The notes beneath the pieces were generated by a model. The model was not told where the DNA came from, did not search any database, and saw only the letters and a program-made list of their open reading frames with translations. Shown here piece after piece: positions 1 through 64,000 of a stretch of 64,000 nucleotides of DNA. The stretch's first letter is position 1. Every line of letters begins with the position of its first letter. The position numbers were made by a program, and so were the translations under genes. The DNA is from Mycobacteriales bacterium (GTDB lineage: Bacteria; Actinomycetota; Actinomycetes; JAFAQI01), in assembly GCA_035545635.1 (NCBI GenBank), contig DASZXY010000011.1, positions 133,805 through 197,804 of the forward strand. The letters run 5' to 3'.

Positions 1-147
1 GCCGTCGGCGTCGATCGTCTCGTGGGCTTTGCCGCTGACGGTGCCGATCTCGACGATCCGGCCGTCCTGGATCGCGATGTCGGCTGCGTACGGCGCGGAC
101 CCCGTGCCGTCGACGATCGTGCCATCCTTGATTACGAGATCGAACAT
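1..147 (-). CDS. N-terminal fragment of an amidohydrolase-family enzyme (D-aminoacylase-like); runs off the left edge
   Basis: My reverse translation from ATG at 147 gives MFDLVIKDGTIVDGTGSAPYAADIAIQDGRIVEIGTVSGKAHETIDADG, a typical N-terminus of N-acyl-D-amino-acid deacylase-type amidohydrolases. It is too short in-window to appear in the ORF track. Confidence 0.55.
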   Translation of the reverse strand, partial: MFDLVIKDGTIVDGTGSAPYAADIAIQDGRIVEIGTVSGKAHETIDADG

Positions 148-319
148 GGAGGGAGCCCCCTGGCGACGGATGAGGGCGATCTTCGCACGGTCGCCGGCGC
201 GCCGCCATCGAGGGCGACTCCGATAGCGAGCTCGGGTGCTCGGTCCCAGCCGACTGGTTCGGTCGCCGGCACGGCGATAGGGTGGCCCGCACAGTTCGAC
301 TGGGCTGAGTTGGGTAGGC

Positions 320-1198
320 ATGCTGTTTTTCGCGTGGGATTCCACCAACACGGTCGGGCTCGCTCACGCCATTGCCTGGCCGGTCGTCGTTCTGATCCTC
401 ATTGCCACAGGCCTCTGGCTTGAGGCGCCGAAGCGCCTGCTTGTGTGGCTTCGGGCCGGAGGAGTGCGAAGCGTGGCGGCGTTCGGCGTCGAAGTCACCC
501 TGTCAGAGGAAACGGCAGAGAAGGACACCCACTCGTTCGAGTTGGTGCTCGATCGATACAGGACCCTGATCGACGAACGCTTTGAGCGCCTGATGGGTAG
601 GGAGCGGGCCACAGCGCTATGGGAGCGGGTGATCCGCGAAGGGGTGCTTCCGACCTTTGTAGGCGGCGTGCCGGAGGGATTTCGCTGTGCGCTGTATGTC
701 CCGGATCCGTTGTTGGGTGATCGCGTCCTGTACCAGCTTGCCGACTACTACCCCACGGGCGGCGGCCGCGGTCGGCGTCTGTCATGGCGTTTCGGGGCAG
801 TCGGCCTGGCTTGGCGTTTGGAACAGGATGACGTTTGGCCCGGCGTGGCGACGGAAGCGAGCGAGCTCGTAAAGAGATGGGGAATGTCGTACACGGAGGC
901 TGACACCGCGGGCCGCGGTCGTCGTGCGATCGGGTGTGTACTGCTGAGAGGTGTCGGAGCTACGGAATCGGGCGGTCCGATCGTTGGGCTCTTGTATATG
1001 GACAGCACGGAAGAGTCGGCGTTCGGCGAATCCGCCGATGATCCTGCTTGGAAGGTGCGCGCTGCTGCTATTCAAGAAAAGACTAGGGAGCTGAACTTTG
1101 TTGCAGTCTTAGATCGCGTGATGCAGGACATACGCGTCGTTACGCCCGAACTCAAGATCTCGCTGGAATCTGGGAGCGTTCACAATGCCATTCCATGA
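320..1198 (+). CDS. Membrane-anchored protein with a GAF-like C-terminal domain
   Basis: 292-aa ORF. N-terminal hydrophobic helix AIAWPVVVLILIATGLWL. The C-terminal region ends in a GAF-like pattern (AIGCVLLRG...GPIVGLLYMDSTEESAFG). It overlaps the next gene by 14 nt. Confidence 0.6.
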   Translation: MLFFAWDSTNTVGLAHAIAWPVVVLILIATGLWLEAPKRLLVWLRAGGVRSVAAFGVEVTLSEETAEKDTHSFELVLDRYRTLIDERFERLMGRERATALWERVIREGVLPTFVGGVPEGFRCALYVPDPLLGDRVLYQLADYYPTGGGRGRRLSWRFGAVGLAWRLEQDDVWPGVATEASELVKRWGMSYTEADTAGRGRRAIGCVLLRGVGATESGGPIVGLLYMDSTEESAFGESADDPAWKVRAAAIQEKTRELNFVAVLDRVMQDIRVVTPELKISLESGSVHNAIP

Positions 1199-1619
1199 GG
1201 CAGGATCCGCCGGCGGTGGCTGCCCGTCAACCTTGTCCGAACTTCAGGCGCTTGCTCGGGAGTTCGCATATGAGCGCGAATGGCAGCAGTACCATTCGCC
1301 GCGGAGTCTCGCCCTCGCGCTTGTCGGCGAGGTCGGGGAGTTGTCTGCGGAGTTTCAGTGGCTTAAGGACGAAGAGATCCTTGGCGGCTTCGCCTGCACG
1401 GACAACGGAACGCGCGTTCGGCACGAGTTGGGCGACGTTTTGTACTGCATGTTGCGCCTCGCAGACGTTCTCCAGGTGGATCTCGAGGATGTCTTTCGCG
1501 AGAAGCTCCGGATCATTGGAACTCAGTATCCCGTCGAGCTGGCGCGGGGCTCGAGGGAGAAGTGGAGCAGACGGCAACCACAGGGCGCGTCTCACCCCGA
1601 AGGCATGTGCGAGGCGTGA
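1185..1619 (+). CDS. MazG-like nucleoside-triphosphate pyrophosphohydrolase (DCTPP1-like all-alpha NTP-PPase)
   Basis: Motifs LALVGEVGELSAEFQW and ELGDVLYCMLRLAD match the EExxE/D metal-binding helices of MazG/dCTPase-type enzymes. The overlap with the upstream ORF suggests translational coupling. Confidence 0.8.
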   Translation: MPFHEAGSAGGGCPSTLSELQALAREFAYEREWQQYHSPRSLALALVGEVGELSAEFQWLKDEEILGGFACTDNGTRVRHELGDVLYCMLRLADVLQVDLEDVFREKLRIIGTQYPVELARGSREKWSRRQPQGASHPEGMCEA

Positions 1620-1797
1620 GTTACCTCTTGTGACGGGCCTGGTTCGCGGGTAGGCGCCCGTTCGTCTAGGACAGGCGGGACTCTCTACCGGCGACGGCAC
1701 CAAGCTGCTACCTTGCCGGAGCGGTACTTCCCTGTTATGCCTAGGCCGGTTGTCGGCCCGCTGACACGCGCGTAGGAACGTTAGCTGGTGCCAGTGC

Positions 1798-2700
1798 TTG
1801 GAGGCCGCGTTGTCTGCTCGCAGGCCGATATCGAGGTCCGAGGCGGCCTCGAACGACATGTGGGACGGTTGGCAGTCGACTGACGGGTGGCAGGCTCTCG
1901 CCGCGCTGATCAGGGGCCGCCTGCGTGGCGTTGACGAGCCTCTGGAGTCGGCCCTGTCGTACCGGCTAATTCCTGCTGCTGACACAGCAGGCCGTCTCCG
2001 GTGGGGATCGGCATTCGCGCCCCTCACTGTGTCAGGCGGCAAGCCATGGCCGACGCCAGTGCCCCTGCTGTCAGACCTCGACTCCTTGGCCTGGGCACGG
2101 CTAGTTCGCACCGATCTGCCGCTCCCCGTCCGGGCTCGGATCCGTGATCTACAACTCCTTCACGATCACCGCGCCGGGGGCAGCCACCTGCGTCGCGAGG
2201 TCGTGGAGTTGTACGTCTCTGTTTGGGAGTCGGAATGGTTGCTTCCGGGGAGATTGGCAAGCCTGGCGCGTGCCCTCGAGTTAGCGGCCACCTCGCTTGG
2301 TGATGAATTGCTCCGCGTCTTTCACCGCGTCGTTGACGCTTGGGGAGAGCTCGGTGCGATGCCTGAGGGAACTCGGCCGTCGGCTGCCGTTCAGAGGGCT
2401 TGGGTGGTATTACTCGAGGCTATCGCCGCTGTGGCGAGCCAGGAAGCTGACGAGTCGATGATGCCGCGGGCGATTCTGAGGACTGTCCCGTCGAACGCGC
2501 CATTGGTGTATGACGCGTGGTGTCGACTCGGAGAAGGGCTCCGTACGCGGGGGATCTCGCAAGACTTCGACCGCGCCCGCCGCGACCTGTGGTTTGAGCT
2601 CATCGAAGGGGCCAGGCACCTCGATCGCGAAGCAGAGTCGGATATCGCTGAGTTAGCCGCCGCCGATCCGAATTTTCTATTGAGCTTGGTGATCACCTAG
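1798..2700 (+). CDS. Hypothetical helical protein (start uncertain: TTG 1798 or ATG 1858)
   Basis: 300-aa ORF with no family recognised. Leu/Ala/Arg-rich helical sequence. Convergent with the adenylate-kinase-like gene (6 nt apart). Confidence 0.45.
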   Translation: MEAALSARRPISRSEAASNDMWDGWQSTDGWQALAALIRGRLRGVDEPLESALSYRLIPAADTAGRLRWGSAFAPLTVSGGKPWPTPVPLLSDLDSLAWARLVRTDLPLPVRARIRDLQLLHDHRAGGSHLRREVVELYVSVWESEWLLPGRLASLARALELAATSLGDELLRVFHRVVDAWGELGAMPEGTRPSAAVQRAWVVLLEAIAAVASQEADESMMPRAILRTVPSNAPLVYDAWCRLGEGLRTRGISQDFDRARRDLWFELIEGARHLDREAESDIAELAAADPNFLLSLVIT

Positions 2701-2705
2701 TAGGT

Positions 2706-3422
2706 CTAGATCTCGCCGAAAAGGCTAATTTGAGCGACGTGGCCGCGCTGAAGGCTTTCGTTGAGTTCGTGCCCGGCGCTTACGGCCGCTGCGATGCGCG
2801 CCTCTACAGCCGCCTCGCTTCCGACTCCATCAACCCGGCTCAACAGGCCTCGTTCCGTGTATGTCGACAGCACTTCACCCATGTTGACTTCGTAAGTGGC
2901 CAGGCGTGCTCGCAGCGCCGCAATGTTGTCGTCGGCCCGCCGGGTTAGTTCTCCGCCGCACTCGGCGCAGAGGTCTGTCAGGGCGGAGCGATTCTTCGGC
3001 GCCGTCTTGCCGCAGACCAAACACGAGACTCGTTCCTGTAGGCGAGTCGCGCAAGTTTCGATGTCGGCATCGATGTGGATGACTGCATCAACCCGTCGGC
3101 TCCCGAGCAGACCGTCTAGGCGCTCAACCTGCCAACGAAACCGTGGGTATCCATCCAGGATCAAACCGCGCGAGTGTTGTCGTGCCTCACGAAGGCCTTC
3201 AATCAGGATCGCTTCTGCGACCTCATCTGGGGCGTATTGACCAGGCGGCAGCCGAGCGAGAATCTCACCGAAGAGCGTCGACTTCAGGCTCTCGGCACGA
3301 AGCCGTTGGCCGAGATCGACGACTGGCACTGCCAGGCGCGCTGCGAGAAGCTCGGACTGTGTTCCCTTGCCAGCACCTGGGCGACCGGTAACCACAACGA
3401 TCGGTGAATCGCTCATCGGCAC
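2706..3422 (-). CDS. Adenylate kinase family protein with zinc-lid; extra paralog outside the ribosomal-protein cluster
   Basis: P-loop GRPGAGKGTQ, ILDGYPR motif, and lid CLVCG...CAECGGELTRRADD (CxxC...CxxC). It has about 35 extra C-terminal residues. Confidence 0.8.
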   Translation of the reverse strand: MPMSDSPIVVVTGRPGAGKGTQSELLAARLAVPVVDLGQRLRAESLKSTLFGEILARLPPGQYAPDEVAEAILIEGLREARQHSRGLILDGYPRFRWQVERLDGLLGSRRVDAVIHIDADIETCATRLQERVSCLVCGKTAPKNRSALTDLCAECGGELTRRADDNIAALRARLATYEVNMGEVLSTYTERGLLSRVDGVGSEAAVEARIAAAVSAGHELNESLQRGHVAQISLFGEI

Positions 3423-3461
3423 CGCCTAATCGTGGGCCGAAAGCGTAGCGCGAGATGCCGG

Positions 3462-4181
3462 TTACGTGTGGTGGATCCCGATTCGATAGCCAACCACGAG
3501 TGCTTCGCTATCGCTGAGAACCTGGCTCACCTTGCGTGGTATTGGCCTGGCGCGCCGCGCGGGAACTTCGACGATCTCGGTTATCCGCAGTCCAGCGGCC
3601 GCCACCAGGCGAGCCTGCGCTTCCGCGGGCAAGACGATCGATTTCAGATACTCGATGCTTCCATCGATGAGCTCGAAGCGGGCGGCTTGGGCGGGTTCGT
3701 GGCTCAGCGCTCGCCAGCGGCTAGCCCAAATGAAGGAGGGCGTGGTCCAGATGACCTCTCCGTCTGGCGCCAGGCAACGAGCACACTCGCGCCAAAAGTC
3801 GGACGTGTTGTACGGGTCGCCGAGGCCCGACAAGATCACATCGACCGAGCCGTCGCGAATGGGCATTGCCTCACCGCTAAAGACGGCGCGACTCTGACTG
3901 GGCGGACCTGGGCGAATACATCTCACCATGGCTTCACTTACGTCGGCTGCGAGGTAGGACCGCACCTGCTCACGCCATGGCTTGGGGAGGGAACCTCGGC
4001 CTGCGCCGATCTCAAGCACGCGGCCTTCTGGCCGTGGATCACCCAGAAGAGTTTGGAGCGCCCAGTCGCTAGCACGGCCTAGAGCCGCGCTCGTTGGATG
4101 TCGTCGAGTGTTGTAGTACTCCGAGGCGACTGGCTCGTAGCCGCGGGTCGAGTCCGCACCGCGACGGGTAACGCGCGTCAT
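3462..4181 (-). CDS. Class I SAM-dependent methyltransferase
   Basis: Motif I VLEIGAGRGS, followed by DVSEAM and a LAPDGEV post-II region. The ORF extends to 4271, but ATG at 4181 (MTRVTRRG...) is the likelier start. It lies 39 nt upstream of the kinase gene on the same strand. Confidence 0.7.
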   Translation of the reverse strand: MTRVTRRGADSTRGYEPVASEYYNTRRHPTSAALGRASDWALQTLLGDPRPEGRVLEIGAGRGSLPKPWREQVRSYLAADVSEAMVRCIRPGPPSQSRAVFSGEAMPIRDGSVDVILSGLGDPYNTSDFWRECARCLAPDGEVIWTTPSFIWASRWRALSHEPAQAARFELIDGSIEYLKSIVLPAEAQARLVAAAGLRITEIVEVPARRARPIPRKVSQVLSDSEALVVGYRIGIHHT

Positions 4182-4412
4182 GGTCCTCACAGCAGAACGG
4201 TATCTCCGCGGGGCGTCAATTTCCTGACGGCGAGGGTGAGCGTGCGAGCGCTGCGCTGTCTCCGGCTTCATTCGCTAGTAGCGCTGGCGCGGGCGTTCCT
4301 GCCCCCCACGAGTCTTGTTGTGCGCCGCGAGTTAGGCGGCTCAGGCCCCGATTGCGCCGGCGATTCGGCTCTCACCAAGCCACTGACCGGTTCTCTGGCC
4401 CGCGGGTGTCGT

Positions 4413-4736
4413 TCATCGGTGGGATGTGGGCCGGAGCGCTCTCGGGACAACGATCCGTGTCAGCGCCGACCCCTGAACCGAGGTCTCGAACTTGCATTGC
4501 TCGGCAGCAATCCAAGCGAACTCCAGCTCCTGATACAGGTTCTTGACCGATTCGGCGGCTCGAGCGCCCCGTGATCGGCTGTTGACCCAGTTGACCTCAG
4601 ACCACCCCCCTCTCGGCGCCGACGCCAGCGATTGGCGAGCGGCTTGTGTGTGGCCTGAAGTAGGTGCCGCGGCACCGCACGGCCCGTAAGGATCGCCGAG
4701 GGGATTGTCATGGTCTTGGCGGCGGGCAAGACTCAT
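4413..4736 (-). CDS. Small hypothetical protein (107 aa), possibly translationally coupled to the PD-(D/E)XK gene
   Basis: ATG at 4736 overlaps the TGA stop of the upstream gene (ATGA, plus strand tcat at 4733-4736). The C-terminal part (AAESVKNLYQELEFAWIAAEQCKFE) looks protein-like. No family recognised. Confidence 0.3.
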   Translation of the reverse strand: MSLARRQDHDNPLGDPYGPCGAAAPTSGHTQAARQSLASAPRGGWSEVNWVNSRSRGARAAESVKNLYQELEFAWIAAEQCKFETSVQGSALTRIVVPRALRPTSHR

Positions 4737-5749
4737 ATCGGGTGCGCCAACGAATCTAGCGTGCCAGGCCGGGCTGGGCCGCTCTCCACCAGCCAGGCCC
4801 GGCATGCGCTCGTGTCGAGTGTGTAGCTGAGGTCTTGTACGCCGTCGGGTATCGCGCCGGCGAAGGATCGCGGAGTCAGCCTTGGAAAGGCCTCATCCAC
4901 GCGGTACAGGTGCTGGGTCACGACCCTGAGTCGATCGCTGTAGAGGCCGGCGTCCTTTGGCGTCCAGCCGTAGGCCGCCAGCCGGGAGTCCATCTCGTCG
5001 GGCAAGTTGCCACCCGAGTCGCTTGCCGCATTACGTGCACGCTCTATGAACGCGTCAAGGCTGTAGTGACCAAGGGGATCGGCCACAATCCGCAGCGAAA
5101 GCAGGTACAACTGCCCCTCGCCAGGCTCGTCGAGCTGGGCCAGTGATCCGATGCGGTGCACGACGGGTCCTGTTGCAACGCCGGTCGTCTTCACCTCGAC
5201 GGAAACCATCGGCGTAACGAAGTCGTGCCTACCGCCGAGCGGTCCGCGCCATGCCGCCACGGCGGAGCCGGTGAGCTCCGGCAGCCATTCGAGGAGGAGC
5301 CATAACTCTCCGAAGAGCCCCAGCACATCCTCGTATCGCATTGCGTCGTGTGCGGCGCCCCAGAACCGGCGCCAACGGTCGATGACACCCATCACGACCG
5401 TCGGGTCGCTCGATCTCGAGGCGGACAGCGCCTCGACGATCTCGACGCATAGTGAGCTAAATGCACGCGCGCCGCGCGGATCACTCAGTTCTACGTCGAG
5501 CCAGGAACCTTCGGTGTCACCGATCCTCATTCTCCTAGCGGCGACGCTGAGACCTCGCAGCGATTGGACTCGGATCAATGCGGGATCGCTCGCAATCTCT
5601 ACGAGGAGGTGTCGGCGCTGATCCGTGCCGATCGCAACGAGCACGCCGCCGCCTGCCCAATCAGCGAGGCGCTCAGCCTCTAACACGCTCCCAGCGGGAG
5701 ACGGGAGGCTTGTCCAGCGAGACTCGAGGTCGCTCGCGTCCGTGCTCAC
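4733..5749 (-). CDS. PD-(D/E)XK motif protein (restriction-endonuclease-fold)
   Basis: 338 aa. Candidate nuclease core GGRHDFVTPMVSVEVKTTG (D...ExK). It overlaps the upstream Z1 gene by 4 nt. This family typically accompanies Z1/GHKL genes. Confidence 0.75.
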   Translation of the reverse strand: MSTDASDLESRWTSLPSPAGSVLEAERLADWAGGGVLVAIGTDQRRHLLVEIASDPALIRVQSLRGLSVAARRMRIGDTEGSWLDVELSDPRGARAFSSLCVEIVEALSASRSSDPTVVMGVIDRWRRFWGAAHDAMRYEDVLGLFGELWLLLEWLPELTGSAVAAWRGPLGGRHDFVTPMVSVEVKTTGVATGPVVHRIGSLAQLDEPGEGQLYLLSLRIVADPLGHYSLDAFIERARNAASDSGGNLPDEMDSRLAAYGWTPKDAGLYSDRLRVVTQHLYRVDEAFPRLTPRSFAGAIPDGVQDLSYTLDTSACRAWLVESGPARPGTLDSLAHPI

Positions 5750-8466
5750 ACGTTCACGGCTCCAGCACTCCCCACGTAGAACCGCACTGTCGCCTCGCTG
5801 GTGCTATACGGGAGAACCGCCGCTAGTCCCACGACCGTCACTCCGTCACGGTCAGGGTCATCAAATAGGTTCTGGCCGTCGCCTCGAAGTGGGGTGCTGT
5901 ATCTACTAATCGGGTAGACGAGCAGGGCCCCTTCATCGGGGTGGCGCCGATGGCGCAGCGCGAGGGCGTAACTTACTTTCTGTTCCAGAGACCATTTACG
6001 CGCCCAGTCGACGTCGACGTCGGTAAGGCCGATCTCCTCGTCGCCGCCGCGGCTTCCGCGACTGACTGGATTTACAAGTGTCCCGATGCTGATCTCGGAC
6101 TGCGGCTCTCGGGAGCGGTTGATGCAATTGACCTCGGCCCATCCCGGAATATTGAGATTCTCGGTTCCCAATGAGTCGGCCTTCTGCTGACGCCCTCGGA
6201 CGCCGACATGCCACCGAGTGAGCTCCCGATGTTTGCTGGCCTGTGCATGGACGTATTCCAGCAGCTGCCCGCTGGAGAATCGCGTGCTCTCGTTGTGCGT
6301 CTTGTAGCGGCTGAGGAGTTCGGTTACGTGTCGCCAGTCCACGTCACGCCAGGTTGGGAGGCCGTCCTGACCCTCTACATTCGGCGCGCCGATCCGGGAC
6401 AGAAACTCGCGCGTATGGTCCAAATTCTCCTGGAGCCAGTCCTTGCGCCGAAGATAGAACAGCGTGGTCTGAATAAGCGAGCCGTTGTAGTCGGTCGTGA
6501 TCTCTCGACCGCTGCCCATCCTGTTCTTCGCGGTGATCTGCATTGTGGCGTGAGCCATGATGCGGGGCGCGAAGTCCCGGGGGGTCTTGTTGAGTGCTTC
6601 GTACAGGTAGATCTCGCGGCGGAGTGCCTCCTCGGCTGTAGCGAGGTCGCGGAATCGAACGCGTAGCTCCCCGGTTGTGTAGAGACGCGTGAGGTCCACG
6701 TAATCCTCGCGATAACCGAACCACCGGGCCATCTGTAGAAGAGTGTCGAAGTAGTTGGCGGGACGTATGTAGTAGCTGACTAACAGTCCTTCGACTGTCA
6801 GGCCACGCGAGAGCTTGTTCCCGCCGACCACGACCGCCCTCAGGTTCGGATGCTGTTCGTAGTCGAGTTCATCTCGGGTCCGTGTGTTCAGGCAGAGGAC
6901 TGGGACCTCACTACGGAAGATCCGCTGGATCGCGGGCTCGATATCGTCGAATGCGCGTAGGCGTTCGGGACCGATACGCTCGCTGACCGGAACGAACTCA
7001 CTCTCCCACCGCTCTTGGAAGCGCGGACGCGCCTGCTCGTTGTCGTATCGCCACTGTTGGCGGAGACTCGCGAGCGCCTTGCGTACCTCGTCAGCGATTG
7101 CCAACTGCTGATAGGTGTACGGACTGCCGTGGATAAGCATCGAGGAGGCCGGCTGTCCACCGACTCGCGTGTCACGGGCCGCCATTGCGAGGATGAAGTC
7201 GAGGAGTGCCGTCTCCATCGATCCGGGCAGCACACTGACGGGCGCCCCCTGCCGACCCGGATTGAGTAGGTCGGCGTCTGAGTCGCTCACCTCGCGGATG
7301 ACATCGAGTGGCTCGACGCCGGCGTCCTCCCCTGCGAGCTCGGCGCGGCCGAAGAGGCGCTCTGTCCCGACGTAACCGGGCGGTCTCGGAAGACTGACGA
7401 TGAAGTCAGCCGGGTAGAGGTCCGCTCCGACTTCCCGATCGAGAGCGTCCTTATCGATCAGCACATTCGCAAACGGTGTCGCGGTGTATCCGACGTACGC
7501 GACTCGGCGCATCCGGTCGAGAAGCCTGCGGATGAGGCCGTTGATAACGCTCGGGTCGGTTTCCTCCTCCTGCGCCTTTTGGCTGCTTGTTCCGTCGTCG
7601 ACGTCTTCATCGCTCAGATCGAGCAGCTCGGCGAGCGGCTCGGGTCTGTTACCACCGGTATTGATACTCGCCTGGTCAGCCTCATCGTCGATGACGAGGA
7701 CTGGAGGTGTGATGGGCTGGCGCTCTTCGAGCCATCGCACAAGTCGCCGGAGCACACTCGCGTTCTTCTTCACGACAAGGATGAGACGAACGTTTCCCTG
7801 AAGGAGCGCGGCGTCGACGGTGCCGGGGTGGAAGTCCTGCCATGTCTCAGCCCCTGTCATCGGGACGATGGTTTGTCCTTCGATTGGGAAGCCCACACCG
7901 GGGCGTCCTGGTGTGGGTGCGACCAAGCCGAGCTCGTCCTCTAGACGCAGCTGAGTCTGCCTTCGCAGGGAGTTATGAAGGCCGGAGAGCACGATGACAA
8001 TTCGAAACCCGGCGTCGTACGCCTTGGCGATGAGCGCACTGAAGTTCGCGGTCTTGCCGGATTGGACGTAGCCGACAACCAAGCCCTGAACCTTGGAGCT
8101 CGGCGGTCCCTCGGGCCGAGGGTCCTCGAGCATTGAGAGGATCTTGTCAGTGGTTAGGTCGAGCGATTCGATCACGCTCTCTGAGCGGCCCTTTTCGATC
8201 AGCAGAAAGTCGCGCAGACGTCCCCAGTGGTAGCCGTCAGCCGGGTCCCAATCTTCGAACCATGGACGCGGTCCGCCGTCTGAGAGCACGCCGACTGGTT
8301 CGATCTTGACGTGGTCCGATATCCAGCGCCCCTCGACCGCAGCGCGGTAGTCATCAGGTACGAGCGAGAGGGCTTGCTCAAATGTCATGGAGCCGCTCAT
8401 TCCGGCCCGAATGACCTTTAGCCAGGTTTCGATCTCGAGCTGCGAGAGCTCACCATCCGAGGTCAT
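5746..8466 (-). CDS. Z1-domain P-loop NTPase (SF2-helicase-related)
   Basis: Walker A GYVQSGKTANF and Walker B/DEAD-like VLVIDDEADQAS. The start is revised from 8676 to ATG 8466 (MTSDGELSQLE...), because the first 70 aa of the track ORF are Arg/Pro-rich and overlap the upstream gene. Confidence 0.8.
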   Translation of the reverse strand: MTSDGELSQLEIETWLKVIRAGMSGSMTFEQALSLVPDDYRAAVEGRWISDHVKIEPVGVLSDGGPRPWFEDWDPADGYHWGRLRDFLLIEKGRSESVIESLDLTTDKILSMLEDPRPEGPPSSKVQGLVVGYVQSGKTANFSALIAKAYDAGFRIVIVLSGLHNSLRRQTQLRLEDELGLVAPTPGRPGVGFPIEGQTIVPMTGAETWQDFHPGTVDAALLQGNVRLILVVKKNASVLRRLVRWLEERQPITPPVLVIDDEADQASINTGGNRPEPLAELLDLSDEDVDDGTSSQKAQEEETDPSVINGLIRRLLDRMRRVAYVGYTATPFANVLIDKDALDREVGADLYPADFIVSLPRPPGYVGTERLFGRAELAGEDAGVEPLDVIREVSDSDADLLNPGRQGAPVSVLPGSMETALLDFILAMAARDTRVGGQPASSMLIHGSPYTYQQLAIADEVRKALASLRQQWRYDNEQARPRFQERWESEFVPVSERIGPERLRAFDDIEPAIQRIFRSEVPVLCLNTRTRDELDYEQHPNLRAVVVGGNKLSRGLTVEGLLVSYYIRPANYFDTLLQMARWFGYREDYVDLTRLYTTGELRVRFRDLATAEEALRREIYLYEALNKTPRDFAPRIMAHATMQITAKNRMGSGREITTDYNGSLIQTTLFYLRRKDWLQENLDHTREFLSRIGAPNVEGQDGLPTWRDVDWRHVTELLSRYKTHNESTRFSSGQLLEYVHAQASKHRELTRWHVGVRGRQQKADSLGTENLNIPGWAEVNCINRSREPQSEISIGTLVNPVSRGSRGGDEEIGLTDVDVDWARKWSLEQKVSYALALRHRRHPDEGALLVYPISRYSTPLRGDGQNLFDDPDRDGVTVVGLAAVLPYSTSEATVRFYVGSAGAVNV

Positions 8467-9820
8467 ATGCCACCTGCGATTCGGACTTGGCGAGTTCCCC
8501 GCGAATCTGCTCGAGGGCCTTTTCCGCTCCAACGCGCTTCGCCGCCTTGACGATGGCGTCGCCGGTCTCTGGGTTTCGGGGGGCGGTTGAGCCGCGCGAC
8601 GTTGATGTGCCAGACCGGCCATTGGTTGGTGTCGGATCTGTTGCGGGCCTGGGCGGCGTGGCGGTCGACCCGCCACCGGACTTGCCTGGGCTGGGTGGTG
8701 CTGTCGGCGGTCGGTCTCGTCGCCCGCTTATGCGGTAGCGCTCATCCGCGCGTTTCGTAAGGAATGACACGAGCGGTTTGAGTTGCTCTCGCAAATCGTC
8801 GGGAAGCTTGACGCGCATCTTCGAGATGTTGATCTCGAACGCGTCGTCAAGGACGGGCCAGAACTCGAGTCCGGCTCGGGCGAGCTTGACGTGCTCGTCT
8901 ACCCCCCGCAGCCATGACCATCCGCCACTCTGGATCATGCGGTCAGCGCGGTAGATGTACAGGCCTTGCTGATTGTTCCATTGTCGGGGGCCGCTCGCTC
9001 GGCGCCAGGATTCGTCGTCGGAGAACTCCCTCTGGGGCGGCAAGACGTAGGGGCGCCACTTAACGATGCTGCCACCGACCGGGAGCTCGCGCTCCGGAAG
9101 GTGCTCGGTCCGTTCACTGGTACAGAACGGATCCCAAGGCTCGACCTTCGTGCCGTTGATCGTGATGACCAGCTTCCTGCGGCGCCGGGCCTGGCCTGTT
9201 AGAAACCGCTCGAAGACCATCCCGAGGTGAGAGTCGAGACGTTCGGCGAGGTTCAGGAGGTAGCGCTGTGCCCAGCCCCCGAATGGGTCTTTGCGGCTGA
9301 GCACTCGGTCGAGATTGGTCCATACGACGACAGTTCCGGTGGTGTCCCGGAGAGGGTCCACGGCCTCGGCGGGTCGATCTGCTGCGGCGGGATGGATGAC
9401 CTCCCACCGATCACGGGCAACCACGTCGTCGAGATCGAGTACGCGACAGTCGATAGTGCGGCGGTTGGAATCGCTGCGACTAGCGACGGTGATGTGGCGG
9501 GCCTGAGAGAGGCTCGCGGTCTTCAGGCCCAGCCCGAACTTTCCAAGATCGGAATCGTCGTATTGGCGCGTGCCACTTCCGAGGCGCATTGCCTCGCTGA
9601 TCATGCCGGTGGACATGCCCTCGCCGTCGTCGGCGATTCGGACCCACGAATCTTCGCCGTCGAACTTGATGGTGATATCCACTCGGCCAGCGTTGGCGGC
9701 GATCGAGTTGTCAATCAGGTCGGCGACCGCGTTAACGAAGTCATAACCGAGGTCGCGAAGAGACGAGAGCAGCCGAGCTGCGCTCGGGATCAGCTCCTCG
9801 CGTTGGACACGATTTGCCAT
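8450..9820 (-). CDS. GHKL-superfamily ATPase (HATPase_c_3, prokaryotic MORC-like)
   Basis: N-box AVADLIDNSIAA, G1 box IADDGEGM, G2 box GKFGLGLKTAS. It is the first gene of the minus-strand operon GHKL-Z1-PD(D/E)XK. Confidence 0.85.
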   Translation of the reverse strand: MANRVQREELIPSAARLLSSLRDLGYDFVNAVADLIDNSIAANAGRVDITIKFDGEDSWVRIADDGEGMSTGMISEAMRLGSGTRQYDDSDLGKFGLGLKTASLSQARHITVASRSDSNRRTIDCRVLDLDDVVARDRWEVIHPAAADRPAEAVDPLRDTTGTVVVWTNLDRVLSRKDPFGGWAQRYLLNLAERLDSHLGMVFERFLTGQARRRRKLVITINGTKVEPWDPFCTSERTEHLPERELPVGGSIVKWRPYVLPPQREFSDDESWRRASGPRQWNNQQGLYIYRADRMIQSGGWSWLRGVDEHVKLARAGLEFWPVLDDAFEINISKMRVKLPDDLREQLKPLVSFLTKRADERYRISGRRDRPPTAPPSPGKSGGGSTATPPRPATDPTPTNGRSGTSTSRGSTAPRNPETGDAIVKAAKRVGAEKALEQIRGELAKSESQVAYDLGW

Positions 9821-10275
9821 GTCTCAATCCTTACTTTGTGCAGACTGGCTCTGTGTCAGATAGGCCGGCGGCGAGCAGCGAACTGGTCCGCAGACAGATG
9901 AGTGCCCAAGCGCGGGAGAACACGAAGCCTGAACTCGCGGTTCGCAGAGCGATGTTCGCGAGGGGCTTGCGGTTCAGACTGCACATGCGCATCGGTCGCT
10001 GTAGACCTGACGTGGTGTTGACCCGCGCGAGGATCGCCGTGTTTGTCATGGGTGACTTTTGGCATGGCTGTCCGGTCCACGGCACAGCACCGAAGTCGAA
10101 CGGCACGTGGTGGGCGGAGAAGCTCGACACAAACCGCGCTCGAGACGAACGCCAGCGGGCTGAACTTGAGGCGCTCGGTTGGCAGGTCGTGTGGGTGTGG
10201 GAATGCGAAGACGCAGTCGATGCCGCAGGGCGCATCCACAGGTTGTGGCGAGAACGGACGTCCGGGGAACCCTGA
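9814..10275 (+). CDS. vsr: Very short patch repair endonuclease (T:G mismatch nicking)
   Basis: Aligns by eye with E. coli Vsr (RRQM...NTKPELAVRRAMFARGLRFRL, RPDVVL, FVMGDFWHGCP, WWAEKLDTNRARD, LGWQVVWVWECE). The true start may be GTG 9838 or 9853. The ATG at 9814 would overlap the divergent GHKL start at 9820. Confidence 0.85.
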   Translation: MPCLNPYFVQTGSVSDRPAASSELVRRQMSAQARENTKPELAVRRAMFARGLRFRLHMRIGRCRPDVVLTRARIAVFVMGDFWHGCPVHGTAPKSNGTWWAEKLDTNRARDERQRAELEALGWQVVWVWECEDAVDAAGRIHRLWRERTSGEP

Positions 10276-10297
10276 GAATGCCCGGCCGCGCTCCTTC

Positions 10298-12205
10298 TCA
10301 TGCGCTGCGAACTGTCAGTTCGCAGCTCGCTTGGCGACACACCCCAACGAACGGGCACGAATCGCAGAGCGGCTCTTGCAACGTACAGACGGCTCGTCCC
10401 AGTGCGACAACGGCCGCCATCCGAGCCCCAGCCTTCGGCCCCCCACCGACAAGAGCTGCGAGAGCCAGTCGTCCATCCGACAGTCGGTCCACGCGATCGA
10501 CTGGCCTGCCCGTTATGCGAGCCACCACCCGCATCGGCGGTTGGGTGGTGAGGAGTGCGTCATCATTGAATGCGAGGACCGAGAAGCGCGCGGCCTCGGC
10601 TGGTTGAAGAACGACCGACTCCCACCAGCGGGCCTCATCATCCGGCTGACTGCGGCGTTGCGCAGCACGCCAAGCCTTCGCCGCGGGAAGTAGCCGCTCC
10701 AAAGCGGTGCGCGCGCCCCGGGGCACCGCCATATCTGCGAGTCGTCGCGCGGTCAGCTCATCCGGCGTAGGAAGCTGCCAGAGGATGTAGTGGATTGTCC
10801 CGTCATCAACTTTGTTATTGCCAAGGACGCTGCTGATCAGCGCGCTCCACGGATCGCATGGATGGCGCCAGGGGCTGACGGCTGCATCTTTCTCCGCCCA
10901 TTCGTCGAGCCTCGTTCTCGCAGCTTGGAGCGTCTCTCTCGGAATGTGCGCTGGTGGTTGATGACCGGCGATCGTCGGCTCAGTCTCGGCTGGGACGCGA
11001 TGTCCGAGCGCTATCAGGATCTGACGGCCAATGCGCTCTGCGAGGAGGGGAGGAACGGCATTGCCGATTTGCCTGTATGCGTGAGTCCGATTACCCGCGA
11101 ACCGGTACCAGTCGGGAAATGTCTGAAGGCGTGCAGCTTCGCGGACAGTGAATGTTCGTTCTTCGGTCGGGTGGATGTACCAGTAACCGTCTTTTGCGAT
11201 GTGCGCAGTGATGCTCCGTGCTAGCTCATGCTTGCCGTGTCGCTTGTACTTGTCGTCAAACGTGTCTGCCCGGTATCGCCTGAGGCGTTCGGGAAGATCG
11301 CTGTACCGCGTAGTGGGCGTCATCAGCTTGAACGCCTCGCGATCGTCGTCCCTGACAGCTCTGGCGACGTGGTCGAATACCAGCTTTGCTTGGCGCCCGG
11401 TCATGCCCGCCCTCGCGCGCTCTTGAAATGGTGTCTTCGGTCGCCTGTAGGGAAGTTCGTCGGCGCCCGTGCCTTCGCCGAGTGCGGGTAGATCGCTGAT
11501 GGCATCCCAGATGTTCACTTGCGGCCGGGGAGTTGGCCAGGTGAATGGTCGATCTGTCCTGAGGGCGACCAGGATGAACCGCTGACGATGCTGTGGGATG
11601 CCGAGCTCAGGCGCCTCAACGACGTCGATGTATGTTTCGTAGCCTGCGTCCTCCAGCTTGCCCAGGATCTGCCTGACGATCCGGAGATCGTCTCCAAGAG
11701 CCAGGTCGGGAACGTTCTCGAGCATGACGGCATTTGGTGACACTGCGAGCACGATGCGGAGCCAAACCTCCCACAGGTCGCGGCGCTCATCGATCGCGTT
11801 CCGCTTACCAGCGTCAACGAGGTGTCGGATCGCACTCCGGCCCGCTCGACTGAACGGCTGACACGGCGGTCCCCCTGCGATCAGCGCAATGTCGGCTTGT
11901 TTGAGGAGGCGGGTGAGGCGCCTTTCCTTCGTCTCGTCACTCAGGTCCATCTCGACGGCGAGGCCCTGCATGTTGGCGGCGTGCGTTTCGATGGACCACG
12001 GATCGTGGTCCACCGCAAGGGCAACGCGAAAGCCTGCGTCTTCCAATCCGAGGCTGAGGCCCCCGCCGCCGCAGAATAGGTCGACCGCGAGTGGTCTCGA
12101 TTGACGCTTCGCCCACTCCGGCCAAGACTTCCAGGTGGGAGCGCGCGGGTCCGCCTCGAGCCTCAGCGCGGCGCTGCGTTGCACCTTGACCATCGGAGTT
12201 CCCAC
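10298..12205 (-). CDS. dcm: DNA (cytosine-5)-methyltransferase fused to a C-terminal EndoIII/HhH-GPD-like domain with a 4Fe-4S loop
   Basis: C5-MTase motifs: I DLFCGGGGLSLG, IV GGPPCQPFS, VI ENV, VIII QHRQRFILVA, X QIGNAVPPLLAE. The C-terminal roughly 200 aa end in CTLQEPLCDSCPFVGVC, which is C-X6-C-X2-C-X5-C, the EndoIII/MutY cluster signature. Confidence 0.9.
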   Translation of the reverse strand: MGTPMVKVQRSAALRLEADPRAPTWKSWPEWAKRQSRPLAVDLFCGGGGLSLGLEDAGFRVALAVDHDPWSIETHAANMQGLAVEMDLSDETKERRLTRLLKQADIALIAGGPPCQPFSRAGRSAIRHLVDAGKRNAIDERRDLWEVWLRIVLAVSPNAVMLENVPDLALGDDLRIVRQILGKLEDAGYETYIDVVEAPELGIPQHRQRFILVALRTDRPFTWPTPRPQVNIWDAISDLPALGEGTGADELPYRRPKTPFQERARAGMTGRQAKLVFDHVARAVRDDDREAFKLMTPTTRYSDLPERLRRYRADTFDDKYKRHGKHELARSITAHIAKDGYWYIHPTEERTFTVREAARLQTFPDWYRFAGNRTHAYRQIGNAVPPLLAERIGRQILIALGHRVPAETEPTIAGHQPPAHIPRETLQAARTRLDEWAEKDAAVSPWRHPCDPWSALISSVLGNNKVDDGTIHYILWQLPTPDELTARRLADMAVPRGARTALERLLPAAKAWRAAQRRSQPDDEARWWESVVLQPAEAARFSVLAFNDDALLTTQPPMRVVARITGRPVDRVDRLSDGRLALAALVGGGPKAGARMAAVVALGRAVCTLQEPLCDSCPFVGVCRQASCELTVRSA

Positions 12206-12241
12206 GGCGCTATGTTCCCATCCACCTAAGACATGTGTGAC

Positions 12242-12832
12242 TCACAACATCGCTCCCTCATCTGCCGTGTCTGGTAACCCAGGCGAGCCGGTCGGCCCAT
12301 ACCCGAATACGTGAGCGCTGAGGACGTCGACCTCCCGCCTTTGATCACCGAAGAACGCTCCCAATCGCCGGGCGACGAGGGGAAATGGCTTCTCGCGTGA
12401 TGCGCCGGCCTCGCTCCAGTTCGCGTTAGGAACCACGAGGAAGAGGTGATGCGCGTCAGGTGCGACGTGCGCCTTCCAGAAGTCCTTCAGATCGTGGTTG
12501 TTGGTAGTCGTACCGCCCCGCTCCACCTCCGCCAAGATGCCACGTCCGTCTGCCAAGCGATAGACGAAGTCAGGGCGCGCCCTGGTGACGAGGCCAAGTT
12601 GCGGCGTGAGTACCACCTCCTCTCGAAAGCCGAGTTCTTCACGTAGTAGTTCAGAGACGATGGACTGAACGGCGAGGCTCGTGGCGCCGTGTACGTGTAT
12701 TGACGTGATGGCCTGCTCTCGGGCATTGAGATGGGCCAAAAGCGATTGGGCGAGTTGGTCGACGTGGCCTTGTTCGACGGCCTCGTCGTTGGTCATCGCA
12801 TGGCGGACGAAGCGCCTGTATGCGGTGGCCAC
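12242..12832 (-). CDS. Hypothetical protein, possibly restriction-endonuclease-like; upstream of dcm in the same operon
   Basis: 196-aa ORF (likelier start ATG 12796). The segment RPDFVYRLADGRGILAEVERGG loosely resembles a PD...ExK core, but the Lys is not in register. 36-nt gap to dcm. Confidence 0.45.
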   Translation of the reverse strand: MATAYRRFVRHAMTNDEAVEQGHVDQLAQSLLAHLNAREQAITSIHVHGATSLAVQSIVSELLREELGFREEVVLTPQLGLVTRARPDFVYRLADGRGILAEVERGGTTTNNHDLKDFWKAHVAPDAHHLFLVVPNANWSEAGASREKPFPLVARRLGAFFGDQRREVDVLSAHVFGYGPTGSPGLPDTADEGAML

Positions 12833-12964
12833 AGCGCACGAGCTTCACATTCGAATGCGTGGAAAGCTAGAAAGGTTCAGATGAAGCCCCTGCAGGTGCC
12901 CGAAGCTAGGGGCAGCCGTCTACCGGCCTGGTGAGTCCCCCTGTACCGCACAGTCCGCGGCCTT

Positions 12965-13489
12965 CTAGCCCTCGCGCTGGGTCCGCGCGATCCGGCGCGC
13001 CAGAATTGCCCTTCCGCGCGCCCCGTACGGCCCCGCTTGCCCGACGCGCAGCAGGAACGGCAGGTACGTGTCGACCTCAGCCGGGTCCACGCGTAGGTCG
13101 TTGTGATAATCGCCAGGGAACGCGACGTTCACCGCACCCCGAAGCCGCGGCGAGGCCTCGTCGTACGGCGGGTCGAAGTACGGGTCACCCGCCGAGCCGT
13201 TGTAGATCGTCATCCACTTCGTCGGCCCCGGTGTCTCCAACGACCCACCTGGACCGTTGAGCCGCGCCAGCCACGGCGAGCCGGGCACGAGCTCGTTGAA
13301 CCCGTAATAAGAGGTCTCGATCCCGCGGCAGATTGAGATGCCGTGGTTGCCGCCGGCGATCCCGACGACCGCGACGACGTCACGCGCCAGCGCCGGGTAG
13401 CGCCGCATCGTGTCGCGCGCCAGCGTCACGCCGAGTGAGTGCGCGACGATGTCGATCTTGCGCGAGTACGTGTACGCCGGCACCGGTTC
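12965..13489 (-). pseudogene. 5'-truncated lipase/esterase (class-2 lipase-like alpha/beta hydrolase) remnant
   Basis: The last 174 codons of the 1012-aa antisense ORF read as KIDIVAHSLG (GxSxG elbow), VVGIAGGNHG, ...HNDL. This aligns by eye with Bacillus LipA from KVDIVAHSMGG onward. There is no start codon and no oxyanion-hole (HG) region upstream in any frame I translated. Confidence 0.45.
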
Positions 13490-13666
13490 ACCACCTCGTC
13501 GTCGTTCGCCGAGCCGGTACCCGGGTCCAAGCGCTCGCAGGTCGGCGCGAGAGCGCGCCGCACTCAAGCCAGCCCAACCGCGAGTTGGCGCAACTGTCGG
13601 CGCCTGGTGCGATCCTCTTGGACAAATCGTGAACTGCGTGCGACCAGGCCGAGGGGTGGTGATCGG

Positions 13667-16600
13667 GTGACTGAGCACCTCCTCACGCCGTCGAAGATCA
13701 CGGCCTGGCTCGACTGCGCGCACTACCTGACCCTCAAGCACGAGGTCGAAGCCGGCACCCGCAAAGCGCCCCTCGCGGTCTTCGGCTGCTTCGCGCGGCT
13801 GATTGCCGACAAGGGCCTGCTGCACGAAGACCAGTGCCTCACCGAGTACGCCACGCAGGGCCGCGCGATCACCCGAATCGCCGACCAAGACAGGGCGAAC
13901 CACGAGCTCTTCGCCGACTGGACGGAGCGGGTCGGCAACCCGCTCGACGGCGGCGCGGACGTCGTCTACCAGCTCCCGCTGATTCACGACGGCATCCGGG
14001 GCATCGCGGACTTCGTCGCTCGCACGACGTACGACGACGGCACGGTCGTCTACGAGCCGGTCGACGCGAAGCTTGCGCGCAAGGAGGCCAAGCCGGGGCA
14101 CCTGCTGCAGCTGTGTTTCTATGCCGATGCCCTCGAAGCGCTCACCGGCAACCGGCCGAGGAACATGCACATCTGGCTCGGCAGCGGCATGGTCGAGACG
14201 TTCGTCGTCGATGAGTTCGCGCCGTACTGGCGCCGTATCCAGCATCAGCTCGCCGTCCTGCTCGCCGAGGACGCGACGACCAAGCCGGCAACCCGACCCG
14301 AGCCGTGCGACCACTGCACGTTCTGCGAGTTCGCGGGCACCTGCGAGGAGCAGTGGCGCTCCGAGGACTCGCTGATCTACGTCCACGGGCTGCGCACCGC
14401 CGATCGGCAGAAGCTGGAAGCGGCCGGCCTCGACCGGCTCGCAACCCTCGCCAACCGAGGCGAACCCGTCACCGGCATCGACACCGAACGCCTCGCCCGG
14501 CTGGTGAAGCAAGCGTCGCTCCAGCACGCGGCTAGGTCGCTCGAAGACGGCGCGCCCCCGCCGTACCTGATGATCCCGGCCGGCGCCGACCTCGCCTGGG
14601 GTCGGGGGCTCGAACAGCTGCCGCTGCCCGACGACGGCGACGTCTTCCTCGACTTCGAAGGCCACCCGTTCTGGACGCCGCGCGGAGGGCTGTTCTTCCT
14701 GTTCGGGCTGACGATGCAGACCACGCCGGGCACCTGGGACTACAAGACGTGGTGGGCCAACGACCGTGCTGAGGAGGCTGAGTCCTTCTGCGCGCTGGTC
14801 GACTTCATCGGCGAGCGCCGCACGGCGTACCCGGGCATGCACGTCTACCACTACAACCACACCGAGCGGTCCTCCCTCGAACGGCTCGCTCGCGACCACA
14901 CCTCGCGCGAGGTCGAGGTCGCGCGGCTGGTCGAGACCGGAGCGTTCGTCGACCTGCTCGCCGTGGTGCGTAACGCGATCCAGGTCGGCACGGAGTCCTA
15001 CGGCCTGAAAGCCGTCGAGCGGCTTGCGGCCTACGAGCGCGGCCACGAGATCGACGCCGGTGCGGGCGCGGTCGTGAGCTTCGAGGAGTACTGCAAGACC
15101 GGCGAGCAGAAGCATCTCGACGCGATCGCCGCCTACAACCGCGACGACGTCGAGGCGACCCGCGCGCTGCGCGACTGGCTGGTCGCCAACCGGCCGGCTG
15201 ACCTCCCGTGGCGCGACGCGGTGCTCGAGGTCAGCGACGACATTGTCGAGCTCGACGAGCGGATCGCGGCGCTGCAGGCGTACGGCGCGGGCACGCCCGA
15301 GTTCCTGCTCGGCGATGTCCTCGGCTACTGGCGGCGCGAGTGGTCCGCTCACCTTGCGCCCCGGCTCGCGAAGTGTGCCGCCGATCCCGTCTCTCTGTAC
15401 GACGACTCCGAGGTGCTCGCCGGTCTCGTGCCGCTCGGTGCGGTCGACCGGATCGGCAAGACCGGGAAGGTCCTCGGCCAGGCGATGCGCTTCGAGTTCC
15501 CGCGGCAGGACACCAGCAGGTTCCGCGGAAAGGACCAGGTCCTCTACGCCGGCCCCGACGGCTGCCCGATCTACGTCAGCCTGCACCACCTCGACACCGA
15601 CGCCGGCAGCGTCGACGTGACCTGGCCGGCCACCGCAGATGGCTCGCCGCGGCCGCTCCCGACGGTGCTCGTGCGCAACGACTGGGTGTCGCCGAACCCG
15701 AAGCCCGCCGCCCTCGCCGACCTCGCCGACCGGATTCTCGACCCGTCGGGCCCACGACCGAACCCGGCCGCGCTCGCGCTGTTGCGCCGCGACCTCCCGC
15801 GGTTTCGGACAGGCGCCGGACCGGCGGGCGGGGTCTTCGCCGATGACATCGCCGAGATGAGGGGCTGGGCCGGCGAGCTCGACGGCAGCTACGTCGCTAT
15901 CCAAGGTCCGCCCGGCACCGGGAAGACCTACCGGGCCGCGCATCTCGTCTTGGCACTCCTGCGCGCCGGAAAGCGAGTCGGTGTCACGGCCTTCAGTCAT
16001 CACGCGATCGACAACGTCCTCGCCGAGATCGTCGACGTGATGACCAAGGAAGGCGCGCTCGATCTGCTCAACGCCGTCCGCCGAACCGACGACGACGGCG
16101 CGCTGCCGCGCGTCACCTACACGAACAAGAACCCGCTGTGTGCGTCGACCGACTTCAACGTCGTCGCCGCGACCACTTGGTGGTTCGCCGGCAAGGACAT
16201 GGCCGAGGCGCCGGTCGACGTACTGCTCGTCGACGAAGCCGGGCAGCTAGCTCTCGCCGATGCGCTGGCCGCTGCGCGGTCGGCCCGCAACCTGGTCCTG
16301 CTCGGCGATCCGCTGCAGCTGCCGCAAGTCAGTCAGGCGTCACATCCCGGTGGTGGTGGCCACAGCGTGCTGCAGCACGTGCTCGGCGACGATGCGACGA
16401 TCCCGCCGGAGCGCGGCGTGTTCGTCACCGAGACCCGTCGGATGCATCCCGACGTCTGCGCGTTCATCTCCAACGAGATCTACGAAGGTCGCCTCACATC
16501 CCACCTCGCCTGCGCACAGCAGGGCACCGCAAGGTTCGGCACCGGGCTGCGTCGCCTGGCCGTCGAGCACGTCGAGCGGAGCACGTTCTCGCCGGAGGAA

Positions 16601-17119
16601 GCCGAGGCGATCTTCGATCAGATCGTGTTGATGCTCGGTAACGATTGGACCGATTCGGCGGGGGTGACTCAGCCACTCACGGCAGGTGACTTCACGGTGG
16701 TCGCGCCGTACAACGACCAGGTCGACTTGCTGCGACTTCGCCTCGGCGACGATCCGCGGACGGCCCAGGTGCAGGTCGGGACGGTCGACAAGTTCCAGGG
16801 CCGGCAGGCCGCCGTCGTGATGTTCTCGATGGCGACGTCGAGCGGTTCCGACATTGCACGCAGCGTCGAGTTCCTGTTCTCCCGCAACCGGCTTAACGTC
16901 GCCATCAGCCGCGCCCGTTGCCTCGCGTATCTCGTCTGCACCGAGGCGCTGCTCAACAGCCGCGCTCGCGACGTCGAGGAGATGAAGCTGATCTCCACGC
17001 TATGCGCGTTCGCGGAGCAGGTGGCCGGCCCGGCCTCGACAGCTTCGGATCGAGCACTCGATCTCATCGTGGTCAATCCGCCGTACGGGAGCCGTGAGCG
17101 CTCATTGCACGATCGCTAG
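13667..17119 (+). CDS. RecB-like nuclease (TM0106-type, Cys-cluster) fused to an SF1 helicase (AAA_11/AAA_12, Dna2/Upf1-like)
   Basis: N-terminus has IRGIADFV...EPVDAKLARK (D...D/ExK) and CDHCTFCEFAGTC. C-terminus has Walker A QGPPGTGKT, LLVDEAGQ, GDPLQLPQV, VDKFQGRQA, and NRLNVAISRAR. The start is moved to GTG 13667 (VTEHLLTPSKI), in frame with track ORF 13439. Confidence 0.85.
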   Translation: MTEHLLTPSKITAWLDCAHYLTLKHEVEAGTRKAPLAVFGCFARLIADKGLLHEDQCLTEYATQGRAITRIADQDRANHELFADWTERVGNPLDGGADVVYQLPLIHDGIRGIADFVARTTYDDGTVVYEPVDAKLARKEAKPGHLLQLCFYADALEALTGNRPRNMHIWLGSGMVETFVVDEFAPYWRRIQHQLAVLLAEDATTKPATRPEPCDHCTFCEFAGTCEEQWRSEDSLIYVHGLRTADRQKLEAAGLDRLATLANRGEPVTGIDTERLARLVKQASLQHAARSLEDGAPPPYLMIPAGADLAWGRGLEQLPLPDDGDVFLDFEGHPFWTPRGGLFFLFGLTMQTTPGTWDYKTWWANDRAEEAESFCALVDFIGERRTAYPGMHVYHYNHTERSSLERLARDHTSREVEVARLVETGAFVDLLAVVRNAIQVGTESYGLKAVERLAAYERGHEIDAGAGAVVSFEEYCKTGEQKHLDAIAAYNRDDVEATRALRDWLVANRPADLPWRDAVLEVSDDIVELDERIAALQAYGAGTPEFLLGDVLGYWRREWSAHLAPRLAKCAADPVSLYDDSEVLAGLVPLGAVDRIGKTGKVLGQAMRFEFPRQDTSRFRGKDQVLYAGPDGCPIYVSLHHLDTDAGSVDVTWPATADGSPRPLPTVLVRNDWVSPNPKPAALADLADRILDPSGPRPNPAALALLRRDLPRFRTGAGPAGGVFADDIAEMRGWAGELDGSYVAIQGPPGTGKTYRAAHLVLALLRAGKRVGVTAFSHHAIDNVLAEIVDVMTKEGALDLLNAVRRTDDDGALPRVTYTNKNPLCASTDFNVVAATTWWFAGKDMAEAPVDVLLVDEAGQLALADALAAARSARNLVLLGDPLQLPQVSQASHPGGGGHSVLQHVLGDDATIPPERGVFVTETRRMHPDVCAFISNEIYEGRLTSHLACAQQGTARFGTGLRRLAVEHVERSTFSPEEAEAIFDQIVLMLGNDWTDSAGVTQPLTAGDFTVVAPYNDQVDLLRLRLGDDPRTAQVQVGTVDKFQGRQAAVVMFSMATSSGSDIARSVEFLFSRNRLNVAISRARCLAYLVCTEALLNSRARDVEEMKLISTLCAFAEQVAGPASTASDRALDLIVVNPPYGSRERSLHDR

Positions 17120-17154
17120 CCAATCACCTTTTCGATGTCGGGACTGATCCATCG

Positions 17155-18108
17155 CTAGTCGAGTTCGAGCGTTTCGCCTGAGCGACGGATCGTGAGCCGA
17201 GTGTCAGGAGCGATCGAGCGGAGACGGGCTACCCCCAGGCGCAAGATGCCGGACCTCTCCTTGTCGCCGTCTATCTGGGGATCCCAAAGGCATTCGATCG
17301 TCTCGCCGCGAAGCGCGACGATTACGCGCTGACGGGCAGGCGGGAACGCGGCTTTCGACCGTTGAGGGATTCGGACCCGTCCGCCGTCGATGTCCTTTTG
17401 AGTGATCCGCTGCGATTGAAGATTTGGCGGTACGGCCTCGCGCACCGTCCGCTCTCGCGGTGAGCCTTGCCTCGGGTTGCTAGCCGCCTGGCCACCACGA
17501 GGCGATTGAGGCCGAGAGAGGTGCCGCGCCGAGCGGAGCACCTCTCGCCGCGCTGCTGCAACCTGGTCCTTGAACGAATGTGTCGAATGGGTCCCATTGA
17601 GAGGTGGCGCCAGGAGACCAACCACCGCCGCCTCGAGGCCCGGCGTCCACGGTGCCGCGTCGGGGGCGACCGACACCGCCGCGTTCGCGGCAAGCCAGTC
17701 GGTCAGGCGCGATTCATCCTCGTATCGCGGCTTGTTGTTGTTGTTGGGCGTCGTTCCGACGAGGGTCAGACCCAGCGTCGGCAGCAGCGAAGCGATCGAG
17801 TACCGGAATGTCGACCGGCCCACCTTTCCCCGCTGATGTGTCCTGATCCGGCCGGCCAGAGTTGCCGAGCTCTCACTGTTGCGGGGTGAGATGCCGACGT
17901 ACAACAGACTCCATCCCGTCGGAGCGCCCGGAGGGTGGCACATCGGAACCGCAGGGCGGAAACCTTTGAGCCCGCTATTCGCGACCCACCAGGCGTAGAA
18001 GCCGGGGACGTCAGGGATCTCGACTGAGCCTCCGGCGCCAGCGACAAGTTCGGCGGATATCCGCGCCGCGCGAGCTCCAAGATCGTCGTCACTCGCCACG
18101 AACTTCAT
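17155..18108 (-). CDS. GIY-YIG-like nuclease-domain protein with a C-terminal putative DNA-binding beta-barrel module
   Basis: N-terminal motifs GFYAWWV, LLYVGIS, LAGRIRTHQRG, STFRYSIASLL, and EAAVVGLLAPPLN follow the GIY...YIG...R...E...N order. The C-terminal part contains ITQKDIDGGRVRIPQRSKAAFP... It is paralogous to the C-terminus of 36019..37413. Confidence 0.6.
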   Translation of the reverse strand: MKFVASDDDLGARAARISAELVAGAGGSVEIPDVPGFYAWWVANSGLKGFRPAVPMCHPPGAPTGWSLLYVGISPRNSESSATLAGRIRTHQRGKVGRSTFRYSIASLLPTLGLTLVGTTPNNNNKPRYEDESRLTDWLAANAAVSVAPDAAPWTPGLEAAVVGLLAPPLNGTHSTHSFKDQVAAARREVLRSARHLSRPQSPRGGQAASNPRQGSPRERTVREAVPPNLQSQRITQKDIDGGRVRIPQRSKAAFPPARQRVIVALRGETIECLWDPQIDGDKERSGILRLGVARLRSIAPDTRLTIRRSGETLELD

Positions 18109-18217
18109 CGTGCCCCCTCACCCTCAGAGTGATCCTCGATTCCAGGGATGCCGGTGCAGAACGCCTCTACGCGACCGCACGGTCGGACGTCGATCCGTCC
18201 GCACGGTCGTGCGCCGG

Positions 18218-18649
18218 TCAGGCGGCACCCTCGGCGACTTCGGCGTCGCCGGGCTGGAACGGCGTGGTCCCGCCGTACACCGCCGCGACCAGAGCGCCGA
18301 TGTCGTTGGCGACCCTGCCGACCGACTCGAGCGCCTCGCGCAGCGAGGATCGCGTGAGCGACTTCAGCCCAAGCGCCTGCTCAACGGTGACCGAGCCGTT
18401 GGACCAGCAGGCCCACGCGTTGCGGCTGCGGACGTTCACGTCGTTGAGCTCGTACATTAGCTTCGCGGTGCGAGGAACCTCTCTGGCCGCGATCGCCCAG
18501 ATCCGCACCATCATCGGGTTCGTCGATTCGAGTTGGACGAATCCCATCGCCGTTCCGTTGCGGAACGGGTAGTCGCCGTCGGAGTCAGCCGTCACGCGGC
18601 ACACGTCCCAGACGTCTTGCAGCATCCGCTCGACGTGCGAGCGGGCCAT
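18218..18649 (-). CDS. YbjN-like (T3SS-chaperone-fold) family protein
   Basis: MARSHVERMLQDVWDV...DGDYPFRNGTAMGFVQLE...MVRIWAIAA...LNDVNVRSRNAWACW matches the actinobacterial YbjN-domain pattern. Start taken at the internal ATG 18649. Confidence 0.6.
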   Translation of the reverse strand: MARSHVERMLQDVWDVCRVTADSDGDYPFRNGTAMGFVQLESTNPMMVRIWAIAAREVPRTAKLMYELNDVNVRSRNAWACWSNGSVTVEQALGLKSLTRSSLREALESVGRVANDIGALVAAVYGGTTPFQPGDAEVAEGAA

Positions 18650-18723
18650 CTTCTTATTGCCCAAGTGCCACCTCCTGTCTGCTTCGAGGGTGGCACCCGG
18701 ATACGACAACTTGTCCTCGCGGT

Positions 18724-18960
18724 TCAACCGCCCAGGAGGTCGTCGGAGGAGCCGCCATCGCCGCCGATGTCGGCGTCGGGACTCAGCCCTCCGAGCGGGC
18801 CGACGGGACCGAGTTCGGGCAGGCCGCCGTACGGCGGGGACGAGCCGCTATCGACGGATCCGCCACCGCCTCCGCCGAACATGCGGCGCACGACGACAAC
18901 GAGACACCACAGGATGGTGACAATCGCGGCCCCGACGATGAGGCAAACGACGACTACCAC
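18724..18960 (-). CDS. Small single-pass membrane protein with a Gly/Pro/Asp-rich tail (speculative)
   Basis: GTG at 18960 gives VVVVVCLIVGAAIVTILWCLVVVVRRMFGGGGGG...DDLLGG (78 aa). It lies between the NERD and YbjN genes on the same strand. The longer track ORF overlaps the NERD gene. Confidence 0.25.
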   Translation of the reverse strand: MVVVVCLIVGAAIVTILWCLVVVVRRMFGGGGGGSVDSGSSPPYGGLPELGPVGPLGGLSPDADIGGDGGSSDDLLGG

Positions 18961-19006
18961 CGGCTCACCGCTTGATCGGCGCAAAGGCTCGGTCGCGGGC
19001 GCCTGG

Positions 19007-19753
19007 TCAGGTGCGGGGACGCCGCGAGAGGCGGCTAAGCAGTCCCGCCTTGGCCGCTTCTTGCCGCGGCGTTGGCAGGGTGGCGCCTGGCAGCGAGGGG
19101 GCGCTCGGTTGCGAGGAGATCGCCTGCCAGTCGAAGGCTCTTTCTGCTGGAGGGCTGGCGTTGCGGGGGACGTACGACCGCACGAGCCCACGATCCAGCG
19201 CGAGATAACCCTGCTGGACGAGATCGGGCGCGAGGAGTCTCGGCTGGGCTCGGATCCACTCGACGATGTCGTCGATACCGGCGATCGTCACGGTGCCGAG
19301 GGACTGCATCGGACCGACGGACTCACCTGCCAGTACCACCACAGCTTCCGCCCGCGGCGACGCGAACGGCAACATCGCCATGATCGTGAGGGCGGCCTGT
19401 CGAACTGACTCCAGATTCTTCATCCGGTTGTAGCCGTTCTGCCGAAGAACGCCATTCCGAATCTCGACCCGACCAGTCCAGTTCTTCGCATCGATGATGA
19501 ACAGGCCCGGCGGCCCGAGGAGGACGTGGTCGATGTTGGCTTGCTTCCGGCCCGGCCACGGGCGATCGTCGAGTCGGAGATAGCCCTCCGCCGCCAGCGC
19601 GTCGAGTGCTCTGGCTACGGCGACTTCGCCGGCCTCGCCGCGGGCAAACATTCTGGCTCGACGCTCAAGGTTCTCTGCCCGCTTGCGCGCCTCCTGGGCA
19701 GCTTTCGCGCTGCGCGCAGCTTCCTGCCCGGCTGACCCACCCGCCTGCTGCAT
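19007..19753 (-). CDS. NERD (nuclease-related domain) protein
   Basis: GEAGEVAVARALDALAAEGY...ANIDHVLLGPPGLFIIDAKNWTGRV is the canonical NERD core. It has an N-terminal coiled segment and a C-terminal low-complexity tail. Confidence 0.8.
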   Translation of the reverse strand: MQQAGGSAGQEAARSAKAAQEARKRAENLERRARMFARGEAGEVAVARALDALAAEGYLRLDDRPWPGRKQANIDHVLLGPPGLFIIDAKNWTGRVEIRNGVLRQNGYNRMKNLESVRQAALTIMAMLPFASPRAEAVVVLAGESVGPMQSLGTVTIAGIDDIVEWIRAQPRLLAPDLVQQGYLALDRGLVRSYVPRNASPPAERAFDWQAISSQPSAPSLPGATLPTPRQEAAKAGLLSRLSRRPRT

Positions 19754-19980
19754 GATCAGCCTCCCCGACAGCTCGCAACGGGATCATCATTCGCGAACTG
19801 ATTAGGCAGCGCAACCGTCCTAGCTCGAAGCGATGGCCTCGTCCGCTGGGTGGGGCGGGCGTACCGGCGTACGGCTCGGCTTCTTCGCTCGTCCCCGACC
19901 TGGTGGCCGACCTCGGCTCTTCGGGCTCACCGGCCCAGTCCATCAGACCGCGCAGGCGTTCCGCACCCTCCCGCCGTACG

Positions 19981-20039
19981 CCGAGCCCTACGCAGGTTGC
20001 GTTAAACGCGACGAGTTCGGCAACTTACGTAGGGCTCGG
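19981..20039. repeat. 59-bp hairpin repeat, copy 1 (best-paired)
   Basis: ccgagccctacgcaggttgc-gttaaacgcgacgagttcg-gcaacttacgtagggctcgg. The 20-nt arms pair with one C.A mismatch and one G.U. It lies 3' of the minus-strand gene ending at 20102. Confidence 0.85.
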
Positions 20040-20101
20040 CGTGGGTGCCGGTCGGCTCGTCCGTCCGGCGAGCACTCCCGAGGAGTCGCGAGGCCCGCCA
20101 C

Positions 20102-20602
20102 TTAGGGTCCACCCGGGGATGGAGGGCGGAGGGGCACCACGTTGCCGGCCGGCGACAGATTGCTGAGTGTGGGAAGACGTCCTGCTGCTCGGCCACGGCC
20201 CATCGTCCAACCGTGCGGGGTGACGACGATCACCTCACCCACGTAGGTGTTCATCATCTGTACGCCGTAGATCAGCGCATAGCCCCATGCCGGGTCGTCC
20301 GGTGCCCACACGACGTATCCGTCGCGACAGCGAACTAGGTGCGTGACGTAGTCGGGCGGTAGCGGTCCGATGTCGTCGCCGATCAATGCTGTCACTGCCG
20401 ACCGAATAGCGCTCGTGCCCGGCGGATGGCCGGTGCGCTCCGGGACGTCATCGGCAAGGCGGCGCGCGCCGACCAGCGCGCCCATGAGGTCGAACACCGC
20501 GATGTACGTCGACCCAGCCACGAGCGGCACCTGTCTGTCGACTGCGGCCAAGGTGCTTGCTACGTCGTCGAGCCGCCACGGCTCGCAGTGAGAGCACGGC
20601 AT
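20102..20602 (-). CDS. Hypothetical protein (start uncertain: 20602 or 20692)
   Basis: This is the C-terminal 166 codons of the 350-aa track ORF. The upstream part of that ORF is antisense to the better-looking plus-strand gene 20702..21202. No family recognised. Confidence 0.35.
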   Translation of the reverse strand: MPCSHCEPWRLDDVASTLAAVDRQVPLVAGSTYIAVFDLMGALVGARRLADDVPERTGHPPGTSAIRSAVTALIGDDIGPLPPDYVTHLVRCRDGYVVWAPDDPAWGYALIYGVQMMNTYVGEVIVVTPHGWTMGRGRAAGRLPTLSNLSPAGNVVPLRPPSPGGP

Positions 20603-20701
20603 CCGTGCATCGTGACCGCCGCCGCACCTGTTGTGCAGGGCTTGTCCACATGTCGACCGTGAGCGCTGCAGGCGACGCGTTCGGCGGACCATTCTTTCCC
20701 G

Positions 20702-21202
20702 GTGGGAGATAGTGCAGCCTTTTCCGGGCACTTCCGCGTGACACCGCCATTGAACGCCGCGGAGTTCGCCTACCTCGCGGCGTTCAGCGAGAGTCGCCGG
20801 CATGCCGGGCGTGGTCATCCGTACGACGTACCCGCTCATCCTCGAGATGACGGGCCGCCCTGCGGGACGGATCAGCTCAACATGCCGGCAACTGGCCAAC
20901 CCAATGTGTGGTGTCCCTGGTTTCCAACGTGCGCGGGAGGGTGCTTCGTGATCGACGCCGAGGCGAACTTCGGCGCCCCGGTCGAGTGGCTGCAGTACCT
21001 GCTCGACCACTTCTTGCGCCGTGGTGCACTGGCCGAGGCGTCGCGGCGAAGCGAGTTCGAGGCATTCACCTTCAACCATTCGCTGTCCGGCGCAGTGGCC
21101 ATGTACCGCGCGGATACTGGCGAGCTCAGCCTGATCGGAGTAGAGGACGGCCATGTGTTTCAGTCGATCGTCGTGGCCGGGGAGGACACAAGCAGGATTT
21201 GA
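20702..21202 (+). CDS. Conserved-looking actinobacterial hypothetical protein
   Basis: 166 aa. Third-position G/C is high when read codon by codon. Protein-like motifs: FRVTPPLNAAEFAYLAAFSESRR, VWCPWFP, PVEWLQYLLDHFL. Confidence 0.55.
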   Translation: MGDSAAFSGHFRVTPPLNAAEFAYLAAFSESRRHAGRGHPYDVPAHPRDDGPPCGTDQLNMPATGQPNVWCPWFPTCAGGCFVIDAEANFGAPVEWLQYLLDHFLRRGALAEASRRSEFEAFTFNHSLSGAVAMYRADTGELSLIGVEDGHVFQSIVVAGEDTSRI

Positions 21203-21339
21203 GTATGGCGGTCCAGCCGAAACGCAAGTGGGCCGGCCGAGTGAGGCTGGTCCTCGACGCTGAAGCAGTCGACGCTCTCCTCGATGCTCGGCACCCGGCG
21301 GAGAGCCGTTCGCCTGACGAATCAGTACGCCGCTCGACG

Positions 21340-21398
21340 CCGAGCCCTACGCAGGTTGCGTTAAACGCGACGAGTTCGGCTACTTACGTCGGGCTCGG
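21340..21398. repeat. 59-bp hairpin repeat, copy 2
   Basis: Identical to copy 1 except for two substitutions in the 3' arm (gcTacttacgtCgggctcgg). It lies 3' of gene 20702..21202. Confidence 0.85.
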
Positions 21399-21434
21399 TG
21401 CGGGAGGTTGCCGGACTGGTAGGTCGAAACTGTC

Positions 21435-22880
21435 TTGGTGAGGAACCGGTGCGCACTGACCGCAGCGCTATTGCTGGCGTTGACCGGCGCGGCAGGCCCG
21501 GCGCTCGCCGCACCGAGCGCAGCGCCGGCCCCCGGCAGTGCGGCGTACGTCGAGCGCGACGTGCGCAACATTCAGGCCGCGTTCGGCCGCGGCGTCGCTC
21601 AGCTGCAGGAACCCGGCTACCTCACCTCGGTCGCCCGCGACGCGCTCGAGCTGGAGCTCGCCGACCTCGCAGCACAGGCAACCCGGCCCGACCGTCCTGC
21701 GCTGACCCTCGGCAATGCGGTCCCCGAAGGTGTCGGTAACCCCGACCGCGACGGCTGGTCCGGCACCCGCGGCCAGATCACCCCGGTGAGCTTCCCGGCG
21801 TACGACGGCGCGCTGCTGCAAGGGCACCTCTTTACCCCGCTGCCACACGCGCGCGACCCATACACCCACCGAAAGCTCCACGCGCCGTACCCATCCGTCG
21901 TCATCGTCACCGGCTCGATCCAGGCCTCCGCCGGCGTCTACCGGTGGCTCGCCGAGGACCTCGCCGAGCGCGGGTACGCCGCCCTCACCTTCGACGTCCA
22001 AGGCCAAGGCCAGAGCGAGACGCTGCCCCACAACGGGTCACTCGACGGCGTGCCGTCGGAGCAGCAGGACAGCTTCGACCATGACACCGAGGACGCGATC
22101 ACCTGGATGCTCTCCACCCCAAAACACAGATATAGAGGAGGCACCTTCAACCCGCGATGGCGCCAAGTCGACCACCGCAAAGACCACCACTCCGTCACCG
22201 AAGGCAGGACGAGGAAGCTCGCCGTCATCGGGCACTCCACCGGCGCGGTCACGGTCTCCTACCTGCAAGGCGTCGACCGCCGCATTCAGACCGCGGTCGC
22301 CCTCGACAAGCTGACCGCGACACCATCCGCGATCGACGACGACAAGGCGGAGATCGGCGACCTGCCCGGCCCGGTCAAACCCGCAGTCCCGACGCTCGGC
22401 CTGCAAGCCGAGTACGGCTTCGAGCCGCAGCCCTACTTCCTCGCCAACTGCTCCTCGTTCGAGCCGTGCCAGGGCTCACCCGACAAGGCGCCGGACCCGA
22501 ACCGCGAGGAGGCGACCGGCTTCGACACCTTCCGCGCCCACCACGTCGACACCGCGGTGATCGTCCCGCGCGCCTCCACACACCTCGACTTCACCGACCT
22601 TCCGCCGATCCTGCCGTCGTCCGCGCTCGGCCAGGCGATGATCAGCTACTACATGCAGCAGTGGCTCGCGCTCTACCTGCAGCACAAGCCGCAGGCCGCA
22701 CGCGCGATGCGCAGTACGACGATCCGCTACCTGATGCCAGGCCGGGGCGACGTACGACGCCCGATCGCCTTCGACCGCAACAGCCACCTCTCCTTCTACT
22801 TCTGCTCAGGCTTCGCCTTCCGCGACCTCGCGGGCCACGAGGTCGCCGACGGCGACCTCACCCATGTCGGCTGCCACTAG
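21435..22880 (+). CDS. Secreted alpha/beta hydrolase
   Basis: Signal peptide MVRNRCALTAALLLALTGAAGPALAAPSA. Nucleophile elbow VIGHSTGA. Dienelactone-hydrolase/PAF-acetylhydrolase-like layout. Confidence 0.75.
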   Translation: MVRNRCALTAALLLALTGAAGPALAAPSAAPAPGSAAYVERDVRNIQAAFGRGVAQLQEPGYLTSVARDALELELADLAAQATRPDRPALTLGNAVPEGVGNPDRDGWSGTRGQITPVSFPAYDGALLQGHLFTPLPHARDPYTHRKLHAPYPSVVIVTGSIQASAGVYRWLAEDLAERGYAALTFDVQGQGQSETLPHNGSLDGVPSEQQDSFDHDTEDAITWMLSTPKHRYRGGTFNPRWRQVDHRKDHHSVTEGRTRKLAVIGHSTGAVTVSYLQGVDRRIQTAVALDKLTATPSAIDDDKAEIGDLPGPVKPAVPTLGLQAEYGFEPQPYFLANCSSFEPCQGSPDKAPDPNREEATGFDTFRAHHVDTAVIVPRASTHLDFTDLPPILPSSALGQAMISYYMQQWLALYLQHKPQAARAMRSTTIRYLMPGRGDVRRPIAFDRNSHLSFYFCSGFAFRDLAGHEVADGDLTHVGCH

Positions 22881-22884
22881 TCCG

Positions 22885-22943
22885 GCGAGCCCTACGCAGG
22901 TTGCGTAACTGGGCGCGAGTTCGGCTACTTACGTCGGGCTCGC
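22885..22943. repeat. 59-bp hairpin repeat, copy 3 (divergent loop)
   Basis: gcgagccctacgcaggttgcgtaactgggcgcgagttcggctacttacgtcgggctcgc. The arms are conserved, the loop differs at about 7 positions, and the outermost pair is swapped C-G to G-C. It starts 5 nt after the stop at 22880. Confidence 0.8.
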
Positions 22944-23145
22944 GCCTGTCCCGGACACCTGTTGCGCCCGGGTATACGCTGATCTTGCTGAGCCGTTCCT
23001 GTCGTGACGGCAAGCTCGCGTTAAGAAGATGCGCGGGTGGAAAGGGCACTAGCTCCCTTCTCAGGACCGCCTCAACCAGGCGCTCACGAACCCACCCTCC
23101 GGCATCGAGCGCTCACTCCTTGCCGCGCCGCGATAGGGCAAGCAT

Positions 23146-23871
23146 GTGACGGGCGAGCAGATTCCCAGCCAGGCGAGCAGCCGCTCCGATGCCGCGTTCA
23201 CCGAGCTCGGTGACCTCGCGGTCGGCGGCCTTCCGCTCAACGAGGTCCTGGACCGTACGGCGGAGCTCGCCAAGGACGTGCTGCGGCTGTCCATCGAGGC
23301 ATCGGTCACCCTGATCGAGGGCGAGACCGCGACGACTCCGTCGTACACCTCCGAGGTCGCCCGCGAGCTCGACCAGACCCAGTACGACCTCGGCTACGGG
23401 CCGTGCGTCGCGTCCGCGCAGGCCGGGCAGCAGGTGCACATCCCCGAGATGGCCGCGGAGACCCGCTGGCCGGAGTTCACCGCTGCCGCACATCGTCACG
23501 GGGTCAGCAGCATGCTGTCGGTGCCACTGCCAGTGCAGCGACAGGTGATCGGCGCACTCAACCTCTACGCAGCGCAGCCCCACGCCTTCGACGACGAGTC
23601 GGTCGGACTCGGCGTCCAGTTCGGCACCTATGCCGCCGTGGCGATCGCCCACACCAAGCTCGTGGGCACCGCTGCCGAGCTTGCGCAGCAGATGGCGCAG
23701 GCGATGGCCTCACGCGCCGACATCGAGCAGGCCAAGGGCATCCTCATGGGCCAGCGTCACTGCAGCGCCGACGAGGCGTTCGACCTGCTCGTCCACCTGT
23801 CCCAGACCACTCATCGCAAGCTGCGCTACGTCGCGCGGGTAGTGATCGCCGAAGTCGCCCCCAAGACCTGA
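23146..23871 (+). CDS. GAF + ANTAR RNA-binding antitermination-type regulator
   Basis: C-terminal ANTAR signature RADIEQAKGILMGQRHCSADEAFDLLVHLSQTTHRKLRYVA, with an N-terminal GAF-like region. Confidence 0.85.
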   Translation: MTGEQIPSQASSRSDAAFTELGDLAVGGLPLNEVLDRTAELAKDVLRLSIEASVTLIEGETATTPSYTSEVARELDQTQYDLGYGPCVASAQAGQQVHIPEMAAETRWPEFTAAAHRHGVSSMLSVPLPVQRQVIGALNLYAAQPHAFDDESVGLGVQFGTYAAVAIAHTKLVGTAAELAQQMAQAMASRADIEQAKGILMGQRHCSADEAFDLLVHLSQTTHRKLRYVARVVIAEVAPKT

Positions 23872-23969
23872 TGACAACGAACCGCCACAAGCCGTACCGT
23901 TTTTCGAGGAACTCCGACTGCCTGAGAAGCCACGGCGCCGGTCCCCTTGGATTCATCGATGGGAACGCG

Positions 23970-24176
23970 ATGTCAGGTATCAGCAGACTGAAATGCCTGG
24001 AGTGCGAGGCGGTGTTTGTCCTCGGCGCTGACGGCGTCGCGAGCGCCGCTCACGTCGCCACCTTCGCCACCGCGCACGTCCACGACACCGTGACCTCGAA
24101 GATCAGCTTCGAGATCACCGCCGAGCCCGCCCGCGCCGACGAGTACGCGTCTTCCGGCGACAGCCGGAGCCGCTAG
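23970..24176 (+). CDS. Small Cys-pair protein (speculative)
   Basis: ATG 23970 gives MSGISRLKCLECEAVFVLGADG... (68 aa). It follows a lower-GC spacer and is convergent with the coiled-coil gene, overlapping it by 4 nt. Confidence 0.25.
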   Translation: MSGISRLKCLECEAVFVLGADGVASAAHVATFATAHVHDTVTSKISFEITAEPARADEYASSGDSRSR

Positions 24177-24964
24177 GCGCTGTCCGCGGTGCCGGCCAGA
24201 CGAAGCCGCGGCACGGGAGGCGGCACGGCGTCGCGCTCGGCACGTTGCCGGCGCTCGGCGTCTCGCTCCGCTTGCGCCCGCTGCAGCCCCTCGGCGAGGT
24301 GACGGGCGTCGGTCGTGAGCGCGTGCAGCTGCGACTCGAGCTCGACGCATCGGGTGCGCGCAGCTTGGCGCTCCTCCATCAGCTGCTCGCGGTCGGCCCG
24401 CTGCCACTCGATGGTTCGCCGCAACTGGTCGACTGCCGCAACGTGCAGCGCGACCTGTTCCTCGAGCTCGTCGCCGCGCTTCACCGCGTCGTCGTGCGCA
24501 TCGGCAACGGCACCCGCGGCCTGCAGCGCTGCGTCGTGGGACTGCGATGCGACCTGCCGCACCATCGCCTCGAGCCGCTCGGCGCGGTCACTCAACTGCT
24601 GCGACGCCTGCCGCTCTGCCGCGAGCGCCTCGGTCAGCTCCGCCACCTGGGCGCCGAGGTCGGCAACCCCGGCGCGATGGGTCTCGAGCTCGAGGTGCTG
24701 GGCAGCGAGCTGGGCACGGCGCGCGTGCAGCTCGGTTTCTGCGGCCGCTCGGTCCTGCGCCTCGTCGTTGCGCGATTCGGCGACCGCGGTCAGCTGGGCA
24801 TGCATGTCGTGGAGCGCCTGCTGCATTCGCTGGAGCTGCCCGACCCAGTGCTGGTCACGCGCCGCGATCTCGGCAGCGAAGCGCTGGTTCAGCGCATCGA
24901 GCGCGCTGGCCGGCTCCGTCGGCGCAGGCCGGAGCAGCGGCTGGTCGCCCATGCCCTGCTCCAT
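24173..24964 (-). CDS. Coiled-coil protein A; paralog of the coiled-coil segment of 25037..27997
   Basis: 263 aa of Ala/Glu/Gln/Arg/Leu-rich heptad-like sequence. LNQRFAAEIAARDQHW...AQLTAV aligns with LHQRFTADAAAREDRQ...AQLSEV of protein B. Confidence 0.7.
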   Translation of the reverse strand: MEQGMGDQPLLRPAPTEPASALDALNQRFAAEIAARDQHWVGQLQRMQQALHDMHAQLTAVAESRNDEAQDRAAAETELHARRAQLAAQHLELETHRAGVADLGAQVAELTEALAAERQASQQLSDRAERLEAMVRQVASQSHDAALQAAGAVADAHDDAVKRGDELEEQVALHVAAVDQLRRTIEWQRADREQLMEERQAARTRCVELESQLHALTTDARHLAEGLQRAQAERDAERRQRAERDAVPPPVPRLRLAGTADSA

Positions 24965-24968
24965 GGCT

Positions 24969-25015
24969 GAATTGTCGCGTTCAGTGCCACATTTCTGAAT
25001 CGCCCGAATGGATGA
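24969..25015 (-). promoter_or_regulatory. Conserved upstream box set of gene A (-10-like GACAAT 6 nt before ATG, plus a 23-nt conserved block)
   Basis: Plus strand gaattgtcg at 24969-24977 and ttctgaatcgcccgaatggatga at 24993-25015. The spacing is identical to the copy upstream of gene C. Confidence 0.5.
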
Positions 25016-25036
25016 GCGGCGCGGCGGGGGAGCGGG

Positions 25037-27997
25037 CTATTCGGCCTCAGTGTCCGAATCGGCCGACTCCTCGGCCCCGGTCAGGAAGTCGAGCAGTCCC
25101 ACCAGCTCCGACGCGCTGAACCGCCGGGTCTGCGAGGCGTGCGGCGTGATCGCATCGAGTGCCGGGGCGCCAGCGCCCTCCGCGTCGACCCCGTCGACGT
25201 GGATCGTGACGATCCGGCCGCGGTGCCCTTCGCCATTGCGACGGACCACCTGGCCGACCCGCTGGATCAGCTGCAGCTTGTCGCGGCTCGCGCCCACGAT
25301 GATCCCGAGACTCGGCGCCTTGTCGCCGGCACCCGCCAGCAGCACGACGTCGCTCGCGTCCTGGCTCGCGTCGCTACGACGGCCGAGCAGCCTCCGCTCG
25401 GGTCCGCCACTGAGTGGTCGGGTGGCGCAGCCGGCGGTGTTGAAGGTCTTCGTGACGTATGCCGCGTCGTCAGAGCTCTGCAGGAACACGAGCGCCGGAT
25501 CGTTGGAACGGATGTGCTCCGCGAGCGACTTGAGGACCGCGGCCTTGCCGGCTGCGCGCGAGACGATCTCGTCGCGTTTCGCGAGCGCCTTCTGATACGC
25601 GCGGGCCGCCGTCCGCGACGGACCCATCCGGCCGTCGGCGAGTGCAACCACCGCGGTCGCGAACTCGTGCGCGGGCTCCGCGGGCACACCGAAGTCGGTC
25701 ACCAGCTCGGCGGCGAGCGTCTCCATCTGCTGACCGAGTGAGTCGTACTCCGACTGCTCGCCGGTGTTGAGCGACACCGCGACGACCGCGACGTCGAACG
25801 GCGCGATCGCCTCGTCCTTCAGCGCCCGCTCGAAGCCCAGTCGGTAGCTGACCCGGCCGAAGTACGGATCGAGGTACGTCGCGATGCCGCTGTCGTCGCG
25901 TTCGTAGACGGCCGACAGACCGAGCCGCCACGCGTACACCGGGTCCAACGCGCGGGACTGCTCGCGCGTGCCGTAGTGATGCACCTGGTCGGCGACGACC
26001 ATCACCTTGTCGCTGATCCCGAAGATCGTGTTGGTGATCGCGTCGGATGCTGTCGTCACGACCACGTCCGCCGAGCCGATGTGGTCCTCCCTGGTGCCGT
26101 TCTGCTTCGCGACCCGGTTGATCGGCAATGCGGCGCGAAGCCCGTCGTACCAGCCGTCGACCTGGTCGGCGGTCGGCGTGATGACGAGCACCTTCATGCC
26201 TTCGTCGACCGCCTGCGCGATCGCCCAGTGCGCGAGCGCGGTCTTGCCGGCCCCGCTCACCGCTTCGACGACACCGCGGTGCCCGGCACGCCGCCACGCG
26301 GCGAGCGCTTCGCGCTGCCAGGCGACGAGGTCGATGTCCTCGGCGAGCGCTAGCGGGCGGTCGTCCGACCCGCCGGTGTCGCCTACCGGCTCGGGCGCGT
26401 ACGACGGCTCCGGCGCCGACACCTCGACCGGCGCGGCTTCCGTCTTGGTCTCCTCCGCGGCTGCCTCCGGCTCGCCCTGCAGCAGCGCGACCTCGGCCTC
26501 GAGCGACTGCATCCGACGCCGCGCGGCGTCGCGGTCGACGGTGGCCTTCTTCAGCTCGATCGCCATGTCGGCGGCTGCGCGGCGCAGCTCTTCGATCGTC
26601 GCCTCGTGCACCGCGACCTGACCGATCGCACGCGCAGCGTTCTCCTCGGCGAGCTCGATCTTGCGCGCCGCCTCGTCGAGCTGGCGTGAACCGTCCTCGT
26701 CGGCCTGCTCTGCCTCGAACTCGGTCTTGCGCAGCTGTGCCTCGAGCTCCGCAGCTTGCTGACGGACGGAGTCGCGCTCCGTCGTCACGCGCTCGCGCTC
26801 CGCGCGCTGCTCCGCGATCGTCTGCCGCAGCTGCTGTGACGCAGCCTCGAGTGCCGCGACCTGGTCGGTCAGCCGCGCGACCCGGTCCTCGGACGACCGA
26901 AGGCTCTGCGTGGTCTCCTCGAGCTTGCGCGTCGTCTCGGCGAGCTCGGCGACCTTCTCGTCGTACTGCTTCTGCGCGGCGGCCGCTGCCTTCTCCGCGT
27001 CGGCGCGGGCGGTGCGCAGGTCGACCTCGACCCGGCGCGCCTGCTCACTCCATTTCTCGGTCTCCTGCCGAGACGCCGCGAGCTGCGACCCGAGGTCGGC
27101 CCGCGCGTTGTTGAGCCGGTTGATGTCGTTGCGCTGTACCTCGATCTCGTCGCGCAGCCGCTCGAGCTCGGCCTCGGCGGTGGCGTGCGCCTCCTGCGCC
27201 CGATCGCGGGTGGCGGTGACCTCGCTCAGCTGGGCGCGCAGGTTGCCGTGCAGCTGCTGCAGCTCACTGGTCTCGGCGCGCTGCCGGTCCTCGCGGGCGG
27301 CCGCGTCGGCGGTGAACCGCTGGTGCAGCGCCTGCACCTCGGCGCGGTGCCGGTCCTCACGCGCCGCGACGTCGGTCATGAACGACTGCTGCATCGCGCG
27401 CACCTCGGCGCGGTGGCGCTCCTCGCGCTCGGCGATGTCGATCGCGAACGCTTCCTGCAGGGCGCGTACGCCGGCGGCTTCCGTGCTGCTCGCGTCGGCG
27501 GCCGCCGGGCCAGCCGGGGCGGCCGGGGCCGGGGGAGGCGCCGGTGGCGCCGCCGCAGCAGGAGCCGCGGGCTGCTCGGGGGCGGGCGGGACCGGGGGAG
27601 CCGGCGGCTCAACCGGCGTCGCGGTCTCGGTCGGGTAGACGTCGGCCGGCTTCGCCGCCTCGGCCTGGTTCGGGGAGGGCGCAGCGTCAGGCTTCGTTGC
27701 CGCCGCCGAGGTCCGGAACGGGTCCGGGTTGTGGCGCGCGGCACCGGCGCTGGCCGCCTCGCTCAGCGGAGCCGACGGCGCGGACCCGGGCGGCGGGCCG
27801 GTGAGTGGCGGCGGAGCGGTCGGGACCTTGGCGGTGCTGTCCGTCGGGTTGCTGACCGGCGCAGCCGCCGGCGGTGCCGTCTCTTCGGGCGTCGGTGCTG
27901 GGGACTTGCGGACGCGACCGCGTCGAGCGGGCGGTGCTTCCGCGGGAAGGATGTCGACCGAGCGTGCCTGAATGTCCTCGCCGCTCGAATCAGCCAT
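25037..27997 (-). CDS. Protein B: Pro/Ala-rich N-terminus + long coiled coil + ResIII/XPB-type SF2 helicase core (motif II is DQVH)
   Basis: WQREALAAW, motif I AVSGAGKTALA, Ia VLVITPT, II VVADQVHHYG, III RLGLSAVYERDD, VI LIQRVGQVVRR. The N-terminal roughly 190 aa are P/A-rich, followed by about 330 aa of coiled coil including 3 x 22-aa repeats. Confidence 0.8.
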   Translation of the reverse strand: MADSSGEDIQARSVDILPAEAPPARRGRVRKSPAPTPEETAPPAAAPVSNPTDSTAKVPTAPPPLTGPPPGSAPSAPLSEAASAGAARHNPDPFRTSAAATKPDAAPSPNQAEAAKPADVYPTETATPVEPPAPPVPPAPEQPAAPAAAAPPAPPPAPAAPAGPAAADASSTEAAGVRALQEAFAIDIAEREERHRAEVRAMQQSFMTDVAAREDRHRAEVQALHQRFTADAAAREDRQRAETSELQQLHGNLRAQLSEVTATRDRAQEAHATAEAELERLRDEIEVQRNDINRLNNARADLGSQLAASRQETEKWSEQARRVEVDLRTARADAEKAAAAAQKQYDEKVAELAETTRKLEETTQSLRSSEDRVARLTDQVAALEAASQQLRQTIAEQRAERERVTTERDSVRQQAAELEAQLRKTEFEAEQADEDGSRQLDEAARKIELAEENAARAIGQVAVHEATIEELRRAAADMAIELKKATVDRDAARRRMQSLEAEVALLQGEPEAAAEETKTEAAPVEVSAPEPSYAPEPVGDTGGSDDRPLALAEDIDLVAWQREALAAWRRAGHRGVVEAVSGAGKTALAHWAIAQAVDEGMKVLVITPTADQVDGWYDGLRAALPINRVAKQNGTREDHIGSADVVVTTASDAITNTIFGISDKVMVVADQVHHYGTREQSRALDPVYAWRLGLSAVYERDDSGIATYLDPYFGRVSYRLGFERALKDEAIAPFDVAVVAVSLNTGEQSEYDSLGQQMETLAAELVTDFGVPAEPAHEFATAVVALADGRMGPSRTAARAYQKALAKRDEIVSRAAGKAAVLKSLAEHIRSNDPALVFLQSSDDAAYVTKTFNTAGCATRPLSGGPERRLLGRRSDASQDASDVVLLAGAGDKAPSLGIIVGASRDKLQLIQRVGQVVRRNGEGHRGRIVTIHVDGVDAEGAGAPALDAITPHASQTRRFSASELVGLLDFLTGAEESADSDTEAE
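27272..27469. repeat. Three tandem 66-bp repeats inside gene B
   Basis: Units start with ctcggcgcg at 27272, 27338 and 27404. They encode FAIDIAEREERHRAEVRAMQQS / FMTDVAAREDRHRAEVQALHQR / FTADAAAREDRQRAETSELQQL. Confidence 0.85.
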
Positions 27998-28001
27998 AAG
28001 G

Positions 28002-28043
28002 GAAGTGTCGGCGTATGGACGGTGATCCGTCTACCCCGATCGG
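28002..28043 (-). promoter_or_regulatory. Upstream box set of gene B (GACACT 6 nt before ATG, plus a CCCGATCGG core)
   Basis: Plus strand gaagtgtcg at 28002-28010 (8/9 identical to the A and C boxes) and cccgatcgg at 28035-28043. Confidence 0.4.
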
Positions 28044-28080
28044 CCTATTCGCCGGTCCCGGCCACGCTCATCTGCGTGGC

Positions 28081-28614
28081 TTACGGCGTGACCTTGTCCG
28101 CCTGTACGACGAAGATGAGCGTTTCGTGCGGGCCGATCACCGGGGGGCTTCCCTGCGCGCCGTAGCCGAGCGACGGTGGGATCACCAGCTCGCGCGTCCC
28201 GCCCTGGTGAATGCCGATCAGTCCCTGGTTCCAGCCGTCGATGACCGGGGCCTGACCGAGCGGCGTGACGGGGAAGTCCTGGCCACCGGCGGTGAAGTTG
28301 GTGTCGAAGACCTTGCCCGTGCTGCAGCCCACTCCGACATAGCGGACCTCGACGGTGCTGCCGGCCGTCGCTGCAGGGCCAGTACCGATCTTGATGTCCT
28401 TCACGCCCAGCGACGTCACCGCGTAGGGGACCGGCGGGACGAACGGCACGTCGGCCTCGGGCGGGTTGGTCGCGATCGGCTTGCACGGCGGGCCCGTTGG
28501 CTTGGCGGTCTGGGTGGGCGACGAGCCGGTGGAGACCTTCGCCGTCCCGCCCGAGCTGCTGCTACACCCTGCCGTCGCGGCTACGAGCACGGCCGCAATC
28601 ATCACCCGACGCAC
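28081..28614 (-). CDS. FKBP-type peptidyl-prolyl cis-trans isomerase, lipoprotein
   Basis: GTG start. Lipobox LVAATAGC. FKBP core VEVRYVGV...GKVFD..., IDGWNQGLIGIHQGGTRELVIPPSLGYG. It starts 3 nt after the stop of gene C. Confidence 0.85.
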   Translation of the reverse strand: MRRVMIAAVLVAATAGCSSSSGGTAKVSTGSSPTQTAKPTGPPCKPIATNPPEADVPFVPPVPYAVTSLGVKDIKIGTGPAATAGSTVEVRYVGVGCSTGKVFDTNFTAGGQDFPVTPLGQAPVIDGWNQGLIGIHQGGTRELVIPPSLGYGAQGSPPVIGPHETLIFVVQADKVTP

Positions 28615-28617
28615 AGG

Positions 28618-30816
28618 TCAGACGTTCTCACGCTGTGATGCGGGATCAACTGTCGGGTCGGGGGGCAATGTCACGATGCGACGCGCGGAGACGAGGAACT
28701 CGTAGAGCCCGTCCGTGTCACCCGCGGTGAACCGCTGCATTCGCTTCGCCTTTGGCCAGGCCGCCGTGATCGCCCGAGCTTCTTCGTTGACGGTGTCGTC
28801 CTCGACACTCGCTTCGATATAGAGGACAACCATCCGGACGTGGAAGCCCTGCGGCTTGCCGCCGAGGATCCTGTCCATCCGCTCGATCAGCTGACGGCGG
28901 GTCCGCGCCGGGCTGATGACGATGGCGAGCTCGACGTCCGTCGCGTCGTGCGGCTGATCCCAGCCACGCGGGCCGACCAGCATCCAGCTGTCCCGCTCGT
29001 CCTCGGCCTTGCCGCCGCGCCGGTTACGCGCCTCGCCGTCGAAGCCGATCCGCGCGGGGATCGTCACGCAGCCCTGGCCGACGAAGACCCGGTCGACGTG
29101 AGCCGCGACCTGCGCCGACGGGGCGATCACCAGTGCCTTCCCGGCGTTGCGCACCACCGCCGCCAACGACCGCAGTACCGAGTCGCGCGCCGTCGTTCCG
29201 GCGAGGATCTCGTCGCGTCGCGCGACCGCCTTCAGGTAGGCACGTACGGCGGCCTTTGCGCCGCCGCTTCCGGCGAGTGTTGCCGCGGCACACGCGTCGT
29301 GCTCATTCTGCTCGGGGTCACTCAGTGGCACCGACACCATCGCGAGGTCGAAGGACGCGATGACCTGCTCGTTGATCGCGCGGTCGTAGCCGAGCCGGAA
29401 CACCGCGCCGCCGAAGTACCGGTCGAGGTACATCGCGACGCCATCGTCGTCGCGCTCGTAGGAGGAGGTCAGCCCGAGTCGCCATGGATACGCCGGGTCG
29501 AGTGCCTTCGACAGTGACTCGCTGCCGAACTCGTGCACCTCGTCGAAGACGGCGAGCACGCCAAGACCCGGCTCGAAGGTGTGCTCCTTCGTCGCGGCCT
29601 GCGCTGTCGCGACAACGACGTCGTACGCGGCCAGCCGCGCGTTGCCCCTGCCGCCGGCATGCTTCGCGACGCGGCTGATCGGCAGCACCGCGCGCAGCTC
29701 GTCGTACCAGTGGTCGACTCGCTCCTGGCTCGGCGCGAGCACCAGCACCTTCATGTCGTTGTCGAGCGCGCGGCCGATCGCCCAGAACGCGAGGCGCAGG
29801 TTGCCGTCGGTGGTGACCGACTCGACCACGCCGCGATATCCCGCGTCGCCCCACGCGCCGAGTGCGTCCTCCTGCCACGGGTCCAGCGCGATCTCGGTGG
29901 CGAGGGAGACCGGGTGCTCCTCGTGGACGTCGGTCGCGACGCCGGCGCCGCGTGTAGCAATGAGCGGCATCCCATCTGGTGCGGCGGGTACGTCGGTCGG
30001 CAGGCCCGGTGCCGACAGCGAACGGATGTTGGCCCGCGGGTGGGGCGTGCGGGCGTGCTGCATCGCTTCCTCGAGCTGCGCGACGCGACGGTTGGCGGCG
30101 TCGCGCTCGGCGAGTGCTGCCTCGAGCTTGGCGCGGTCGTCAGCGGCACTTTCGGCGGCGAGCAGCGCGGCCTTCAGCCTCATCTCCGCCTGACCGGCCT
30201 TCTCCGACCACTGGTCGGCTTGCCGGTGTGCGCCGTCGATCGCCTGCCTGAGTTGTTCCGCCTCGGCGGTCAGCCGGGCCACCACGGCGTTGGCACGCTG
30301 CAGGTCGGCGCGGACGTCGGCCAGCTCCGCGGCGAGTGCAGCGCGTGCACTCGCGTACTCACCTTGCGCCGCGGCGCGAGCGGTTGCCAGGTCGGCTTGA
30401 GCGCTGGCGCGTGCTGTCGCCGCCTCTGCTTCGGCGGTCTTGCGCGCAATCGACTCGAGCGTGCAGGCCGCAACGGCATCGGCGAGCTGCTTGCGCACCT
30501 CGTCGAGGGCGTGGCGAAGCATCCGCACGTCGCTGGCCAGCCGGAGCACGTGCTCGGTCGGCTGCTCCCCGGTGCGCGGCACCGTGAGGTCCTCGTCCGC
30601 CTCGCGCACCGCGTGCAGCGCAGGTGAGGGAGGTGGCGGCGCGGCGGGGGCCGGCACGGGCCTGGCGGGCTCGGTGGTGGCCGGCGATCCCGGATACACC
30701 GGCCCGACCGTGGGGTCACCGAGGTTGCCGGACTTGTTGCGCCTGGCGCGGTCTTTCAGGTCTGCGGGCAGGATCGTGAGCGCAGGGGAACCCTGGGCGT
30801 CGCTCACTCCGTCCAT
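28618..30816 (-). CDS. Protein C: coiled coil + ResIII/XPB-type SF2 core lacking the P-loop (pseudo-helicase paralog of B)
   Basis: WQEDALGAW, with SVTTDGNLRLA where motif I should be. Ia VLVLAPS, II VFDEVHEFG, III RLGLTSSYERDD, and a degenerate motif VI LIERMDRILGG. Proline-rich N-terminus followed by an Ala-rich coiled coil. Confidence 0.8.
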   Translation of the reverse strand: MDGVSDAQGSPALTILPADLKDRARRNKSGNLGDPTVGPVYPGSPATTEPARPVPAPAAPPPPSPALHAVREADEDLTVPRTGEQPTEHVLRLASDVRMLRHALDEVRKQLADAVAACTLESIARKTAEAEAATARASAQADLATARAAAQGEYASARAALAAELADVRADLQRANAVVARLTAEAEQLRQAIDGAHRQADQWSEKAGQAEMRLKAALLAAESAADDRAKLEAALAERDAANRRVAQLEEAMQHARTPHPRANIRSLSAPGLPTDVPAAPDGMPLIATRGAGVATDVHEEHPVSLATEIALDPWQEDALGAWGDAGYRGVVESVTTDGNLRLAFWAIGRALDNDMKVLVLAPSQERVDHWYDELRAVLPISRVAKHAGGRGNARLAAYDVVVATAQAATKEHTFEPGLGVLAVFDEVHEFGSESLSKALDPAYPWRLGLTSSYERDDDGVAMYLDRYFGGAVFRLGYDRAINEQVIASFDLAMVSVPLSDPEQNEHDACAAATLAGSGGAKAAVRAYLKAVARRDEILAGTTARDSVLRSLAAVVRNAGKALVIAPSAQVAAHVDRVFVGQGCVTIPARIGFDGEARNRRGGKAEDERDSWMLVGPRGWDQPHDATDVELAIVISPARTRRQLIERMDRILGGKPQGFHVRMVVLYIEASVEDDTVNEEARAITAAWPKAKRMQRFTAGDTDGLYEFLVSARRIVTLPPDPTVDPASQRENV

Positions 30817-30821
30817 GAGAT

Positions 30822-30868
30822 GAATTGTCGAAAATCTCCGGATACTTCCGATTCACCCGAACGGGTGA
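30822..30868 (-). promoter_or_regulatory. Conserved upstream box set of gene C (GACAAT 7 nt before ATG, plus a 23-nt block containing a 16-bp palindrome)
   Basis: gaattgtcg at 30822-30830 and ttccgattcacccgaacgggtga at 30846-30868. The palindrome tcacccgaacgggtga is at 30853-30868. Confidence 0.5.
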
Positions 30869-30917
30869 CAGCCGACGTACAGCCCGCCTAAGTAATAAGG
30901 AAGCCCCCGACTCCGCT

Positions 30918-30973
30918 GATCTTGACGAAAGAAGGCGCTATAAGCCCCCATAGCGCCTTCTTTCGTCAAGATC
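30918..30973 (-). terminator. Hairpin with a perfect 24-bp stem and 8-nt loop; likely terminator of the DUF4190 gene or insulator before gene C
   Basis: gatcttgacgaaagaaggcgctat (30918-30941) / aagccccc / atagcgccttctttcgtcaagatc (30950-30973). It sits in a lower-GC spacer. No clean U-tract on the minus strand. Confidence 0.5.
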
Positions 30974-31039
30974 ACCGAGGTCGGGCAGTGCCTACTGGTC
31001 GGTTGCTGCAATCACTCACGCGTCCTTCGCGGCGGTCCG

Positions 31040-31888
31040 CTACTCCGGAGCGGAGAACGACGAACCCACCGAGCACAAGCCTTCCGCCTCGCTGAGAGAG
31101 CCGTAGGAGTTGGAGAACAGCGAGATGTTCTGGCTGTCGTACAGGTACCAGTCGCCTTCGCCTTGGAACGAACCCACGATGCAGTAGCCGGCGTTGCCGT
31201 CGGTCGAGAGCGCGATCTCGGTGCCGAATCCTTTTACGTAACCCTCGGCTGTGAGGTCGCTCACGTTGGCTGTGTAGACGTCGTTGTCGGTCAGGAACGA
31301 CTCTTCTGCGGTCGCGGCGTTGCGCATGTCGGCCCGGACCTGAGGGGCCTCGTTCTTCGATACTTCCGAGTTGAACGTCGAGACGGCTCCCGCGACAACG
31401 AGGATGAAAAAAACCGCACCGGCTACCCCGAGGTAGCCGAGAACGAGGCCGGCGGTCGCCAGGCCGTTGCCGCCCTGACCCTGTTCGCGGATCTGCTTCT
31501 TGCCCACGTGCCCGAAGACGATCGCCAGGATGCTGCCAACACCCCACAGCCACAAGATGCCGAGCACCAGGCTCGCGATCGACAAGCCGTTCGTCCCGGA
31601 GTTGGCGACTTGCCCCGGATAGGGCGCGCCACCCATCGGGTAACCGCCGCCCGGCATCAGGTAGCCGGCAGCCGCTGGCGGCGGTGGTGGCGGCGGCGGA
31701 GCTGCTGCTGGCACCCACTGGGTGCCGTTCCACATCCACTGGCCGTCCGGGCTCAGTTGCGGTGGACTGGCAGGCGTCGGCACCTGCGTCTGCGGTGCCG
31801 GGACTGCTCCCGGAATCGCGGCCATGCCGCACGACGGACAGACGGCTTGGCCGTCGGCCATCGGATGTCCGAGTGCACACGTCGGCAC
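31040..31888 (-). CDS. Zinc-ribbon + Pro-rich linker + DUF4190-type membrane domain protein
   Basis: GTG start. CALGH...CPSCG, a poly-Pro linker, the DUF4190-like signature SIASLVLGILWLWGVGSILAIVFGHVGKKQI, a second TM helix, and a C-terminal extracytoplasmic domain. Confidence 0.75.
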   Translation of the reverse strand: MPTCALGHPMADGQAVCPSCGMAAIPGAVPAPQTQVPTPASPPQLSPDGQWMWNGTQWVPAAAPPPPPPPPAAAGYLMPGGGYPMGGAPYPGQVANSGTNGLSIASLVLGILWLWGVGSILAIVFGHVGKKQIREQGQGGNGLATAGLVLGYLGVAGAVFFILVVAGAVSTFNSEVSKNEAPQVRADMRNAATAEESFLTDNDVYTANVSDLTAEGYVKGFGTEIALSTDGNAGYCIVGSFQGEGDWYLYDSQNISLFSNSYGSLSEAEGLCSVGSSFSAPE

Positions 31889-32117
31889 GGAGTCCCCCGA
31901 TCCACGAAACCCCCAGGTTTCGCAGGACAGGTTGGCACACCAATTTCCTGCCCGTCACCCGACGTTGGCCAGAAAGGGCGAAGGTCGAAAGCTCGCGGTC
32001 AGGCGGTGCTGGGGTCGGGCTCTCGGCACCGGCAAGGCCGAGCGCCAGATGCATCGACAACGCCGCGGTCTTGGGCCACATGAGCGCTGAGACCCCCGCG
32101 CGTTGCCACCCGGTTGC

Positions 32118-32975
32118 TTAGCCGATGCTCTCTTTCGCCCACGCGTCGAGCTGCGGGGCGATCAGCGGCCAGCGGTGGAAGAGGCGCGCCGGCCCGTCCG
32201 CCATCCGCTCGTTCCACTCGGTGTCGCCCCATGGCGGCTCGACGAGCTGGGCGTTCGGCAGCAGCTCCGCGATCCGCTCCGACGTCTCGCGGGTGTGGTT
32301 GACGTCGCTCTCACCGCTGCGGAACACCAGCGCGGGTACGTCGATCTTGCGCGCGTCGTCGTTGGACAGCCCGGGCACGGCCTCGTCGGCGCTGTAGCAG
32401 TACGCCGCCATCCAGCGCTCCATCGTCGCGACGAACTGCGCGCGATCCTGGCCGAGGATCAGCTGCCGGTTGCGCGGGTTGCGCTCGATCACCTCCGCCC
32501 ACTCGGGCAGGGTCGCGACCTTCTCCATCCCGCCGGTCCACGCCGCCGCCAGTGACCCGCCGCAGTAGTGCACCCCCAGGGTCATCAACCCGTAGACGCC
32601 GCCGCTCATGTTCAGCATCGCGACGCCGGCTGTCTTGTCCGGGTGCCGGGCGGCCGCCAGCAGCGAGACCCGGGCGCCACCGGAGCCACCCATGATCACC
32701 GCGGGTGTCATGTCGAGCTGCTCGAGGAGACCGACGAGCACGTCGGCCTGCATCTCCGACTCCGAGTCACCGGTGAAGCAGACGTCGGAGGCGCCGCAGT
32801 TCGGCCGGTCCCAGATCAGCACCCGGTTGCCGCGTTCGGCGAGCGCTTCGGCGAGCTCGCGGATGCCTTCGTGGTCCTTGCTGAACCTTCCGCCAGGCGT
32901 GATGGACCAGTTACGACCGCTGTCGCCCACCACGTCGTACGCGATCTGCAGCCCCAGCACCGTTGCGGTCGCCAT
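32118..32975 (-). CDS. Alpha/beta hydrolase
   Basis: 285 aa. VLIWDRPNCG and nucleophile region VIMGGSGGA. Typical fold length. Confidence 0.75.
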   Translation of the reverse strand: MATATVLGLQIAYDVVGDSGRNWSITPGGRFSKDHEGIRELAEALAERGNRVLIWDRPNCGASDVCFTGDSESEMQADVLVGLLEQLDMTPAVIMGGSGGARVSLLAAARHPDKTAGVAMLNMSGGVYGLMTLGVHYCGGSLAAAWTGGMEKVATLPEWAEVIERNPRNRQLILGQDRAQFVATMERWMAAYCYSADEAVPGLSNDDARKIDVPALVFRSGESDVNHTRETSERIAELLPNAQLVEPPWGDTEWNERMADGPARLFHRWPLIAPQLDAWAKESIG

Positions 32976-32998
32976 GGGCTGACACTAACGTCAGGAAC

Positions 32999-34165
32999 GT
33001 GTCAGATCTGAGGCAGCAGTTCGTCGTCGACGCCGACTCCCACTTCTCCGAGCCCGAGGACTTCTTCACCTCCCTCGCGCCTGCGAAGTACAAGGACCGC
33101 GTCCCGCACGTCGAGATGGTCGACGGTCAGCGGATGTGGGTCTTCGACGGCAACACGATGGGCCGCTACAGCGCCGGTGGCGTGATCGGTGTCGACGGCT
33201 CGAAGGAAGAAGCGCAGACCGCGCTGTTCGAGTGGGAGCACGAGAAGATCCACGTCGGCGCGTACGACCCGCAGGTGCGTCTCGGCGTACTCGACGAGTG
33301 CGGCATCGACCACCAGGTGATCTTCCCCAACACGATCGGGCTCGGCGGCCAGGACATCGGGCTCGGCACCGACGAGGTGCTGCGCCATCTGACGATCGAG
33401 ATCTACAACGATCGGATGGCGGAGATCCAGGCCAACTCGGGCAACCGACTGCTGCCGATGCCGGTGATGCCGGCGTGGGACGTCGCGGCGTGTGTGAAGG
33501 AAGCCGAGCGCGTTGCGGCACTCGGGATGCGTGGCGTGAACATGACCTCGGACCCGCAGGACCTCGGCGCGCCGGACCTCGCGAGCCAGGAGTGGGACCC
33601 GTTCTGGGAGGCCTGCGCCGGGCTGAAGCTCCCCGTGCACTTCCACATCGGGGCATCCGTGACCGGCATGAACTTCTACGGGCAGTACTTCTGGGGATCG
33701 CACCCGGACAACGTGAAGCTCGCGATCGGCGGCTCGCTGCTGTTCATCGGCAACTCGCGCGTTGTCGTCAACACGATCCTGTCCGGCATGTTCGATCGCC
33801 ACCCGGACCTGAAGCTGGTGTCGGTGGAGAGCGGCATCGGGTGGATCCCGTTCATCCTCGAGACGCTCGACTACGAGATGGCCGAGAACGCGCCGCGCGA
33901 GCTGGCGAAGATGAACAAGCCGCCGTCGGAGTACTTCAAGTCCAACATCTACGCGACGTTCTGGTTCGAGAACAACCGCAACAAGCTCCCCGACCTGATC
34001 GAGGCGGTCGGCGAGGACAACATCCTGTTCGAGACCGACTTCCCGCACCCGACGTGCATGTATCCGTCGCCGCTCAAGACAGTTGAGAAGAAGATGCTCA
34101 CCCTGCCCGAGTCGACCCGCAACAAGATCCTTGGGTTGAACGCCAAGGCGCTTTACCGGCTCTAG
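32999..34165 (+). CDS. Amidohydrolase-2 family metal-dependent hydrolase (ACMSD-like)
   Basis: VVDADSHFSEPEDFF near the N-terminus, VHFHIG, and FETDFPHP near the C-terminus. Start is GTG 32999 or TTG 32963; the latter overlaps the divergent gene. Confidence 0.8.
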   Translation: MSDLRQQFVVDADSHFSEPEDFFTSLAPAKYKDRVPHVEMVDGQRMWVFDGNTMGRYSAGGVIGVDGSKEEAQTALFEWEHEKIHVGAYDPQVRLGVLDECGIDHQVIFPNTIGLGGQDIGLGTDEVLRHLTIEIYNDRMAEIQANSGNRLLPMPVMPAWDVAACVKEAERVAALGMRGVNMTSDPQDLGAPDLASQEWDPFWEACAGLKLPVHFHIGASVTGMNFYGQYFWGSHPDNVKLAIGGSLLFIGNSRVVVNTILSGMFDRHPDLKLVSVESGIGWIPFILETLDYEMAENAPRELAKMNKPPSEYFKSNIYATFWFENNRNKLPDLIEAVGEDNILFETDFPHPTCMYPSPLKTVEKKMLTLPESTRNKILGLNAKALYRL

Positions 34166-35653
34166 ATGGACTCGATCAGCCATTGGTACGGCGGCCGATC
34201 GGTCGCCGGTACGTCGGGTCGGGTCGGGCCCGTCTTCGACCCGGCGCGCGGCGTGCAGACCAGCGAGGTCGCGCTTGCTTCGGCCGGCGAGGTCGACGAG
34301 GTCGTGAAGGTCGCGCGCGACGCGGCGCGCGAGTGGTCGGCGTCGCCGCTGTCTCGTCGTACGTCGATGCTGTTCCGGTTGCGCGAGCTGATCGACTCCC
34401 GGCGCGATGACCTGGCGCGGCTGGTGACGGCCGAGCACGGCAAGGTTGTTGTTGATGCACAGGGCGAGGTCGCGCGCGGGCTGGACTGTGTCGAGTTCGC
34501 GTGCGGCATCCCGCACCTGCTGAAAGGCGCACACAGCGCAGAGGTGTCGACCGGCATCGACGTCCACACCGTCCTCGCGCCGGTGGGTGTCGTCGCCGGG
34601 ATCACGCCGTTCAACTTCCCGGTGATGGTGCCGCTTTGGATGGCGGCGAACGCGGTTGCGTGCGGCAACGCGTTTGTGTTGAAGCCATCCGAGCGTGATC
34701 CGTCGCCGTCGATGCTGCTGGCCGAGCTCTTCACCGAAGCCGGGTTTCCCGATGGGGTCTTCAACGTCGTGCACGGTGACGCCGAGGCGGTCAATGCGCT
34801 GATCACTCATTCGGATGTCGATGCGGTGTCGTTCGTCGGGTCTACGCCGATCGCACAGCACGTCTACGAGGCCGGCACCAAGAGCGGCAAGCGCGTGCAG
34901 GCGCTGGGTGGCGCGAAGAACCACATGGTCGTGATGCCCGACGCCGACATCGATGACGCCGCGAACGCCGCAGTGTCGGCGGCGTACGGCTCCGCCGGCG
35001 AGCGCTGTATGGCGATCTCCGTCGTGGTCGCGGTCGGTCCCGTCGCCGACCCTCTCCTCGACTCGATCGAGCAGAAGATCGCCGACGTCGTCATCGGCCC
35101 GGGTGACCGCCCGGACTCGATGATGGGTCCGGTCATCACGTCCGCCCATCGCGATCGCGTCCGCTCCTATATAGAAGGTGCGGCTGGTGAAGGCGCGCGG
35201 GTCGTTGTCGACGGCAGTGCCGCCCCGGTCGAGGGTGACGGCTTCTTCCTCGGCTGCACGCTGCTCGACGGGGTGGAGCCGGGCATGAAGGTGTACGACG
35301 ACGAGATCTTCGGACCGGTCTTGTCCGTTGTGCGGGTGCCGACCCTCGACGCGGCGATCGCTTTGGTGAATGCCAACCAGTACGGCAACGGTGTCGCGCT
35401 GTTCACCCGTGACGGTGGTGCGGCGCGCTACTTCGAGCGCGAGATCGAGGTCGGGATGGTCGGTATCAACGTGCCGATCCCGGTGCCGGTCGCGTGGCAC
35501 TCGTTCGGTGGCTGGAAGGCATCGATCTTCGGCGACACCGCGATCTATGGCCCGGAGGGCATTCGCTTCTACACGCGCCAGAAGGTCGTCAGCACCCGCT
35601 GGCCAGACCCCGAGCCAACCGCGTTGGACCTGGGCTTCCCCACCAACCGCTAG
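34166..35653 (+). CDS. mmsA: CoA-acylating methylmalonate-semialdehyde dehydrogenase
   Basis: 495 aa. ISHWYGG... N-terminus, FNFPVMVPLWM, GGAKNH, ERCMA catalytic Cys, GINVPIPVP, WKASIFGD, and a C-terminal ...LGFPTNR. The ATG immediately follows the upstream stop. Confidence 0.9.
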   Translation: MDSISHWYGGRSVAGTSGRVGPVFDPARGVQTSEVALASAGEVDEVVKVARDAAREWSASPLSRRTSMLFRLRELIDSRRDDLARLVTAEHGKVVVDAQGEVARGLDCVEFACGIPHLLKGAHSAEVSTGIDVHTVLAPVGVVAGITPFNFPVMVPLWMAANAVACGNAFVLKPSERDPSPSMLLAELFTEAGFPDGVFNVVHGDAEAVNALITHSDVDAVSFVGSTPIAQHVYEAGTKSGKRVQALGGAKNHMVVMPDADIDDAANAAVSAAYGSAGERCMAISVVVAVGPVADPLLDSIEQKIADVVIGPGDRPDSMMGPVITSAHRDRVRSYIEGAAGEGARVVVDGSAAPVEGDGFFLGCTLLDGVEPGMKVYDDEIFGPVLSVVRVPTLDAAIALVNANQYGNGVALFTRDGGAARYFEREIEVGMVGINVPIPVPVAWHSFGGWKASIFGDTAIYGPEGIRFYTRQKVVSTRWPDPEPTALDLGFPTNR

Positions 35654-36018
35654 CGCGGCGGCCCGCCTCTTGTGCCGCGCGCCTTGTCCATCGTGAAGAT
35701 CATCAGCCACACCAGGCTGGCGCCGGCGATCGCCGACTCCAGGCTGGTCGTCACGCGGTAGTTCGAGACCGCCACGCCGCTCGCGATGGTGGCAACGGCG
35801 AACGCATGGATCGGCTCGGCGCGGCGTGAAGGGCCGGCACGGCCACCAGTCGACCAGGCATGATTCGCATCGGGCCAACAACTCGAGGCACGCCTTACCC
35901 CGCAATGAAATCGCGTGGCCTGGGACATCCGCGGCCGGACGAGCATCTGTGGTGGCCTCGCCGAGTTGCAGTCGTGCCGTCATGGGGAGAGCCTTCCGAT
36001 GAGGGATCGGAGTGCCCG

Positions 36019-37413
36019 ATGAATCTGAGCCGCCTGACGAGCGTCGACGCTGTGATGAAGGCGATCCGGCTGTACGACGACCTGGGCAGGGACGAGTTCT
36101 TGTCGCGGTTCCACTTCGGCGAAGCCCGAACCTACGTCCTGGTCCACGACGGGCGTTCGTATGACTCGAAGGCGATCGCCGGAGTCGCCTATGGCATCCA
36201 GTTCCCGGAGCACGGCACGCCCACCTCGGATGACTTCAGCGGTGGCGTCGCCTCACCCGGAGCGGCGACGGTGCTGCGTCGACTCGGATTCGTCGTGAAG
36301 GACACCCGCGGCTCGACGAAGCGCGCTAGGTCGGATCGCCCGGCTACGGCGTCGGTACGTCGCGCCGAGCCGGCTCCGCGGTTGAGCGCGGCGACCGCCG
36401 ACGTCTATCTGGTCGGGTGTGTGAAGGACAAGCGCTCATCGGCGGCACCGGCTCGCGACTTGTATACGAGCGACCTGTTCCGAAAGCGTCGCGCCTACGC
36501 CGAGGCGGCCGGCAAGCCGTGGTTCATCCTCAGCGCGCTGCACGGGTTGACCGCGCCCGACGACGTGCTCGAGCCCTACGACCTGGCGTTGAAGGACCAA
36601 TCGACGTCGTACCGATCGCAGTGGGGGTCGAAGGTGGTTGTCGACTTGCGCGCTCGAATAGATCTAGCGGCGGGTTCGGTCGTCGAGGTCCACGCGGGCG
36701 CGTCGTACGTCGAGGCGATCGAGACGCCGTTGCGGTCGTCTGGTCTCGTTGTGTCGTGGCCACTTCGCGGGCTCACGTTGGGCCAGCAGCTGTCCTGGTA
36801 CCTGAACGCTCCCGCGGTGATTCGCGAGGGTGTGGTCTCCGCGCCGACGCTCGCCGATGCGACGGCGTGGCTGGCAGATCCAGCCCATGCACAAGACCCG
36901 TCGGGATTCCCATGGGGTCGCGTCGACCTCGACACGTCTGGGTTGTATTCGTGGTGGGTCGACGAGATCGGGGCTCGCATGTTGAGTCGCGGGCTCGGGC
37001 ATCAGGTCAGCCCGGGTCTCGTCTACGCGGGACAAGCCGGCGCAACAAGTGCGGGCCGGACGGAGGCGGAGAGCACGCTGCGATCCCGGATCGCCGGCCA
37101 GCATCTGCGCGGGGGGATTCACGCCTCGACGTGGCGGAAGTCGCTGTGTGCCGTCCTTCGCGACGAGCTCGGGTTGGACTTTGAGGCGCATCGGCTGACG
37201 AATGATGCGCAGACCTCCCTCAATGAGTGGATGCGTGAGCACCTGCGCCTTGCCGTCTACCCGATTGCGGACCGGGCTGTGGTCAATGCGGCAGAGGCGG
37301 CCGTCCTGCGATCACTCGATCCGCCGCTCAACCTGGAGCTCATGGACGAATCGCCGGTGCGAGCTGCGCTTCGCCGCCTCCGAAAGGAGTTGCCGCGCCG
37401 GCCGCTTCGCTAG
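36019..37413 (+). CDS. Tri-domain protein: McrA-head-like N-domain + DUF6884-like middle + GIY-YIG-like C-domain
   Basis: ATG 36019 is preceded by cggag 7 nt upstream. N-domain: AIRLYDDLGRDEFLSRFHFGEARTYVLVHDGRSYDSKAIAGVAYG...DFSGG...LRRLGFVV. Middle: LVGCVKDKR..PARDLYTSDLFRKRRAYAE..GKPWFILSALHGLTAPDDVLEPYD. C-domain: GLYSWWV, LVYAGQAG, TLRSRI, EAAVLRSLDPPLN. Confidence 0.7.
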   Translation: MNLSRLTSVDAVMKAIRLYDDLGRDEFLSRFHFGEARTYVLVHDGRSYDSKAIAGVAYGIQFPEHGTPTSDDFSGGVASPGAATVLRRLGFVVKDTRGSTKRARSDRPATASVRRAEPAPRLSAATADVYLVGCVKDKRSSAAPARDLYTSDLFRKRRAYAEAAGKPWFILSALHGLTAPDDVLEPYDLALKDQSTSYRSQWGSKVVVDLRARIDLAAGSVVEVHAGASYVEAIETPLRSSGLVVSWPLRGLTLGQQLSWYLNAPAVIREGVVSAPTLADATAWLADPAHAQDPSGFPWGRVDLDTSGLYSWWVDEIGARMLSRGLGHQVSPGLVYAGQAGATSAGRTEAESTLRSRIAGQHLRGGIHASTWRKSLCAVLRDELGLDFEAHRLTNDAQTSLNEWMREHLRLAVYPIADRAVVNAAEAAVLRSLDPPLNLELMDESPVRAALRRLRKELPRRPLR

Positions 37414-37505
37414 CTCGACGTCGTACTAAGGTCCTCGATCGGACATTGCTGGTACCCGGACGCTCTTCGCCGGTACGGTTCGGGAAAGCCGTGCGGGAGG
37501 GGACC

Positions 37506-37796
37506 ATGAAGGACGACGCGGTCACGTTCGACAACGACGAGCTGCGCAAGCAGGCGGTCTACAAGCTGCGCCGGCAGCGGGGCTTCCGCACCCACGCGCT
37601 GGTCTACCTGTTGACGAACGCCTTCATCTCGCTGATCTGGTTCTTCGCCGACCGCCACGGCTTCTACTGGCCGCTGTGGATCGAGGCATTCTGGGGCATC
37701 TTCCTGGTCGTCAACGGCGTGAACTCCTACCGCCCGCAGACCTTCTCCGAAGACCAGATCAAGCGGCAGATGGATCGGATGAAGCCCGCGAGCTAG
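37506..37796 (+). CDS. 2TM-domain small membrane protein
   Basis: MKDDAVTFDNDELRKQAVYKLRRQRGFRTHALVYLLTNAFISLIWFF...WPLWIEAFWGIFLVVNG matches the 2TM-domain pattern. Internal ATG chosen as start. Confidence 0.65.
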   Translation: MKDDAVTFDNDELRKQAVYKLRRQRGFRTHALVYLLTNAFISLIWFFADRHGFYWPLWIEAFWGIFLVVNGVNSYRPQTFSEDQIKRQMDRMKPAS

Positions 37797-37819
37797 CTTC
37801 GCGCGGCGGGCAAGCGCCC

Positions 37820-37944
37820 TCCTGATCGCATGTGACATAGGGGTCGTGAATCGCGACACGTATGTCACATGCGGGCTGCATATTGCGACATCAATGTGAC
37901 ATGCGGGTGCAGTGGCACGACACGTATGTCACATGCGATCAGGA
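37820..37944. promoter_or_regulatory. Four 9-bp palindromes ATGT(G/C)ACAT at an exact 32-bp period, bracketed by perfect 20-bp inverted repeats
   Basis: Cores are at 37830, 37862, 37894 and 37926. Inverted repeats are tcctgatcgcatgtgacata (37820-37839) and tatgtcacatgcgatcagga (37925-37944). A 20-bp direct repeat cgacacgtatgtcacatgcg occurs at 37854 and 37918. The last core contains the probable ATG of the next gene. Confidence 0.6.
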
Positions 37945-39704
37945 CAGCGGCACCGGGGCGGGTGGTTCGAGTGGTGGGAGCAGTAGCGCTGCTCATATGG
38001 CGGGCATACCCGCCCCCAAAGATCGCCACCCCGCGCAAGAATGCCCGGGTGACCCTCGCCTCCCGCGCCCTTGGCAGCCTGCTCCACCTTCCCGAGCCGG
38101 ATACCCACAAGGTCAAGGTCGACCGAGCCGTCGAGATCCCGATGCCCGACGGCGCAAAGCTGCTCGCCGACCGCTGGTACCCGGCGGACAAGCCCACCGG
38201 GCTCCCGCTGCTCGTCACCCGCACGCCGTACGGGCGCCAGCTCGAAGGCATCATGGCCCGGCTGATCGCCGAGCGCGGCTACCAGGTGCTGCTCGTCTCC
38301 TGCCGCGGAACCTTCGGCTCGGGTGGGGAATGGGTTCCGTTCCGCAACGAGCGCGCCGACGGCAACGCCGTTCTCGCATGGGCCGAGGAGCAGCCGTGGT
38401 TCGGCGGGGTGATGGGCCTGTACGGCGCGAGCTATGTCGGGCTCACCCAGTGGTCGGTGGCGGGCAGCCTCCCCGACTCGGTGAAGGCGATCTGCCCGAT
38501 GGTCACCTCGGCGTACTTCGCTGACCTCTTCTATCCCGGCGGCTCGCTGACGCTGCTCAACATGCTCACCTGGATCTACGGTCTCGAGCACCAGGAGAAG
38601 GGGCTAGCGACGCGGTTGATGGCGCCGGCCCGCGGTCGCAAGGTCATCGAGAAGGTTGCTCTCAACCTTCCCCTCGCTGACCTCGACACCGCCGTCACCG
38701 GCAGCCGGATGAACGCCTACCAGGACTGGCTCGAGCACCCGGGTGGTGAGGACCCGTGGTGGAGCGAGGTCGACTTCCGCAACAACGTGAAGAAGGCGCC
38801 GCCGGCCAGTCTTACCGCGGGCTGGTACGACATCTTCGCGCCGTTCCAGGTCAACGATTACGTCGCACTGCGCCAGGCCGGTCGCGACGCGCGGATCGCG
38901 ATCGGACCCTGGGACCACACCACCCCGAAGGCCACCGGGCACAGCATCCGTGACGTCCTCGACTGGATGAACCGCAAGGTTGCCGGGCACCCAACCGCGG
39001 ACGTGCCGGACCGCGTGCGCCTCTACGTGATGGGCGCCGAGCAGTGGGTCGGCTTCGAGGAGTGGCCGCCGCCCGCGACGGAACAGGCCTGGTATCTCCA
39101 GCCAGGAGGCGGGCTTAGCAAGGACAGGCCCGCTGAGTCCGAGCCCAGCAAGTACCGCTACGACCCCGCGGACCCGACGCCGAGTGTCGGCGGGGCATCC
39201 CTCATGGCCGGTACCGCGGGGCGCAAGGACAACACGAAGCTCGAAGCCCGCGCCGACGTAGTCACCTTCACCAGCGCTGCGATCCGCGACGACATCACGG
39301 TCGCCGGACCGTTGCATGCCGACCTCGTCGTCCGATCCTCCCTCGACCACACCGACTTCTTCGTCCGGCTCTGCGAGGTGGACCCGAAGGGCCGCTCGTG
39401 GAACCTCGCCGACGGCATCCTGCGCGTCGGACCGAAGGTTCGGCGGCTCAAGGACGGCTCGATGAAGCTGCGGATCGAGATGTGGCCGACCGCCAACACC
39501 TTCCGTCAGGGCTACCGGATCCGGCTGCAGGTCTCCAGCGGCGCGCACCCGCTGTATGCGCGCAACCTCGGCAGCGGCGAGCCGATCGGCAAGGGTACGA
39601 CGCTGGTCGTCGCCGACCAGGAGGTGTTGCACGACCCGAAGCACCTGTCGTCGATCACGCTCCCGGTACTCGCCGAACCCGTCCGTCGCGAGGGCGATCT
39701 CTAG
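37926..39704 (+). CDS. CocE/NonD family (S15 X-Pro dipeptidyl-peptidase-like) hydrolase
   Basis: VEIPMPDGAKLLADRWYP, LLVTRTPYGR, GLYGASYVG (nucleophile elbow), and a C-terminal jelly-roll region WPTANTFRQGYRIRLQVSSG. Start at ATG 37926, in frame with track ORF 37869. Confidence 0.85.
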   Translation: MSHAIRTAAPGRVVRVVGAVALLIWRAYPPPKIATPRKNARVTLASRALGSLLHLPEPDTHKVKVDRAVEIPMPDGAKLLADRWYPADKPTGLPLLVTRTPYGRQLEGIMARLIAERGYQVLLVSCRGTFGSGGEWVPFRNERADGNAVLAWAEEQPWFGGVMGLYGASYVGLTQWSVAGSLPDSVKAICPMVTSAYFADLFYPGGSLTLLNMLTWIYGLEHQEKGLATRLMAPARGRKVIEKVALNLPLADLDTAVTGSRMNAYQDWLEHPGGEDPWWSEVDFRNNVKKAPPASLTAGWYDIFAPFQVNDYVALRQAGRDARIAIGPWDHTTPKATGHSIRDVLDWMNRKVAGHPTADVPDRVRLYVMGAEQWVGFEEWPPPATEQAWYLQPGGGLSKDRPAESEPSKYRYDPADPTPSVGGASLMAGTAGRKDNTKLEARADVVTFTSAAIRDDITVAGPLHADLVVRSSLDHTDFFVRLCEVDPKGRSWNLADGILRVGPKVRRLKDGSMKLRIEMWPTANTFRQGYRIRLQVSSGAHPLYARNLGSGEPIGKGTTLVVADQEVLHDPKHLSSITLPVLAEPVRREGDL

Positions 39705-39705
39705 C

Positions 39706-41049
39706 GTGCAGATCCCGCCGGTCAACTACCTGCCGACCGCGGACGGCCACATCGGTTGGCAGTCGTGGGGTGAGGGCGAGCCGGTCATCCTCGACACGGT
39801 GCCGAGCTTCATGGCCGGGATCGAGGACGTCCCCGACCAGCCGCGGTTCCTGCGCTGGGTGACGGGCCTGGCCGGCATCGGGCGGTTGCTGCGTTACGAC
39901 CCACCGGGAGTCGGTACGTCGGACGCCGGGTCAGTGCCCCCGACCTTCGCCGACTGGGCCGACGCAGGGGTGAAGGTGCTCGATGCCGCCGGTGTCGAGA
40001 AGGCCGCGGTGATCGGATCGGGCGGCACGGCCTTCGCGGCGTTCCGGATGTGGGAGCGGCACCCGGACCGCGTGTCCGCACTTCTGCTGGTCAACGGCGC
40101 TGCGCGGATCGCGAAGGGAGAGGACTATCCGGACGGCGTGGACCTGTCCGTCGGCGACGTCTTGGTGAGCAACGCGACCTCACCCGAGACCGCCGCCAAC
40201 GACGACCTGGACCTGATGCTGATGGCGCCGACCGCAGCGACGGACCCGGACTTCCGTTCCTGGTGGGGACGGGTCGCGCGACGCAACGCGCGGCCGCGGA
40301 TCGCCGGGCCGATCAACGCCGAGATCTGGGCGCTGGATCTGCGCTACCTGCTGCCCACGATCACCGTGCCGACTCTCGTCGTGGTGCGCAGCAACATCGC
40401 GAGCGGGCCGGCGATCGGCAAGGCGGTCGCGGACGCCGTACCCGGTGCTCGCTATGTCGAGGTCCCCGGCCAGGACCTCGTCCCCTTCATCGGTGACTTC
40501 GATCCGATCCTCGCCGAGATCCGCGCGCTCCTCACCGGCGAGCGTCACGCGAACAACGCCGATCGCGTCTTCGCCGCTGTCATGTTCACCGACCTTGTGG
40601 GCTCCACGGAGGAAGTCGTACGTCGCGGCGACGGTCCGTGGCGCGCGTTGCTCGCCGATCACGTCGCGATGGTGAAACACGAGGTCGAGCGGTTCGGCGG
40701 TCGGCTCGTGAAAGACCTCGGCGACGGGACGCTGTGCACGTTCCCCGTGCCAGGCGTTGCGCTTCGCTGCGCGTTGTCCCTCGTGGAGCGTTCCGAGGGG
40801 CAGCTCGGCGTACCGATGCGCGCCGGTGTCCACGGCGGCGAGATCGAGCTGCAGGGCGAGGACGTCGCCGGCATCAACGTGCACATCGCCGCACGGGTGT
40901 CGGCGTTGGCGAATGCCGGTGAGGTGCTGGTGTCCACCACCCTCGTCGACCTGGTGGCGGGATCGCCGTTCGCGTTCGAGGACCGCGGGATGCACGAGCT
41001 GAAAGGTGTCCCCGGCTCGCGCCAGGTGTGGGCTGCCAAGGAGGCCTGA
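39706..41049 (+). CDS. Alpha/beta-hydrolase-fold domain fused to a class III adenylate/guanylate cyclase domain (LipJ/Rv1900c-like architecture)
   Basis: GTG 39706 lies 1 nt after the CocE stop. The C-terminal cyclase has FAAVMFTDLVGST, VKDLGDGTLCTF, GVHGGEIE, GINVHIAARV. Confidence 0.85.
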   Translation: MQIPPVNYLPTADGHIGWQSWGEGEPVILDTVPSFMAGIEDVPDQPRFLRWVTGLAGIGRLLRYDPPGVGTSDAGSVPPTFADWADAGVKVLDAAGVEKAAVIGSGGTAFAAFRMWERHPDRVSALLLVNGAARIAKGEDYPDGVDLSVGDVLVSNATSPETAANDDLDLMLMAPTAATDPDFRSWWGRVARRNARPRIAGPINAEIWALDLRYLLPTITVPTLVVVRSNIASGPAIGKAVADAVPGARYVEVPGQDLVPFIGDFDPILAEIRALLTGERHANNADRVFAAVMFTDLVGSTEEVVRRGDGPWRALLADHVAMVKHEVERFGGRLVKDLGDGTLCTFPVPGVALRCALSLVERSEGQLGVPMRAGVHGGEIELQGEDVAGINVHIAARVSALANAGEVLVSTTLVDLVAGSPFAFEDRGMHELKGVPGSRQVWAAKEA

Positions 41050-41066
41050 CCCCCCACAAAGCCGGC

Positions 41067-41125
41067 GTGATCATGGCGAAGTGGTCAGAAACGCCGGGCG
41101 TGTCTGACCAAAACGCCATGATCAC
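41067..41125. repeat. 59-bp near-perfect palindrome (possible terminator or REP-like element)
   Basis: gtgatcatggcg...cgccatgatcac outer 12-bp perfect arms, plus inner arms tggtcagaaacgcc/ggcgtgtctgacca (one mismatch). Both strands translate to near-identical peptides in the ORF track. Confidence 0.6.
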
Positions 41126-41813
41126 GGGGTCTTGGGAGCGGAATAGGCTCCGCGGCGTGAACGCGACGACCCGTGGTCAGGTGCAGGCCGAGCTCGACGA
41201 GCTGATCGGCGTGCTGCGCGAGATCCCGGACGTTGACTGGGACAAGCCCAGCGCGTGCGACGGCTTCCGGGTCCGCGACGTCGCGGCGCATCTGTCCCTC
41301 GTCGCGGTGCCGCTCAACGGGCGGATCCTCAACGGGTTCGCCGGATCGTTCTCGCGCTTCATGCGCCTGGCCGGGGAGTACTCGAGGGAGGTCGCCGACG
41401 AGAGCACGCCGGCGGAGCTGATCGAGAAGCTCGAGCAGCGCCGAGCCGCCCCGACCAAGGGCTTCATCGGAAAGATCGAGCCGCCGCAGAACATGCTGAC
41501 CGACCACGCAACGCACCTGCAGGACGTGCGGGTCGGCCTCGATCGGCGTGCCGAGCCGGACAAGGATCGCGCCCGGGTCGTCCTCGAGGCAGCGGTGAAG
41601 CTGTGGCGGCCGATCACGTGGGGCACGAAGCAGCGCGCCAAAGGGCTGAGGCTCACCGCGACCGACATCGGCTGGTCACACGGTGACGGACCGGAGGTCA
41701 GCGGTCCGTACGACGCGATGCTGCTCGCGCTGGGCGGTCGCTCCGCCGGTCTGGCCTCCCTGACAGGCGACGGCCTCGCGACGCTGACGAGCCGGATGCC
41801 TACTTCCGCTTAG
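41118..41813 (+). CDS. Mycothiol-dependent maleylpyruvate-isomerase-family / DinB-like protein (start 41118 or GTG 41157)
   Basis: AELDELIGVLREIPDVDWDKPSACDGFRVRDVAAHL is the typical N-terminal helix pair of the TIGR03083-type family. Confidence 0.65.
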   Translation: MITGSWERNRLRGVNATTRGQVQAELDELIGVLREIPDVDWDKPSACDGFRVRDVAAHLSLVAVPLNGRILNGFAGSFSRFMRLAGEYSREVADESTPAELIEKLEQRRAAPTKGFIGKIEPPQNMLTDHATHLQDVRVGLDRRAEPDKDRARVVLEAAVKLWRPITWGTKQRAKGLRLTATDIGWSHGDGPEVSGPYDAMLLALGGRSAGLASLTGDGLATLTSRMPTSA

Positions 41814-42579
41814 TGCGGGGCGCCGCTTTCTTGAGGCCGGCTTTGAGGTCCTTGCCGAGCAGGCGGCCGACCCCGAGACGTGACGCGAGCTCCGCCTCGT
41901 CGAGCTCGCCGGACTTGCCTTCGTAGACGACGCGTCCACGCTGCAGGAGGACGGCATGATCCGCGAGGCGCAGCCCGAAGCGGATGTTCTGCTCGACGAG
42001 CAGCATCGTCACGCCGGTACGTCGTACCTCGACCAGCGTCTCGAGCAGCTCGTCGACAACGGCAGGCGCCAGTCCAGCCGACGGCTCGTCGATCAGCACG
42101 AGCGACGGGCTGCTGATCAGCGCTCGTGCGACCGCCAGCGCGGCCTGCTGGCCGCCCGACAACGTGCCCGCAAGCTGGCGACGCCGGTCGGCGAGCAGCG
42201 GGAACGTCGTGTAGGCCTGCTCGAGCCGCTGGTTCATCGACCGGCGCGCGGCACGAGACAGCGTGTAGCCGCCGACCCTCAGGTTCGCCTCCACCGACAG
42301 CGACCGGAACACCTGCCGACCCTGCGGCACGTGCGCCATCCCCGACGCGACCCGCTTCTCCGGAGACCACTTCGACACGTCGACGTCGCCGAGCACGACC
42401 GACCCACCCCGGAGCGGTACGACGCCGGCGATCGTCTTGAGCAGAACCGACTTTCCGGCACCGTTGAGCCCGAAGACCCCCGTCACCGATCCTGCGGGCA
42501 CCGAGAGATCGACTCCGTGCAGCACGGTCTGTGACCCGAAGCCCGCGACCACGCCACGCGCTGCGACCGTCGTACTCAC
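41800..42579 (-). CDS. Branched-chain amino acid ABC transporter ATP-binding protein (LivF-like)
   Basis: Walker A GLNGAGKS, signature LSGGQQ, Walker B LVLIDEPS. Confidence 0.85.
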   Translation of the reverse strand: MSTTVAARGVVAGFGSQTVLHGVDLSVPAGSVTGVFGLNGAGKSVLLKTIAGVVPLRGGSVVLGDVDVSKWSPEKRVASGMAHVPQGRQVFRSLSVEANLRVGGYTLSRAARRSMNQRLEQAYTTFPLLADRRRQLAGTLSGGQQAALAVARALISSPSLVLIDEPSAGLAPAVVDELLETLVEVRRTGVTMLLVEQNIRFGLRLADHAVLLQRGRVVYEGKSGELDEAELASRLGVGRLLGKDLKAGLKKAAPRTKRK

Positions 42580-44525
42580 GGGGTCACCTTCGAGTTGTCC
42601 GTGCCTGAGCTCGCCATAGCGCGCTGGGGCACGGACAAGTCCGCTTGGGCGCCGAAGTAGGCGTCGATCACGCGCTGGTCGCGCGCAATCTCGGCCGGCT
42701 CACCGGAGGCCACCACCACTCCTGCGTCGAGGACGTAGACCAGGTCGCAGCAGTCGAAGACGAGCGGGACGTTGTGCTCGATGATCAGCACCGTGCGGCC
42801 CAGCGAGTCGCGCAGGTCGCGCAGCCGGTCGGCGAGCCGCTCCGCCGCACCGGGCGACATGCCCGCCGACGGCTCGTCGAGCATCACGAGCTCCGGACCG
42901 GTCAATAACAGCGACGCCATCTCCACCAGCCGCTGTTGCCCGCCGGACAGGTTGCGCAGCGGCTTGTCTGCGTGATCGCCCAAACCGAGGGACTCGACCG
43001 CCGCACTCGCCCGCTCCCGCAGCTCGCTCTCCGTGCGGCCGACCTTCGGTGTCATCACGAGTGCCGCGGCGTCGCCGTACGTGCCGAGCTGATGCTGTGC
43101 GAGCAAGAGGTTGTCGAACACGGACATCTGCAATGCGAGCCCGACGTGCTGGAACCCGCGTGCGATCCCGAGCCGGGCGCGCTGGTCCGCGCGCAGCGAC
43201 TGGATCTCTTCACCGTCGTAGGTGATGACGCCCGACTCGCACCGCACGAGGCCCGACACCGCGTTGAACAGTGTCGACTTGCCCGCGCCGTTCGGCCCGA
43301 TCAGGCCGACGATCTTCCCGCGCGGTACGACGAGGGTCGCGTGGTCGACCGCCGTCAGTCCACCGAACCGCACGGTGACGTCGGACACCTTGAGGAGGTC
43401 GGCATGGCCGGACGTTCCGCGAGGCGGAACATCCGGCAACGCGAACGACGGCAACACAGGCTCGTCGTCGTTTGTGAAGGGTTGCGAGTAGCCCGCTACT
43501 GCTAACCCTTCACGAACTCGCTCCGCGCGACGCCGTGCCACGTCCTCACGGATTAGCGTCGGCAGCTCGCCGAGCCCGTCCGGGTTGCGCGTGACGGTGA
43601 TGAGGAGCAGCGCAGCACCGATCGCGTACTGGTAGCCCTGGACCGCGCCGATCGCCTCGGGCATCAGCGTGAACGCGAGCGCCGTCGTCACGACCGCGCG
43701 TCGGTGGCCCAACCCGCCGACGACCGCGATCGTGAGCAGCTGAAGGGACAGCAGCAGCGTGTAGGACTCGCTGCTCACCGAGTACTTCGCGTGGCCGTCC
43801 ATCGCGCCAGCGAGGCCCGCCATGGCGCCGGACACGACGAAGGCGAGCAGCTTGTAGCGCGTGACGTCGACCCCGTGCGCCGCGGCGACCGCCTCGTTCT
43901 CCTTCAGCGCGCGCATCGCACGACCGAGCCGGGTCCGTACGACGTTGTCGTCGACGACGCACACAAGGACCAGCAACACGAGACAGATCGCGAGATACAG
44001 GCCGGAGTCGACTTGGGAGTCGGTGAGCAGGTGCGATCCCCAGGTCCGCTTCGGCAGCGGGAAGCCCGCTGATCCGCCGCCACCCGACAGCCAGGTGCCG
44101 GGCAGCACCGAGTACTCCATCGCGATGCCGAACACCAGCGTCACGATCCCGAGGTACAGACCTCGCAGACGCAATGCAGGAAGCCCGATCACCAGTGCGG
44201 CGAGAGCACCGACTACGAGAGCGGTCGGCATCCCGATCCAGAACGGCAGCTCGTTGCGCGAGGTGATCACGCCGCTGGCGAACGCCCCTGCGCCGAGCAG
44301 GCCCGCGTGACCGAGCGACAGCTGCCCGGCGTACCCCAGCAGGTGGTTGACGCTCACGGCCGCGATCGCTGTCGCAACGGCCTCGGCGGCGAGCATCCAG
44401 TTCGCGCTGCTGATGAGCTTCGGCATCGCCGCTGCGGTCGCCAGCGGCAACGCGGCCGACAGCAGAAGAAGTACGCCGATGTTCTGCTTGCGGACGGTGC
44501 TGCGGGCATTCACAGCGCCGCTCAT
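42576..44525 (-). CDS. Fused LivM-like permease + LivG-like ATPase
   Basis: ATG 44525 overlaps the upstream stop (ATGA). The N-terminal half is multi-TM (GYAGQLSLGHAGLLGAGAF). The C-terminal half has GPNGAGKST, LSGGQQRLVEMA, LVMLDEPSAGM. The first 233 aa of the track ORF were rejected. Confidence 0.8.
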   Translation of the reverse strand: MSGAVNARSTVRKQNIGVLLLLSAALPLATAAAMPKLISSANWMLAAEAVATAIAAVSVNHLLGYAGQLSLGHAGLLGAGAFASGVITSRNELPFWIGMPTALVVGALAALVIGLPALRLRGLYLGIVTLVFGIAMEYSVLPGTWLSGGGGSAGFPLPKRTWGSHLLTDSQVDSGLYLAICLVLLVLVCVVDDNVVRTRLGRAMRALKENEAVAAAHGVDVTRYKLLAFVVSGAMAGLAGAMDGHAKYSVSSESYTLLLSLQLLTIAVVGGLGHRRAVVTTALAFTLMPEAIGAVQGYQYAIGAALLLITVTRNPDGLGELPTLIREDVARRRAERVREGLAVAGYSQPFTNDDEPVLPSFALPDVPPRGTSGHADLLKVSDVTVRFGGLTAVDHATLVVPRGKIVGLIGPNGAGKSTLFNAVSGLVRCESGVITYDGEEIQSLRADQRARLGIARGFQHVGLALQMSVFDNLLLAQHQLGTYGDAAALVMTPKVGRTESELRERASAAVESLGLGDHADKPLRNLSGGQQRLVEMASLLLTGPELVMLDEPSAGMSPGAAERLADRLRDLRDSLGRTVLIIEHNVPLVFDCCDLVYVLDAGVVVASGEPAEIARDQRVIDAYFGAQADLSVPQRAMASSGTDNSKVTP

Positions 44526-45391
44526 TCGCGCGATCCCAGCAAGCCCTGCGGCCGGACGAGCAGGACGCCGAGGACGATGACCAGCATCGCCAGGTTCTCG
44601 GGTCCGGGCACCTGGTTGTACTGCACGAAGTGCGCGACCACTTCGGCCTGCAGGAGCCCGACCAGCAGCCCGCCTGCGAACGCGCCCGGCAGGCTGGTCA
44701 ACCCGCCGATCAGCGCGGCGGTGAGGCCGTAGATGAACAGCGTCGAGAACGACGCCGGTGAGAGCACGCCGACGGTCGGCTCGATCAGCAGGCAGGCGAT
44801 CACGGACAGGCCACCCGCGATTGCCCACGTCACCGCGCTGACCCGCGCACGCGGCACACCCATCAGCTGCGCGGCGACCGGGTCGTCGGCCGAGGCGAGG
44901 ATCGCCAGCCCGAACCGCGTGCCGCGAAGGAACAGCGCCAGTACGGCGGCGATGACCGCGACCACGATGACAGCGAGCACCTGCGTCGGGCTGATGAGCA
45001 CGCCGGCGATCGTGATGCCGCCGTGAGTCAGCGGCGGCGGGAAGATCTTCGCGGAGCCCGCGAACCAGCGCGCTTCGAGCCCGGTGAGCAGTCCGAGCAG
45101 GCCGATCGTCGCAACCGTCTTCGTGATCTGCGACGCCGTCACCAGCGCCCGCATGACGAACCGCTCGAAGACCAGCGCGATGGCGACGCCGACGGCGAGT
45201 GCCGCGAGTGCGCCCAGCCACCACGGCTGGCCGTGCTTACCGCTGATCCACCACGTCATGTAGATCGCGAGAGTGCCGATCTCGGCCTGCGCGAAGTTCA
45301 CCGCGCGCGTTGCCTTGTAGACGAGGGTGATGCCCGCGGCGAGGAGGGCGTAGATGGTGCCGGCGATCAGCCCGACGACGATCGTCTGCAT
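44522..45391 (-). CDS. LivH-like branched-chain amino acid ABC permease
   Basis: MQTIVVGLIAGTIYALLAAGITLVYKATRAVNFAQAEIG is the canonical LivH N-terminus. Start moved to ATG 45391. Confidence 0.8.
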   Translation of the reverse strand: MQTIVVGLIAGTIYALLAAGITLVYKATRAVNFAQAEIGTLAIYMTWWISGKHGQPWWLGALAALAVGVAIALVFERFVMRALVTASQITKTVATIGLLGLLTGLEARWFAGSAKIFPPPLTHGGITIAGVLISPTQVLAVIVVAVIAAVLALFLRGTRFGLAILASADDPVAAQLMGVPRARVSAVTWAIAGGLSVIACLLIEPTVGVLSPASFSTLFIYGLTAALIGGLTSLPGAFAGGLLVGLLQAEVVAHFVQYNQVPGPENLAMLVIVLGVLLVRPQGLLGSRE

Positions 45392-45554
45392 CAGGAGGCG
45401 ACCGAACAGTGCTGTCCGTCGCGAGCGGCGCCCCGGGCGGCGGATGGCGAGGCGGAGGAGGAGTCGCGTAGCGGCGCTACGCGCGACGACGACAACGAAG
45501 CCAGTCGTCGTTCCGGGCGTCGCGCAGCAGGACAATGCACTGTTCGGTGGTCTC

Positions 45555-48062
45555 CTAGTACGACGTGACGCAGCGCCGGACCGGTGCCCAGTTGGGCCGG
45601 TTGTGCGGGTCGCGGATCACCTTGAAGATGTTCACCGTCGCACCGCCGTGGTGGTGGTCACCGGTGTCGAAGTTGATCGGGCAGGCGGGCGGCGTGGTGT
45701 AGGAGAAGCCGGCCAGCAGCATCCCGGCCAGCCGGTTGCGGGTGCAATCCGGTCCGCACTTCTGCAACAGGTAGGACAGGAATGCCTGGCCCTCCCAGTT
45801 GAGATACAGCAGGTCGCCGCCGTCGCCGGACAGGTGCGCGTTCGGGTCGTACTGCTGGTACTGCTTCTCGAACTCCGTCATCTGCGCGGCGTACGGCTTG
45901 AAGGTGCCGCCGTGGTCGAACGGGTCGTAGGCGTCCCACGTCGCAACCCCCCACAGCGGTTGCGAGAACGCGGACTGGCCGAGGGTGTTCGTCTCGAGGT
46001 TGAACGGGAACACGAGCCAGTCCGGGTGCCAGCCTAGTGACTGCGACTGCTTGAGCATCTCGACAGTCGCGAGGGCGTTCTCCCAGGCGAACACAACCTG
46101 CGCGCCCTTCGAACGCAGCTGCACGAGGTCCTGCACGTAGTTGGCTTGGTTGTTCTGCACTGGCAGCGCCGCGACGATCTGCCCGCCGCCGGCCTTCACA
46201 ACCTGCGCGAACGCGGAGCTGCCCGGTTCCCAGTTCGGGCTCTGCCGGTAGAGGATGCCGACCTTCTTGCCCTTGAACTGCCGGAGGTCGAGCTCCCCGA
46301 ACATTCGACCGAGCTGCTCGACGCTAGGCAGCGCGGTGAAGCTGTACTTCAGTCCTTGCGATCCTTTGAGGACCGCGTCGTGGTACAGGTACAGCTCCTT
46401 GTTCTGCTCCGCCCATTGCCGTACTGCGGGGATCTGGTCGAAACCGATGCCGCCGATCAGCAGGAACGGGTTGGAGTCCTTGCACTTCTGCGCGGCCTGC
46501 ACCGCCTGCGCCGGGTCGTAGTTGTCGTTCTGATAGCTCATCGCGACCTTGCGGCCGTAGATCCCGCCGTGGTCGTTGAGCCACTCCCAGTAGACGTTGA
46601 GGTCCTTCGCCCCGATGTTGAACGCCGGCCCGTACGTCGTCGCCGCGTGCGCGCACAACGTGATCGACTTGTCGGTGATGCCGATCCGGTCGGCCGCGCC
46701 CTTGTAGAGATCGGCGGTCGGCACGCCGCCGTCTGCGGGGAAGAACACCCGCGTCCCGGAGATCGTGCGCCAGTGACCCTTGCCGGTGAACTCCGACTTG
46801 GTCGGGTTCGTCGTCGGCAGCGCCACCCCACCGTCGTGACCGGCTGGCGCGGTTGCACTACCGCCCGGGTGTACGCCGTCGCCGGCGGCATCCGTCGGCC
46901 CGCCCGCAATCGGTTGCTGGGTGGCCTGACCGCCGTCACTCGGCGCCACGCCAGGCACAGCGCCATCCGTGTAGGACCGCGGCATCGCGTTGTCGTTGTC
47001 GTTGTTCGCGACGGCGTAGCCGGTGAAGACGAGACCCCACGCAATCGCTGCAGACGCGACGCCGTAGGCACGGGGGTGGGTGCGGATCGTCGCGACGAAC
47101 GTCGGGACCTGCCGCTGCAGCTCCTGCCCGATGAAGGTGCGGTAGGCGAGCCCGATCGCACCGATGGCAATCAGGAAGCAGAGCGCTAACACCCATGGCC
47201 ATGCATCGAGCACCTTGTGGTCCTCGTTGGATGCCGCGGCGAGTCGCGTTTGCGGACCTGCGATGACGGGTGGCGATGTGGTGTACGACGGGGCCGACTC
47301 CGCAGGGGGCTGCGACTTGATCGTGGTCGTCCCGTCGAAGTGCACCACGGCACCGTTCGACGAGGCCGGCGCTTCTCGCGCCGGCTTGTGCGTGACTGCC
47401 GGCTCGCCGAGGACGGGCAGCGAGCGCGCGACCGTCGCAGCCATGTCGTGGATGCCGAACGCCGCGCTCCACGTGGCGAGAGGCGTCGAAGCGATGGGAA
47501 CCAGTGCGACGCCCGAGTCATGGTGCTGCAGGTACTGCAACAGCGGATGCAGCGGGAACATCCACGATGCGCCGGCGTCGATCTTCTTTCCGACGGAGCT
47601 GCCCTTCGCGCAGTCGTATGGCGGTGCGTTCGAAGCCGTCAGTGGCGCCGGCACCGGCGCGGTCGTGACGCACGCTTCGACGATCGGGATCGCGACGGTG
47701 AGGTTCGCGCCGCCGATCGGCGATCCGATGACGGCCGGTGCGGTGAGGCGAAGCGTCGAGAGCTTCGAGTGGGCGGGCAGGTGCGTCGTGTCGACGCGGA
47801 GGTAGCCGCGGGAAAGCTCCTGCCCACCCGCCATGGCGACGTGGATCGCCTTGGTGTCCCCTTGGTAGGGGTCGATCGGCGTGACCGCGACGTAACCGGC
47901 GCGGTCGACGTGCAGCTCCGCCCGCTTTGCGACCTGATGGGACGCGGCCACCGCAGGGTGCGCAACGGCGGCGCCCACCTGGACGGCCGCGGCCGGCGTC
48001 GCGAACGCGGCGGCGCTCAGGACACCCGCGACTGCGAAGGCACGCAATGCCCGACCAGCCAC
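45555..48062 (-). CDS. Large extracytoplasmic protein: signal peptide + unknown about 300-aa domain + two TM helices + LivK-type substrate-binding domain
   Basis: GTG 48062 is preceded by GGAGGG. Signal peptide VAGRALRAFAVAGVLSAAAFATPAAA. TM helices WPWVLALCFLIAIGAIGLAY and YGVASAAIAWGLVFTGYAVA. The C-terminal roughly 400 aa have a type-I periplasmic-binding fold pattern. There is one uninterrupted frame. Confidence 0.65.
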   Translation of the reverse strand: MAGRALRAFAVAGVLSAAAFATPAAAVQVGAAVAHPAVAASHQVAKRAELHVDRAGYVAVTPIDPYQGDTKAIHVAMAGGQELSRGYLRVDTTHLPAHSKLSTLRLTAPAVIGSPIGGANLTVAIPIVEACVTTAPVPAPLTASNAPPYDCAKGSSVGKKIDAGASWMFPLHPLLQYLQHHDSGVALVPIASTPLATWSAAFGIHDMAATVARSLPVLGEPAVTHKPAREAPASSNGAVVHFDGTTTIKSQPPAESAPSYTTSPPVIAGPQTRLAAASNEDHKVLDAWPWVLALCFLIAIGAIGLAYRTFIGQELQRQVPTFVATIRTHPRAYGVASAAIAWGLVFTGYAVANNDNDNAMPRSYTDGAVPGVAPSDGGQATQQPIAGGPTDAAGDGVHPGGSATAPAGHDGGVALPTTNPTKSEFTGKGHWRTISGTRVFFPADGGVPTADLYKGAADRIGITDKSITLCAHAATTYGPAFNIGAKDLNVYWEWLNDHGGIYGRKVAMSYQNDNYDPAQAVQAAQKCKDSNPFLLIGGIGFDQIPAVRQWAEQNKELYLYHDAVLKGSQGLKYSFTALPSVEQLGRMFGELDLRQFKGKKVGILYRQSPNWEPGSSAFAQVVKAGGGQIVAALPVQNNQANYVQDLVQLRSKGAQVVFAWENALATVEMLKQSQSLGWHPDWLVFPFNLETNTLGQSAFSQPLWGVATWDAYDPFDHGGTFKPYAAQMTEFEKQYQQYDPNAHLSGDGGDLLYLNWEGQAFLSYLLQKCGPDCTRNRLAGMLLAGFSYTTPPACPINFDTGDHHHGGATVNIFKVIRDPHNRPNWAPVRRCVTSY

Positions 48063-48097
48063 TCGCCCTCCACTGAACAGTGCCGATACTGACGGTG

Positions 48098-48113
48098 CCG
48101 AACGATCGTTCGG
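48098..48113. promoter_or_regulatory. Perfect 16-bp palindrome, candidate TetR operator 1
   Basis: ccgaacgatcgttcgg, in the divergent intergenic region between the SBP-fusion gene and the TetR gene. Confidence 0.6.
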
Positions 48114-48149
48114 TGCATCTTGACGAAACTCCTGCGTGATGGCAAGACT

Positions 48150-48169
48150 TTCCGAACGAGCGTTCGGAA
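48150..48169. promoter_or_regulatory. 20-bp palindrome with the same half-site, candidate TetR operator 2
   Basis: ttccgaacgagcgttcggaa. It shares the CCGAACG/CGTTCGG half-sites with operator 1 and is centred 54 bp from it. Confidence 0.6.
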
Positions 48170-48182
48170 GATCGGCCTGGGA

Positions 48183-48827
48183 GTGAGCGTGGACGTCGAA
48201 CCGCAGGAGGCGGGCAGCGAGCTGTTGCCGCCGACTGCGACGAGCGACGGCACGTTGCGCCGGCTTCAGGAGGTCGCCCTCACCTGCTTCGGCGAGCGCG
48301 GCTACCACGGGGTCTCGATCCGTGACCTCGCCAAAGCCGCCGGCATCCAGCCGAGCTCGATCTACGCGCACGTCCGGTCCAAGGAAGCCCTGCTGTTCGG
48401 CATCTCGATGCTCGGTCATGAGACGCAGCGCGACAACGCCGACGCCGCGGTGCTCGCAGCCGGTCCCGAGCCGGCCGACCAGCTGCGCGCCTACGTGCGA
48501 GCACACGTGCACATGCACGCGACGTACCGGATGCTCGCGCGCGTCTGCAACCGCGAGCTCGGGGCGCTGTCGCCGGAACACGAGGCGGAAGTGCGCAACG
48601 TTCGCGACTCTTCGGTGCGCCTGCTGCAGAGCGTGCTCGCTCGCGGTGAGCGGCTCGGCGTATTCGAGATCGCCGACCCGTTCCTCGTGGCGGCGGCGAT
48701 CGGTGCGATGGGAATTCGCGTCGCCGAGTGGTGGGAGCCGGGCGGCGACCACGGTGCTCATCAACACAGCGCGGACCAAGTGGCGGACGTGTACGCCGAC
48801 CTGGCCTTGAAGCTCGTTGCCAAGTAG
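48183..48827 (+). CDS. TetR/AcrR family transcriptional regulator
   Basis: HTH region LRRLQEVALTCFGERGYHGVSIRDLAKAAGIQPSSIYAHVRSKEALL. The start is set to GTG 48183 so that both palindromes stay intergenic (the track ORF starts at TTG 48120). Confidence 0.8.
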   Translation: MSVDVEPQEAGSELLPPTATSDGTLRRLQEVALTCFGERGYHGVSIRDLAKAAGIQPSSIYAHVRSKEALLFGISMLGHETQRDNADAAVLAAGPEPADQLRAYVRAHVHMHATYRMLARVCNRELGALSPEHEAEVRNVRDSSVRLLQSVLARGERLGVFEIADPFLVAAAIGAMGIRVAEWWEPGGDHGAHQHSADQVADVYADLALKLVAK

Positions 48828-48837
48828 GGAGACGCAG

Positions 48838-49725
48838 GTGCTGAAGTCCGAGCCAGTCGACGTGGCGCTCGCCGGGGGGATGCTGCGTGTGCTCGTGCAC
48901 CGCCCGGAGGCCGAGCCGACGCTTCCGCCGGTGCTCGGGCTGCACGGCGTCACGGCGTCCGCGATGTCGCTGCAACCGGTTGCGCGCGCGCTCGTGTCCG
49001 AGACGTTGATCGCTGCGCCCGACCTCCGCGGCCGCGGCGCGAGTGGTCAGCTGCCTGCGCCGTACGGGATGGAAGTGCACGCTGACGACTGCGCGGCCGT
49101 GGTCCGCGCGCTCGGCCTTGACCCGGTGATCGTCGTCGGCGAGTCGATGGGCGCGTACGTCGGAGTGACATTCGCCGCGAAGTATCCGGAGCTCGTGAAG
49201 TCGTTCGTCATGGTGGATGGCGGCATCCCGCTGCCGCTGCCCGAAGGAATCCCCACCGACGTGCTGCTCAACGCCGCGCTGGGTCCAGCGGTGGAGCGGC
49301 TCGGCCTGACGTTTCCCTCGGTCGACGCGTACTTCGACTACTGGCGCGTGCATCCCGCGGTCGGCGAATGCTGGAGCGAGGACGTCGAGGACTACTTGCG
49401 TTATGACCTAGGTGGTGAGGAGCCGGAGCTGCGGTCACGCGTCTCGCTCGAAGCAGTCAAGGGCGACCACACGGACATGCTCACCAACCCCGCGGTCATC
49501 GCGGATTCGTTGGCAACGTTGAAGTGTCCGATGCGGTTGATCCGTGCAACCCGGGGACTTCTCAACCAGCCAGAACCGTTGCTACCCGATGCGCTCGTCG
49601 ACCCGTGGCGGGAGAAGCTGCCGCAGCTCGAAGTCGAGACGGTCGACGACACCAACCACTACTCGGTGATGTTCGGCGACCGTGGGGTCGAGCGGATCGC
49701 GAAAGCAGTGCGCGACCTGGCTTAG
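48838..49725 (+). CDS. Alpha/beta hydrolase
   Basis: VLGLHGVTAS and nucleophile elbow VVGESMGA. GTG 48838 is preceded by GGAG just after the TetR stop. Confidence 0.75.
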   Translation: MLKSEPVDVALAGGMLRVLVHRPEAEPTLPPVLGLHGVTASAMSLQPVARALVSETLIAAPDLRGRGASGQLPAPYGMEVHADDCAAVVRALGLDPVIVVGESMGAYVGVTFAAKYPELVKSFVMVDGGIPLPLPEGIPTDVLLNAALGPAVERLGLTFPSVDAYFDYWRVHPAVGECWSEDVEDYLRYDLGGEEPELRSRVSLEAVKGDHTDMLTNPAVIADSLATLKCPMRLIRATRGLLNQPEPLLPDALVDPWREKLPQLEVETVDDTNHYSVMFGDRGVERIAKAVRDLA

Positions 49726-50699
49726 CGGTGTGCGTGCACCTTGTACTTCGTTGGCGCATCGATCCGGTTCATCTCCGCGCACATCGTCTTGATCAACGTC
49801 TTGCCCTGCTCGATCAGCTGCTCGCCGTTGCCCGCGAGGGTGGAGAACTCCGGCACGAGCGAGTAGCTCGGCGTCGGTGCACCCAGCACCCGACCGGCTG
49901 CGATCGCGATCAGCGTCTTGGGGTGCGACATCAGTCGCAGCGTGCCGAGAGTCGGCGGCTGGATCTGCTGCACGCCGCCCTTGACGCGGTTGCTCGTAGC
50001 GCTCGGTGCCGCAGTGATGACGTAGCCGCCGAGGTCGAGCGTGTTCGCAATGTCGAGGCGCACGACCGCGTTGTGCTGCGTGATCCGCTCGCCAGGCACG
50101 AGCTCGACGTACGTCGACTCACGGACGTTGCGGGTGCGCGGCGTGACGTACCAGACCTTGTCGCACGCCCAGTCGAGCGCGTCCGCGAGGCAGACCAGCT
50201 CTTCGCCGAAGCGCTTGCCGCGCCCGCTGATGCCGTGGCTGATGACGATGCCCATCTTCGGCTCGTAGCCGAGCCGCGTCAGCACGATGTAGGCCATCGC
50301 GTGGAGCAAGCCGATGTCGAGAAGTGGACCGTGGGGCACCGCGTTGATGACGTTGCCGCCGGACTGCAGGTGCCGACCGAGCCGGTGGAACGACGCGACG
50401 GTGTGCTCATCGCTGAGCACCGTCTCGACCATCGCCTCGAACCGGGGGTCGATGATGCACGCCATTCCCTGCACGAAGTCGGCGCCTTTCGCGGCGCCGG
50501 TGGAGAAATATGCGTCCTGTGCCGCGTAGAGGTCGGGATCGACCTTCAGGCCCTCGACGTCGCCGTCGTCGTGCTGGGCGGAGAGCTGGATCGACGCCTC
50601 GATGCGTGCCAGGTCCGGGTAGTCCATCGGATAGGCGTAGCGCCGCCCGTTGCGATCGGCCTCCAGCAGATCGATGCCGGCGATCGTCCGCATCTCCAT
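49722..50699 (-). CDS. Hypothetical protein, possibly acyltransferase-like (HX4D)
   Basis: 325 aa. NAVPHGPLLD fits the H-x4-D motif of PlsC-type acyltransferases, but the rest is not recognised. Confidence 0.5.
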   Translation of the reverse strand: MEMRTIAGIDLLEADRNGRRYAYPMDYPDLARIEASIQLSAQHDDGDVEGLKVDPDLYAAQDAYFSTGAAKGADFVQGMACIIDPRFEAMVETVLSDEHTVASFHRLGRHLQSGGNVINAVPHGPLLDIGLLHAMAYIVLTRLGYEPKMGIVISHGISGRGKRFGEELVCLADALDWACDKVWYVTPRTRNVRESTYVELVPGERITQHNAVVRLDIANTLDLGGYVITAAPSATSNRVKGGVQQIQPPTLGTLRLMSHPKTLIAIAAGRVLGAPTPSYSLVPEFSTLAGNGEQLIEQGKTLIKTMCAEMNRIDAPTKYKVHAHR

Positions 50700-50855
50700 C
50701 GGGTGAGCCTACGGCCCACGCTCTTGCTACTGGTGAGTACAGAGCTTCGGCTGCGCAAATCCTGCCGCGAGCGGAGCGACAAAAGCGTGACGCAGGGGCG
50801 GCAGCGGTCCGCCCCCGCGTCACACGTCTCTATAACGTTGCGCGGCCGATATCGG

Positions 50856-51707
50856 TTACGCCGCCGCGGCCGTCACCTTGTGACCACCGGCGCCGTACGT
50901 CAGCGCCTGCTTCCACGTGTAGACGAAGGAGAAGGCCGACTTGGTGCTGCCGACGAAGATCTGGGCCAGTGAGGACCCGACGGCGTCGGTCGTGCCCACG
51001 CCCGCCATCAGCGTCGGCATCGAGGAGTACGTGTCGAGGATCACGTGGCGGTGGCCCCAGCAGCCGGGCGAGGTCGGCGTCTTGCAGTCGAGGTTGATGC
51101 TGCCGTCCGGCGAGTAGCCGTCGTTGTACATCCAGTCGAAGTCACTCGCCAGCGGGCCGAAGTCGCCGGCCCAGATCGAGCCGTACTCACGGACTCCGAG
51201 CAGTCCCATGACTGCGCTGATCAGAGTCGGGTCGGTGTTGTTGATGGCGGCATGACGCGCGTTGCTGTTGAGCCGCTTGGTCAGACCCGCGATCGGGCGA
51301 AGGCCGCGGTCGACGCGCTCGAGGTTCGTGATGACGAAGGTCTGCCGAGGGATCGACATGTGGGTGAAGTTGACCGGTAGCACCATCGGCCGGACACCTT
51401 CTGCGGCGCGAGCGTTGTTGATCGCGTCGAGGGCGCGGGACATGCACGGCTTGCTGTTCGGGCCGTGGACCGCGCAGAAGTCGATGTAGTTCGGCGAGGC
51501 GACGACGTTGCGTCGCGGGTCGCGCAGCTTCGCGGCGCTGTGGTGGACCGCACTCACCGCGACCGCCTTGGTCTGCGGGCGAGCAACGGCTTTCGCCGAC
51601 TCAGGGGTGCCCAGGACTGTCACGAGCGCCGCGAGGATCAGCAAGACGCCGGTGAGTTTCAGGGCACGAACGTGGGACCCCCCGTGTGATGAAAGCTGCT
51701 GGGTCAT
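50856..51707 (-). CDS. Secreted hypothetical protein
   Basis: ATG 51707 gives MTQQLSSHGGSHVRALKLTGVLLILAALVTVLGTPESAKA (signal/anchor). Several Cys pairs. The region upstream of 51707 is lower-GC intergenic-looking sequence. Confidence 0.6.
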   Translation of the reverse strand: MTQQLSSHGGSHVRALKLTGVLLILAALVTVLGTPESAKAVARPQTKAVAVSAVHHSAAKLRDPRRNVVASPNYIDFCAVHGPNSKPCMSRALDAINNARAAEGVRPMVLPVNFTHMSIPRQTFVITNLERVDRGLRPIAGLTKRLNSNARHAAINNTDPTLISAVMGLLGVREYGSIWAGDFGPLASDFDWMYNDGYSPDGSINLDCKTPTSPGCWGHRHVILDTYSSMPTLMAGVGTTDAVGSSLAQIFVGSTKSAFSFVYTWKQALTYGAGGHKVTAAAA

Positions 51708-51894
51708 GATGTCCGCCGATTTTTCTGGGAGTGACTTTGTGGGCCGAAAATCGTTGAAAACGCTTGCCATATAGAGATCGGAATTCCGCAAACCCGGTTT
51801 TGAGTGGCAAACGAGCGACACCATCTCGGCCCAAATCAGAAACATTCGGACAGGTCCTAGGACGAACGTCCCAGAGAGGTCTAGGTTTCGCGAG

Positions 51895-53037
51895 GTGAAG
51901 ACCGTCGACGCCGATCAGCACCTCTTCGAGACGCGCACGATGTGGCGCGATCACATCGACCCGGCACTGCGCGACAAGGCCCTCGCGATCGAGGACGACG
52001 ACCTCGGCTATGCCTGGCTGACCTGGAAGGGTGAGCGGCTCTACCTCGCCGAACCGCAGCAGCCACTGTGCGCCCGCGACATCGGCCGGCACCGGCTCCG
52101 CCAACAACGGGGCGAGCCGGCGGAGACGTCGTACGACGAGCAGGTCCCCGCGTCGTATACCGATGCAGCCGCACGTCTCGTCGCACTCGACGACTTCGGA
52201 CTGGACGCCGCTGTCCTGTTTCCGAACTTCGGGCTGATTTGGGAGGAGATGCTCACTGCCGATCGCGAGGCGCTGACCGGCAACCTCACCGCGTGCAACC
52301 GCTGGCAGGCCGAGAACGCGGCTGCGGGTGGCGGCCGGCTGTTTCCCGTCGCGCACCTCACGTTGTGCGATGTGGACTGGGCGGTCGCCGAGATCACGCG
52401 GCTCGGCCGCGACGGCGTGCGGCTTGCGATGGTTGCGCCGGCGCCCGTCAACGGCAAGCGGCTCTCGCATCCTGACCACCATGCGATCTGGGCCGCGTTC
52501 TGCGACGCCGGCGTCTCGCCGGTGTTCCACGTCGGCAACTTCAAAGGTGCGCTCGACCCGGCTTGGTACGAGAGTGACCCCGACCCCGCCGACCGCTTGC
52601 TCGACTCGGTGTTCCTCAACGTCGCGCCGGCGGTCGCGCTTGCCGACCTGATCCTCAACGGAACCCTCGAGCGCTACCCGGACCTGCGGATCGGTGTCGT
52701 CGAGCTCACCGCGGCGTGGGTGCCGTCATTCCTCGTCATGCTCGATGGCGCGTCCGAGTTCTACGCGCTGCGCCACGGCCGCACGCTCTATCCGTTGAAG
52801 CTGCGGCCGTCGGAGTACTTCGTGCGCCAGGTACGCGTAGGGGCGCTCGCCTACGAAGGGCCGGCGGACCTGGTCCGGATGGTCGGCGACGACACCTTCA
52901 TGTTCGGCAGCGACTGGCCGCACGCCGAAGGCATCGCCAAGCCGTACGACGACTACGCCGTCGCCGTCAGCAGCCTCAGCGACGCCGCTCGCTCGAAGGT
53001 CATGGCCGAGAACGTCAGCTGGCTGCTGCGGATGTGA
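51895..53037 (+). CDS. Amidohydrolase-2 family protein
   Basis: MKTVDADQHLFE..., VFHVGN, FGSDWPHAEG. Confidence 0.8.
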   Translation: MKTVDADQHLFETRTMWRDHIDPALRDKALAIEDDDLGYAWLTWKGERLYLAEPQQPLCARDIGRHRLRQQRGEPAETSYDEQVPASYTDAAARLVALDDFGLDAAVLFPNFGLIWEEMLTADREALTGNLTACNRWQAENAAAGGGRLFPVAHLTLCDVDWAVAEITRLGRDGVRLAMVAPAPVNGKRLSHPDHHAIWAAFCDAGVSPVFHVGNFKGALDPAWYESDPDPADRLLDSVFLNVAPAVALADLILNGTLERYPDLRIGVVELTAAWVPSFLVMLDGASEFYALRHGRTLYPLKLRPSEYFVRQVRVGALAYEGPADLVRMVGDDTFMFGSDWPHAEGIAKPYDDYAVAVSSLSDAARSKVMAENVSWLLRM

Positions 53038-53095
53038 CGACTGTCACGACGAACCCGGCCGCCTAACCGAATCAGATTCGGTAGCGTCCCCCCTC

Positions 53096-54073
53096 GTGCG
53101 CGCCGTCGAGATCTTTCAGCTGACCGGACCGGAGACTGCGACCCGGATCGCCGACCTGCCGGAACCCGTCCAGAGCGACGGCGTCGTCCTGGTCGACGTC
53201 AAAGCCGCCGGGGTCTCCTTTCCGGAGGTGCTGCAGACCAGAGGTGAGTACCAGTACAAGCCGGAGCTGCCGTTCGTCCCAGGTAGCGAGGTGTGCGGCG
53301 TCGTGCGATCCGCGTCGGAAGGGTCCGGCTTCATGCCCGGCGACAAGGTGGTCGCGTTCTGCATGAGCGGCGCGTTCGCCGAGGTTGTCGCCGCGCCGGC
53401 CGTGATGACGTTCCCGTTGCCCGACGGCCTCGACTTCGCGCAGGGTGCTGCGCTGATCCTGAACTACCACACGGCGTACTTCGCGCTGGTCACTCGCGGT
53501 CGGCTGAAGGCCGGTGAGAGCGTGCTGATCCACGGCGCGGCTGGCGGTGTCGGCACGGCGACCATTCAGGTTGCGAAAGGCCTTGGTGCGCGCACGATCG
53601 CGGTCGTGTCGACCGACGACAAGGCTGCGGTCGCGAAGGATGCCGGAGCCGACGAGGTTGTTCGGTCCGACGGGTCATGGAAGGACGAGGTGCTCGCGCT
53701 CACCGGCGGGCAGGGCGTCGACATCGTCATCGACCCGGTCGGCGGCGACCGCTTCACCGACAGTCTTCGTTCGTTGAACCGCGCGGGCCGTTTGGTCGTC
53801 GTCGGCTTCACCGGCGGAACGATTCCCGAGGTGAAGGTCAACCGGCTGCTGCTGCGCAACACCGAGGTCGTCGGCGCCGGCTGGGGCGAGTACGTCATCT
53901 CCTCGGGCCTCACCTACGGCGCGGAGGTCGCGGTCGAGATCGCGAAGCTCGCCGCAGCCGGTCACATCAACCCGCCGGTCGGCGCCCGCTTCCCGCTGGA
54001 ACGCGCAAGCGAGGCCTTGGCAATGCTCGACAACCGCCAAGCGACCGGAAAGGTCGTCCTCGAAATCAGCTAG
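53096..54073 (+). CDS. NADPH:quinone oxidoreductase (zeta-crystallin-like MDR)
   Basis: GVSFPEVLQTRGEYQ, PFVPGSEVCG, and Rossmann motif HGAAGGVGTA. Confidence 0.85.
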   Translation: MRAVEIFQLTGPETATRIADLPEPVQSDGVVLVDVKAAGVSFPEVLQTRGEYQYKPELPFVPGSEVCGVVRSASEGSGFMPGDKVVAFCMSGAFAEVVAAPAVMTFPLPDGLDFAQGAALILNYHTAYFALVTRGRLKAGESVLIHGAAGGVGTATIQVAKGLGARTIAVVSTDDKAAVAKDAGADEVVRSDGSWKDEVLALTGGQGVDIVIDPVGGDRFTDSLRSLNRAGRLVVVGFTGGTIPEVKVNRLLLRNTEVVGAGWGEYVISSGLTYGAEVAVEIAKLAAAGHINPPVGARFPLERASEALAMLDNRQATGKVVLEIS

Positions 54074-54948
54074 AAGAGCTCGGAGAGGCGGGGCGGGTCT
54101 GCGCCCACTCGACCGCAACATTTGGCAGCGACGAAGGACGCGAACTCCAGCACGAGTTCCAGCTCTCGCTTGTTGAGCGCTGCCACCTTGTCGCGGGTCA
54201 TGCCGCCGAGCTCGGACAGCACCGTTGCCATGAACGCATCACCCGCGCCGACGGTGTCGACCACGTCGACCGTCGCGGCTTCACAGTGCTTCTCCGCCTT
54301 GTGTGTCCAGGCCGAGGCGCCTTGTGCGCCCTTCGTGATGACGACCAGCGCGGGCCCGACATCGAGCAACCTGCGCGCGACTGCTTCGAGTGCCTCTCCC
54401 GGATAGATCGCCGCCGCGTCGTCGGCACTGAGCTTCACGACATCCGCGCGTGCCGCGTTCGCCTCGACGACCGTGTGCGGGTCGATATCGGTGATCCCGT
54501 CGCGCCAGTTGGGGTCGTAGCTGATCAGCGCTTTGCTGCGGTACCGGTCGACGACCGCCGCCACCTCCGCGGCGCCGGGGGCGGCCGCCGAGCCGATCGA
54601 GCCGAAGTGCAACGCATCGAGATCAGGCCAGTCGTCGGAGAACTGCGGATCCCAGGTGAGCTCGAAGGAGTACGTCGCGCCCCCCGCTGTGTCGACCGTC
54701 GCAGCGGCGACCGCGGTCGGGCCGATTGATGCACCGCGCGTGACCACGACTCCTTCGCCGGTCAGCACCGAGAGCAACTCCTCGCCGCGCGCGTCATCGC
54801 CGATCGCCGTGAACAGCTCCGTCGCGATGTCGAGCCGTGCCAGGCCGATTGCGACGTTGAACGGGCTGCCTCCGGGTCGCTCGACGGTGAGGCCGGTCGC
54901 GTCGGTGACGACGTCGACGAGGGACTCGCCGATCACCCCGATCGTCAT
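54070..54948 (-). CDS. PfkB-family carbohydrate kinase (fructokinase-like)
   Basis: GGSPFNVA N-terminal motif and DTVGAGDAF C-terminal motif. Confidence 0.85.
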   Translation of the reverse strand: MTIGVIGESLVDVVTDATGLTVERPGGSPFNVAIGLARLDIATELFTAIGDDARGEELLSVLTGEGVVVTRGASIGPTAVAAATVDTAGGATYSFELTWDPQFSDDWPDLDALHFGSIGSAAAPGAAEVAAVVDRYRSKALISYDPNWRDGITDIDPHTVVEANAARADVVKLSADDAAAIYPGEALEAVARRLLDVGPALVVITKGAQGASAWTHKAEKHCEAATVDVVDTVGAGDAFMATVLSELGGMTRDKVAALNKRELELVLEFASFVAAKCCGRVGADPPRLSELF

Positions 54949-55955
54949 CAGGCGGTGACGATCTCGACTTTCCCTGACTCCCCGGATCGGAACGTGTCGA
55001 GTGCCGCGACGTAGTCAGTGAGCTCGAAGCGGTGCGTCACCAGACCGGCCGCGAACTCCGGCTTCGCGGCGAGCGCGGTCACTGCGCGATCGAAGGAGTT
55101 CATAACGGCCATGCTGCCGACGATAGTGATCTCCCGCCGATAGACGGCGTAGGGCTCGAGGTCGACGGTCGCACCGGGTGCCGCAACACCGAACAGCAGG
55201 ACCGTGCCGCCGGTCGCGACGCGGTTCAGCCCGTCCTTGATCGCGCCGGTCGAGCCCGTGCAGTCGACGACGGTGTCCCAATCCGGGCCGTCGAGCTCCT
55301 CCGCTGACGCAGCGGTGCGGAACCCGAAGCTTGCGGCGCGCTCGCGGCGGTCGGCGTTCGTCTCGACGACGCACACCCGGTTGTTGGTGAGTGCTTGTGC
55401 GGCGTTTGCCATCAGCAGCCCGACGGTGCCTGCGCCGTACACGAGCCAGCGACCGTCGCGCGGGCGGTCGCCGACGCGGTCGAGTCCGTGGATCACGCAC
55501 GACATCGGCTCGATGAGCGACGCGACCTCGAGCGGGAAGTCGGGCGGCAGCGGCGCGCAGACCGATGCCGGGGCCGCGACGTACTCCGCGCACGCGCCGG
55601 CCCGGGTGACGCCGATCGCCGCGTAGTTGTCGCAGAGGTTGGAGCGGCCGGCGAGACATGGCAGACAGGTCCCGCACGGGAGGTTCGGGTCGACCGCCAC
55701 CCAGGTTCCGACGCAGAGAGCGCCCACCTCCGGGCGGTCCTCGGGCAGGTTGACCTCGACGACCTTGCCGTAGAACTCATGCCCGGGCGTGAGCGGATAG
55801 GAGGTGTTGGGAAGCGACCCCTCGACCAGGTGCAGGTCGGTGCCGCAGATGCCGCAGCCGCCGACCGCGATGACGACCTCGCCGGGAGCGGGATACGGGT
55901 CGGGGATGTCGCGGACCACCACGGAGCCGGGCGCCTCGATCACAGCCGCGTGCAT
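54948..55955 (-). CDS. Zinc-dependent alcohol/polyol dehydrogenase (MDR family)
   Basis: GICGTDLH, GHEFYG, the structural-zinc Cys cluster CGTCLPCLAGRSNLC, and GAGTVGL. Start at ATG 55955. Confidence 0.85.
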   Translation of the reverse strand: MHAAVIEAPGSVVVRDIPDPYPAPGEVVIAVGGCGICGTDLHLVEGSLPNTSYPLTPGHEFYGKVVEVNLPEDRPEVGALCVGTWVAVDPNLPCGTCLPCLAGRSNLCDNYAAIGVTRAGACAEYVAAPASVCAPLPPDFPLEVASLIEPMSCVIHGLDRVGDRPRDGRWLVYGAGTVGLLMANAAQALTNNRVCVVETNADRRERAASFGFRTAASAEELDGPDWDTVVDCTGSTGAIKDGLNRVATGGTVLLFGVAAPGATVDLEPYAVYRREITIVGSMAVMNSFDRAVTALAAKPEFAAGLVTHRFELTDYVAALDTFRSGESGKVEIVTA

Positions 55956-56067
55956 AGTGCACTCATCCTCGCCCACGAAACGGCGCAGAGATACGTGGAT
56001 TGCCTACATCCCACTCCCGATCTAGCGTCGTGGACCTCCACACCCCAGTCGTCGAGGCAGGTAGCCC

Positions 56068-57969
56068 GTGGCGCGGACCAAGCAGGCCAGTACGGCGACG
56101 GTGGCCGTGCCCGGCGCCTGGCTCGATCTGCTGCTGTCCGGCGCCGACATCAACGCCCTCGAGGACACCCGCGCCGGGCTTCTGGGCGCGGCCGGCTCGG
56201 CCGAGGAACGGGCTGAGATCGAGCAGGCCGCTGGGATGGCGATCCGGCTGCACGCCCAGCTCCGGGAGCATCGCAAGCGGGCTGCCGAGCTCGGAGCTCT
56301 GCACGACCTGACGGTCCGGCTGTCGGGTGTCCGCAACGTCGACGCGCTGCTCGAGGACATCGTCACCGAGGCTCGGCGACTGCTCGACGCCGACGTCGCC
56401 TACCTCGCGATGCGCGAGCCCGACGACTCGCTGCACATCCGCGTCGCGGACGGGTCGCTGAGCCCGCATCTCCGCGGTGTGGTGATCCCACCCCACGCCG
56501 GCCTCGCCGGGCGAGTCGTCGACACCGGGTCACCGGTCAGCAGCACCGACTATCTCGCCGACGCTGACCTGCAGCACGTCGAGGACGTCGACAAGATCGC
56601 GCGGCTGGAGGAGCTGCGAACCATCGCGGGTGTCCCGATGCGTCTGCGCGCCGACATCATCGGAGTACTGATGATCGGCGAGCGCGACGTGCGACCGCCA
56701 ACGGCCAACGAGCTGTCGCTGTTGGGGTCCCTGGCGTCATTTGCCGCACTCGCGATCGAGTCGGCCCATCAGCTCGACGACCAGCGCAGGGCGCATGCCG
56801 CCCTTCGCGAGCAGGCTGAAGTCACATCGCGCGCCGCGACTCTGCACGAGCGGTTGATGGATGTCGCCGTTTCGGGTGGCGGCGTCGAGAAGATCATCGA
56901 AGCGTTGTCGGAAGTCGTCGACGGTGTCGTCGCGTTTGCGGACGAGGCCGACCGCGTCGTTGCGGCCGCGAAGGCCGGCGAGGCTGCCCAAGACGTTGCG
57001 ATTCAACCGGTCCGAGGCGCAGACCCGTCGGTCTCCTTCCGCTCCTTGGCGGATCGCCACACGGTCAGTGACGACGAGACGACGACAGTTCCGGTTGCTT
57101 CGGCCGACTCGTACTTCGGCGCGCTGCAGGTTGCCGCGACCGGCGGCCTCGATGACGTCACCCGCCGGATGCTCGAGCGATCCGCACTGACCATCGCGTT
57201 GGTGGTCGCGTCCGAACGCGCGGTGAATGATGCGGAGCGGCGCACGAGCTCTGAGGTTCTCGAGCAGCTGCTGACCCGTCGCATCGACGACCTGCCGGCA
57301 TTCACCCGGCGGGCGCGAGGTGTCGGTCTCGACCTGTCCTTAGGTCACGCCGTTGCGGTGGTCGATCCCGGAACGCGCGGCCCGCAGCTCCTCGCCGATC
57401 TCGAGCGTCACGTGCACACCCAGGGTGGCCTCGCCGCGCGGCTCGGCGGTCAGCTCGTCGCCGTCGTACCGGCGGCTGACCTCGAGGAAGCCCGCACTGC
57501 GCTGACAACCGCCGCGGCGAAGGCAACCGTCGGGGTCGCCGGACCAGGGACCGGACCGGCGGCGCTGAAGCAGGCCTACGACGATGCCGCCGCATGTGTC
57601 TCTGTCCTCATTGCGCTCGGCCGCGACGGCGAGTGCGCCGGACCCGACGATCTCGGCCCGTACCGATTCCTGCTGGCACGGTCAGGCCGTCATGACGTCG
57701 GGCGTTTCGTCGACCGCACGATCGGTGCGCTGATCCGTCACGACGAGGCGCGCGGCACCCACCTGGTCGAGACTGCCGACGTCTTCCTCGCAACCGGCCG
57801 CCAGCATGCGGCTGCGGCGACCGAGCTCTGCATCCACCCGAACACGCTCTACCAACGGTTGCAGCGGATCAGCCGGCTGTTGGAAGAGGGCTGGCGATCA
57901 GGCGACCGCGCGCTCGACGTCCAGCTTGCGCTGCGGCTGCATCGGCTGCTGGCCGACGCCGGTGACTGA
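56068..57969 (+). CDS. GAF-domain + PucR-type HTH transcriptional regulator
   Basis: GAF-like regions (VAYLAMREPD..., AGVPMRLRADIIGVLMIGE) and a C-terminal HTH ATELCIHPNTLYQRLQRISRLL. Confidence 0.8.
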   Translation: MARTKQASTATVAVPGAWLDLLLSGADINALEDTRAGLLGAAGSAEERAEIEQAAGMAIRLHAQLREHRKRAAELGALHDLTVRLSGVRNVDALLEDIVTEARRLLDADVAYLAMREPDDSLHIRVADGSLSPHLRGVVIPPHAGLAGRVVDTGSPVSSTDYLADADLQHVEDVDKIARLEELRTIAGVPMRLRADIIGVLMIGERDVRPPTANELSLLGSLASFAALAIESAHQLDDQRRAHAALREQAEVTSRAATLHERLMDVAVSGGGVEKIIEALSEVVDGVVAFADEADRVVAAAKAGEAAQDVAIQPVRGADPSVSFRSLADRHTVSDDETTTVPVASADSYFGALQVAATGGLDDVTRRMLERSALTIALVVASERAVNDAERRTSSEVLEQLLTRRIDDLPAFTRRARGVGLDLSLGHAVAVVDPGTRGPQLLADLERHVHTQGGLAARLGGQLVAVVPAADLEEARTALTTAAAKATVGVAGPGTGPAALKQAYDDAAACVSVLIALGRDGECAGPDDLGPYRFLLARSGRHDVGRFVDRTIGALIRHDEARGTHLVETADVFLATGRQHAAAATELCIHPNTLYQRLQRISRLLEEGWRSGDRALDVQLALRLHRLLADAGD

Positions 57970-59082
57970 CGTGCGGTTCGGAAGTGACAGGCGCACGACC
58001 TTCCACCATGCCGAGCCGACCTGGCGCGGCAACGATCCCGTCACGTACTTGAGGCCGTAGCGCTCGAAGACCTCGCGCACCTTCGGTGCGACCTCGGCGT
58101 ACCGGTTGCTCGGCAAGTCGGGGTAGAGGTGGTGCTCGATCTGGAAAGACAGATTGCCGGTCATCAGGTTGATGAGCTTGCCGCCACTGATGTTTCCGGC
58201 GCCGAGCATCTGACGCAGGTACCACTGGCCGCGCGTCTCGCCCTCGATCGATGCCCGTGTGAACGTCTCGATCCCGGTTGGGAAGTGGCCACACATGATC
58301 ACCGAGTGCGTCCACCAGTTGCGGACCAGGTTGGCGGTCGCGTTGGCACCGAGGGTGCTGAGGAACGACGGGCCCGACAGCAGCGGGTGCAGAACGTAGT
58401 CGCGTGCGGCCTGCTTCTTGATCTTTGCCAGGACCGTCTTCAGCTCCGCCTTGAAGACGGTCTTTTCCTTGCGCCCCTTGATGACCTTGCCGATCTCGAG
58501 GTCGTACGCCGCGATGCCGTACTCGAACAGGCACGCGTTGAGGAAGTTGTAGAGCGGCTGACCGAGGTAGAACTTCGACCAGCGCTGGTCCTCGTCGACG
58601 CGCATGATGCCGTAGCCGAGATCGTTGTCGCGGCCGAGGACGTTCGTGTACTTGTGGTGCACCTGGTTGTGCGAGTGCTTCCACATCGAGGACGGGGTGG
58701 CGTTGTCCCACTCCCACGTCGTCGAGTGAATCTTCGGGTCACGCATCCAGTCCCACTGGCCGTGCATGACGTTGTGCCCGATCTCCATGTTCTCGAGGAT
58801 CTTGGAGATCGACAGCCCGATCGTGCCCGCAAGCCAGGCCGGCGGGAACAGCGAGACGAGAAGCACCGCCCGACTCGCGAGCTCGATCTTGCGCTGCGCG
58901 TCGATGACCTTGCGGATGTACGCCGCGTCTGACTCACCACGAGTCGCGAGCACCTCGTCGCGGATCGCATCGAGCTCGCGACCGAGTGCCTCGATGTCCT
59001 CGGCACTCAGGTGTGCGGTCGGGTCGACTGCCTTGCGCTGAATCGCTGTCACGTCGACTCCTCTCAGATGTCTATGGAGCAA
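57898..59082 (-). CDS. Membrane acyl-CoA/fatty-acid desaturase (DesA3-like)
   Basis: His boxes HNVMHGQW, HNQVHHKYTN, QIEHHLYP. Its 3' end overlaps the convergent regulator gene by 72 nt. Confidence 0.9.
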   Translation of the reverse strand: MLHRHLRGVDVTAIQRKAVDPTAHLSAEDIEALGRELDAIRDEVLATRGESDAAYIRKVIDAQRKIELASRAVLLVSLFPPAWLAGTIGLSISKILENMEIGHNVMHGQWDWMRDPKIHSTTWEWDNATPSSMWKHSHNQVHHKYTNVLGRDNDLGYGIMRVDEDQRWSKFYLGQPLYNFLNACLFEYGIAAYDLEIGKVIKGRKEKTVFKAELKTVLAKIKKQAARDYVLHPLLSGPSFLSTLGANATANLVRNWWTHSVIMCGHFPTGIETFTRASIEGETRGQWYLRQMLGAGNISGGKLINLMTGNLSFQIEHHLYPDLPSNRYAEVAPKVREVFERYGLKYVTGSLPRQVGSAWWKVVRLSLPNRTSVTGVGQQPMQPQRKLDVERAVA

Positions 59083-60176
59083 GGCCCGGCAGCCGCCGAG
59101 ACGCAGGTCTGGATCAGGACGCCGTCGCCTTCACTGGCTTCGGTCAGGTCACCGGTGCGCAGGTCGCGGACGGCGCCTTCGCGCAACGGCCGCACACAGC
59201 CGAAGCAGATGCCCATCCGGCAGCCCGACGGCATGAGGACGCCGGCTGCTTCGCCGACATCGAGCAGGGGGCTCGAGCCGTCGGCGGCGACGGTGACGTC
59301 GCTCGACGTGAACGTCACAGTGCCGCCGTCGCCGATCGCGGCGATCGCAGGACGGAAGCGCTCGGTGTGCAACAGGTCGGTGCGTCCCGTCGCTTCCCAG
59401 TGCGATTCGAGCAGCTCGAGCAAGCCGGCCGGTCCGCAGACGAAGGTCTCGCGGTCTGCGATGTCGCCGACGAGCGCGACGATGTCGTCCGCCGTCAGCA
59501 GTCCGTCCAGGTCGCTGTGCCGTTCGATCAGTCGGAGTTGACCGGCGGCGGCGTAACCACGCAGCTCCTCGCCGAAGATCACGTCCTCGGGGGTCAGCGC
59601 GGAATGAAGGAGTACGACGTCATCCAGCGCGTCGATCGCATCGCCCGCCGGCGCCAGGAAGCTGCGCAACATCCCCATCACCGGTGTGATGCCGCTGCCG
59701 CCGGTGACAAAGAGGAGTCGCGCCGGCGGTTGTGCGGGGAGTGTGAAGTCGCCGGTCGCCTGGTCGAGCTGTACGACCAACCCCGGCTTCGCGCGACGGA
59801 CCAGGAAGTTGCTGACGATGCCATCCGGAATCGCCTTGACCGTCACCGTGATGCAGCCGTCTGCGCGGTCGGTCGGTGACGTCACCGAGTAGGCGCGCCA
59901 CCGGCGGATGCCGTCGATGTCGACGCCGATCCGCACGTACTGCCCGGGGACGTGCCCTCGCCAGGAGCGGCCGGGCTTGATCACAAGAGTGGCGGCGTCG
60001 GCGGTCTCCGGCTGGATCTCGAGGATGCGGCCGCGCAGGTCGGTCGGGGAGCGCAGCGGGTCGAACAGGTCGAGGTAGTCGCTCGCCACGAGCGGCGTGG
60101 TGACGAGCCCGCCGAGCCGGGCGAGCCGGCTGCGGAGGCTGCCCGGCGCTGTGGCAGGACGCTCGATGACGCTCAC
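59064..60176 (-). CDS. Ferredoxin-NAD(P) reductase-type oxidoreductase with a C-terminal 2Fe-2S domain (desaturase partner, Rv3230c-like)
   Basis: RAYSVTS FAD motif, FVTGGSGITP NAD motif, C-terminal CRMGICFGCV...C cluster. GTG 60176 chosen. Overlaps the desaturase start by 19 nt. Confidence 0.85.
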   Translation of the reverse strand: MSVIERPATAPGSLRSRLARLGGLVTTPLVASDYLDLFDPLRSPTDLRGRILEIQPETADAATLVIKPGRSWRGHVPGQYVRIGVDIDGIRRWRAYSVTSPTDRADGCITVTVKAIPDGIVSNFLVRRAKPGLVVQLDQATGDFTLPAQPPARLLFVTGGSGITPVMGMLRSFLAPAGDAIDALDDVVLLHSALTPEDVIFGEELRGYAAAGQLRLIERHSDLDGLLTADDIVALVGDIADRETFVCGPAGLLELLESHWEATGRTDLLHTERFRPAIAAIGDGGTVTFTSSDVTVAADGSSPLLDVGEAAGVLMPSGCRMGICFGCVRPLREGAVRDLRTGDLTEASEGDGVLIQTCVSAAAGPCSIDI

Positions 60177-60236
60177 ACACTCAGAATGGCTAGCCGAAGG
60201 GGATAAAGTCCTGACCGTGGTGGGTGAAGTCAGACG

Positions 60237-61424
60237 ATGGTTTTGTTCGTGAAGAACAAGCCAGTGTTCATTGTGGACGGCCCGACGGCCGTCGCGCTGC
60301 GTGGGCAGCTGCCGGCCGTCGCCGAGCTGGTCGTCAACGCGGTCATCGACGAGGTGCCGAGCTACACCGACGCCTGGAACGGCCCGATGGGCGCGACGAT
60401 CCAGGAAGCGGTGCGGCTGGCGCTGGCCGGCTTCGTGCATCTGATTGCCGGCGGCGAGAGAGACGCGGGCACTCCGCTGCAGCCGGCGGTCGACGGCGCC
60501 TACGCCCTTGGGCGGGGCGAGGCCCGATCCGGCCGGACGATGGAAGCGCTGCTCGCGGCTTACCGGGTCGGGGCGCGGGTTGCTTGGCGTGAGATGTCCG
60601 CCACCGCGGTGACGGCGAACCTGCCCGCCGACCAGCTGGCTCGCTTCGCCGAGCTGGTCTTCGCCTACATCGACGAGCTGTCAGCGGCGAGCGTCTCCGG
60701 GCACTCCGACGAGCTGGCAACGACCGGGCGGGTCCGCCTCCGCTATCTCGAGCGACTCGCCCACGACCTGCTCGACGGCGCCGCCGAGGAGACACTCGTC
60801 GCCGACGCCGAGCGGGCCGACTGGGCTCCGCCGGAAACGCTTGTCGCAGTCGTGCTGCCCTCGAGCCAGGTGCGCGCCGCGCTGTCCGGCCTTGACCCTC
60901 GCACCCTCGAGGTTGCCGAGGAGGCGAACGCCGCGGACGGGGCCGATGGCTGGTCCGTCCTGCTCGTCCCCTCGGCGGGTGAGGCATCGCGGCAGTTCGT
61001 GATCCGGCATCTTGCCGGCCGCGATGCCGTCGTTGGACCGGAGCGGCCGTGGACGCGCGTCTCGGTGTCGCACCGAAGGGCGCAGCGGGTCAGGGCCCTG
61101 GTGGCGGCTGGCGGTGCGGCCGTCGACAGCGAGGCCCATCTCGCCCGGTTGGTTTGCACCGCCGATCCCGACGCGCTCGCCGATCTCCGCGTGCATGCGC
61201 TTGCGCCGCTGGCGGATCTGCGACCGGCGACAGCGGAGCGACTCGTCGAGACGTTGCGGTCGTGGCTGTTGCACCAGGGACGCCGGGACGACGTCGCCGC
61301 CGACCTGGTGGTGCACCCGCAGACGGTCCGATACCGGATGACGCAGCTGCGGCAGCTCTACGGCGAGGCGCTGAACGACCCCCAGACGATCGGCGAGCTC
61401 ATGATCGCCCTCGCCACAGGTTGA
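60237..61424 (+). CDS. PucR-family transcriptional regulator
   Basis: C-terminal HTH AADLVVHPQTVRYRMTQLRQLYG. Divergent from the reductase-desaturase operon. Confidence 0.75.
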   Translation: MVLFVKNKPVFIVDGPTAVALRGQLPAVAELVVNAVIDEVPSYTDAWNGPMGATIQEAVRLALAGFVHLIAGGERDAGTPLQPAVDGAYALGRGEARSGRTMEALLAAYRVGARVAWREMSATAVTANLPADQLARFAELVFAYIDELSAASVSGHSDELATTGRVRLRYLERLAHDLLDGAAEETLVADAERADWAPPETLVAVVLPSSQVRAALSGLDPRTLEVAEEANAADGADGWSVLLVPSAGEASRQFVIRHLAGRDAVVGPERPWTRVSVSHRRAQRVRALVAAGGAAVDSEAHLARLVCTADPDALADLRVHALAPLADLRPATAERLVETLRSWLLHQGRRDDVAADLVVHPQTVRYRMTQLRQLYGEALNDPQTIGELMIALATG

Positions 61425-61515
61425 TGGGTGATGGGTGATGACCCCACCAGTTGGCGAAAGTCGTGTGGGGGTTCTCCCTATCCGTATGCCCTGAGCCGCA
61501 CCTACCGTCCCCAAG

Positions 61516-62400
61516 GTGAGCGTTGGCATAGCGGGCAAAGCCCGGACCAAGACGGTCGGCAGCCGGACTGTCGCCTGGACGACGTACGGCGACCCGAACG
61601 GCAAGCCGGTCGTCTACTTCCACGGTGCCGGCGGCTCGCGGCTAGAGGCGGGGTTCTTCCACGCCGACGCCGAAGCCGCCGGGCTGCGAGTCATCTCACT
61701 CGACCGCCCGGGCAGCGGGCAGACCGACCCGATCGTCAAGCGCACGCTGCTGCAGAGCGTCGCCGACCTCGGCCCGGTCCTCGACGAGGAAGCTGTCGAC
61801 CGGGCACCGGTCGCGGGCCTGTCCGCCGGCGGCATGTACGTCTGGGCGTCGGCAGAGGCCTATCCGGACCGCATCACGGCCGCCATTCCGGTCTGCCCCG
61901 CCATCAACGTCCAACCGTGGCCCGATGTCCAGGCCGCAATGGATCCGCGGATGAGGCTGATGTCGCGGCTCGCTCGCCGCGCTCCCGGGCTGCTTGCCGC
62001 GATCCAGCGCAAGCAGCAGAAGGGCTTCGAGCGACCCGACGGCCACGCGCGCTATGTGAAGGCGATGCGAAAGATCTCGCCCGCCGACGCCGTGGTGCTC
62101 GAGGATGAGGCGACCTACCTGCAGGTCCGCAGTACGTCGGATGAGGGCCGTCGCCAAGGGAACATGGGCGGCGAGGAGTTCGCGCTGCTCGTCAGCAAGT
62201 GGGGATTCGACCCGTCGCAGCAGTCGACGCCGTGCACCGTCATCTACGGGGATGTCGACCCGATCTCGCCGATGATCCGCGCGTGGCTCGCGCACGCTCC
62301 GAACGTGAAGGCCGTCGAGGTTCCCGGCGGCCATCTTCAGACCTGCTACGCCACTGGCCGCGCGGCTCTGCTCGACGCGTACGCCGCAGGACTCGCATGA
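61516..62400 (+). CDS. Alpha/beta hydrolase
   Basis: VVYFHGAGGSR and elbow VAGLSAGGM. 294 aa. Confidence 0.75.
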   Translation: MSVGIAGKARTKTVGSRTVAWTTYGDPNGKPVVYFHGAGGSRLEAGFFHADAEAAGLRVISLDRPGSGQTDPIVKRTLLQSVADLGPVLDEEAVDRAPVAGLSAGGMYVWASAEAYPDRITAAIPVCPAINVQPWPDVQAAMDPRMRLMSRLARRAPGLLAAIQRKQQKGFERPDGHARYVKAMRKISPADAVVLEDEATYLQVRSTSDEGRRQGNMGGEEFALLVSKWGFDPSQQSTPCTVIYGDVDPISPMIRAWLAHAPNVKAVEVPGGHLQTCYATGRAALLDAYAAGLA

Positions 62401-63992
62401 CGATGCGCCGGCTAGCAGTCCCAGCAGCAGTCGCGCTTTCCGCGGTCGCTCTCACGGCTTGCGGCACCACCGTCCCGCTGTCGACGCGCCGGTACGTCAT
62501 GAACGGCGGCAGCGCGTCCGGTGTCAACGACGGGCTTGGCGACGCGGGTGGTCAGCTGTCGGACAACGGCAGTGGCATCACGACTTCACCGACGTCCGGT
62601 TCCGGTGGATTGACCGGGGCCGGAACTGGGGGGATCCCCGCGGCTGGCAACAGTGGCGGCGGTGGAGTGAACGTCGGCGTGCCCTCGCCCGGTCACTCCG
62701 CTGCCGCCGGGAAGCCGACTGCGACTGGCTACGACGCGATCCCGAAGACCGGCCGTGGGTGGGACGCGCACAACGTCTACATCGGCGTCACGACCGTCAA
62801 CGACATCGGCACTGTGGCGACGGCGCTCGGGCTGAAGAACGCCAACCCGGGCAACCAGATGAAAGACGGCAAGGCCATGGTGGCCGAGCTCAACCGCGAG
62901 GGCGGCCTGTTCGGGCGCAAGGTCGTGGAGGTTGCCAACAACGTCTCGACCGCCTCGATGCTGGTCAACGCGCAGCAGGACGGCGCGCAGGCGTGCACCC
63001 ACTTCACCCAGGACCGGCCCGTGGTCGCGGTGTGGAACACGCTGACCCCGCTCGACACTCCTACGTTCCGTACCTGCTTCGCGCAGGCGAAGATCCCGCT
63101 GTTGAGCGGCTCGATCGCGCCGACCGACACGGCCGCTCTCAACAAGCTGCACGGCTACGCGACGTCGGTCATCTCGCCGAGCTTCACCGACCTCGCGCCG
63201 GTGCTCGTCAGCCGGCTGAAGGCGAACCACTACTTCACCGGCTGGAACACCACGACCGGCGCACCGGGCAATGCGCCGGTGAAGGTCGGCATCATCGCGA
63301 AGAACGACCCGACCGGAACCCGCGCGGCGCAGATCCTCGCTGGTGAGCTCGCCCGCGCCGGCTTCCCGCCGGCCGCGCAGTTCAACTACACGGTCAGCTC
63401 CAGCGGTACGTCGAGCAACCTGTCCAGCGCGGTGCTGCAGTTCCGCTCCCGAGGGATCACGCACGTCTTCTCGACCGACAACGGCTACGGGATGTTCCTG
63501 CAGCAGGCGGACAGCCAGAAGTACTACCCGCGCTCTGCCATTACGACGTTCGACACCCCCGCGCTGCTGCGCACCAACGTGTCGAAGAAGGTGCTGATCG
63601 GCGCGATGGGGCTGGGCTCGGACCCCAGCATCGACGTCGACTTCGCGCAGGATCCGGGCTACGTGACGCCGGCCGAGAAGAGCTGCCTGCAGCAACAGGA
63701 GAGGTACCAGTCCTACAAGGGCCTGCGGTTCGCCGTGGCGATCGCCCTCGAGTACTGCGACGCGTTTCGGCTGATCAAGGCGGCCGCCCTCGCAGGTAGC
63801 GGGCTGACCGGACCGCAGATGGTCAACGGCCTGCAGCTGGCGGGTCCGCATTTCGTCCCGGCGATCACCTTCAGCAGCAACCTTCACACGAACGACTTCG
63901 CACTGCCTGGCGCCGGCCGCGATCTCGCGTTCCTCAGCGGGTGCGGCTGCTTTGCCTACACGTCCAGGACCAACTACCGGTTCGGGGGGTAG
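62397..63992 (+). CDS. Lipoprotein, LivK-type ABC substrate-binding protein with a Gly/Ser-rich linker
   Basis: ATG 62397 overlaps the upstream TGA (ATGA). Lipobox ALTAC, then a G/S/N-rich linker, then a periplasmic-binding fold. Distantly similar in layout to the C-terminal domain of 45555..48062. Confidence 0.8.
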   Translation: MTMRRLAVPAAVALSAVALTACGTTVPLSTRRYVMNGGSASGVNDGLGDAGGQLSDNGSGITTSPTSGSGGLTGAGTGGIPAAGNSGGGGVNVGVPSPGHSAAAGKPTATGYDAIPKTGRGWDAHNVYIGVTTVNDIGTVATALGLKNANPGNQMKDGKAMVAELNREGGLFGRKVVEVANNVSTASMLVNAQQDGAQACTHFTQDRPVVAVWNTLTPLDTPTFRTCFAQAKIPLLSGSIAPTDTAALNKLHGYATSVISPSFTDLAPVLVSRLKANHYFTGWNTTTGAPGNAPVKVGIIAKNDPTGTRAAQILAGELARAGFPPAAQFNYTVSSSGTSSNLSSAVLQFRSRGITHVFSTDNGYGMFLQQADSQKYYPRSAITTFDTPALLRTNVSKKVLIGAMGLGSDPSIDVDFAQDPGYVTPAEKSCLQQQERYQSYKGLRFAVAIALEYCDAFRLIKAAALAGSGLTGPQMVNGLQLAGPHFVPAITFSSNLHTNDFALPGAGRDLAFLSGCGCFAYTSRTNYRFGG

Positions 63993-64000
63993 CGATGGCG

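Follow-up and report, generated by a model that had tools for sequence, protein, structure and literature searches.

A horizontally acquired dcm-vsr-GHKL-Z1-DUF4420 cassette of predicted defense type, related to Mza, in a Mycobacteriales bacterium

Genes and gene products of the locus

The window considered here is the whole 64,000-nucleotide stretch of DNA that was analysed, and the genes of interest lie between positions 4733 and 12205. They encode a C5 cytosine methyltransferase (Dcm), a very-short-patch mismatch endonuclease (Vsr), a GHKL ATPase, a DEAD-Z1 motor and a DUF4420 protein of the PD-(D/E)XK type. All five genes are intact, each with the motifs of its family (Table 1). A preliminary description of this DNA had named the GHKL, Z1 and PD-(D/E)XK products and the adjoining vsr and methyltransferase genes, and had proposed HMM searches as the check. 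We ran these searches and they returned matches for all five, with each of the three domain assignments confirmed; the lack of HMM support that had been named as a refutation did not occur.

Table 1. Features of the locus, with positions in the window and the matches that identify them
Feature	Positions	Strand	Matches or content
DUF4420 PD-(D/E)XK nuclease (predicted), MzaD-like, 338 aa	4733-5749	-	Pfam PF14390 E 1e-48
DEAD-Z1 SF2 helicase-like motor, MzaC-like, 906 aa	5746-8466	-	Pfam Z1 9.2e-61; PADLOC MzaC 1.3e-105
GHKL ATPase, MutL/MORC-like, MzaB-like, 456 aa	8450-9820	-	Pfam HATPase_c_3 1.8e-26; PADLOC MzaB 2.2e-61
Divergent gap between GHKL and vsr starts, 32 nt	9821-9852	.	holds GHKL ribosome-binding site 9828-9832
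vsr, very-short-patch T:G mismatch endonuclease, 140 aa	9853-10275	+	TIGR00632 118.1 bits (cut-off 97.85); Pfam Vsr 2e-17
Dcm C-terminal MutY/EndoIII-like HhH-GPD domain	10298-11002	-	phmmer to Geobacillus MutY 5kn8, E 7e-4
C5 cytosine methyltransferase catalytic part, residues 1-401	11003-12205	-	Pfam DNA_methylase 1.9e-61; TIGR00675 154 bits

In the GHKL protein the ATPase region leads into a linker rich in Pro, Ser and Thr and then into a short helix at the C terminus, and its best solved relatives are MORC2, a weak match (E 9e-4), and MutL, which is similar (E 4e-3). Homologues from 61 loci conserve motif I (A[VI][AS]D[LI][IVL]DN), motif II (DxGxG) and motif III (GxxGxG), with an Asp in motif I at the position of the canonical general-base Glu. 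Because this Asp replaces the canonical catalytic Glu, the ATPase chemistry is uncertain. After the GHKL domain, where MORC/paraMORC proteins are described with an S5-fold domain, a Pfam search relaxed to E 10 gave no family for residues 181-377, which align to the middle of the MzaB profiles. A Shine-Dalgarno sequence, AAGGA, lies 7 nt 5' of the start codon, ATG 9820.

The Z1 protein has additional N- and C-terminal domains, and also matches the PADLOC model Helicase_II ("Type II helicase domain protein") at 6.6e-34. Its invariant motifs are GxGKT (137-139), DEAD (261-264), TATP (328-331) and QMxRWFGxR (578-586), the last of these lying in the string DTLLQMARWFG with Q578, R581, W582, F583 and G584 invariant. 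An AlphaFold2 model (pLDDT 71.9) gave SF2 helicases and translocases as its top fold matches, at E 4e-6 to 1e-4, including Mfd, EcoR124I HsdR, RIG-I/MDA5 and HamB. Searches of solved structures by sequence, with the single sequence and with a 16-sequence profile, returned nothing even at E 1. A longer reading frame, to 8676, was rejected as the Z1 gene, as its upstream 70 codons do not have a coding GC pattern and the gene call of the collection is likewise 906 aa.

In the DUF4420 protein, the predicted cleavage subunit, the E-D-ExK motif (E148, D176, E185, K187) is invariant among 28 homologues. Its AlphaFold2 model has a mean pLDDT of 89.5, and a fold search of the PDB with this model gave no match at E <= 1e-3. 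No other part of the cassette evolves as fast as its N-terminal domain (approximately residues 1-130), which has 68% identity to the close relative L085 compared with 92% for the Z1 core.

The dcm product is a protein of 635 aa, starting at GTG 12205 or ATG 12193, with an additional C-terminal domain of ~230 aa that was absent from the preliminary description. Its translation shows the motifs FCGGGG, PPCQ, ENV, QRR and GNAVPP. In the PDB it best matches a bacterial cytosine methyltransferase (3g7u, 2.9e-29), and the protein is predicted to be the self-marking enzyme. The C-terminal tail aligns over its full length with Geobacillus MutY and retains a Cx6Cx2Cx5C iron-sulfur motif. When aligned with MutY and Nth, LPGVG has become LQPAE, VDGN/VDTH has become TTQP and the catalytic Asp has become Thr. 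With neither the helix-hairpin-helix GxG nor the catalytic Asp retained, the tail is predicted to be a noncatalytic, DNA-binding remnant. The catalytic Asp is found in 0 of 23 representatives of Dcm-linked clusters and the cysteine motif in 21 of them, and across related loci the loss of glycosylase residues from the tail accompanies the presence of vsr.

A possible overlap of the GHKL and vsr start codons (9814 versus 9820) had been suggested. We place the vsr start at GTG 9853 instead, 32 nt from the GHKL start, because in the alignment with L085 and L086 this GTG is conserved in both, synonymous changes lie 5' of ATG 9898, and a 1-nt indel in L085 disrupts the frame back to TTG 9814. The corresponding gap in L085 is 31 nt, and in L086 and L087 vsr likewise lies between dcm and GHKL. 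Ahead of vsr there is no Shine-Dalgarno sequence, and its transcript may therefore be leaderless.

Arrangement, mobility and neighboring reading frames

Positions 4733-12205 are best described, on gene content and order, as a single horizontally acquired mobile cassette, because the three closest relatives fetched (L085, L086 and L087) carry the identical five genes in the identical order, in different surroundings where there is flanking sequence to compare. Z1 identity to these relatives is 70-89%, and the two with flanking sequence, L086 and L087, have different gene surroundings. A further relative, L088, has the same genes in another arrangement. GC at third codon positions (GC3) is ~0.70-0.74 in the cassette and ~0.87 in neighboring native genes, and the distribution of the cassette is patchy and laterally mobile, as it is for defense genes. 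The region of low GC3 extends past the left end of the window. Flanking direct repeats, an integrase and a tRNA were looked for as island borders and none were found; nor was near-identical DNA found in plasmids. Z1 has distant homologues on 32 plasmids and on six unannotated gut "Bacteriophage sp." contigs, and one scan of species-representative genomes gave several hundred loci with GHKL-plus-Z1 systems.

Two overlaps between the GHKL, Z1 and DUF4420 genes that had been noted previously are present in the sequence, 17 nt between the GHKL stop and the Z1 start and 4 nt (GTGA) between Z1 and DUF4420. Both are also found in L085 and L086, and by these overlaps the three genes are translationally coupled. 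A sigma-70 consensus scan of positions 4000-13100 found 0 promoters, a terminator consensus scan gave a count below the shuffled expectation, and an Rfam scan of the window gave 0 matches.

Two neighboring reading frames had been proposed as parts of the group and are not retained here. One is a possible 107-aa ORF (4413-4736), coupled to the DUF4420 gene by ATGA; the ORF and its junction exist, but its status as a gene is unsupported. It has no match in Pfam, NCBIfam or PADLOC, tblastn matched it neither in the four closest relatives nor among 80 related Z1 loci, and its codon-position GC is flat (0.66/0.59/0.68), which together led us to reject it as a fourth gene of the GHKL operon. The other, at 12242-12832 (196 aa), had been placed in an operon with dcm. 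It is a real conserved gene with ~70% identity across many Actinobacteria, and the homologues examined in three genomes, among them Cellulomonas and Nocardioides, stand solo among housekeeping genes with no methyltransferase near. It is absent from every related cassette examined, and it was rejected as a restriction partner of Dcm on the ground that its homologues elsewhere are solo genes. The 196-aa product has a PD...ExE-like motif and is called a "restriction endonuclease" by one source.

We took a census of 84 related Z1 loci with a reach of 10 kb. A C5-methyltransferase was found in 74 of the 84 loci and vsr in 64, leaving 10 loci with no Dcm within that distance and 20 in which the GHKL, Z1 and DUF4420 genes occur without any vsr.

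Relation to described systems

To judge from its genes, the cassette is an intact copy of a methylation-linked, defense-type gene set of a kind already foreseen in a 2008 prediction, and it has a validated relative in the Mza anti-phage system. The preliminary description had referred to comparative work on MORC/paraMORC ATPases in restriction-modification contexts, and this work is in the literature and is a close fit to the locus. Iyer, Abhiman and Aravind (2008) described operons that combine a MORC/paraMORC GHKL ATPase, an SFII helicase, a novel restriction endonuclease-fold protein, DCM and VSR, in which the helicase has a C-terminal domain with the motif DThhQXuRhFG and the endonuclease-fold protein has E-D-ExK (PMC2292703). 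From comparative genomics, without experiments, they predicted this operon type to be a restriction-modification system. Every component is found here, namely GHKL motifs I-III (with Asp in motif I), the Z1 helicase motif DTLLQMARWFG corresponding to DThhQXuRhFG, the E-D-ExK protein and the linked methylase and Vsr, and lateral mobility is likewise shared; the dead glycosylase-like tail of Dcm is not described there (PMC2292703).

The mzaABCDE system comes from Gao et al. 2020, and its details are given here as citing papers report them. The Escherichia coli version protects against T4 and does not arrest growth at high MOI, and MzaD in purified form cleaves DNA (bioRxiv 10.1101/2022.06.16.496414). 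The GHKL, Z1 and DUF4420 proteins here are homologous to MzaB, MzaC and MzaD and share their order, and the NCBIfam models for these proteins are the best for all three, yet the scores (246, 443 and 111 bits) are far under the respective cut-offs (850, 1500 and 420). The AIPR protein MzaE is needed in Mza and is absent here, while the cassette includes Dcm and Vsr as integral parts. A tblastn search with the AIPR protein of L088 found nothing in the whole 64-kb window and one directly downstream in 32 related loci; the neighbors of the cassette have no Pfam or PADLOC match to AIPR, and none of the scanned ORFs flanking it matched MzaA in PADLOC or NCBIfam. Sequence comparison thus describes the cassette as an AIPR-less relative of mzaABCDE, which resembles Mza and is no strict member of it.

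Alternatively, the GHKL, Z1 and DUF4420 proteins could form a Mza-like defense that senses infection without methylation, with Dcm-Vsr a separate, solitary unit for methylation and repair that co-travels in defense islands. The position and orientation of Dcm and Vsr do vary around the other three genes, restriction modules that are alike pair with dissimilar Dcm families, Dcm is missing from the 10 loci noted above, and mzaA is described as a sigma factor, not a methyltransferase, in Miller et al. 2022 (PMC9523054). Against this, Dcm is nearby in most loci of the census and contiguous in the closest relatives, where the five genes stay together in different surroundings, and vsr sits between dcm and GHKL in the window and in all three, 32 nt from the GHKL start in the window and 31 nt in L085. 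A methyltransferase is reported within mza loci too, in Listeria strains with Mza that carry a methylated GCAGC/GCWGC motif (PMC10687267). We consider two independent neighbors unlikely, while giving the idea some weight.

The cassette also fits the candidate "Type I" system of Miller et al. 2022. That system is described as a Z1 protein of ~925 aa, a cytosine methyltransferase and a DUF protein of the PD-(D/E)XK type, accompanied by further genes, with a strong link to DNA-repair endonucleases, no AIPR and a widespread distribution in bacteria (PMC9523054). Its core matches the cassette, a likeness drawn from the description, which there is of six genes.

Only one kind of Z1 motor has been studied biochemically, that of the CglI type (PMC4267653, PMC5861437). 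H.CglI is a DEAD-Z1 dsDNA translocase whose ATP-driven translocation is required for cleavage, and of which the C-terminal domain only has been crystallised (PMC5861437). The NTP-dependent Type II enzymes CglI, NgoAVII and BceSIV combine a C5-methyltransferase with a DEAD-Z1 motor, as is the case here (PMC4267653, PMC5861437). The Z1 protein of the cassette has the Walker A, DEAD, TATP and Z1 motifs of the CglI-type H subunit, and since no solved chain matched it in sequence the link to CglI is drawn from these motifs, the PADLOC Helicase_II model and the literature. In the nuclease subunit of CglI-type enzymes, a B3-like reader is joined to a nuclease of the PLD type. The R2H2 enzymes CglI and NgoAVII are without a GHKL protein and have a nuclease unlike DUF4420, whereas here a PD-(D/E)XK DUF4420 protein is combined with a GHKL protein coupled upstream.

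A restriction reading and its alternatives

Taken together, the cassette is probably a methylation-gated, NTP-dependent (ATP-dependent) restriction system in which Dcm provides the gate. The preliminary description had Dcm marking self DNA, Vsr repairing it and the other three genes restricting; this is still the best-supported reading, though one that we infer. By analogy with the respective families, Dcm would methylate a short target on host DNA, Z1 would act as an SF2 dsDNA translocase driven along DNA by ATP like the H subunit of CglI, and DUF4420 would cut DNA through its E-D-ExK motif as purified MzaD does. As the analogy with MutL and MORC suggests, the GHKL dimer may work as a clamp or switch powered by ATP, through which the motor and nuclease are coupled or licensed. 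Vsr would repair the T:G mismatches that arise from deamination of 5-methylcytosine, and the iron-sulfur tail of Dcm may be a catalytically dead remnant of a mismatch glycosylase of the Mig/MutY type, the role of which has passed to Vsr.

Several observations count against this restriction reading. Mza, the closest validated system, requires AIPR, which is absent here; the chemistry of the GHKL ATPase is open to question, given its motif I; and the Dcm types found with related restriction modules are unrelated. In some loci, GHKL lies in a Dcm-Vsr-GHKL group apart from Z1-DUF4420. No sequence-reading domain was identified in the cassette, and we looked for covariation of specificity by comparing the pairwise identity of the Dcm target-recognition region with that of eight domain slices, using Mantel permutations across 20-25 loci. 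Every slice follows the Z1 core (r 0.70-0.80), a correlation confounded by shared ancestry. The same confounding applies to the correlations with the Dcm target-recognition region, which are highest for GHKL (~0.5) and equal for the N- and C-domains of DUF4420 (0.43). No part of Z1 or DUF4420 specially tracks the Dcm target-recognition region across these 20-25 loci, which also weighs against restriction.

Some of these observations hint at a variant in which the restriction arm has no reader of its own. Dcm with its dead tail would then be the target-recognition or licensing subunit, and GHKL would bridge Dcm and Vsr to the Z1-nuclease motor. The hints are that GHKL tracks Dcm best, that Dcm-Vsr-GHKL groups stand alone, that no Z1 or DUF4420 domain follows the Dcm target-recognition region, and that the dead tail is kept in all 23 representatives, with the cysteine ligands of its cluster in 21 of them. 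We regard this methyltransferase-guided arrangement as doubtful.

The same Dcm-Vsr-GHKL groups, found separately at L017, L033, L047, L068 and L088, could also point away from defense altogether, to a self-contained machine for repairing deaminated 5-methylcytosine. Vsr would nick at T:G, GHKL would activate Vsr and load Z1, and DUF4420 would process the strand. Such a machine would be a private version of MutL-stimulated very-short-patch repair. Pairing a C5 methyltransferase with dedicated T:G repair is known from E. coli Dcm-Vsr-MutL and from Mig-type T:G glycosylases, and vsr abuts GHKL in the clade of the window. The GHKL protein that adjoins Vsr resembles MutL without being MutL, and its gene is translationally coupled to those of a helicase and a nuclease. 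The Mig, MutY and EndoIII glycosylases are homologous to the Dcm tail, the difference being that here the domain is fused to Dcm and its catalytic residues are gone; descent of the tail from a mismatch glycosylase is nonetheless in keeping with a repair function. Identity of Dcm is also tracked better by GHKL than by Z1/DUF4420 (r ~0.5-0.6). On the other side, very-short-patch repair needs Vsr, Pol I and ligase only, the GHKL, Z1 and DUF4420 genes occur without any vsr in 20 loci, the 17-nt overlap suggests that GHKL is coupled to Z1, not to vsr, and the cassette is patchy and mobile like defense genes. Stimulation of E. coli Vsr by MutL, as cited in PMC2292703, favors the repair machine, while the homologous Mza is an anti-phage system with a DNA-cutting MzaD (bioRxiv 10.1101/2022.06.16.496414). 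On balance a repair machine with no defense role seems decidedly improbable.

The absence of an identifiable reader of unmethylated sites would also suit a modification-dependent (Type IV-like) or otherwise nonclassical system that acts against foreign DNA with another modification pattern, with Dcm unrelated to self-protection. Nucleases with SF2 motors that read 5-methylcytosine do exist, for example SauUSI. An attack on 5-methylcytosine would be expected to conflict with the co-resident Dcm, and no methyl-reader domain of the SRA, MBD, McrB-N or DUF3578 type was detected by searches of any subunit, which makes this explanation very improbable indeed.

The locus adds nothing categorically new, as its kind is already known. 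Its single fresh detail is that Dcm carries a dead MutY-like iron-sulfur domain which seems to trade off with vsr, a small and testable case of one repair activity displacing another. Restriction-type systems with GHKL plus Z1 were predicted in 2008 and are widespread, anti-phage protection has been demonstrated for the AIPR-containing Mza branch only, and the mechanism has been worked out for no branch. A compact and intact copy with all five genes, from an actinobacterium, is a reasonable subject for biochemical work. Such work could address the wiring between a MutL/MORC-like clamp, an SF2 translocase and a PD-(D/E)XK nuclease, and the way in which methylation is read. If the methyltransferase-guided reading were true, the cassette would encode a Type III-like enzyme with a C5 methylase at its center, with deamination repair and restriction in one machine. 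The answers bear on the proposed origin of the eukaryotic MORC ATPases from such systems.

The cassette and its limits

HMM searches with Pfam, PADLOC and NCBIfam agree with the GHKL, Z1 and PD-(D/E)XK assignments of the preliminary description, and the best NCBIfam matches of these three proteins are Mza models too. The minus-strand trio it reported is present in the sequence, with a 17-nt overlap of GHKL stop and Z1 start and a 4-nt overlap of Z1 stop and DUF4420 start, and both overlaps recur in the close relatives L085 and L086. The vsr and C5-methyltransferase genes beside the trio were recovered as well, vsr above its family cut-off, and the earlier observation is largely right. A longer Z1 reading frame reaching 8676 was rejected as an artefact: its 70 extra codons lack a coding GC pattern, and the database's gene call is 906 aa long.

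Features in and around the cassette (window coordinates)
Feature	Position	Strand	Remarks
MazG-like pyrophosphohydrolase	1185-1619		low GC3
Adenylate/nucleotide-kinase-like protein	2706-3422		low GC3
SAM methyltransferase	3462-4271		low GC3
107-aa ORF	4413-4736		rejected as a gene
DUF4420 PD-(D/E)XK protein	4733-5749	-	338 aa; E 1e-48; PADLOC MzaD 8.9e-11
Z1-domain protein	5746-8466	-	906 aa; Pfam Z1 9.2e-61; PADLOC MzaC 1.3e-105
GHKL ATPase	8450-9820	-	456 aa; Pfam HATPase_c_3 1.8e-26; PADLOC MzaB 2.2e-61
GHKL motif I	9707-9727	-	residues ~32-38
vsr		+	TIGR00632 118 bits (cut-off 97.85)
C5 methyltransferase (dcm)	10298-12205	-	Pfam DNA_methylase 1.9e-61
196-aa ORF	12242-12832	-	GC3 0.71, below native neighbours
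1226-aa protein	13439-17119	+	Cas4/RecB-like PD-(D/E)XK + RNase H-like + SF1 helicase; native GC3
ARAGORN 'tRNA-???'	15276-15362		inside the 1226-aa gene; probably a false call
GIY-YIG protein	17155-18108		low GC3
NERD nuclease-related protein	19007-19753		low GC3
75-nt element, two copies	19971-20045, 21330-21404		91% identical; each with internal 23-nt inverted repeat
350-aa ORF	20102-21154	-	between the 75-nt copies; no family match; low GC3

The start codons of vsr and the GHKL gene had been thought possibly to overlap, leaving almost no divergent space. When this region is aligned with L085 and L086, GTG 9853 is conserved, and in the 15 codons between it and ATG 9898 six changes are synonymous (including an arginine AGG-to-CGT) and three are residue-changing. 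The alternative TTG 9814 is out of frame in L085 through a 1-nt indel, and the tblastn alignment of the 140-aa Vsr begins at residue 1. A gap of 32 nt (31 in L085) therefore separates the two starts; the space is tight, but the codons do not overlap. The gap holds the GHKL Shine-Dalgarno AAGGA; because none is found ahead of vsr, a leaderless vsr transcript is possible.

Two further ORFs had been attached to these operons. The junction of the 107-aa ORF with DUF4420 through ATGA exists, but the ORF is not counted as a gene, having a flat codon-position GC profile, no family match in Pfam, NCBIfam or PADLOC and no tblastn match in 80 related Z1 loci or the four closest relatives. The 196-aa ORF, placed in an operon with dcm, belongs to a family of 184-196 aa with 959 relatives and is conserved at ~65-75% identity in many Actinobacteria, with Cellulomonas, Nocardioides and Flavimobilis among them, and in many metagenomes. 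Its homologues are solo genes in unrelated contexts amid housekeeping genes, with no methyltransferase nearby, and it was not found beside any related cassette; its adjacency to dcm is local and no operon feature. The product matches no Pfam family; judging by its invariant RPDF...EVERGG and K116/K120, it may have a restriction-endonuclease-like fold.

In the closest relatives with fetched contigs (L085-L087; Z1 identity 89%, 72% and 70%) the five genes keep the order and orientation of the window: a dcm of 630-706 aa that includes the additional tail, an oppositely directed vsr, then GHKL, Z1 and DUF4420. Neighbouring genes differ in L086 and L087, and L085 is a short contig with little outside the cassette. 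L088 (63% Z1 identity) is arranged otherwise: vsr is paired with one GHKL gene, and another GHKL gene lies upstream of Z1. The dcm-vsr-GHKL-Z1-DUF4420 set is one mobile cassette. No repeats, integrase or tRNA were found at its borders in the window. Third-position GC is ~0.64-0.74 in the cassette and everything left of it, against ~0.87 in native neighbours. The low-GC3 genes of 1-4300 and 17155-21154, several of them family-less ORFs, resemble a mosaic island, of defence or mobile type, that continues past the window's left end. The 75-nt pair and the ORF it encloses may form a small mobile unit, or the two copies may be paired hairpin elements; the helicase end of the 1226-aa protein gives a partial match to PADLOC MkoA (2.6e-43).

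Relation to Mza and earlier descriptions

A pattern scan of species-representative genomes gave at least 557 Z1 relatives, of which 80 loci were fetched; with the closest relatives these form a census of 84 loci. The Mza arrangement, GHKL-Z1-DUF4420-AIPR, occurs in 32 loci and that of the window, without AIPR, in 22 (Z1 33-89% identical); a further 26 have Z1-DUF4420 with no adjacent GHKL, and four are incomplete. Within 10 kb, 74/84 loci have a C5 methyltransferase and 64/84 a vsr. In the one GHKL-less locus examined, L034 from Streptomyces, a 667-aa protein (7440-9443) upstream of Z1, whose sole recognised feature is a C-terminal SEC-C motif, may stand in for the GHKL partner as a non-homologous substitute.

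The window shares the GHKL-Z1-DUF4420 trio with Mza but has no AIPR gene anywhere. Because of this absence, and because the three proteins score far under the NCBIfam Mza equivalog cut-offs, the cassette is an AIPR-less relative of Mza and not a strict member. The comparative-genomic prediction invoked in the preliminary description is found in Iyer, Abhiman and Aravind 2008 (PMC2292703), who described operons in which a MORC/paraMORC GHKL ATPase goes with an SFII helicase (DThhQXuRhFG in its C-terminal domain), a novel E-D-ExK protein of the RE fold, cytosine methylases and endonucleases of the Vsr superfamily, and noted their lateral mobility. The cassette matches this type exactly (DTLLQMARWFG in the window). 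Miller et al. 2022 (PMC9523054) found the type again as a candidate defence system, their 'Type I' being without AIPR and linked to repair endonucleases and 'Type II' resembling mzaABCDE. The kind is already described, and defence-finder models cover it as an Mza relative; for the AIPR-less branch linked to Dcm and Vsr, our literature search turned up no experimental work.

Probable restriction and the alternatives

No cassette gene looks broken. The Z1 protein keeps its invariant motifs (Walker A, GxGKT 137-139; DEAD, 261-264; TATP, 328-331; QMxRWFGxR, 578-586), and its AlphaFold2 model, of moderate confidence (pLDDT 71.9), best matches SF2 helicases and translocases, among them Mfd, the EcoR124I motor subunit, RIG-I/MDA5 and Hachiman HamB. 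The DUF4420 protein keeps E148, D176, E185 and K187; its model is confident (pLDDT 89.5), with no significant PDB neighbour in a fold search. Dcm has the complete set of standard catalytic motifs. In the GHKL protein motifs II and III are kept, and motif I ('AVADLIDNS') has Asp at the usual general-base Glu position. Since homologues from 61 related loci share this Asp, it is a family trait and not decay, and ATP hydrolysis by these proteins may be slow or proceed differently. The best solved relatives of the GHKL protein are MORC2 and MutL, both matches being weak.

The best-supported reading is a methylation-gated, NTP-dependent restriction enzyme, and the Dcm/Vsr and restriction-trio scheme proposed earlier is judged the most probable. 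Dcm would mark self DNA, the Z1 motor would translocate, the DUF4420 protein would cut, a GHKL dimer would couple or license the two, and Vsr would repair collateral T:G mismatches. In H.CglI (PMC5861437) the Z1 domain is the second RecA-like lobe of an SF2 motor, and cleavage requires its ATP-driven dsDNA translocation. E. coli Mza gives protection from T4, as well as from T4 cytosine-modification mutants, with no growth arrest at high MOI, and purified MzaD cuts DNA (bioRxiv 10.1101/2022.06.16.496414); Listeria strains with Mza carry a methyltransferase, and their GCAGC/GCWGC motif is methylated (PMC10687267).

In search of the part that reads the target, we compared the divergence of domain slices with that of the Dcm target-recognition region across loci. 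All slices follow mainly the Z1 core (r 0.70-0.80), the DUF4420 N-domain being simply the fastest-evolving part, and no tested slice tracks the target-recognition region specially; the best tracker of Dcm is GHKL (r ~0.5-0.6). In several actinobacterial loci Dcm, Vsr and GHKL group apart from Z1-DUF4420. Because of these results, three other readings are kept alive: the cassette may be a private MutL-Vsr-helicase repair machine, it may be two independent neighbouring modules, or, less likely, Dcm itself guides the restriction complex. Five loci (L017, L033, L047, L068 and L088; for example L033 5121-8721) have their own group of Dcm with a dead tail, GHKL and vsr, the latter two co-oriented and away from the Z1-DUF4420 pair; L088 has a second GHKL, coupled to Z1, besides that of the group. 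This arrangement hints that GHKL and Vsr may be direct partners, as MutL and Vsr are.

A degenerate glycosylase-like domain in Dcm

Dcm residues ~400-635, the C-terminal third encoded by 10298-11002 on the minus strand, align from end to end with the MutY catalytic domain (E 7e-4). At their C-terminus is the Cx6Cx2Cx5C iron-sulfur motif known from EndoIII, MutY and Mig, with all four cysteines kept. The helix-hairpin-helix loop LPGVG has become LQPAE and the catalytic Asp is Thr. The fusion occurs in the window, L004, L005, L006, L008, L010, L017, L033, L047, L065, L068, L075 and L085-L088. Both motifs are intact in L004, L008, L010 and L075, none of which has vsr, and degenerate in the other 12 loci including the window, all with vsr (12/12). 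Both are also intact in a stand-alone glycosylase-like domain in L052, where vsr is absent, and in L029, where the ORF is cut by the locus end and vsr is present. A naive Fisher test of degeneracy against vsr gives p ~7e-4, which overstates independence, the loss events being only a few. Only 231 relatives came out of an exhaustive search across 1.84 billion cluster representatives; among the top 150, those visibly linked to Dcm lack the Asp in 23/23 cases and keep the cysteine motif in 21/23, and stand-alone MutY-like matches of 330-400 aa keep Asp and Glu with one exception.

This tail is a previously unreported feature and adds a modest new detail. We infer that Dcm once carried a fused T:G glycosylase of the Mig type for deamination repair and that this role later passed to Vsr, the dead domain perhaps being retained for DNA binding.

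Follow-up and report, generated by a model that had tools for sequence, protein, structure and literature searches.

A, B and C, three paralogous genes in a 64,000-nt stretch of DNA (the window), belong to an undescribed, very narrowly distributed and real protein family of uncultured soil actinobacteria, which occupies one fixed chromosomal site (Table 1). All four ORFs of the locus (A, B, C and an FKBP gene) lie on the minus strand. An ATP-driven, XPB-like SF2 helicase with a coiled coil already at its N-terminus was duplicated to give B and C, and catalytic competence was lost in both after the duplication. We tentatively favor the reading that A, B and C are a vertically inherited, co-regulated set of stalk proteins that, with dead heads on coiled coils, could form a static scaffold, spacer or tether.

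Table 1. Features of the A/B/C locus and its surroundings in the window
Feature	Position	Strand	Length	Remarks
GAF-ANTAR gene	23146-23871	+		convergent with A
Gene A	24173-24964	-	263 aa	coiled-coil-only paralogue of the B stalk
Block upstream of A	24962-25015	-		predicted promoter/operator; nhmmer E=3.3e-7
Gene B	25037-27997	-	986 aa	N-terminal peptide, P/A-rich disorder, helix, XPB-like core
Tandem repeat	27272-27466	-	66 nt (22 aa), ~3 copies	start of the B stalk (TRF)
Block upstream of B	27995-28047	-		predicted promoter/operator, variant form; nhmmer E=1.5e-8
FKBP-type peptidyl-prolyl isomerase lipoprotein gene	28081-28614	-	177 aa	starts 3 nt past the C stop codon
Gene C	28618-30816	-	732 aa	N-terminal peptide, P-rich linker, helical stalk, XPB-like core
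Block upstream of C	30814-30868	-		predicted promoter/operator; nhmmer E=1.1e-10
Alpha/beta-hydrolase gene	32118-32975	-		synteny anchor beside the unit
Amidohydro_2 gene	32963-34165	+		synteny anchor with alpha/beta-hydrolase
Aldedh gene	34166-35653	+		synteny anchor with alpha/beta-hydrolase

The original prediction for this DNA, that A, B and C are paralogous, is borne out by the alignments of B with C (38% identity across 514 aa, E=1e-89) and of A with the coiled coil of B (BLASTP, 32% across 210 aa, E=3e-15). Each motif then quoted is present in the translations, namely WQREAL, SGAGKTAL, VLVITPT, VVADQVHHY, RLGLSAVYERDD and LIQRVGQVVRR in B, and WQEDAL, TTDGNLRL, VLVLAPS, VFDEVHEF, RLGLTSSYERDD and LIERMDRILGG in C. 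The assignment of both cores to the XPB/ResIII type likewise agrees with Pfam ResIII (B 4.9e-11, C 3.8e-7) and with the closest solved relatives, which are archaeal XPB by sequence (6p4f, E=4e-18; 2fwr) and 5tnu (E=5.5e-14), followed by TFIIH XPB/Ssl2, by fold; the predicted core model is moderately confident (pLDDT 67), with the RED region poorly modelled. Neither protein matches Pfam Helicase_C, whereas the intact relatives do. Since motif V of B is gone (AGAGDKAP in place of DEGxDxP) and motif VI has lost its first arginine (GQ, not GR), B is more than the Glu-to-Gln ATP trap it had been taken for. The C core, in which the P-loop is absent (TTDGNLRL), motif V is lost and motif VI reads RMDR, is predicted to be catalytically dead. 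A processive helicase role for B or C is very unlikely, in line with the earlier doubt about a helicase pair. The RED-type element RLGL[ST]xxYERDD is retained after motif III in the dead heads, for which a purely structural reason could suffice.

The B+C clade was detected in 7 of 185,579 species genomes, all of them uncultured Mycobacteriales/Frankiaceae MAGs, and is monophyletic (100% bootstrap) within a family of 2966 representative clusters. It derives from a large actinobacterial family of XPB-like helicases with intact catalytic motifs, and in its closest intact relatives, P0026, P0025 and P0028, a coiled coil is already present at the N-terminus. Motifs I, II, V and VI are retained in 22 of 22 outgroup proteins, and motif V in none of the 32 clade members. 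DQxH occurs in all 16 B-proper proteins and GK[ST] in none of the 14 C-type proteins, so that both substitutions are lineage-wide rather than strain-specific. The complementary decay proposed for the pair stands in these two respects, but the DEVH of C is not conserved (DEVQ, DDVQ, VDVH, IDVH, DDVN, DDLH, DEVE and DEVD also occur) and motif V is lost on both sides; nor do B orthologues always keep the P-loop, as five B-clade proteins lack GK[ST] (SGTDKT, SGADIT, SDQGLT and TSGGLT being found there). The expected co-occurrence of B and C also held in part: a second helicase-like paralogue adjoins B in 10 of the 12 loci examined, but B and C cannot form an obligate heterodimer throughout the family, because L087 has a single paralogue only and C of the eleventh locus (L006) is reduced to a coiled coil with the head absent. 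Because neither complementary decay nor B-C pairing is universal, ATP gating is at most a feature of a sub-lineage; in that of the window, B, with GKT beside DQxH, probably binds ATP and does not hydrolyse it.

Purifying selection acts on all domains, with dN/dS at 0.15-0.30 in every one (B stalk 0.17, C core 0.15-0.24; dS about 0.5-0.6), and the reading frames are intact in about 12 genomes. Among orthologues the B stalk is 82-85% identical, compared with 64-77% for the core, while the dead core of C is 61% identical, compared with about 39% for its N-terminal half.

B opens with a conserved peptide, VDILPAEAPPARRGRVRK, followed by about 140 aa of P/A-rich disorder and then by one unbroken helix, about 330 aa long, that includes the three 22-aa repeats; C opens with the conserved peptide TILPADLKDRARRNK, after which come a P-rich linker and about 170 aa of helical stalk. 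The conserved N-terminal peptide carries an arginine-rich patch. AlphaFold2 modelled a 376-aa segment of B as one helix (residues 4-331, 328 residues, mean pLDDT 82) with no fold-back, and the predicted stalk would be about 49 nm long if the whole helix forms one coiled coil. The segment QLRQTIAEQRAERERVTxERDxxRQQxAELEAQL is common to A, B and C. The N-terminus of A does align with the B repeats, as originally noted; the alignment begins at the third, and the A stalk opens with a single copy. A is present in part of the lineage only, with orthologues in L003 (60% identical) and L005 (67%).

A block of about 53 nt precedes each paralogue in each related locus (nhmmer), and a search of the rest of the window and of about 1.4 Mb from other loci found no further copy. 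Upstream of C it consists of ACCCGTTCGGGT, GAATCGGA, about 18 nt, CGACAATTCA and 4 nt before the ATG, with GACAAT 7 nt ahead of the ATG and no Shine-Dalgarno sequence present; the block of A reads ATCCATTCGGGCGATTCAGAA ... GCGACAATTCA, and the variant of B reads GGCCGATCGGGGTAGACGGA ... GCCGACACTTC. A, B and C thus appear to be co-regulated, each with its own copy of a predicted promoter/operator block.

The unit sits at a strictly conserved place in the chromosome and shows a vertical pattern of inheritance, with nothing to suggest that it has spread beyond a single lineage. In every related genome it adjoins the alpha/beta-hydrolase, Amidohydro_2 and Aldedh genes; these were used as a synteny anchor only, and a functional link to the unit is not assumed. 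The FKBP product matches Pfam FKBP_C (1.7e-20), and its sequence MIAAVLVAATAGC, read directly, conforms to the PROSITE lipobox pattern. The gene does follow C after 3 nt, but it sits between C and B rather than being embedded in a gene, and its proposed membership of the unit fails: neither FKBP nor GAF-ANTAR was found by tblastn in any of 11 related loci, and in the closest relative, L085, C and B are separated by merely 47 nt. The FKBP gene was inserted in this genome alone and lies outside the conserved unit. The GAF-ANTAR gene, which indeed flanks the locus, is equally private and outside the unit, and, being convergent with A, shares no promoter with the locus.

In the favored stalk-protein reading, the helices of A, B and C would pair in parallel into coiled coils, as homo- or hetero-oligomers. 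The heads may be non-motor binding modules, with DNA the most probable ligand, which would make the assembly a static structure (a tether, a spacer or a scaffold) and not a translocase. Nucleotide on B could stabilise one head conformation in the window's sub-lineage, not family-wide, and FKBP and GAF-ANTAR would play no part. Helicase folds that were kept under selection and reused for binding or regulation after hydrolysis was lost have been described (PMC5443536, PMC9539457).

Alternatively, though this seems rather unlikely, the dead heads might be accessory or regulatory subunits that dock on DNA or on an active partner machine (RNA polymerase or a functioning helicase, for example), in which case they would be comparable to the dead helicase-like subunits AddB, RecC and the Brr2 C-terminal cassette. 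A link to transcription could exist: XPB is a promoter-opening translocase, close intact core relatives are fused to full-length group-1/2 sigma-70 (L027, 890 aa; P0033; P0039), and the conserved N-terminal peptide of B and C resembles a docking motif. Nevertheless, the sigma fusions fall outside the B/C clade, the JGI label 'primary sigma factor' on P0009 is most likely an artefact of P/A-rich low complexity, and a conserved partner gene is absent from the neighbourhoods examined. Anti-phage or anti-plasmid defence, with B as an ATP-bound switch and the coiled-coil proteins as sensors of phage proteins or invading DNA, appears distinctly unlikely. The cores match PbeA and the dnd-associated restriction helicase at the domain level, and the unit is bordered on its low-coordinate side by a variable region with many toxin-antitoxin and defence-like genes (C5 methylase, PD-(D/E)XK-SF1 helicase, GIY-YIG and NERD in the window; AbiEi, PIN and NERD after the unit in relatives), while the C-B gap admits foreign genes, FKBP in the window and a NIDO-domain protein in L003. 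However, A, B and C contain no effector domain (nuclease, TIR or protease), the motor motifs are dead in every member, neither a full-length PADLOC match nor relatives on viral contigs were found, and the fixed, vertically inherited position speaks against this role. Quite improbable is the heteromeric, ATP-gated A/B/C/FKBP scaffold or sensor of the original prediction, with strictly complementary decay and GAF-ANTAR control: GKT with DQxH in B and P-loop loss in C are kept across the window's sub-lineage and B adjoins C in most genomes, but FKBP and GAF-ANTAR are missing from all related loci, the DExH of C is not conserved, P-loop loss recurs within the B clade, and some genomes have a single paralogue or a headless C. 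Pseudogenised helicase remnants without function, as the wide loss of catalytic motifs and one truncated C orthologue might suggest, deserve almost no credence and are contradicted by the selection analysis, the intact frames, the conserved promoter blocks and the C core being better conserved than its N-terminal half.

As originally judged, no characterised family or defence system fits, with NCBIfam scores far below cut-off and PADLOC giving PbeA at the domain level only. The top match in sequence and fold is archaeal/eukaryotic XPB (Rad25/Ssl2; Sulfurisphaera tokodaii XPBII, 5tnu and 6p4f; Archaeoglobus fulgidus XPB, 2fwr), with which B and C share the order RecA1, helical insert, RecA2, the Q-motif WQ and the RED-type element. 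In contrast to XPB, they lack the Bax1 partner and the damage-recognition domain, whose place is taken by a peptide, then a disordered spacer, then a very long helix; motifs II, V and VI are destroyed in B, and motifs I, V and VI in C. Neither is reported by the NCBIfam XPB model at E<=0.01, and their intact relatives reach 56-103 bits, where the cut-off is 610. B and C descend from the large, uncharacterised actinobacterial/Acidimicrobiia XPB-like 'DEAD/DEAH box helicase family protein' group (P0025-P0168; hosts Blastococcus, Arthrobacter, Micromonospora and Brevibacterium), whose cores are 33-41% identical over their full length, including the C-terminal RFxA...L..FL tail, and whose nearest members also have N-terminal coiled coils. 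Unlike B and C, this group retains all ATPase motifs, and its members mostly occur as lone genes, with diverse fusions (sigma-70 and others) and contexts. The likeness to PbeA/dnd-associated restriction helicase (B, 6.6e-24 with TIGR04095 and 5e-34 with PDLC02707) is confined to the core, at 60-85 bits against a cut-off of 600; the PbeA N-terminal region is unmatched, the B/C motifs are dead, and a scan of neighbouring genes found no pbe or dnd partners.

A long coiled coil with nucleotide- or DNA-binding heads recalls SMC/Rad50/MukB, Scy, FilP and DivIVA, and weak profile matches to the coiled-coil regions of SMC, Rad50 and JetC are compositional and far below cut-off. The B stalk, however, is N-terminal and predicted to be a single uninterrupted helix rather than an antiparallel hairpin with a hinge, and its head is SF2, not an ABC ATPase. 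Dead helicase-like partners include AddB, RecC, the Brr2 C-terminal cassette, the XPF helicase-like domain and Utp25; these belong to other superfamily branches, none has a coiled-coil stalk of about 50 nm, and they partner an active motor, whereas B and C are both dead. Nucleotide binding persists in AddB and in the Brr2 C-terminal cassette, and B may share this trait.

The coiled-coil protein A and the stalk proteins B and C are paralogues, functional and located together, that have similar promoters and occur in one uncultured lineage only. The helicase-like heads of B and C derive from catalytically active XPB-like enzymes and no longer have residues that all active relatives retain. The window (GC 63-74%) is part of a 262,904-bp contig from an uncultured 'Mycobacteriales bacterium' MAG, on which C, the FKBP lipoprotein gene, B and A are consecutive on one strand (Table). 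B and C are 100% identical to P0001 and P0169, respectively, of this contig. The FKBP protein matches the lipobox pattern with MIAAVLVAATAGC. Amidohydro_2 and Aldedh genes, divergently oriented, lie beyond the alpha/beta-hydrolase gene. Two long ORFs tried as extra components were rejected. The perfect inverted repeat upstream of C probably serves as a terminator or as a site where a protein binds, and an Rfam scan of 23000-33000 gave a single sub-threshold match, to a miRNA family, on the hairpin at 30917-30974, owing to the hairpin shape. Further out, an alpha/beta-hydrolase fused to a cyclase domain adjoins an X-Pro dipeptidyl peptidase, a pair also present in the related contig HyUPEn_5.

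Table. Coordinates of features in the window and in related loci (L-numbers) of other genomes
Feature	Position	Strand	Remarks
C5 cytosine methylase	10298-12205	minus	defence-like gene cluster (10298-19753)
PD-(D/E)XK, RNase H-like, SF1 helicase protein	13439-17119	plus	1226 aa; same cluster
GIY-YIG protein	17155-18108	minus	same cluster
NERD protein	19007-19753	minus	same cluster
GAF-ANTAR regulator	23146-23871	plus	convergent with A
A	24964-24173	minus	263 aa
Block copy before A	24962-25015	minus	block also in L085, L001-L006, L009
B	27997-25037	minus	986 aa
66-nt tandem array in B	27272-27466		about 3 copies; encodes 22-aa repeat
Block copy before B	27995-28047	minus
FKBP lipoprotein	28614-28081	minus	177 aa; starts 3 nt past C stop
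C	30816-28618	minus	732 aa
Block copy before C	30814-30868	minus
Perfect 24-bp inverted repeat	30917-30975	minus	GATCTTGACGAAAGAAGGCGCTAT ... ATAGCGCCTTCTTTCGTCAAGATC; between DUF4190 gene and C
Zinc-ribbon/DUF4190 membrane protein	31040-31888	minus	upstream of C
Rejected ORF	30972-32081		369 aa; out-of-frame/antisense artefact; genuine gene: DUF4190
Alpha/beta-hydrolase	32118-32975	minus	upstream of C
Rejected ORF	33002-35983		993 aa; out-of-frame/antisense artefact; genuine genes: Amidohydro_2, Aldedh
DUF6884+GIY-YIG protein	35860-37413		beyond synteny anchor
X-Pro dipeptidyl peptidase	37869-39704
Alpha/beta-hydrolase fused to adenylate/guanylate cyclase domain	39556-41049
L002 repeat protein	9309-9767	minus (locus)	152 aa, membrane-anchored; between paralogues
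L003 insert	7097-9607		836-aa NIDO/CarboxypepD_reg protein with signal peptide
L006 reduced C (Frankiaceae MAG)	5723-6634		303 aa
L027 helicase-sigma-70 fusion (Arthrobacter sp. UC242_113)	9884-12556
L087 lone paralogue P0021	10001-12469		822 aa; same syntenic site

All motifs quoted for B and C in the original prediction were found in the proteins, and the proposed paralogy is borne out by 38% identity over 514 aa between B and C (E=1e-89) and by 32% identity over 210 aa between A and the B stalk (E=3e-15), the latter alignment opening at the third 22-aa repeat of B. Residues 170-520 of B, about 85-255 of C and about 20-240 of A are without proline and almost without glycine, and the stalk regions consist of 60-78% A/E/L/Q/R/K. 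AlphaFold2, run with 19 orthologues, predicted B 173-500 as a single unbroken 328-residue helix with no fold-back (mean pLDDT 82), which would span about 49 nm at about 0.15 nm per residue. A segment resembling QLRQTIAEQRAERERVTxERDxxRQQxAELEAQL is common to all three stalks and reaches 63% identity between B and a distant A-like protein. Both B and C carry the N-terminal peptide S[LMV][DT][IV]LP[AE][DE] followed by an arginine-rich patch (VDILPAEAPPARRGRVRK in B, TILPADLKDRARRNK in C), which both paralogues keep throughout the lineage in every gene with a full 5' end. N-terminal coiled coils also occur in the nearest intact relatives (P0026, P0025 and P0028), indicating that the stalk-plus-helicase architecture is older than the catalytic loss.

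The cores of B and C belong at fold level to the XPB/ResIII-like branch of SF2, according to Pfam ResIII (B, 4.9e-11; C, 3.8e-7), XPBII in the PDB and Foldseek, and neither protein matched Pfam Helicase_C. Among solved structures, the B core is closest in sequence to archaeal XPBII (6p4f/5tnu, E=4e-18 across the entire core) and A. fulgidus XPB (2fwr, 1.8e-12), the alignment with archaeal XPB spanning the Q motif to motif VI. Foldseek with the B core model returned archaeal XPB for all of the top nine matches, followed by TFIIH XPB/Ssl2; the model is of moderate confidence (pLDDT 67), and fine detail of the nucleotide pocket was left uninterpreted. At the RED position YERDD is conserved, and a helical insert aligns with XPBII, the model being poor in this segment (pLDDT <50, core residues 147-182). 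A homology search with full-length B was swamped by low-complexity words (19 hits) and was redone with the cores alone; when 1.84 billion representatives were searched exhaustively, the B core found 2966 relatives, 430 of them below 1e-30, nearly all about 33-41% identical and varied in length and domain position. Some intact helicases of this parent family (the L027 protein, P0033 and P0039) are fused to a complete sigma-70 with regions 1.2, 2 and 4, an arrangement reminiscent of XPB in TFIIH, of which a literature search found no account; the L027 gene adjoins AdnAB-like nuclease-helicase genes and a NERD-UvrD gene.

An alignment of 54 cores, comprising 22 intact XPB-like outgroup proteins and 32 members of the B+C clade, traced the catalytic decay. 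TGxGK[TS], DExH, LDEGxDxP and QRxGRxxR are all retained in 22/22 outgroup proteins. The B+C clade is monophyletic with 100% bootstrap (B group 78%, C group 93%), a third, fast-evolving C-like group being basal in its tree, and motif V survives in 0/32 members. B of the window keeps GKT, carries DQVH, has lost motif V (DEGxDxP) and reads GQ in motif VI, the first arginine being gone; C of the window is without GKT, has lost motif V and reads RMDR in motif VI. The full set expected of a competent enzyme (GK[TS], the DExH glutamate, motif V and the motif VI arginines) is present in neither B nor C, nor in their orthologues. Within the B-proper subgroup, DQ[VA]H accompanies GAGKT in 11 proteins, SGTDKT in 3, P0012 among them, and SGADIT in 1, and two basal B-group members have TSGGLT with DDVH (P0018) and SDQGLT with DEVH (P0021). 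The C-type proteins have GK[ST] in 0/14 and DEVH only in the window and L003, the remainder reading DEVQ, DDVQ, VDVH, VDAH, IDVH, DDVN, DDLH, DEVE or DEVD, so that the DEVH of the window's C is a leftover rather than a conserved feature. The complementary decay first proposed for the pair thus stands lineage-wide in the DQxH of B (16/16) and the missing P-loop of C (14/14), but not in the DEVH of C (2/14), and it is blurred by the absence of motif V from all 32 and by P-loop loss in some B-group proteins. In the B with the least decay (L002/P0016), the sole differences from active relatives are E-to-Q in motif II and a glycine for glutamate in motif V, which suggests that the motif II change was an early one. 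A Q in place of the E of a DExD/H box or Walker B is a classic substitution, permitting ATP binding but preventing hydrolysis. The orthologues form a natural decay order, from the L002 B through the window's B, with motif V and the motif VI arginine lost, to B proteins without a P-loop.

A, B and C, like their orthologues, have similar sequences of about 53 nt directly before their start codons. This block, detected by eye in a comparison of upstream regions, reads [TA]ACCCGTTCGGGT-[GT]AATCGGA, about 18 nt, CCGACAATTC, 3-5 nt, then ATG or GTG; its upstream part is ACCCGTTCGGGT-GAATCGGA, of which ACCCGTTCGGGT is palindromic. An nhmmer profile built from ten copies found all paralogue starts in related loci, including copies outside the training set, and no other site (E<0.1), whether in the 64-kb window or in other loci totalling about 1.4 Mb. 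GACAAT, 7 nt upstream of ATG, has A2 and T6 of a -10 hexamer, and no Shine-Dalgarno sequence was found in the block before A, B or C. A scan for sigma-70 consensus promoters found no sites and Rfam no family matching the block region. A sigma-28/WhiG-type promoter (CCGACAAT resembling GCCGATAA) was rejected as unsupported, as the roughly 18-nt spacing to the upstream element does not fit the consensus. The sequence leads us to infer that each gene has its own promoter, giving a leaderless mRNA, and that the promoters have an operator-like palindrome in common; the genes, though transcribed separately, would then be co-regulated.

A pattern scan across 185,579 species, with one genome apiece, gave 221 relatives, of which only seven share 53% identity or more with B, each of them a MAG under the label Mycobacteriales or Frankiaceae; the next-best matches, at most 39%, come from Geodermatophilaceae, Arthrobacter, Blastococcus, Acidimicrobiia and Micromonospora. 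A metagenome scan with B-specific peptide patterns gave, among the matches listed, one irrelevant locus. In most of twelve distinct loci, window included, the unit adjoins the synteny anchor of alpha/beta-hydrolase, Amidohydro_2 and Aldedh genes, the exceptions being L002, with a hydrolase fragment match only, and L010, which starts inside B and so misses the upstream flank. The gene order is C-FKBP-B-A in the window; C-B-A in L085, L005 and HyUPEn_5, where a downstream 302-aa gene is taken as A-like by position; C-B in L001; C-[836-aa NIDO-domain protein]-B-A in L003; 303-aa coiled coil (reduced C)-B-A in L006; B-[152-aa gene, opposite strand]-C in L002; B-A-like-C' in L004; and B-C' in L009 and L010. 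The anticipated co-occurrence of B and C holds in most loci and fails in L087, which has one paralogue only, and in L006, whose C is without a head. The L087 protein (P0021) combines a B-type stalk bearing three 22-aa repeats with a lost P-loop and retained DEVH and GR. The L006 C stops just past the coiled coil (…HPRANIAAVRID*), and the next ORF, B, opens 21 nt later, its own start lying slightly downstream; either the dead head was deleted or the assembly is faulty. The L002 intervening protein has 11-residue repeats (GARIDSQGSEL and variants) and a weak apolipoprotein-like match.

The FKBP lipoprotein and the GAF-ANTAR regulator, originally counted with the system, are bystanders: both are absent by tblastn from 11 related loci and from the called genes of L087. 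In L085, which is closest among the relatives with available DNA (79% identity in B and 84% in C), 47 nt and no FKBP gene lie between C and B; the FKBP gene is therefore a recent insertion between the C stop and the B promoter block, and GAF-ANTAR is a variable neighbour. The C-B gap independently took up unrelated secreted-protein genes in L003 and the window. The flank beyond A varies in several genomes and holds AbiEi/DUF559, PIN, CcdA and NERD genes. In the window, a defence-like cluster lies on the low-coordinate side of the unit, and the DUF6884+GIY-YIG protein on the other matches PADLOC candidate PDC-M57A and a type IV restriction model.

Taken together, the long single helices could form parallel coiled coils, possibly mixed, and the heads may still act in binding, DNA being the most plausible ligand given the persistence of the Ia and RED-type elements. 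Such an assembly would be a static tether or scaffold, and B of the window sub-lineage probably binds ATP without hydrolysis. A far more specific reading, which we consider unlikely, is that A, B and C make up a bacterial structure of a new kind, a DNA-anchored tether or cytoskeleton-like element, with parallel coiled-coil rods of about 50 nm, retired XPB-type heads that grip DNA immobile, B locked ATP-bound (GKT with DQxH) as a conformational latch, the N-terminal peptide docking the other end on a cellular partner, and the set switched on jointly via a dedicated operator. Alternatively, the proteins could regulate RNA polymerase or an active helicase as its partner. A role as defence sensor is a further rival, against which, for mobile anti-phage defence, it counts that the clade is confined to one lineage and one syntenic site, that a scan of viral contigs gave no relatives, and that A, B and C carry no effector domain. 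Neutral decay is the sole rival clearly contradicted, drift being seen in none of the A, B and C domains. Between the window and L085 (dS about 0.5-0.6), dN/dS is 0.30 for A, 0.26 for B (stalk 0.17, RecA1 0.25, RecA2 half 0.30) and 0.21 for C (stalk 0.18, RecA1 0.24, RecA2 half 0.15), with 0.13 for the neighbouring hydrolase. Among nearer relatives the B stalk (82-85% identity) is better conserved than the B head (64-77%). In C, the dead head, at about 61%, surpasses the N-terminal half, at about 39%.

If the static scaffold reading is true, A, B and C would clearly exemplify, in bacteria, a helicase fold that gave up catalysis twice in parallel and that selection maintains, though dead, as the binding head on a very long stalk, and the short list of pseudo-helicases would gain a prokaryotic member; in practical terms the reach is confined to a few uncultured soil Frankiaceae-like genomes. 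The fold and superfamily are known, and the profile libraries and literature searched gave no description of the duplicated, catalytically dead form on a stalk or of its private promoter block. The predicted absence from characterised families was upheld, since curated models claim neither B nor C. Compared with XPB proper, B and C fall short of the curated score cut-off and have no damage-recognition domain: NF045503 (repair_heli_XPB) and TIGR00603 (rad25) were not reported for either at E<=0.01, a Pfam search gave no match to XPB_DRD (PF18458), and even for the intact relatives the scores, at 56-103 bits, fall well below the cut-off of 610. Against PbeA, the dnd-linked restriction helicase (TIGR04095), B and C score 60-85 bits for a cut-off of 600, the PADLOC matches are limited to the helicase core, and the scanned neighbours of the unit include no pbe or dnd partner genes. 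SMC/Rad50 proteins, to which there were only sub-threshold coiled-coil matches, carry an ABC-type head split by an antiparallel coiled coil with a hinge or zinc hook, whereas the stalk of B lies N-terminal to an SF2 head and is predicted to be a single straight helix.
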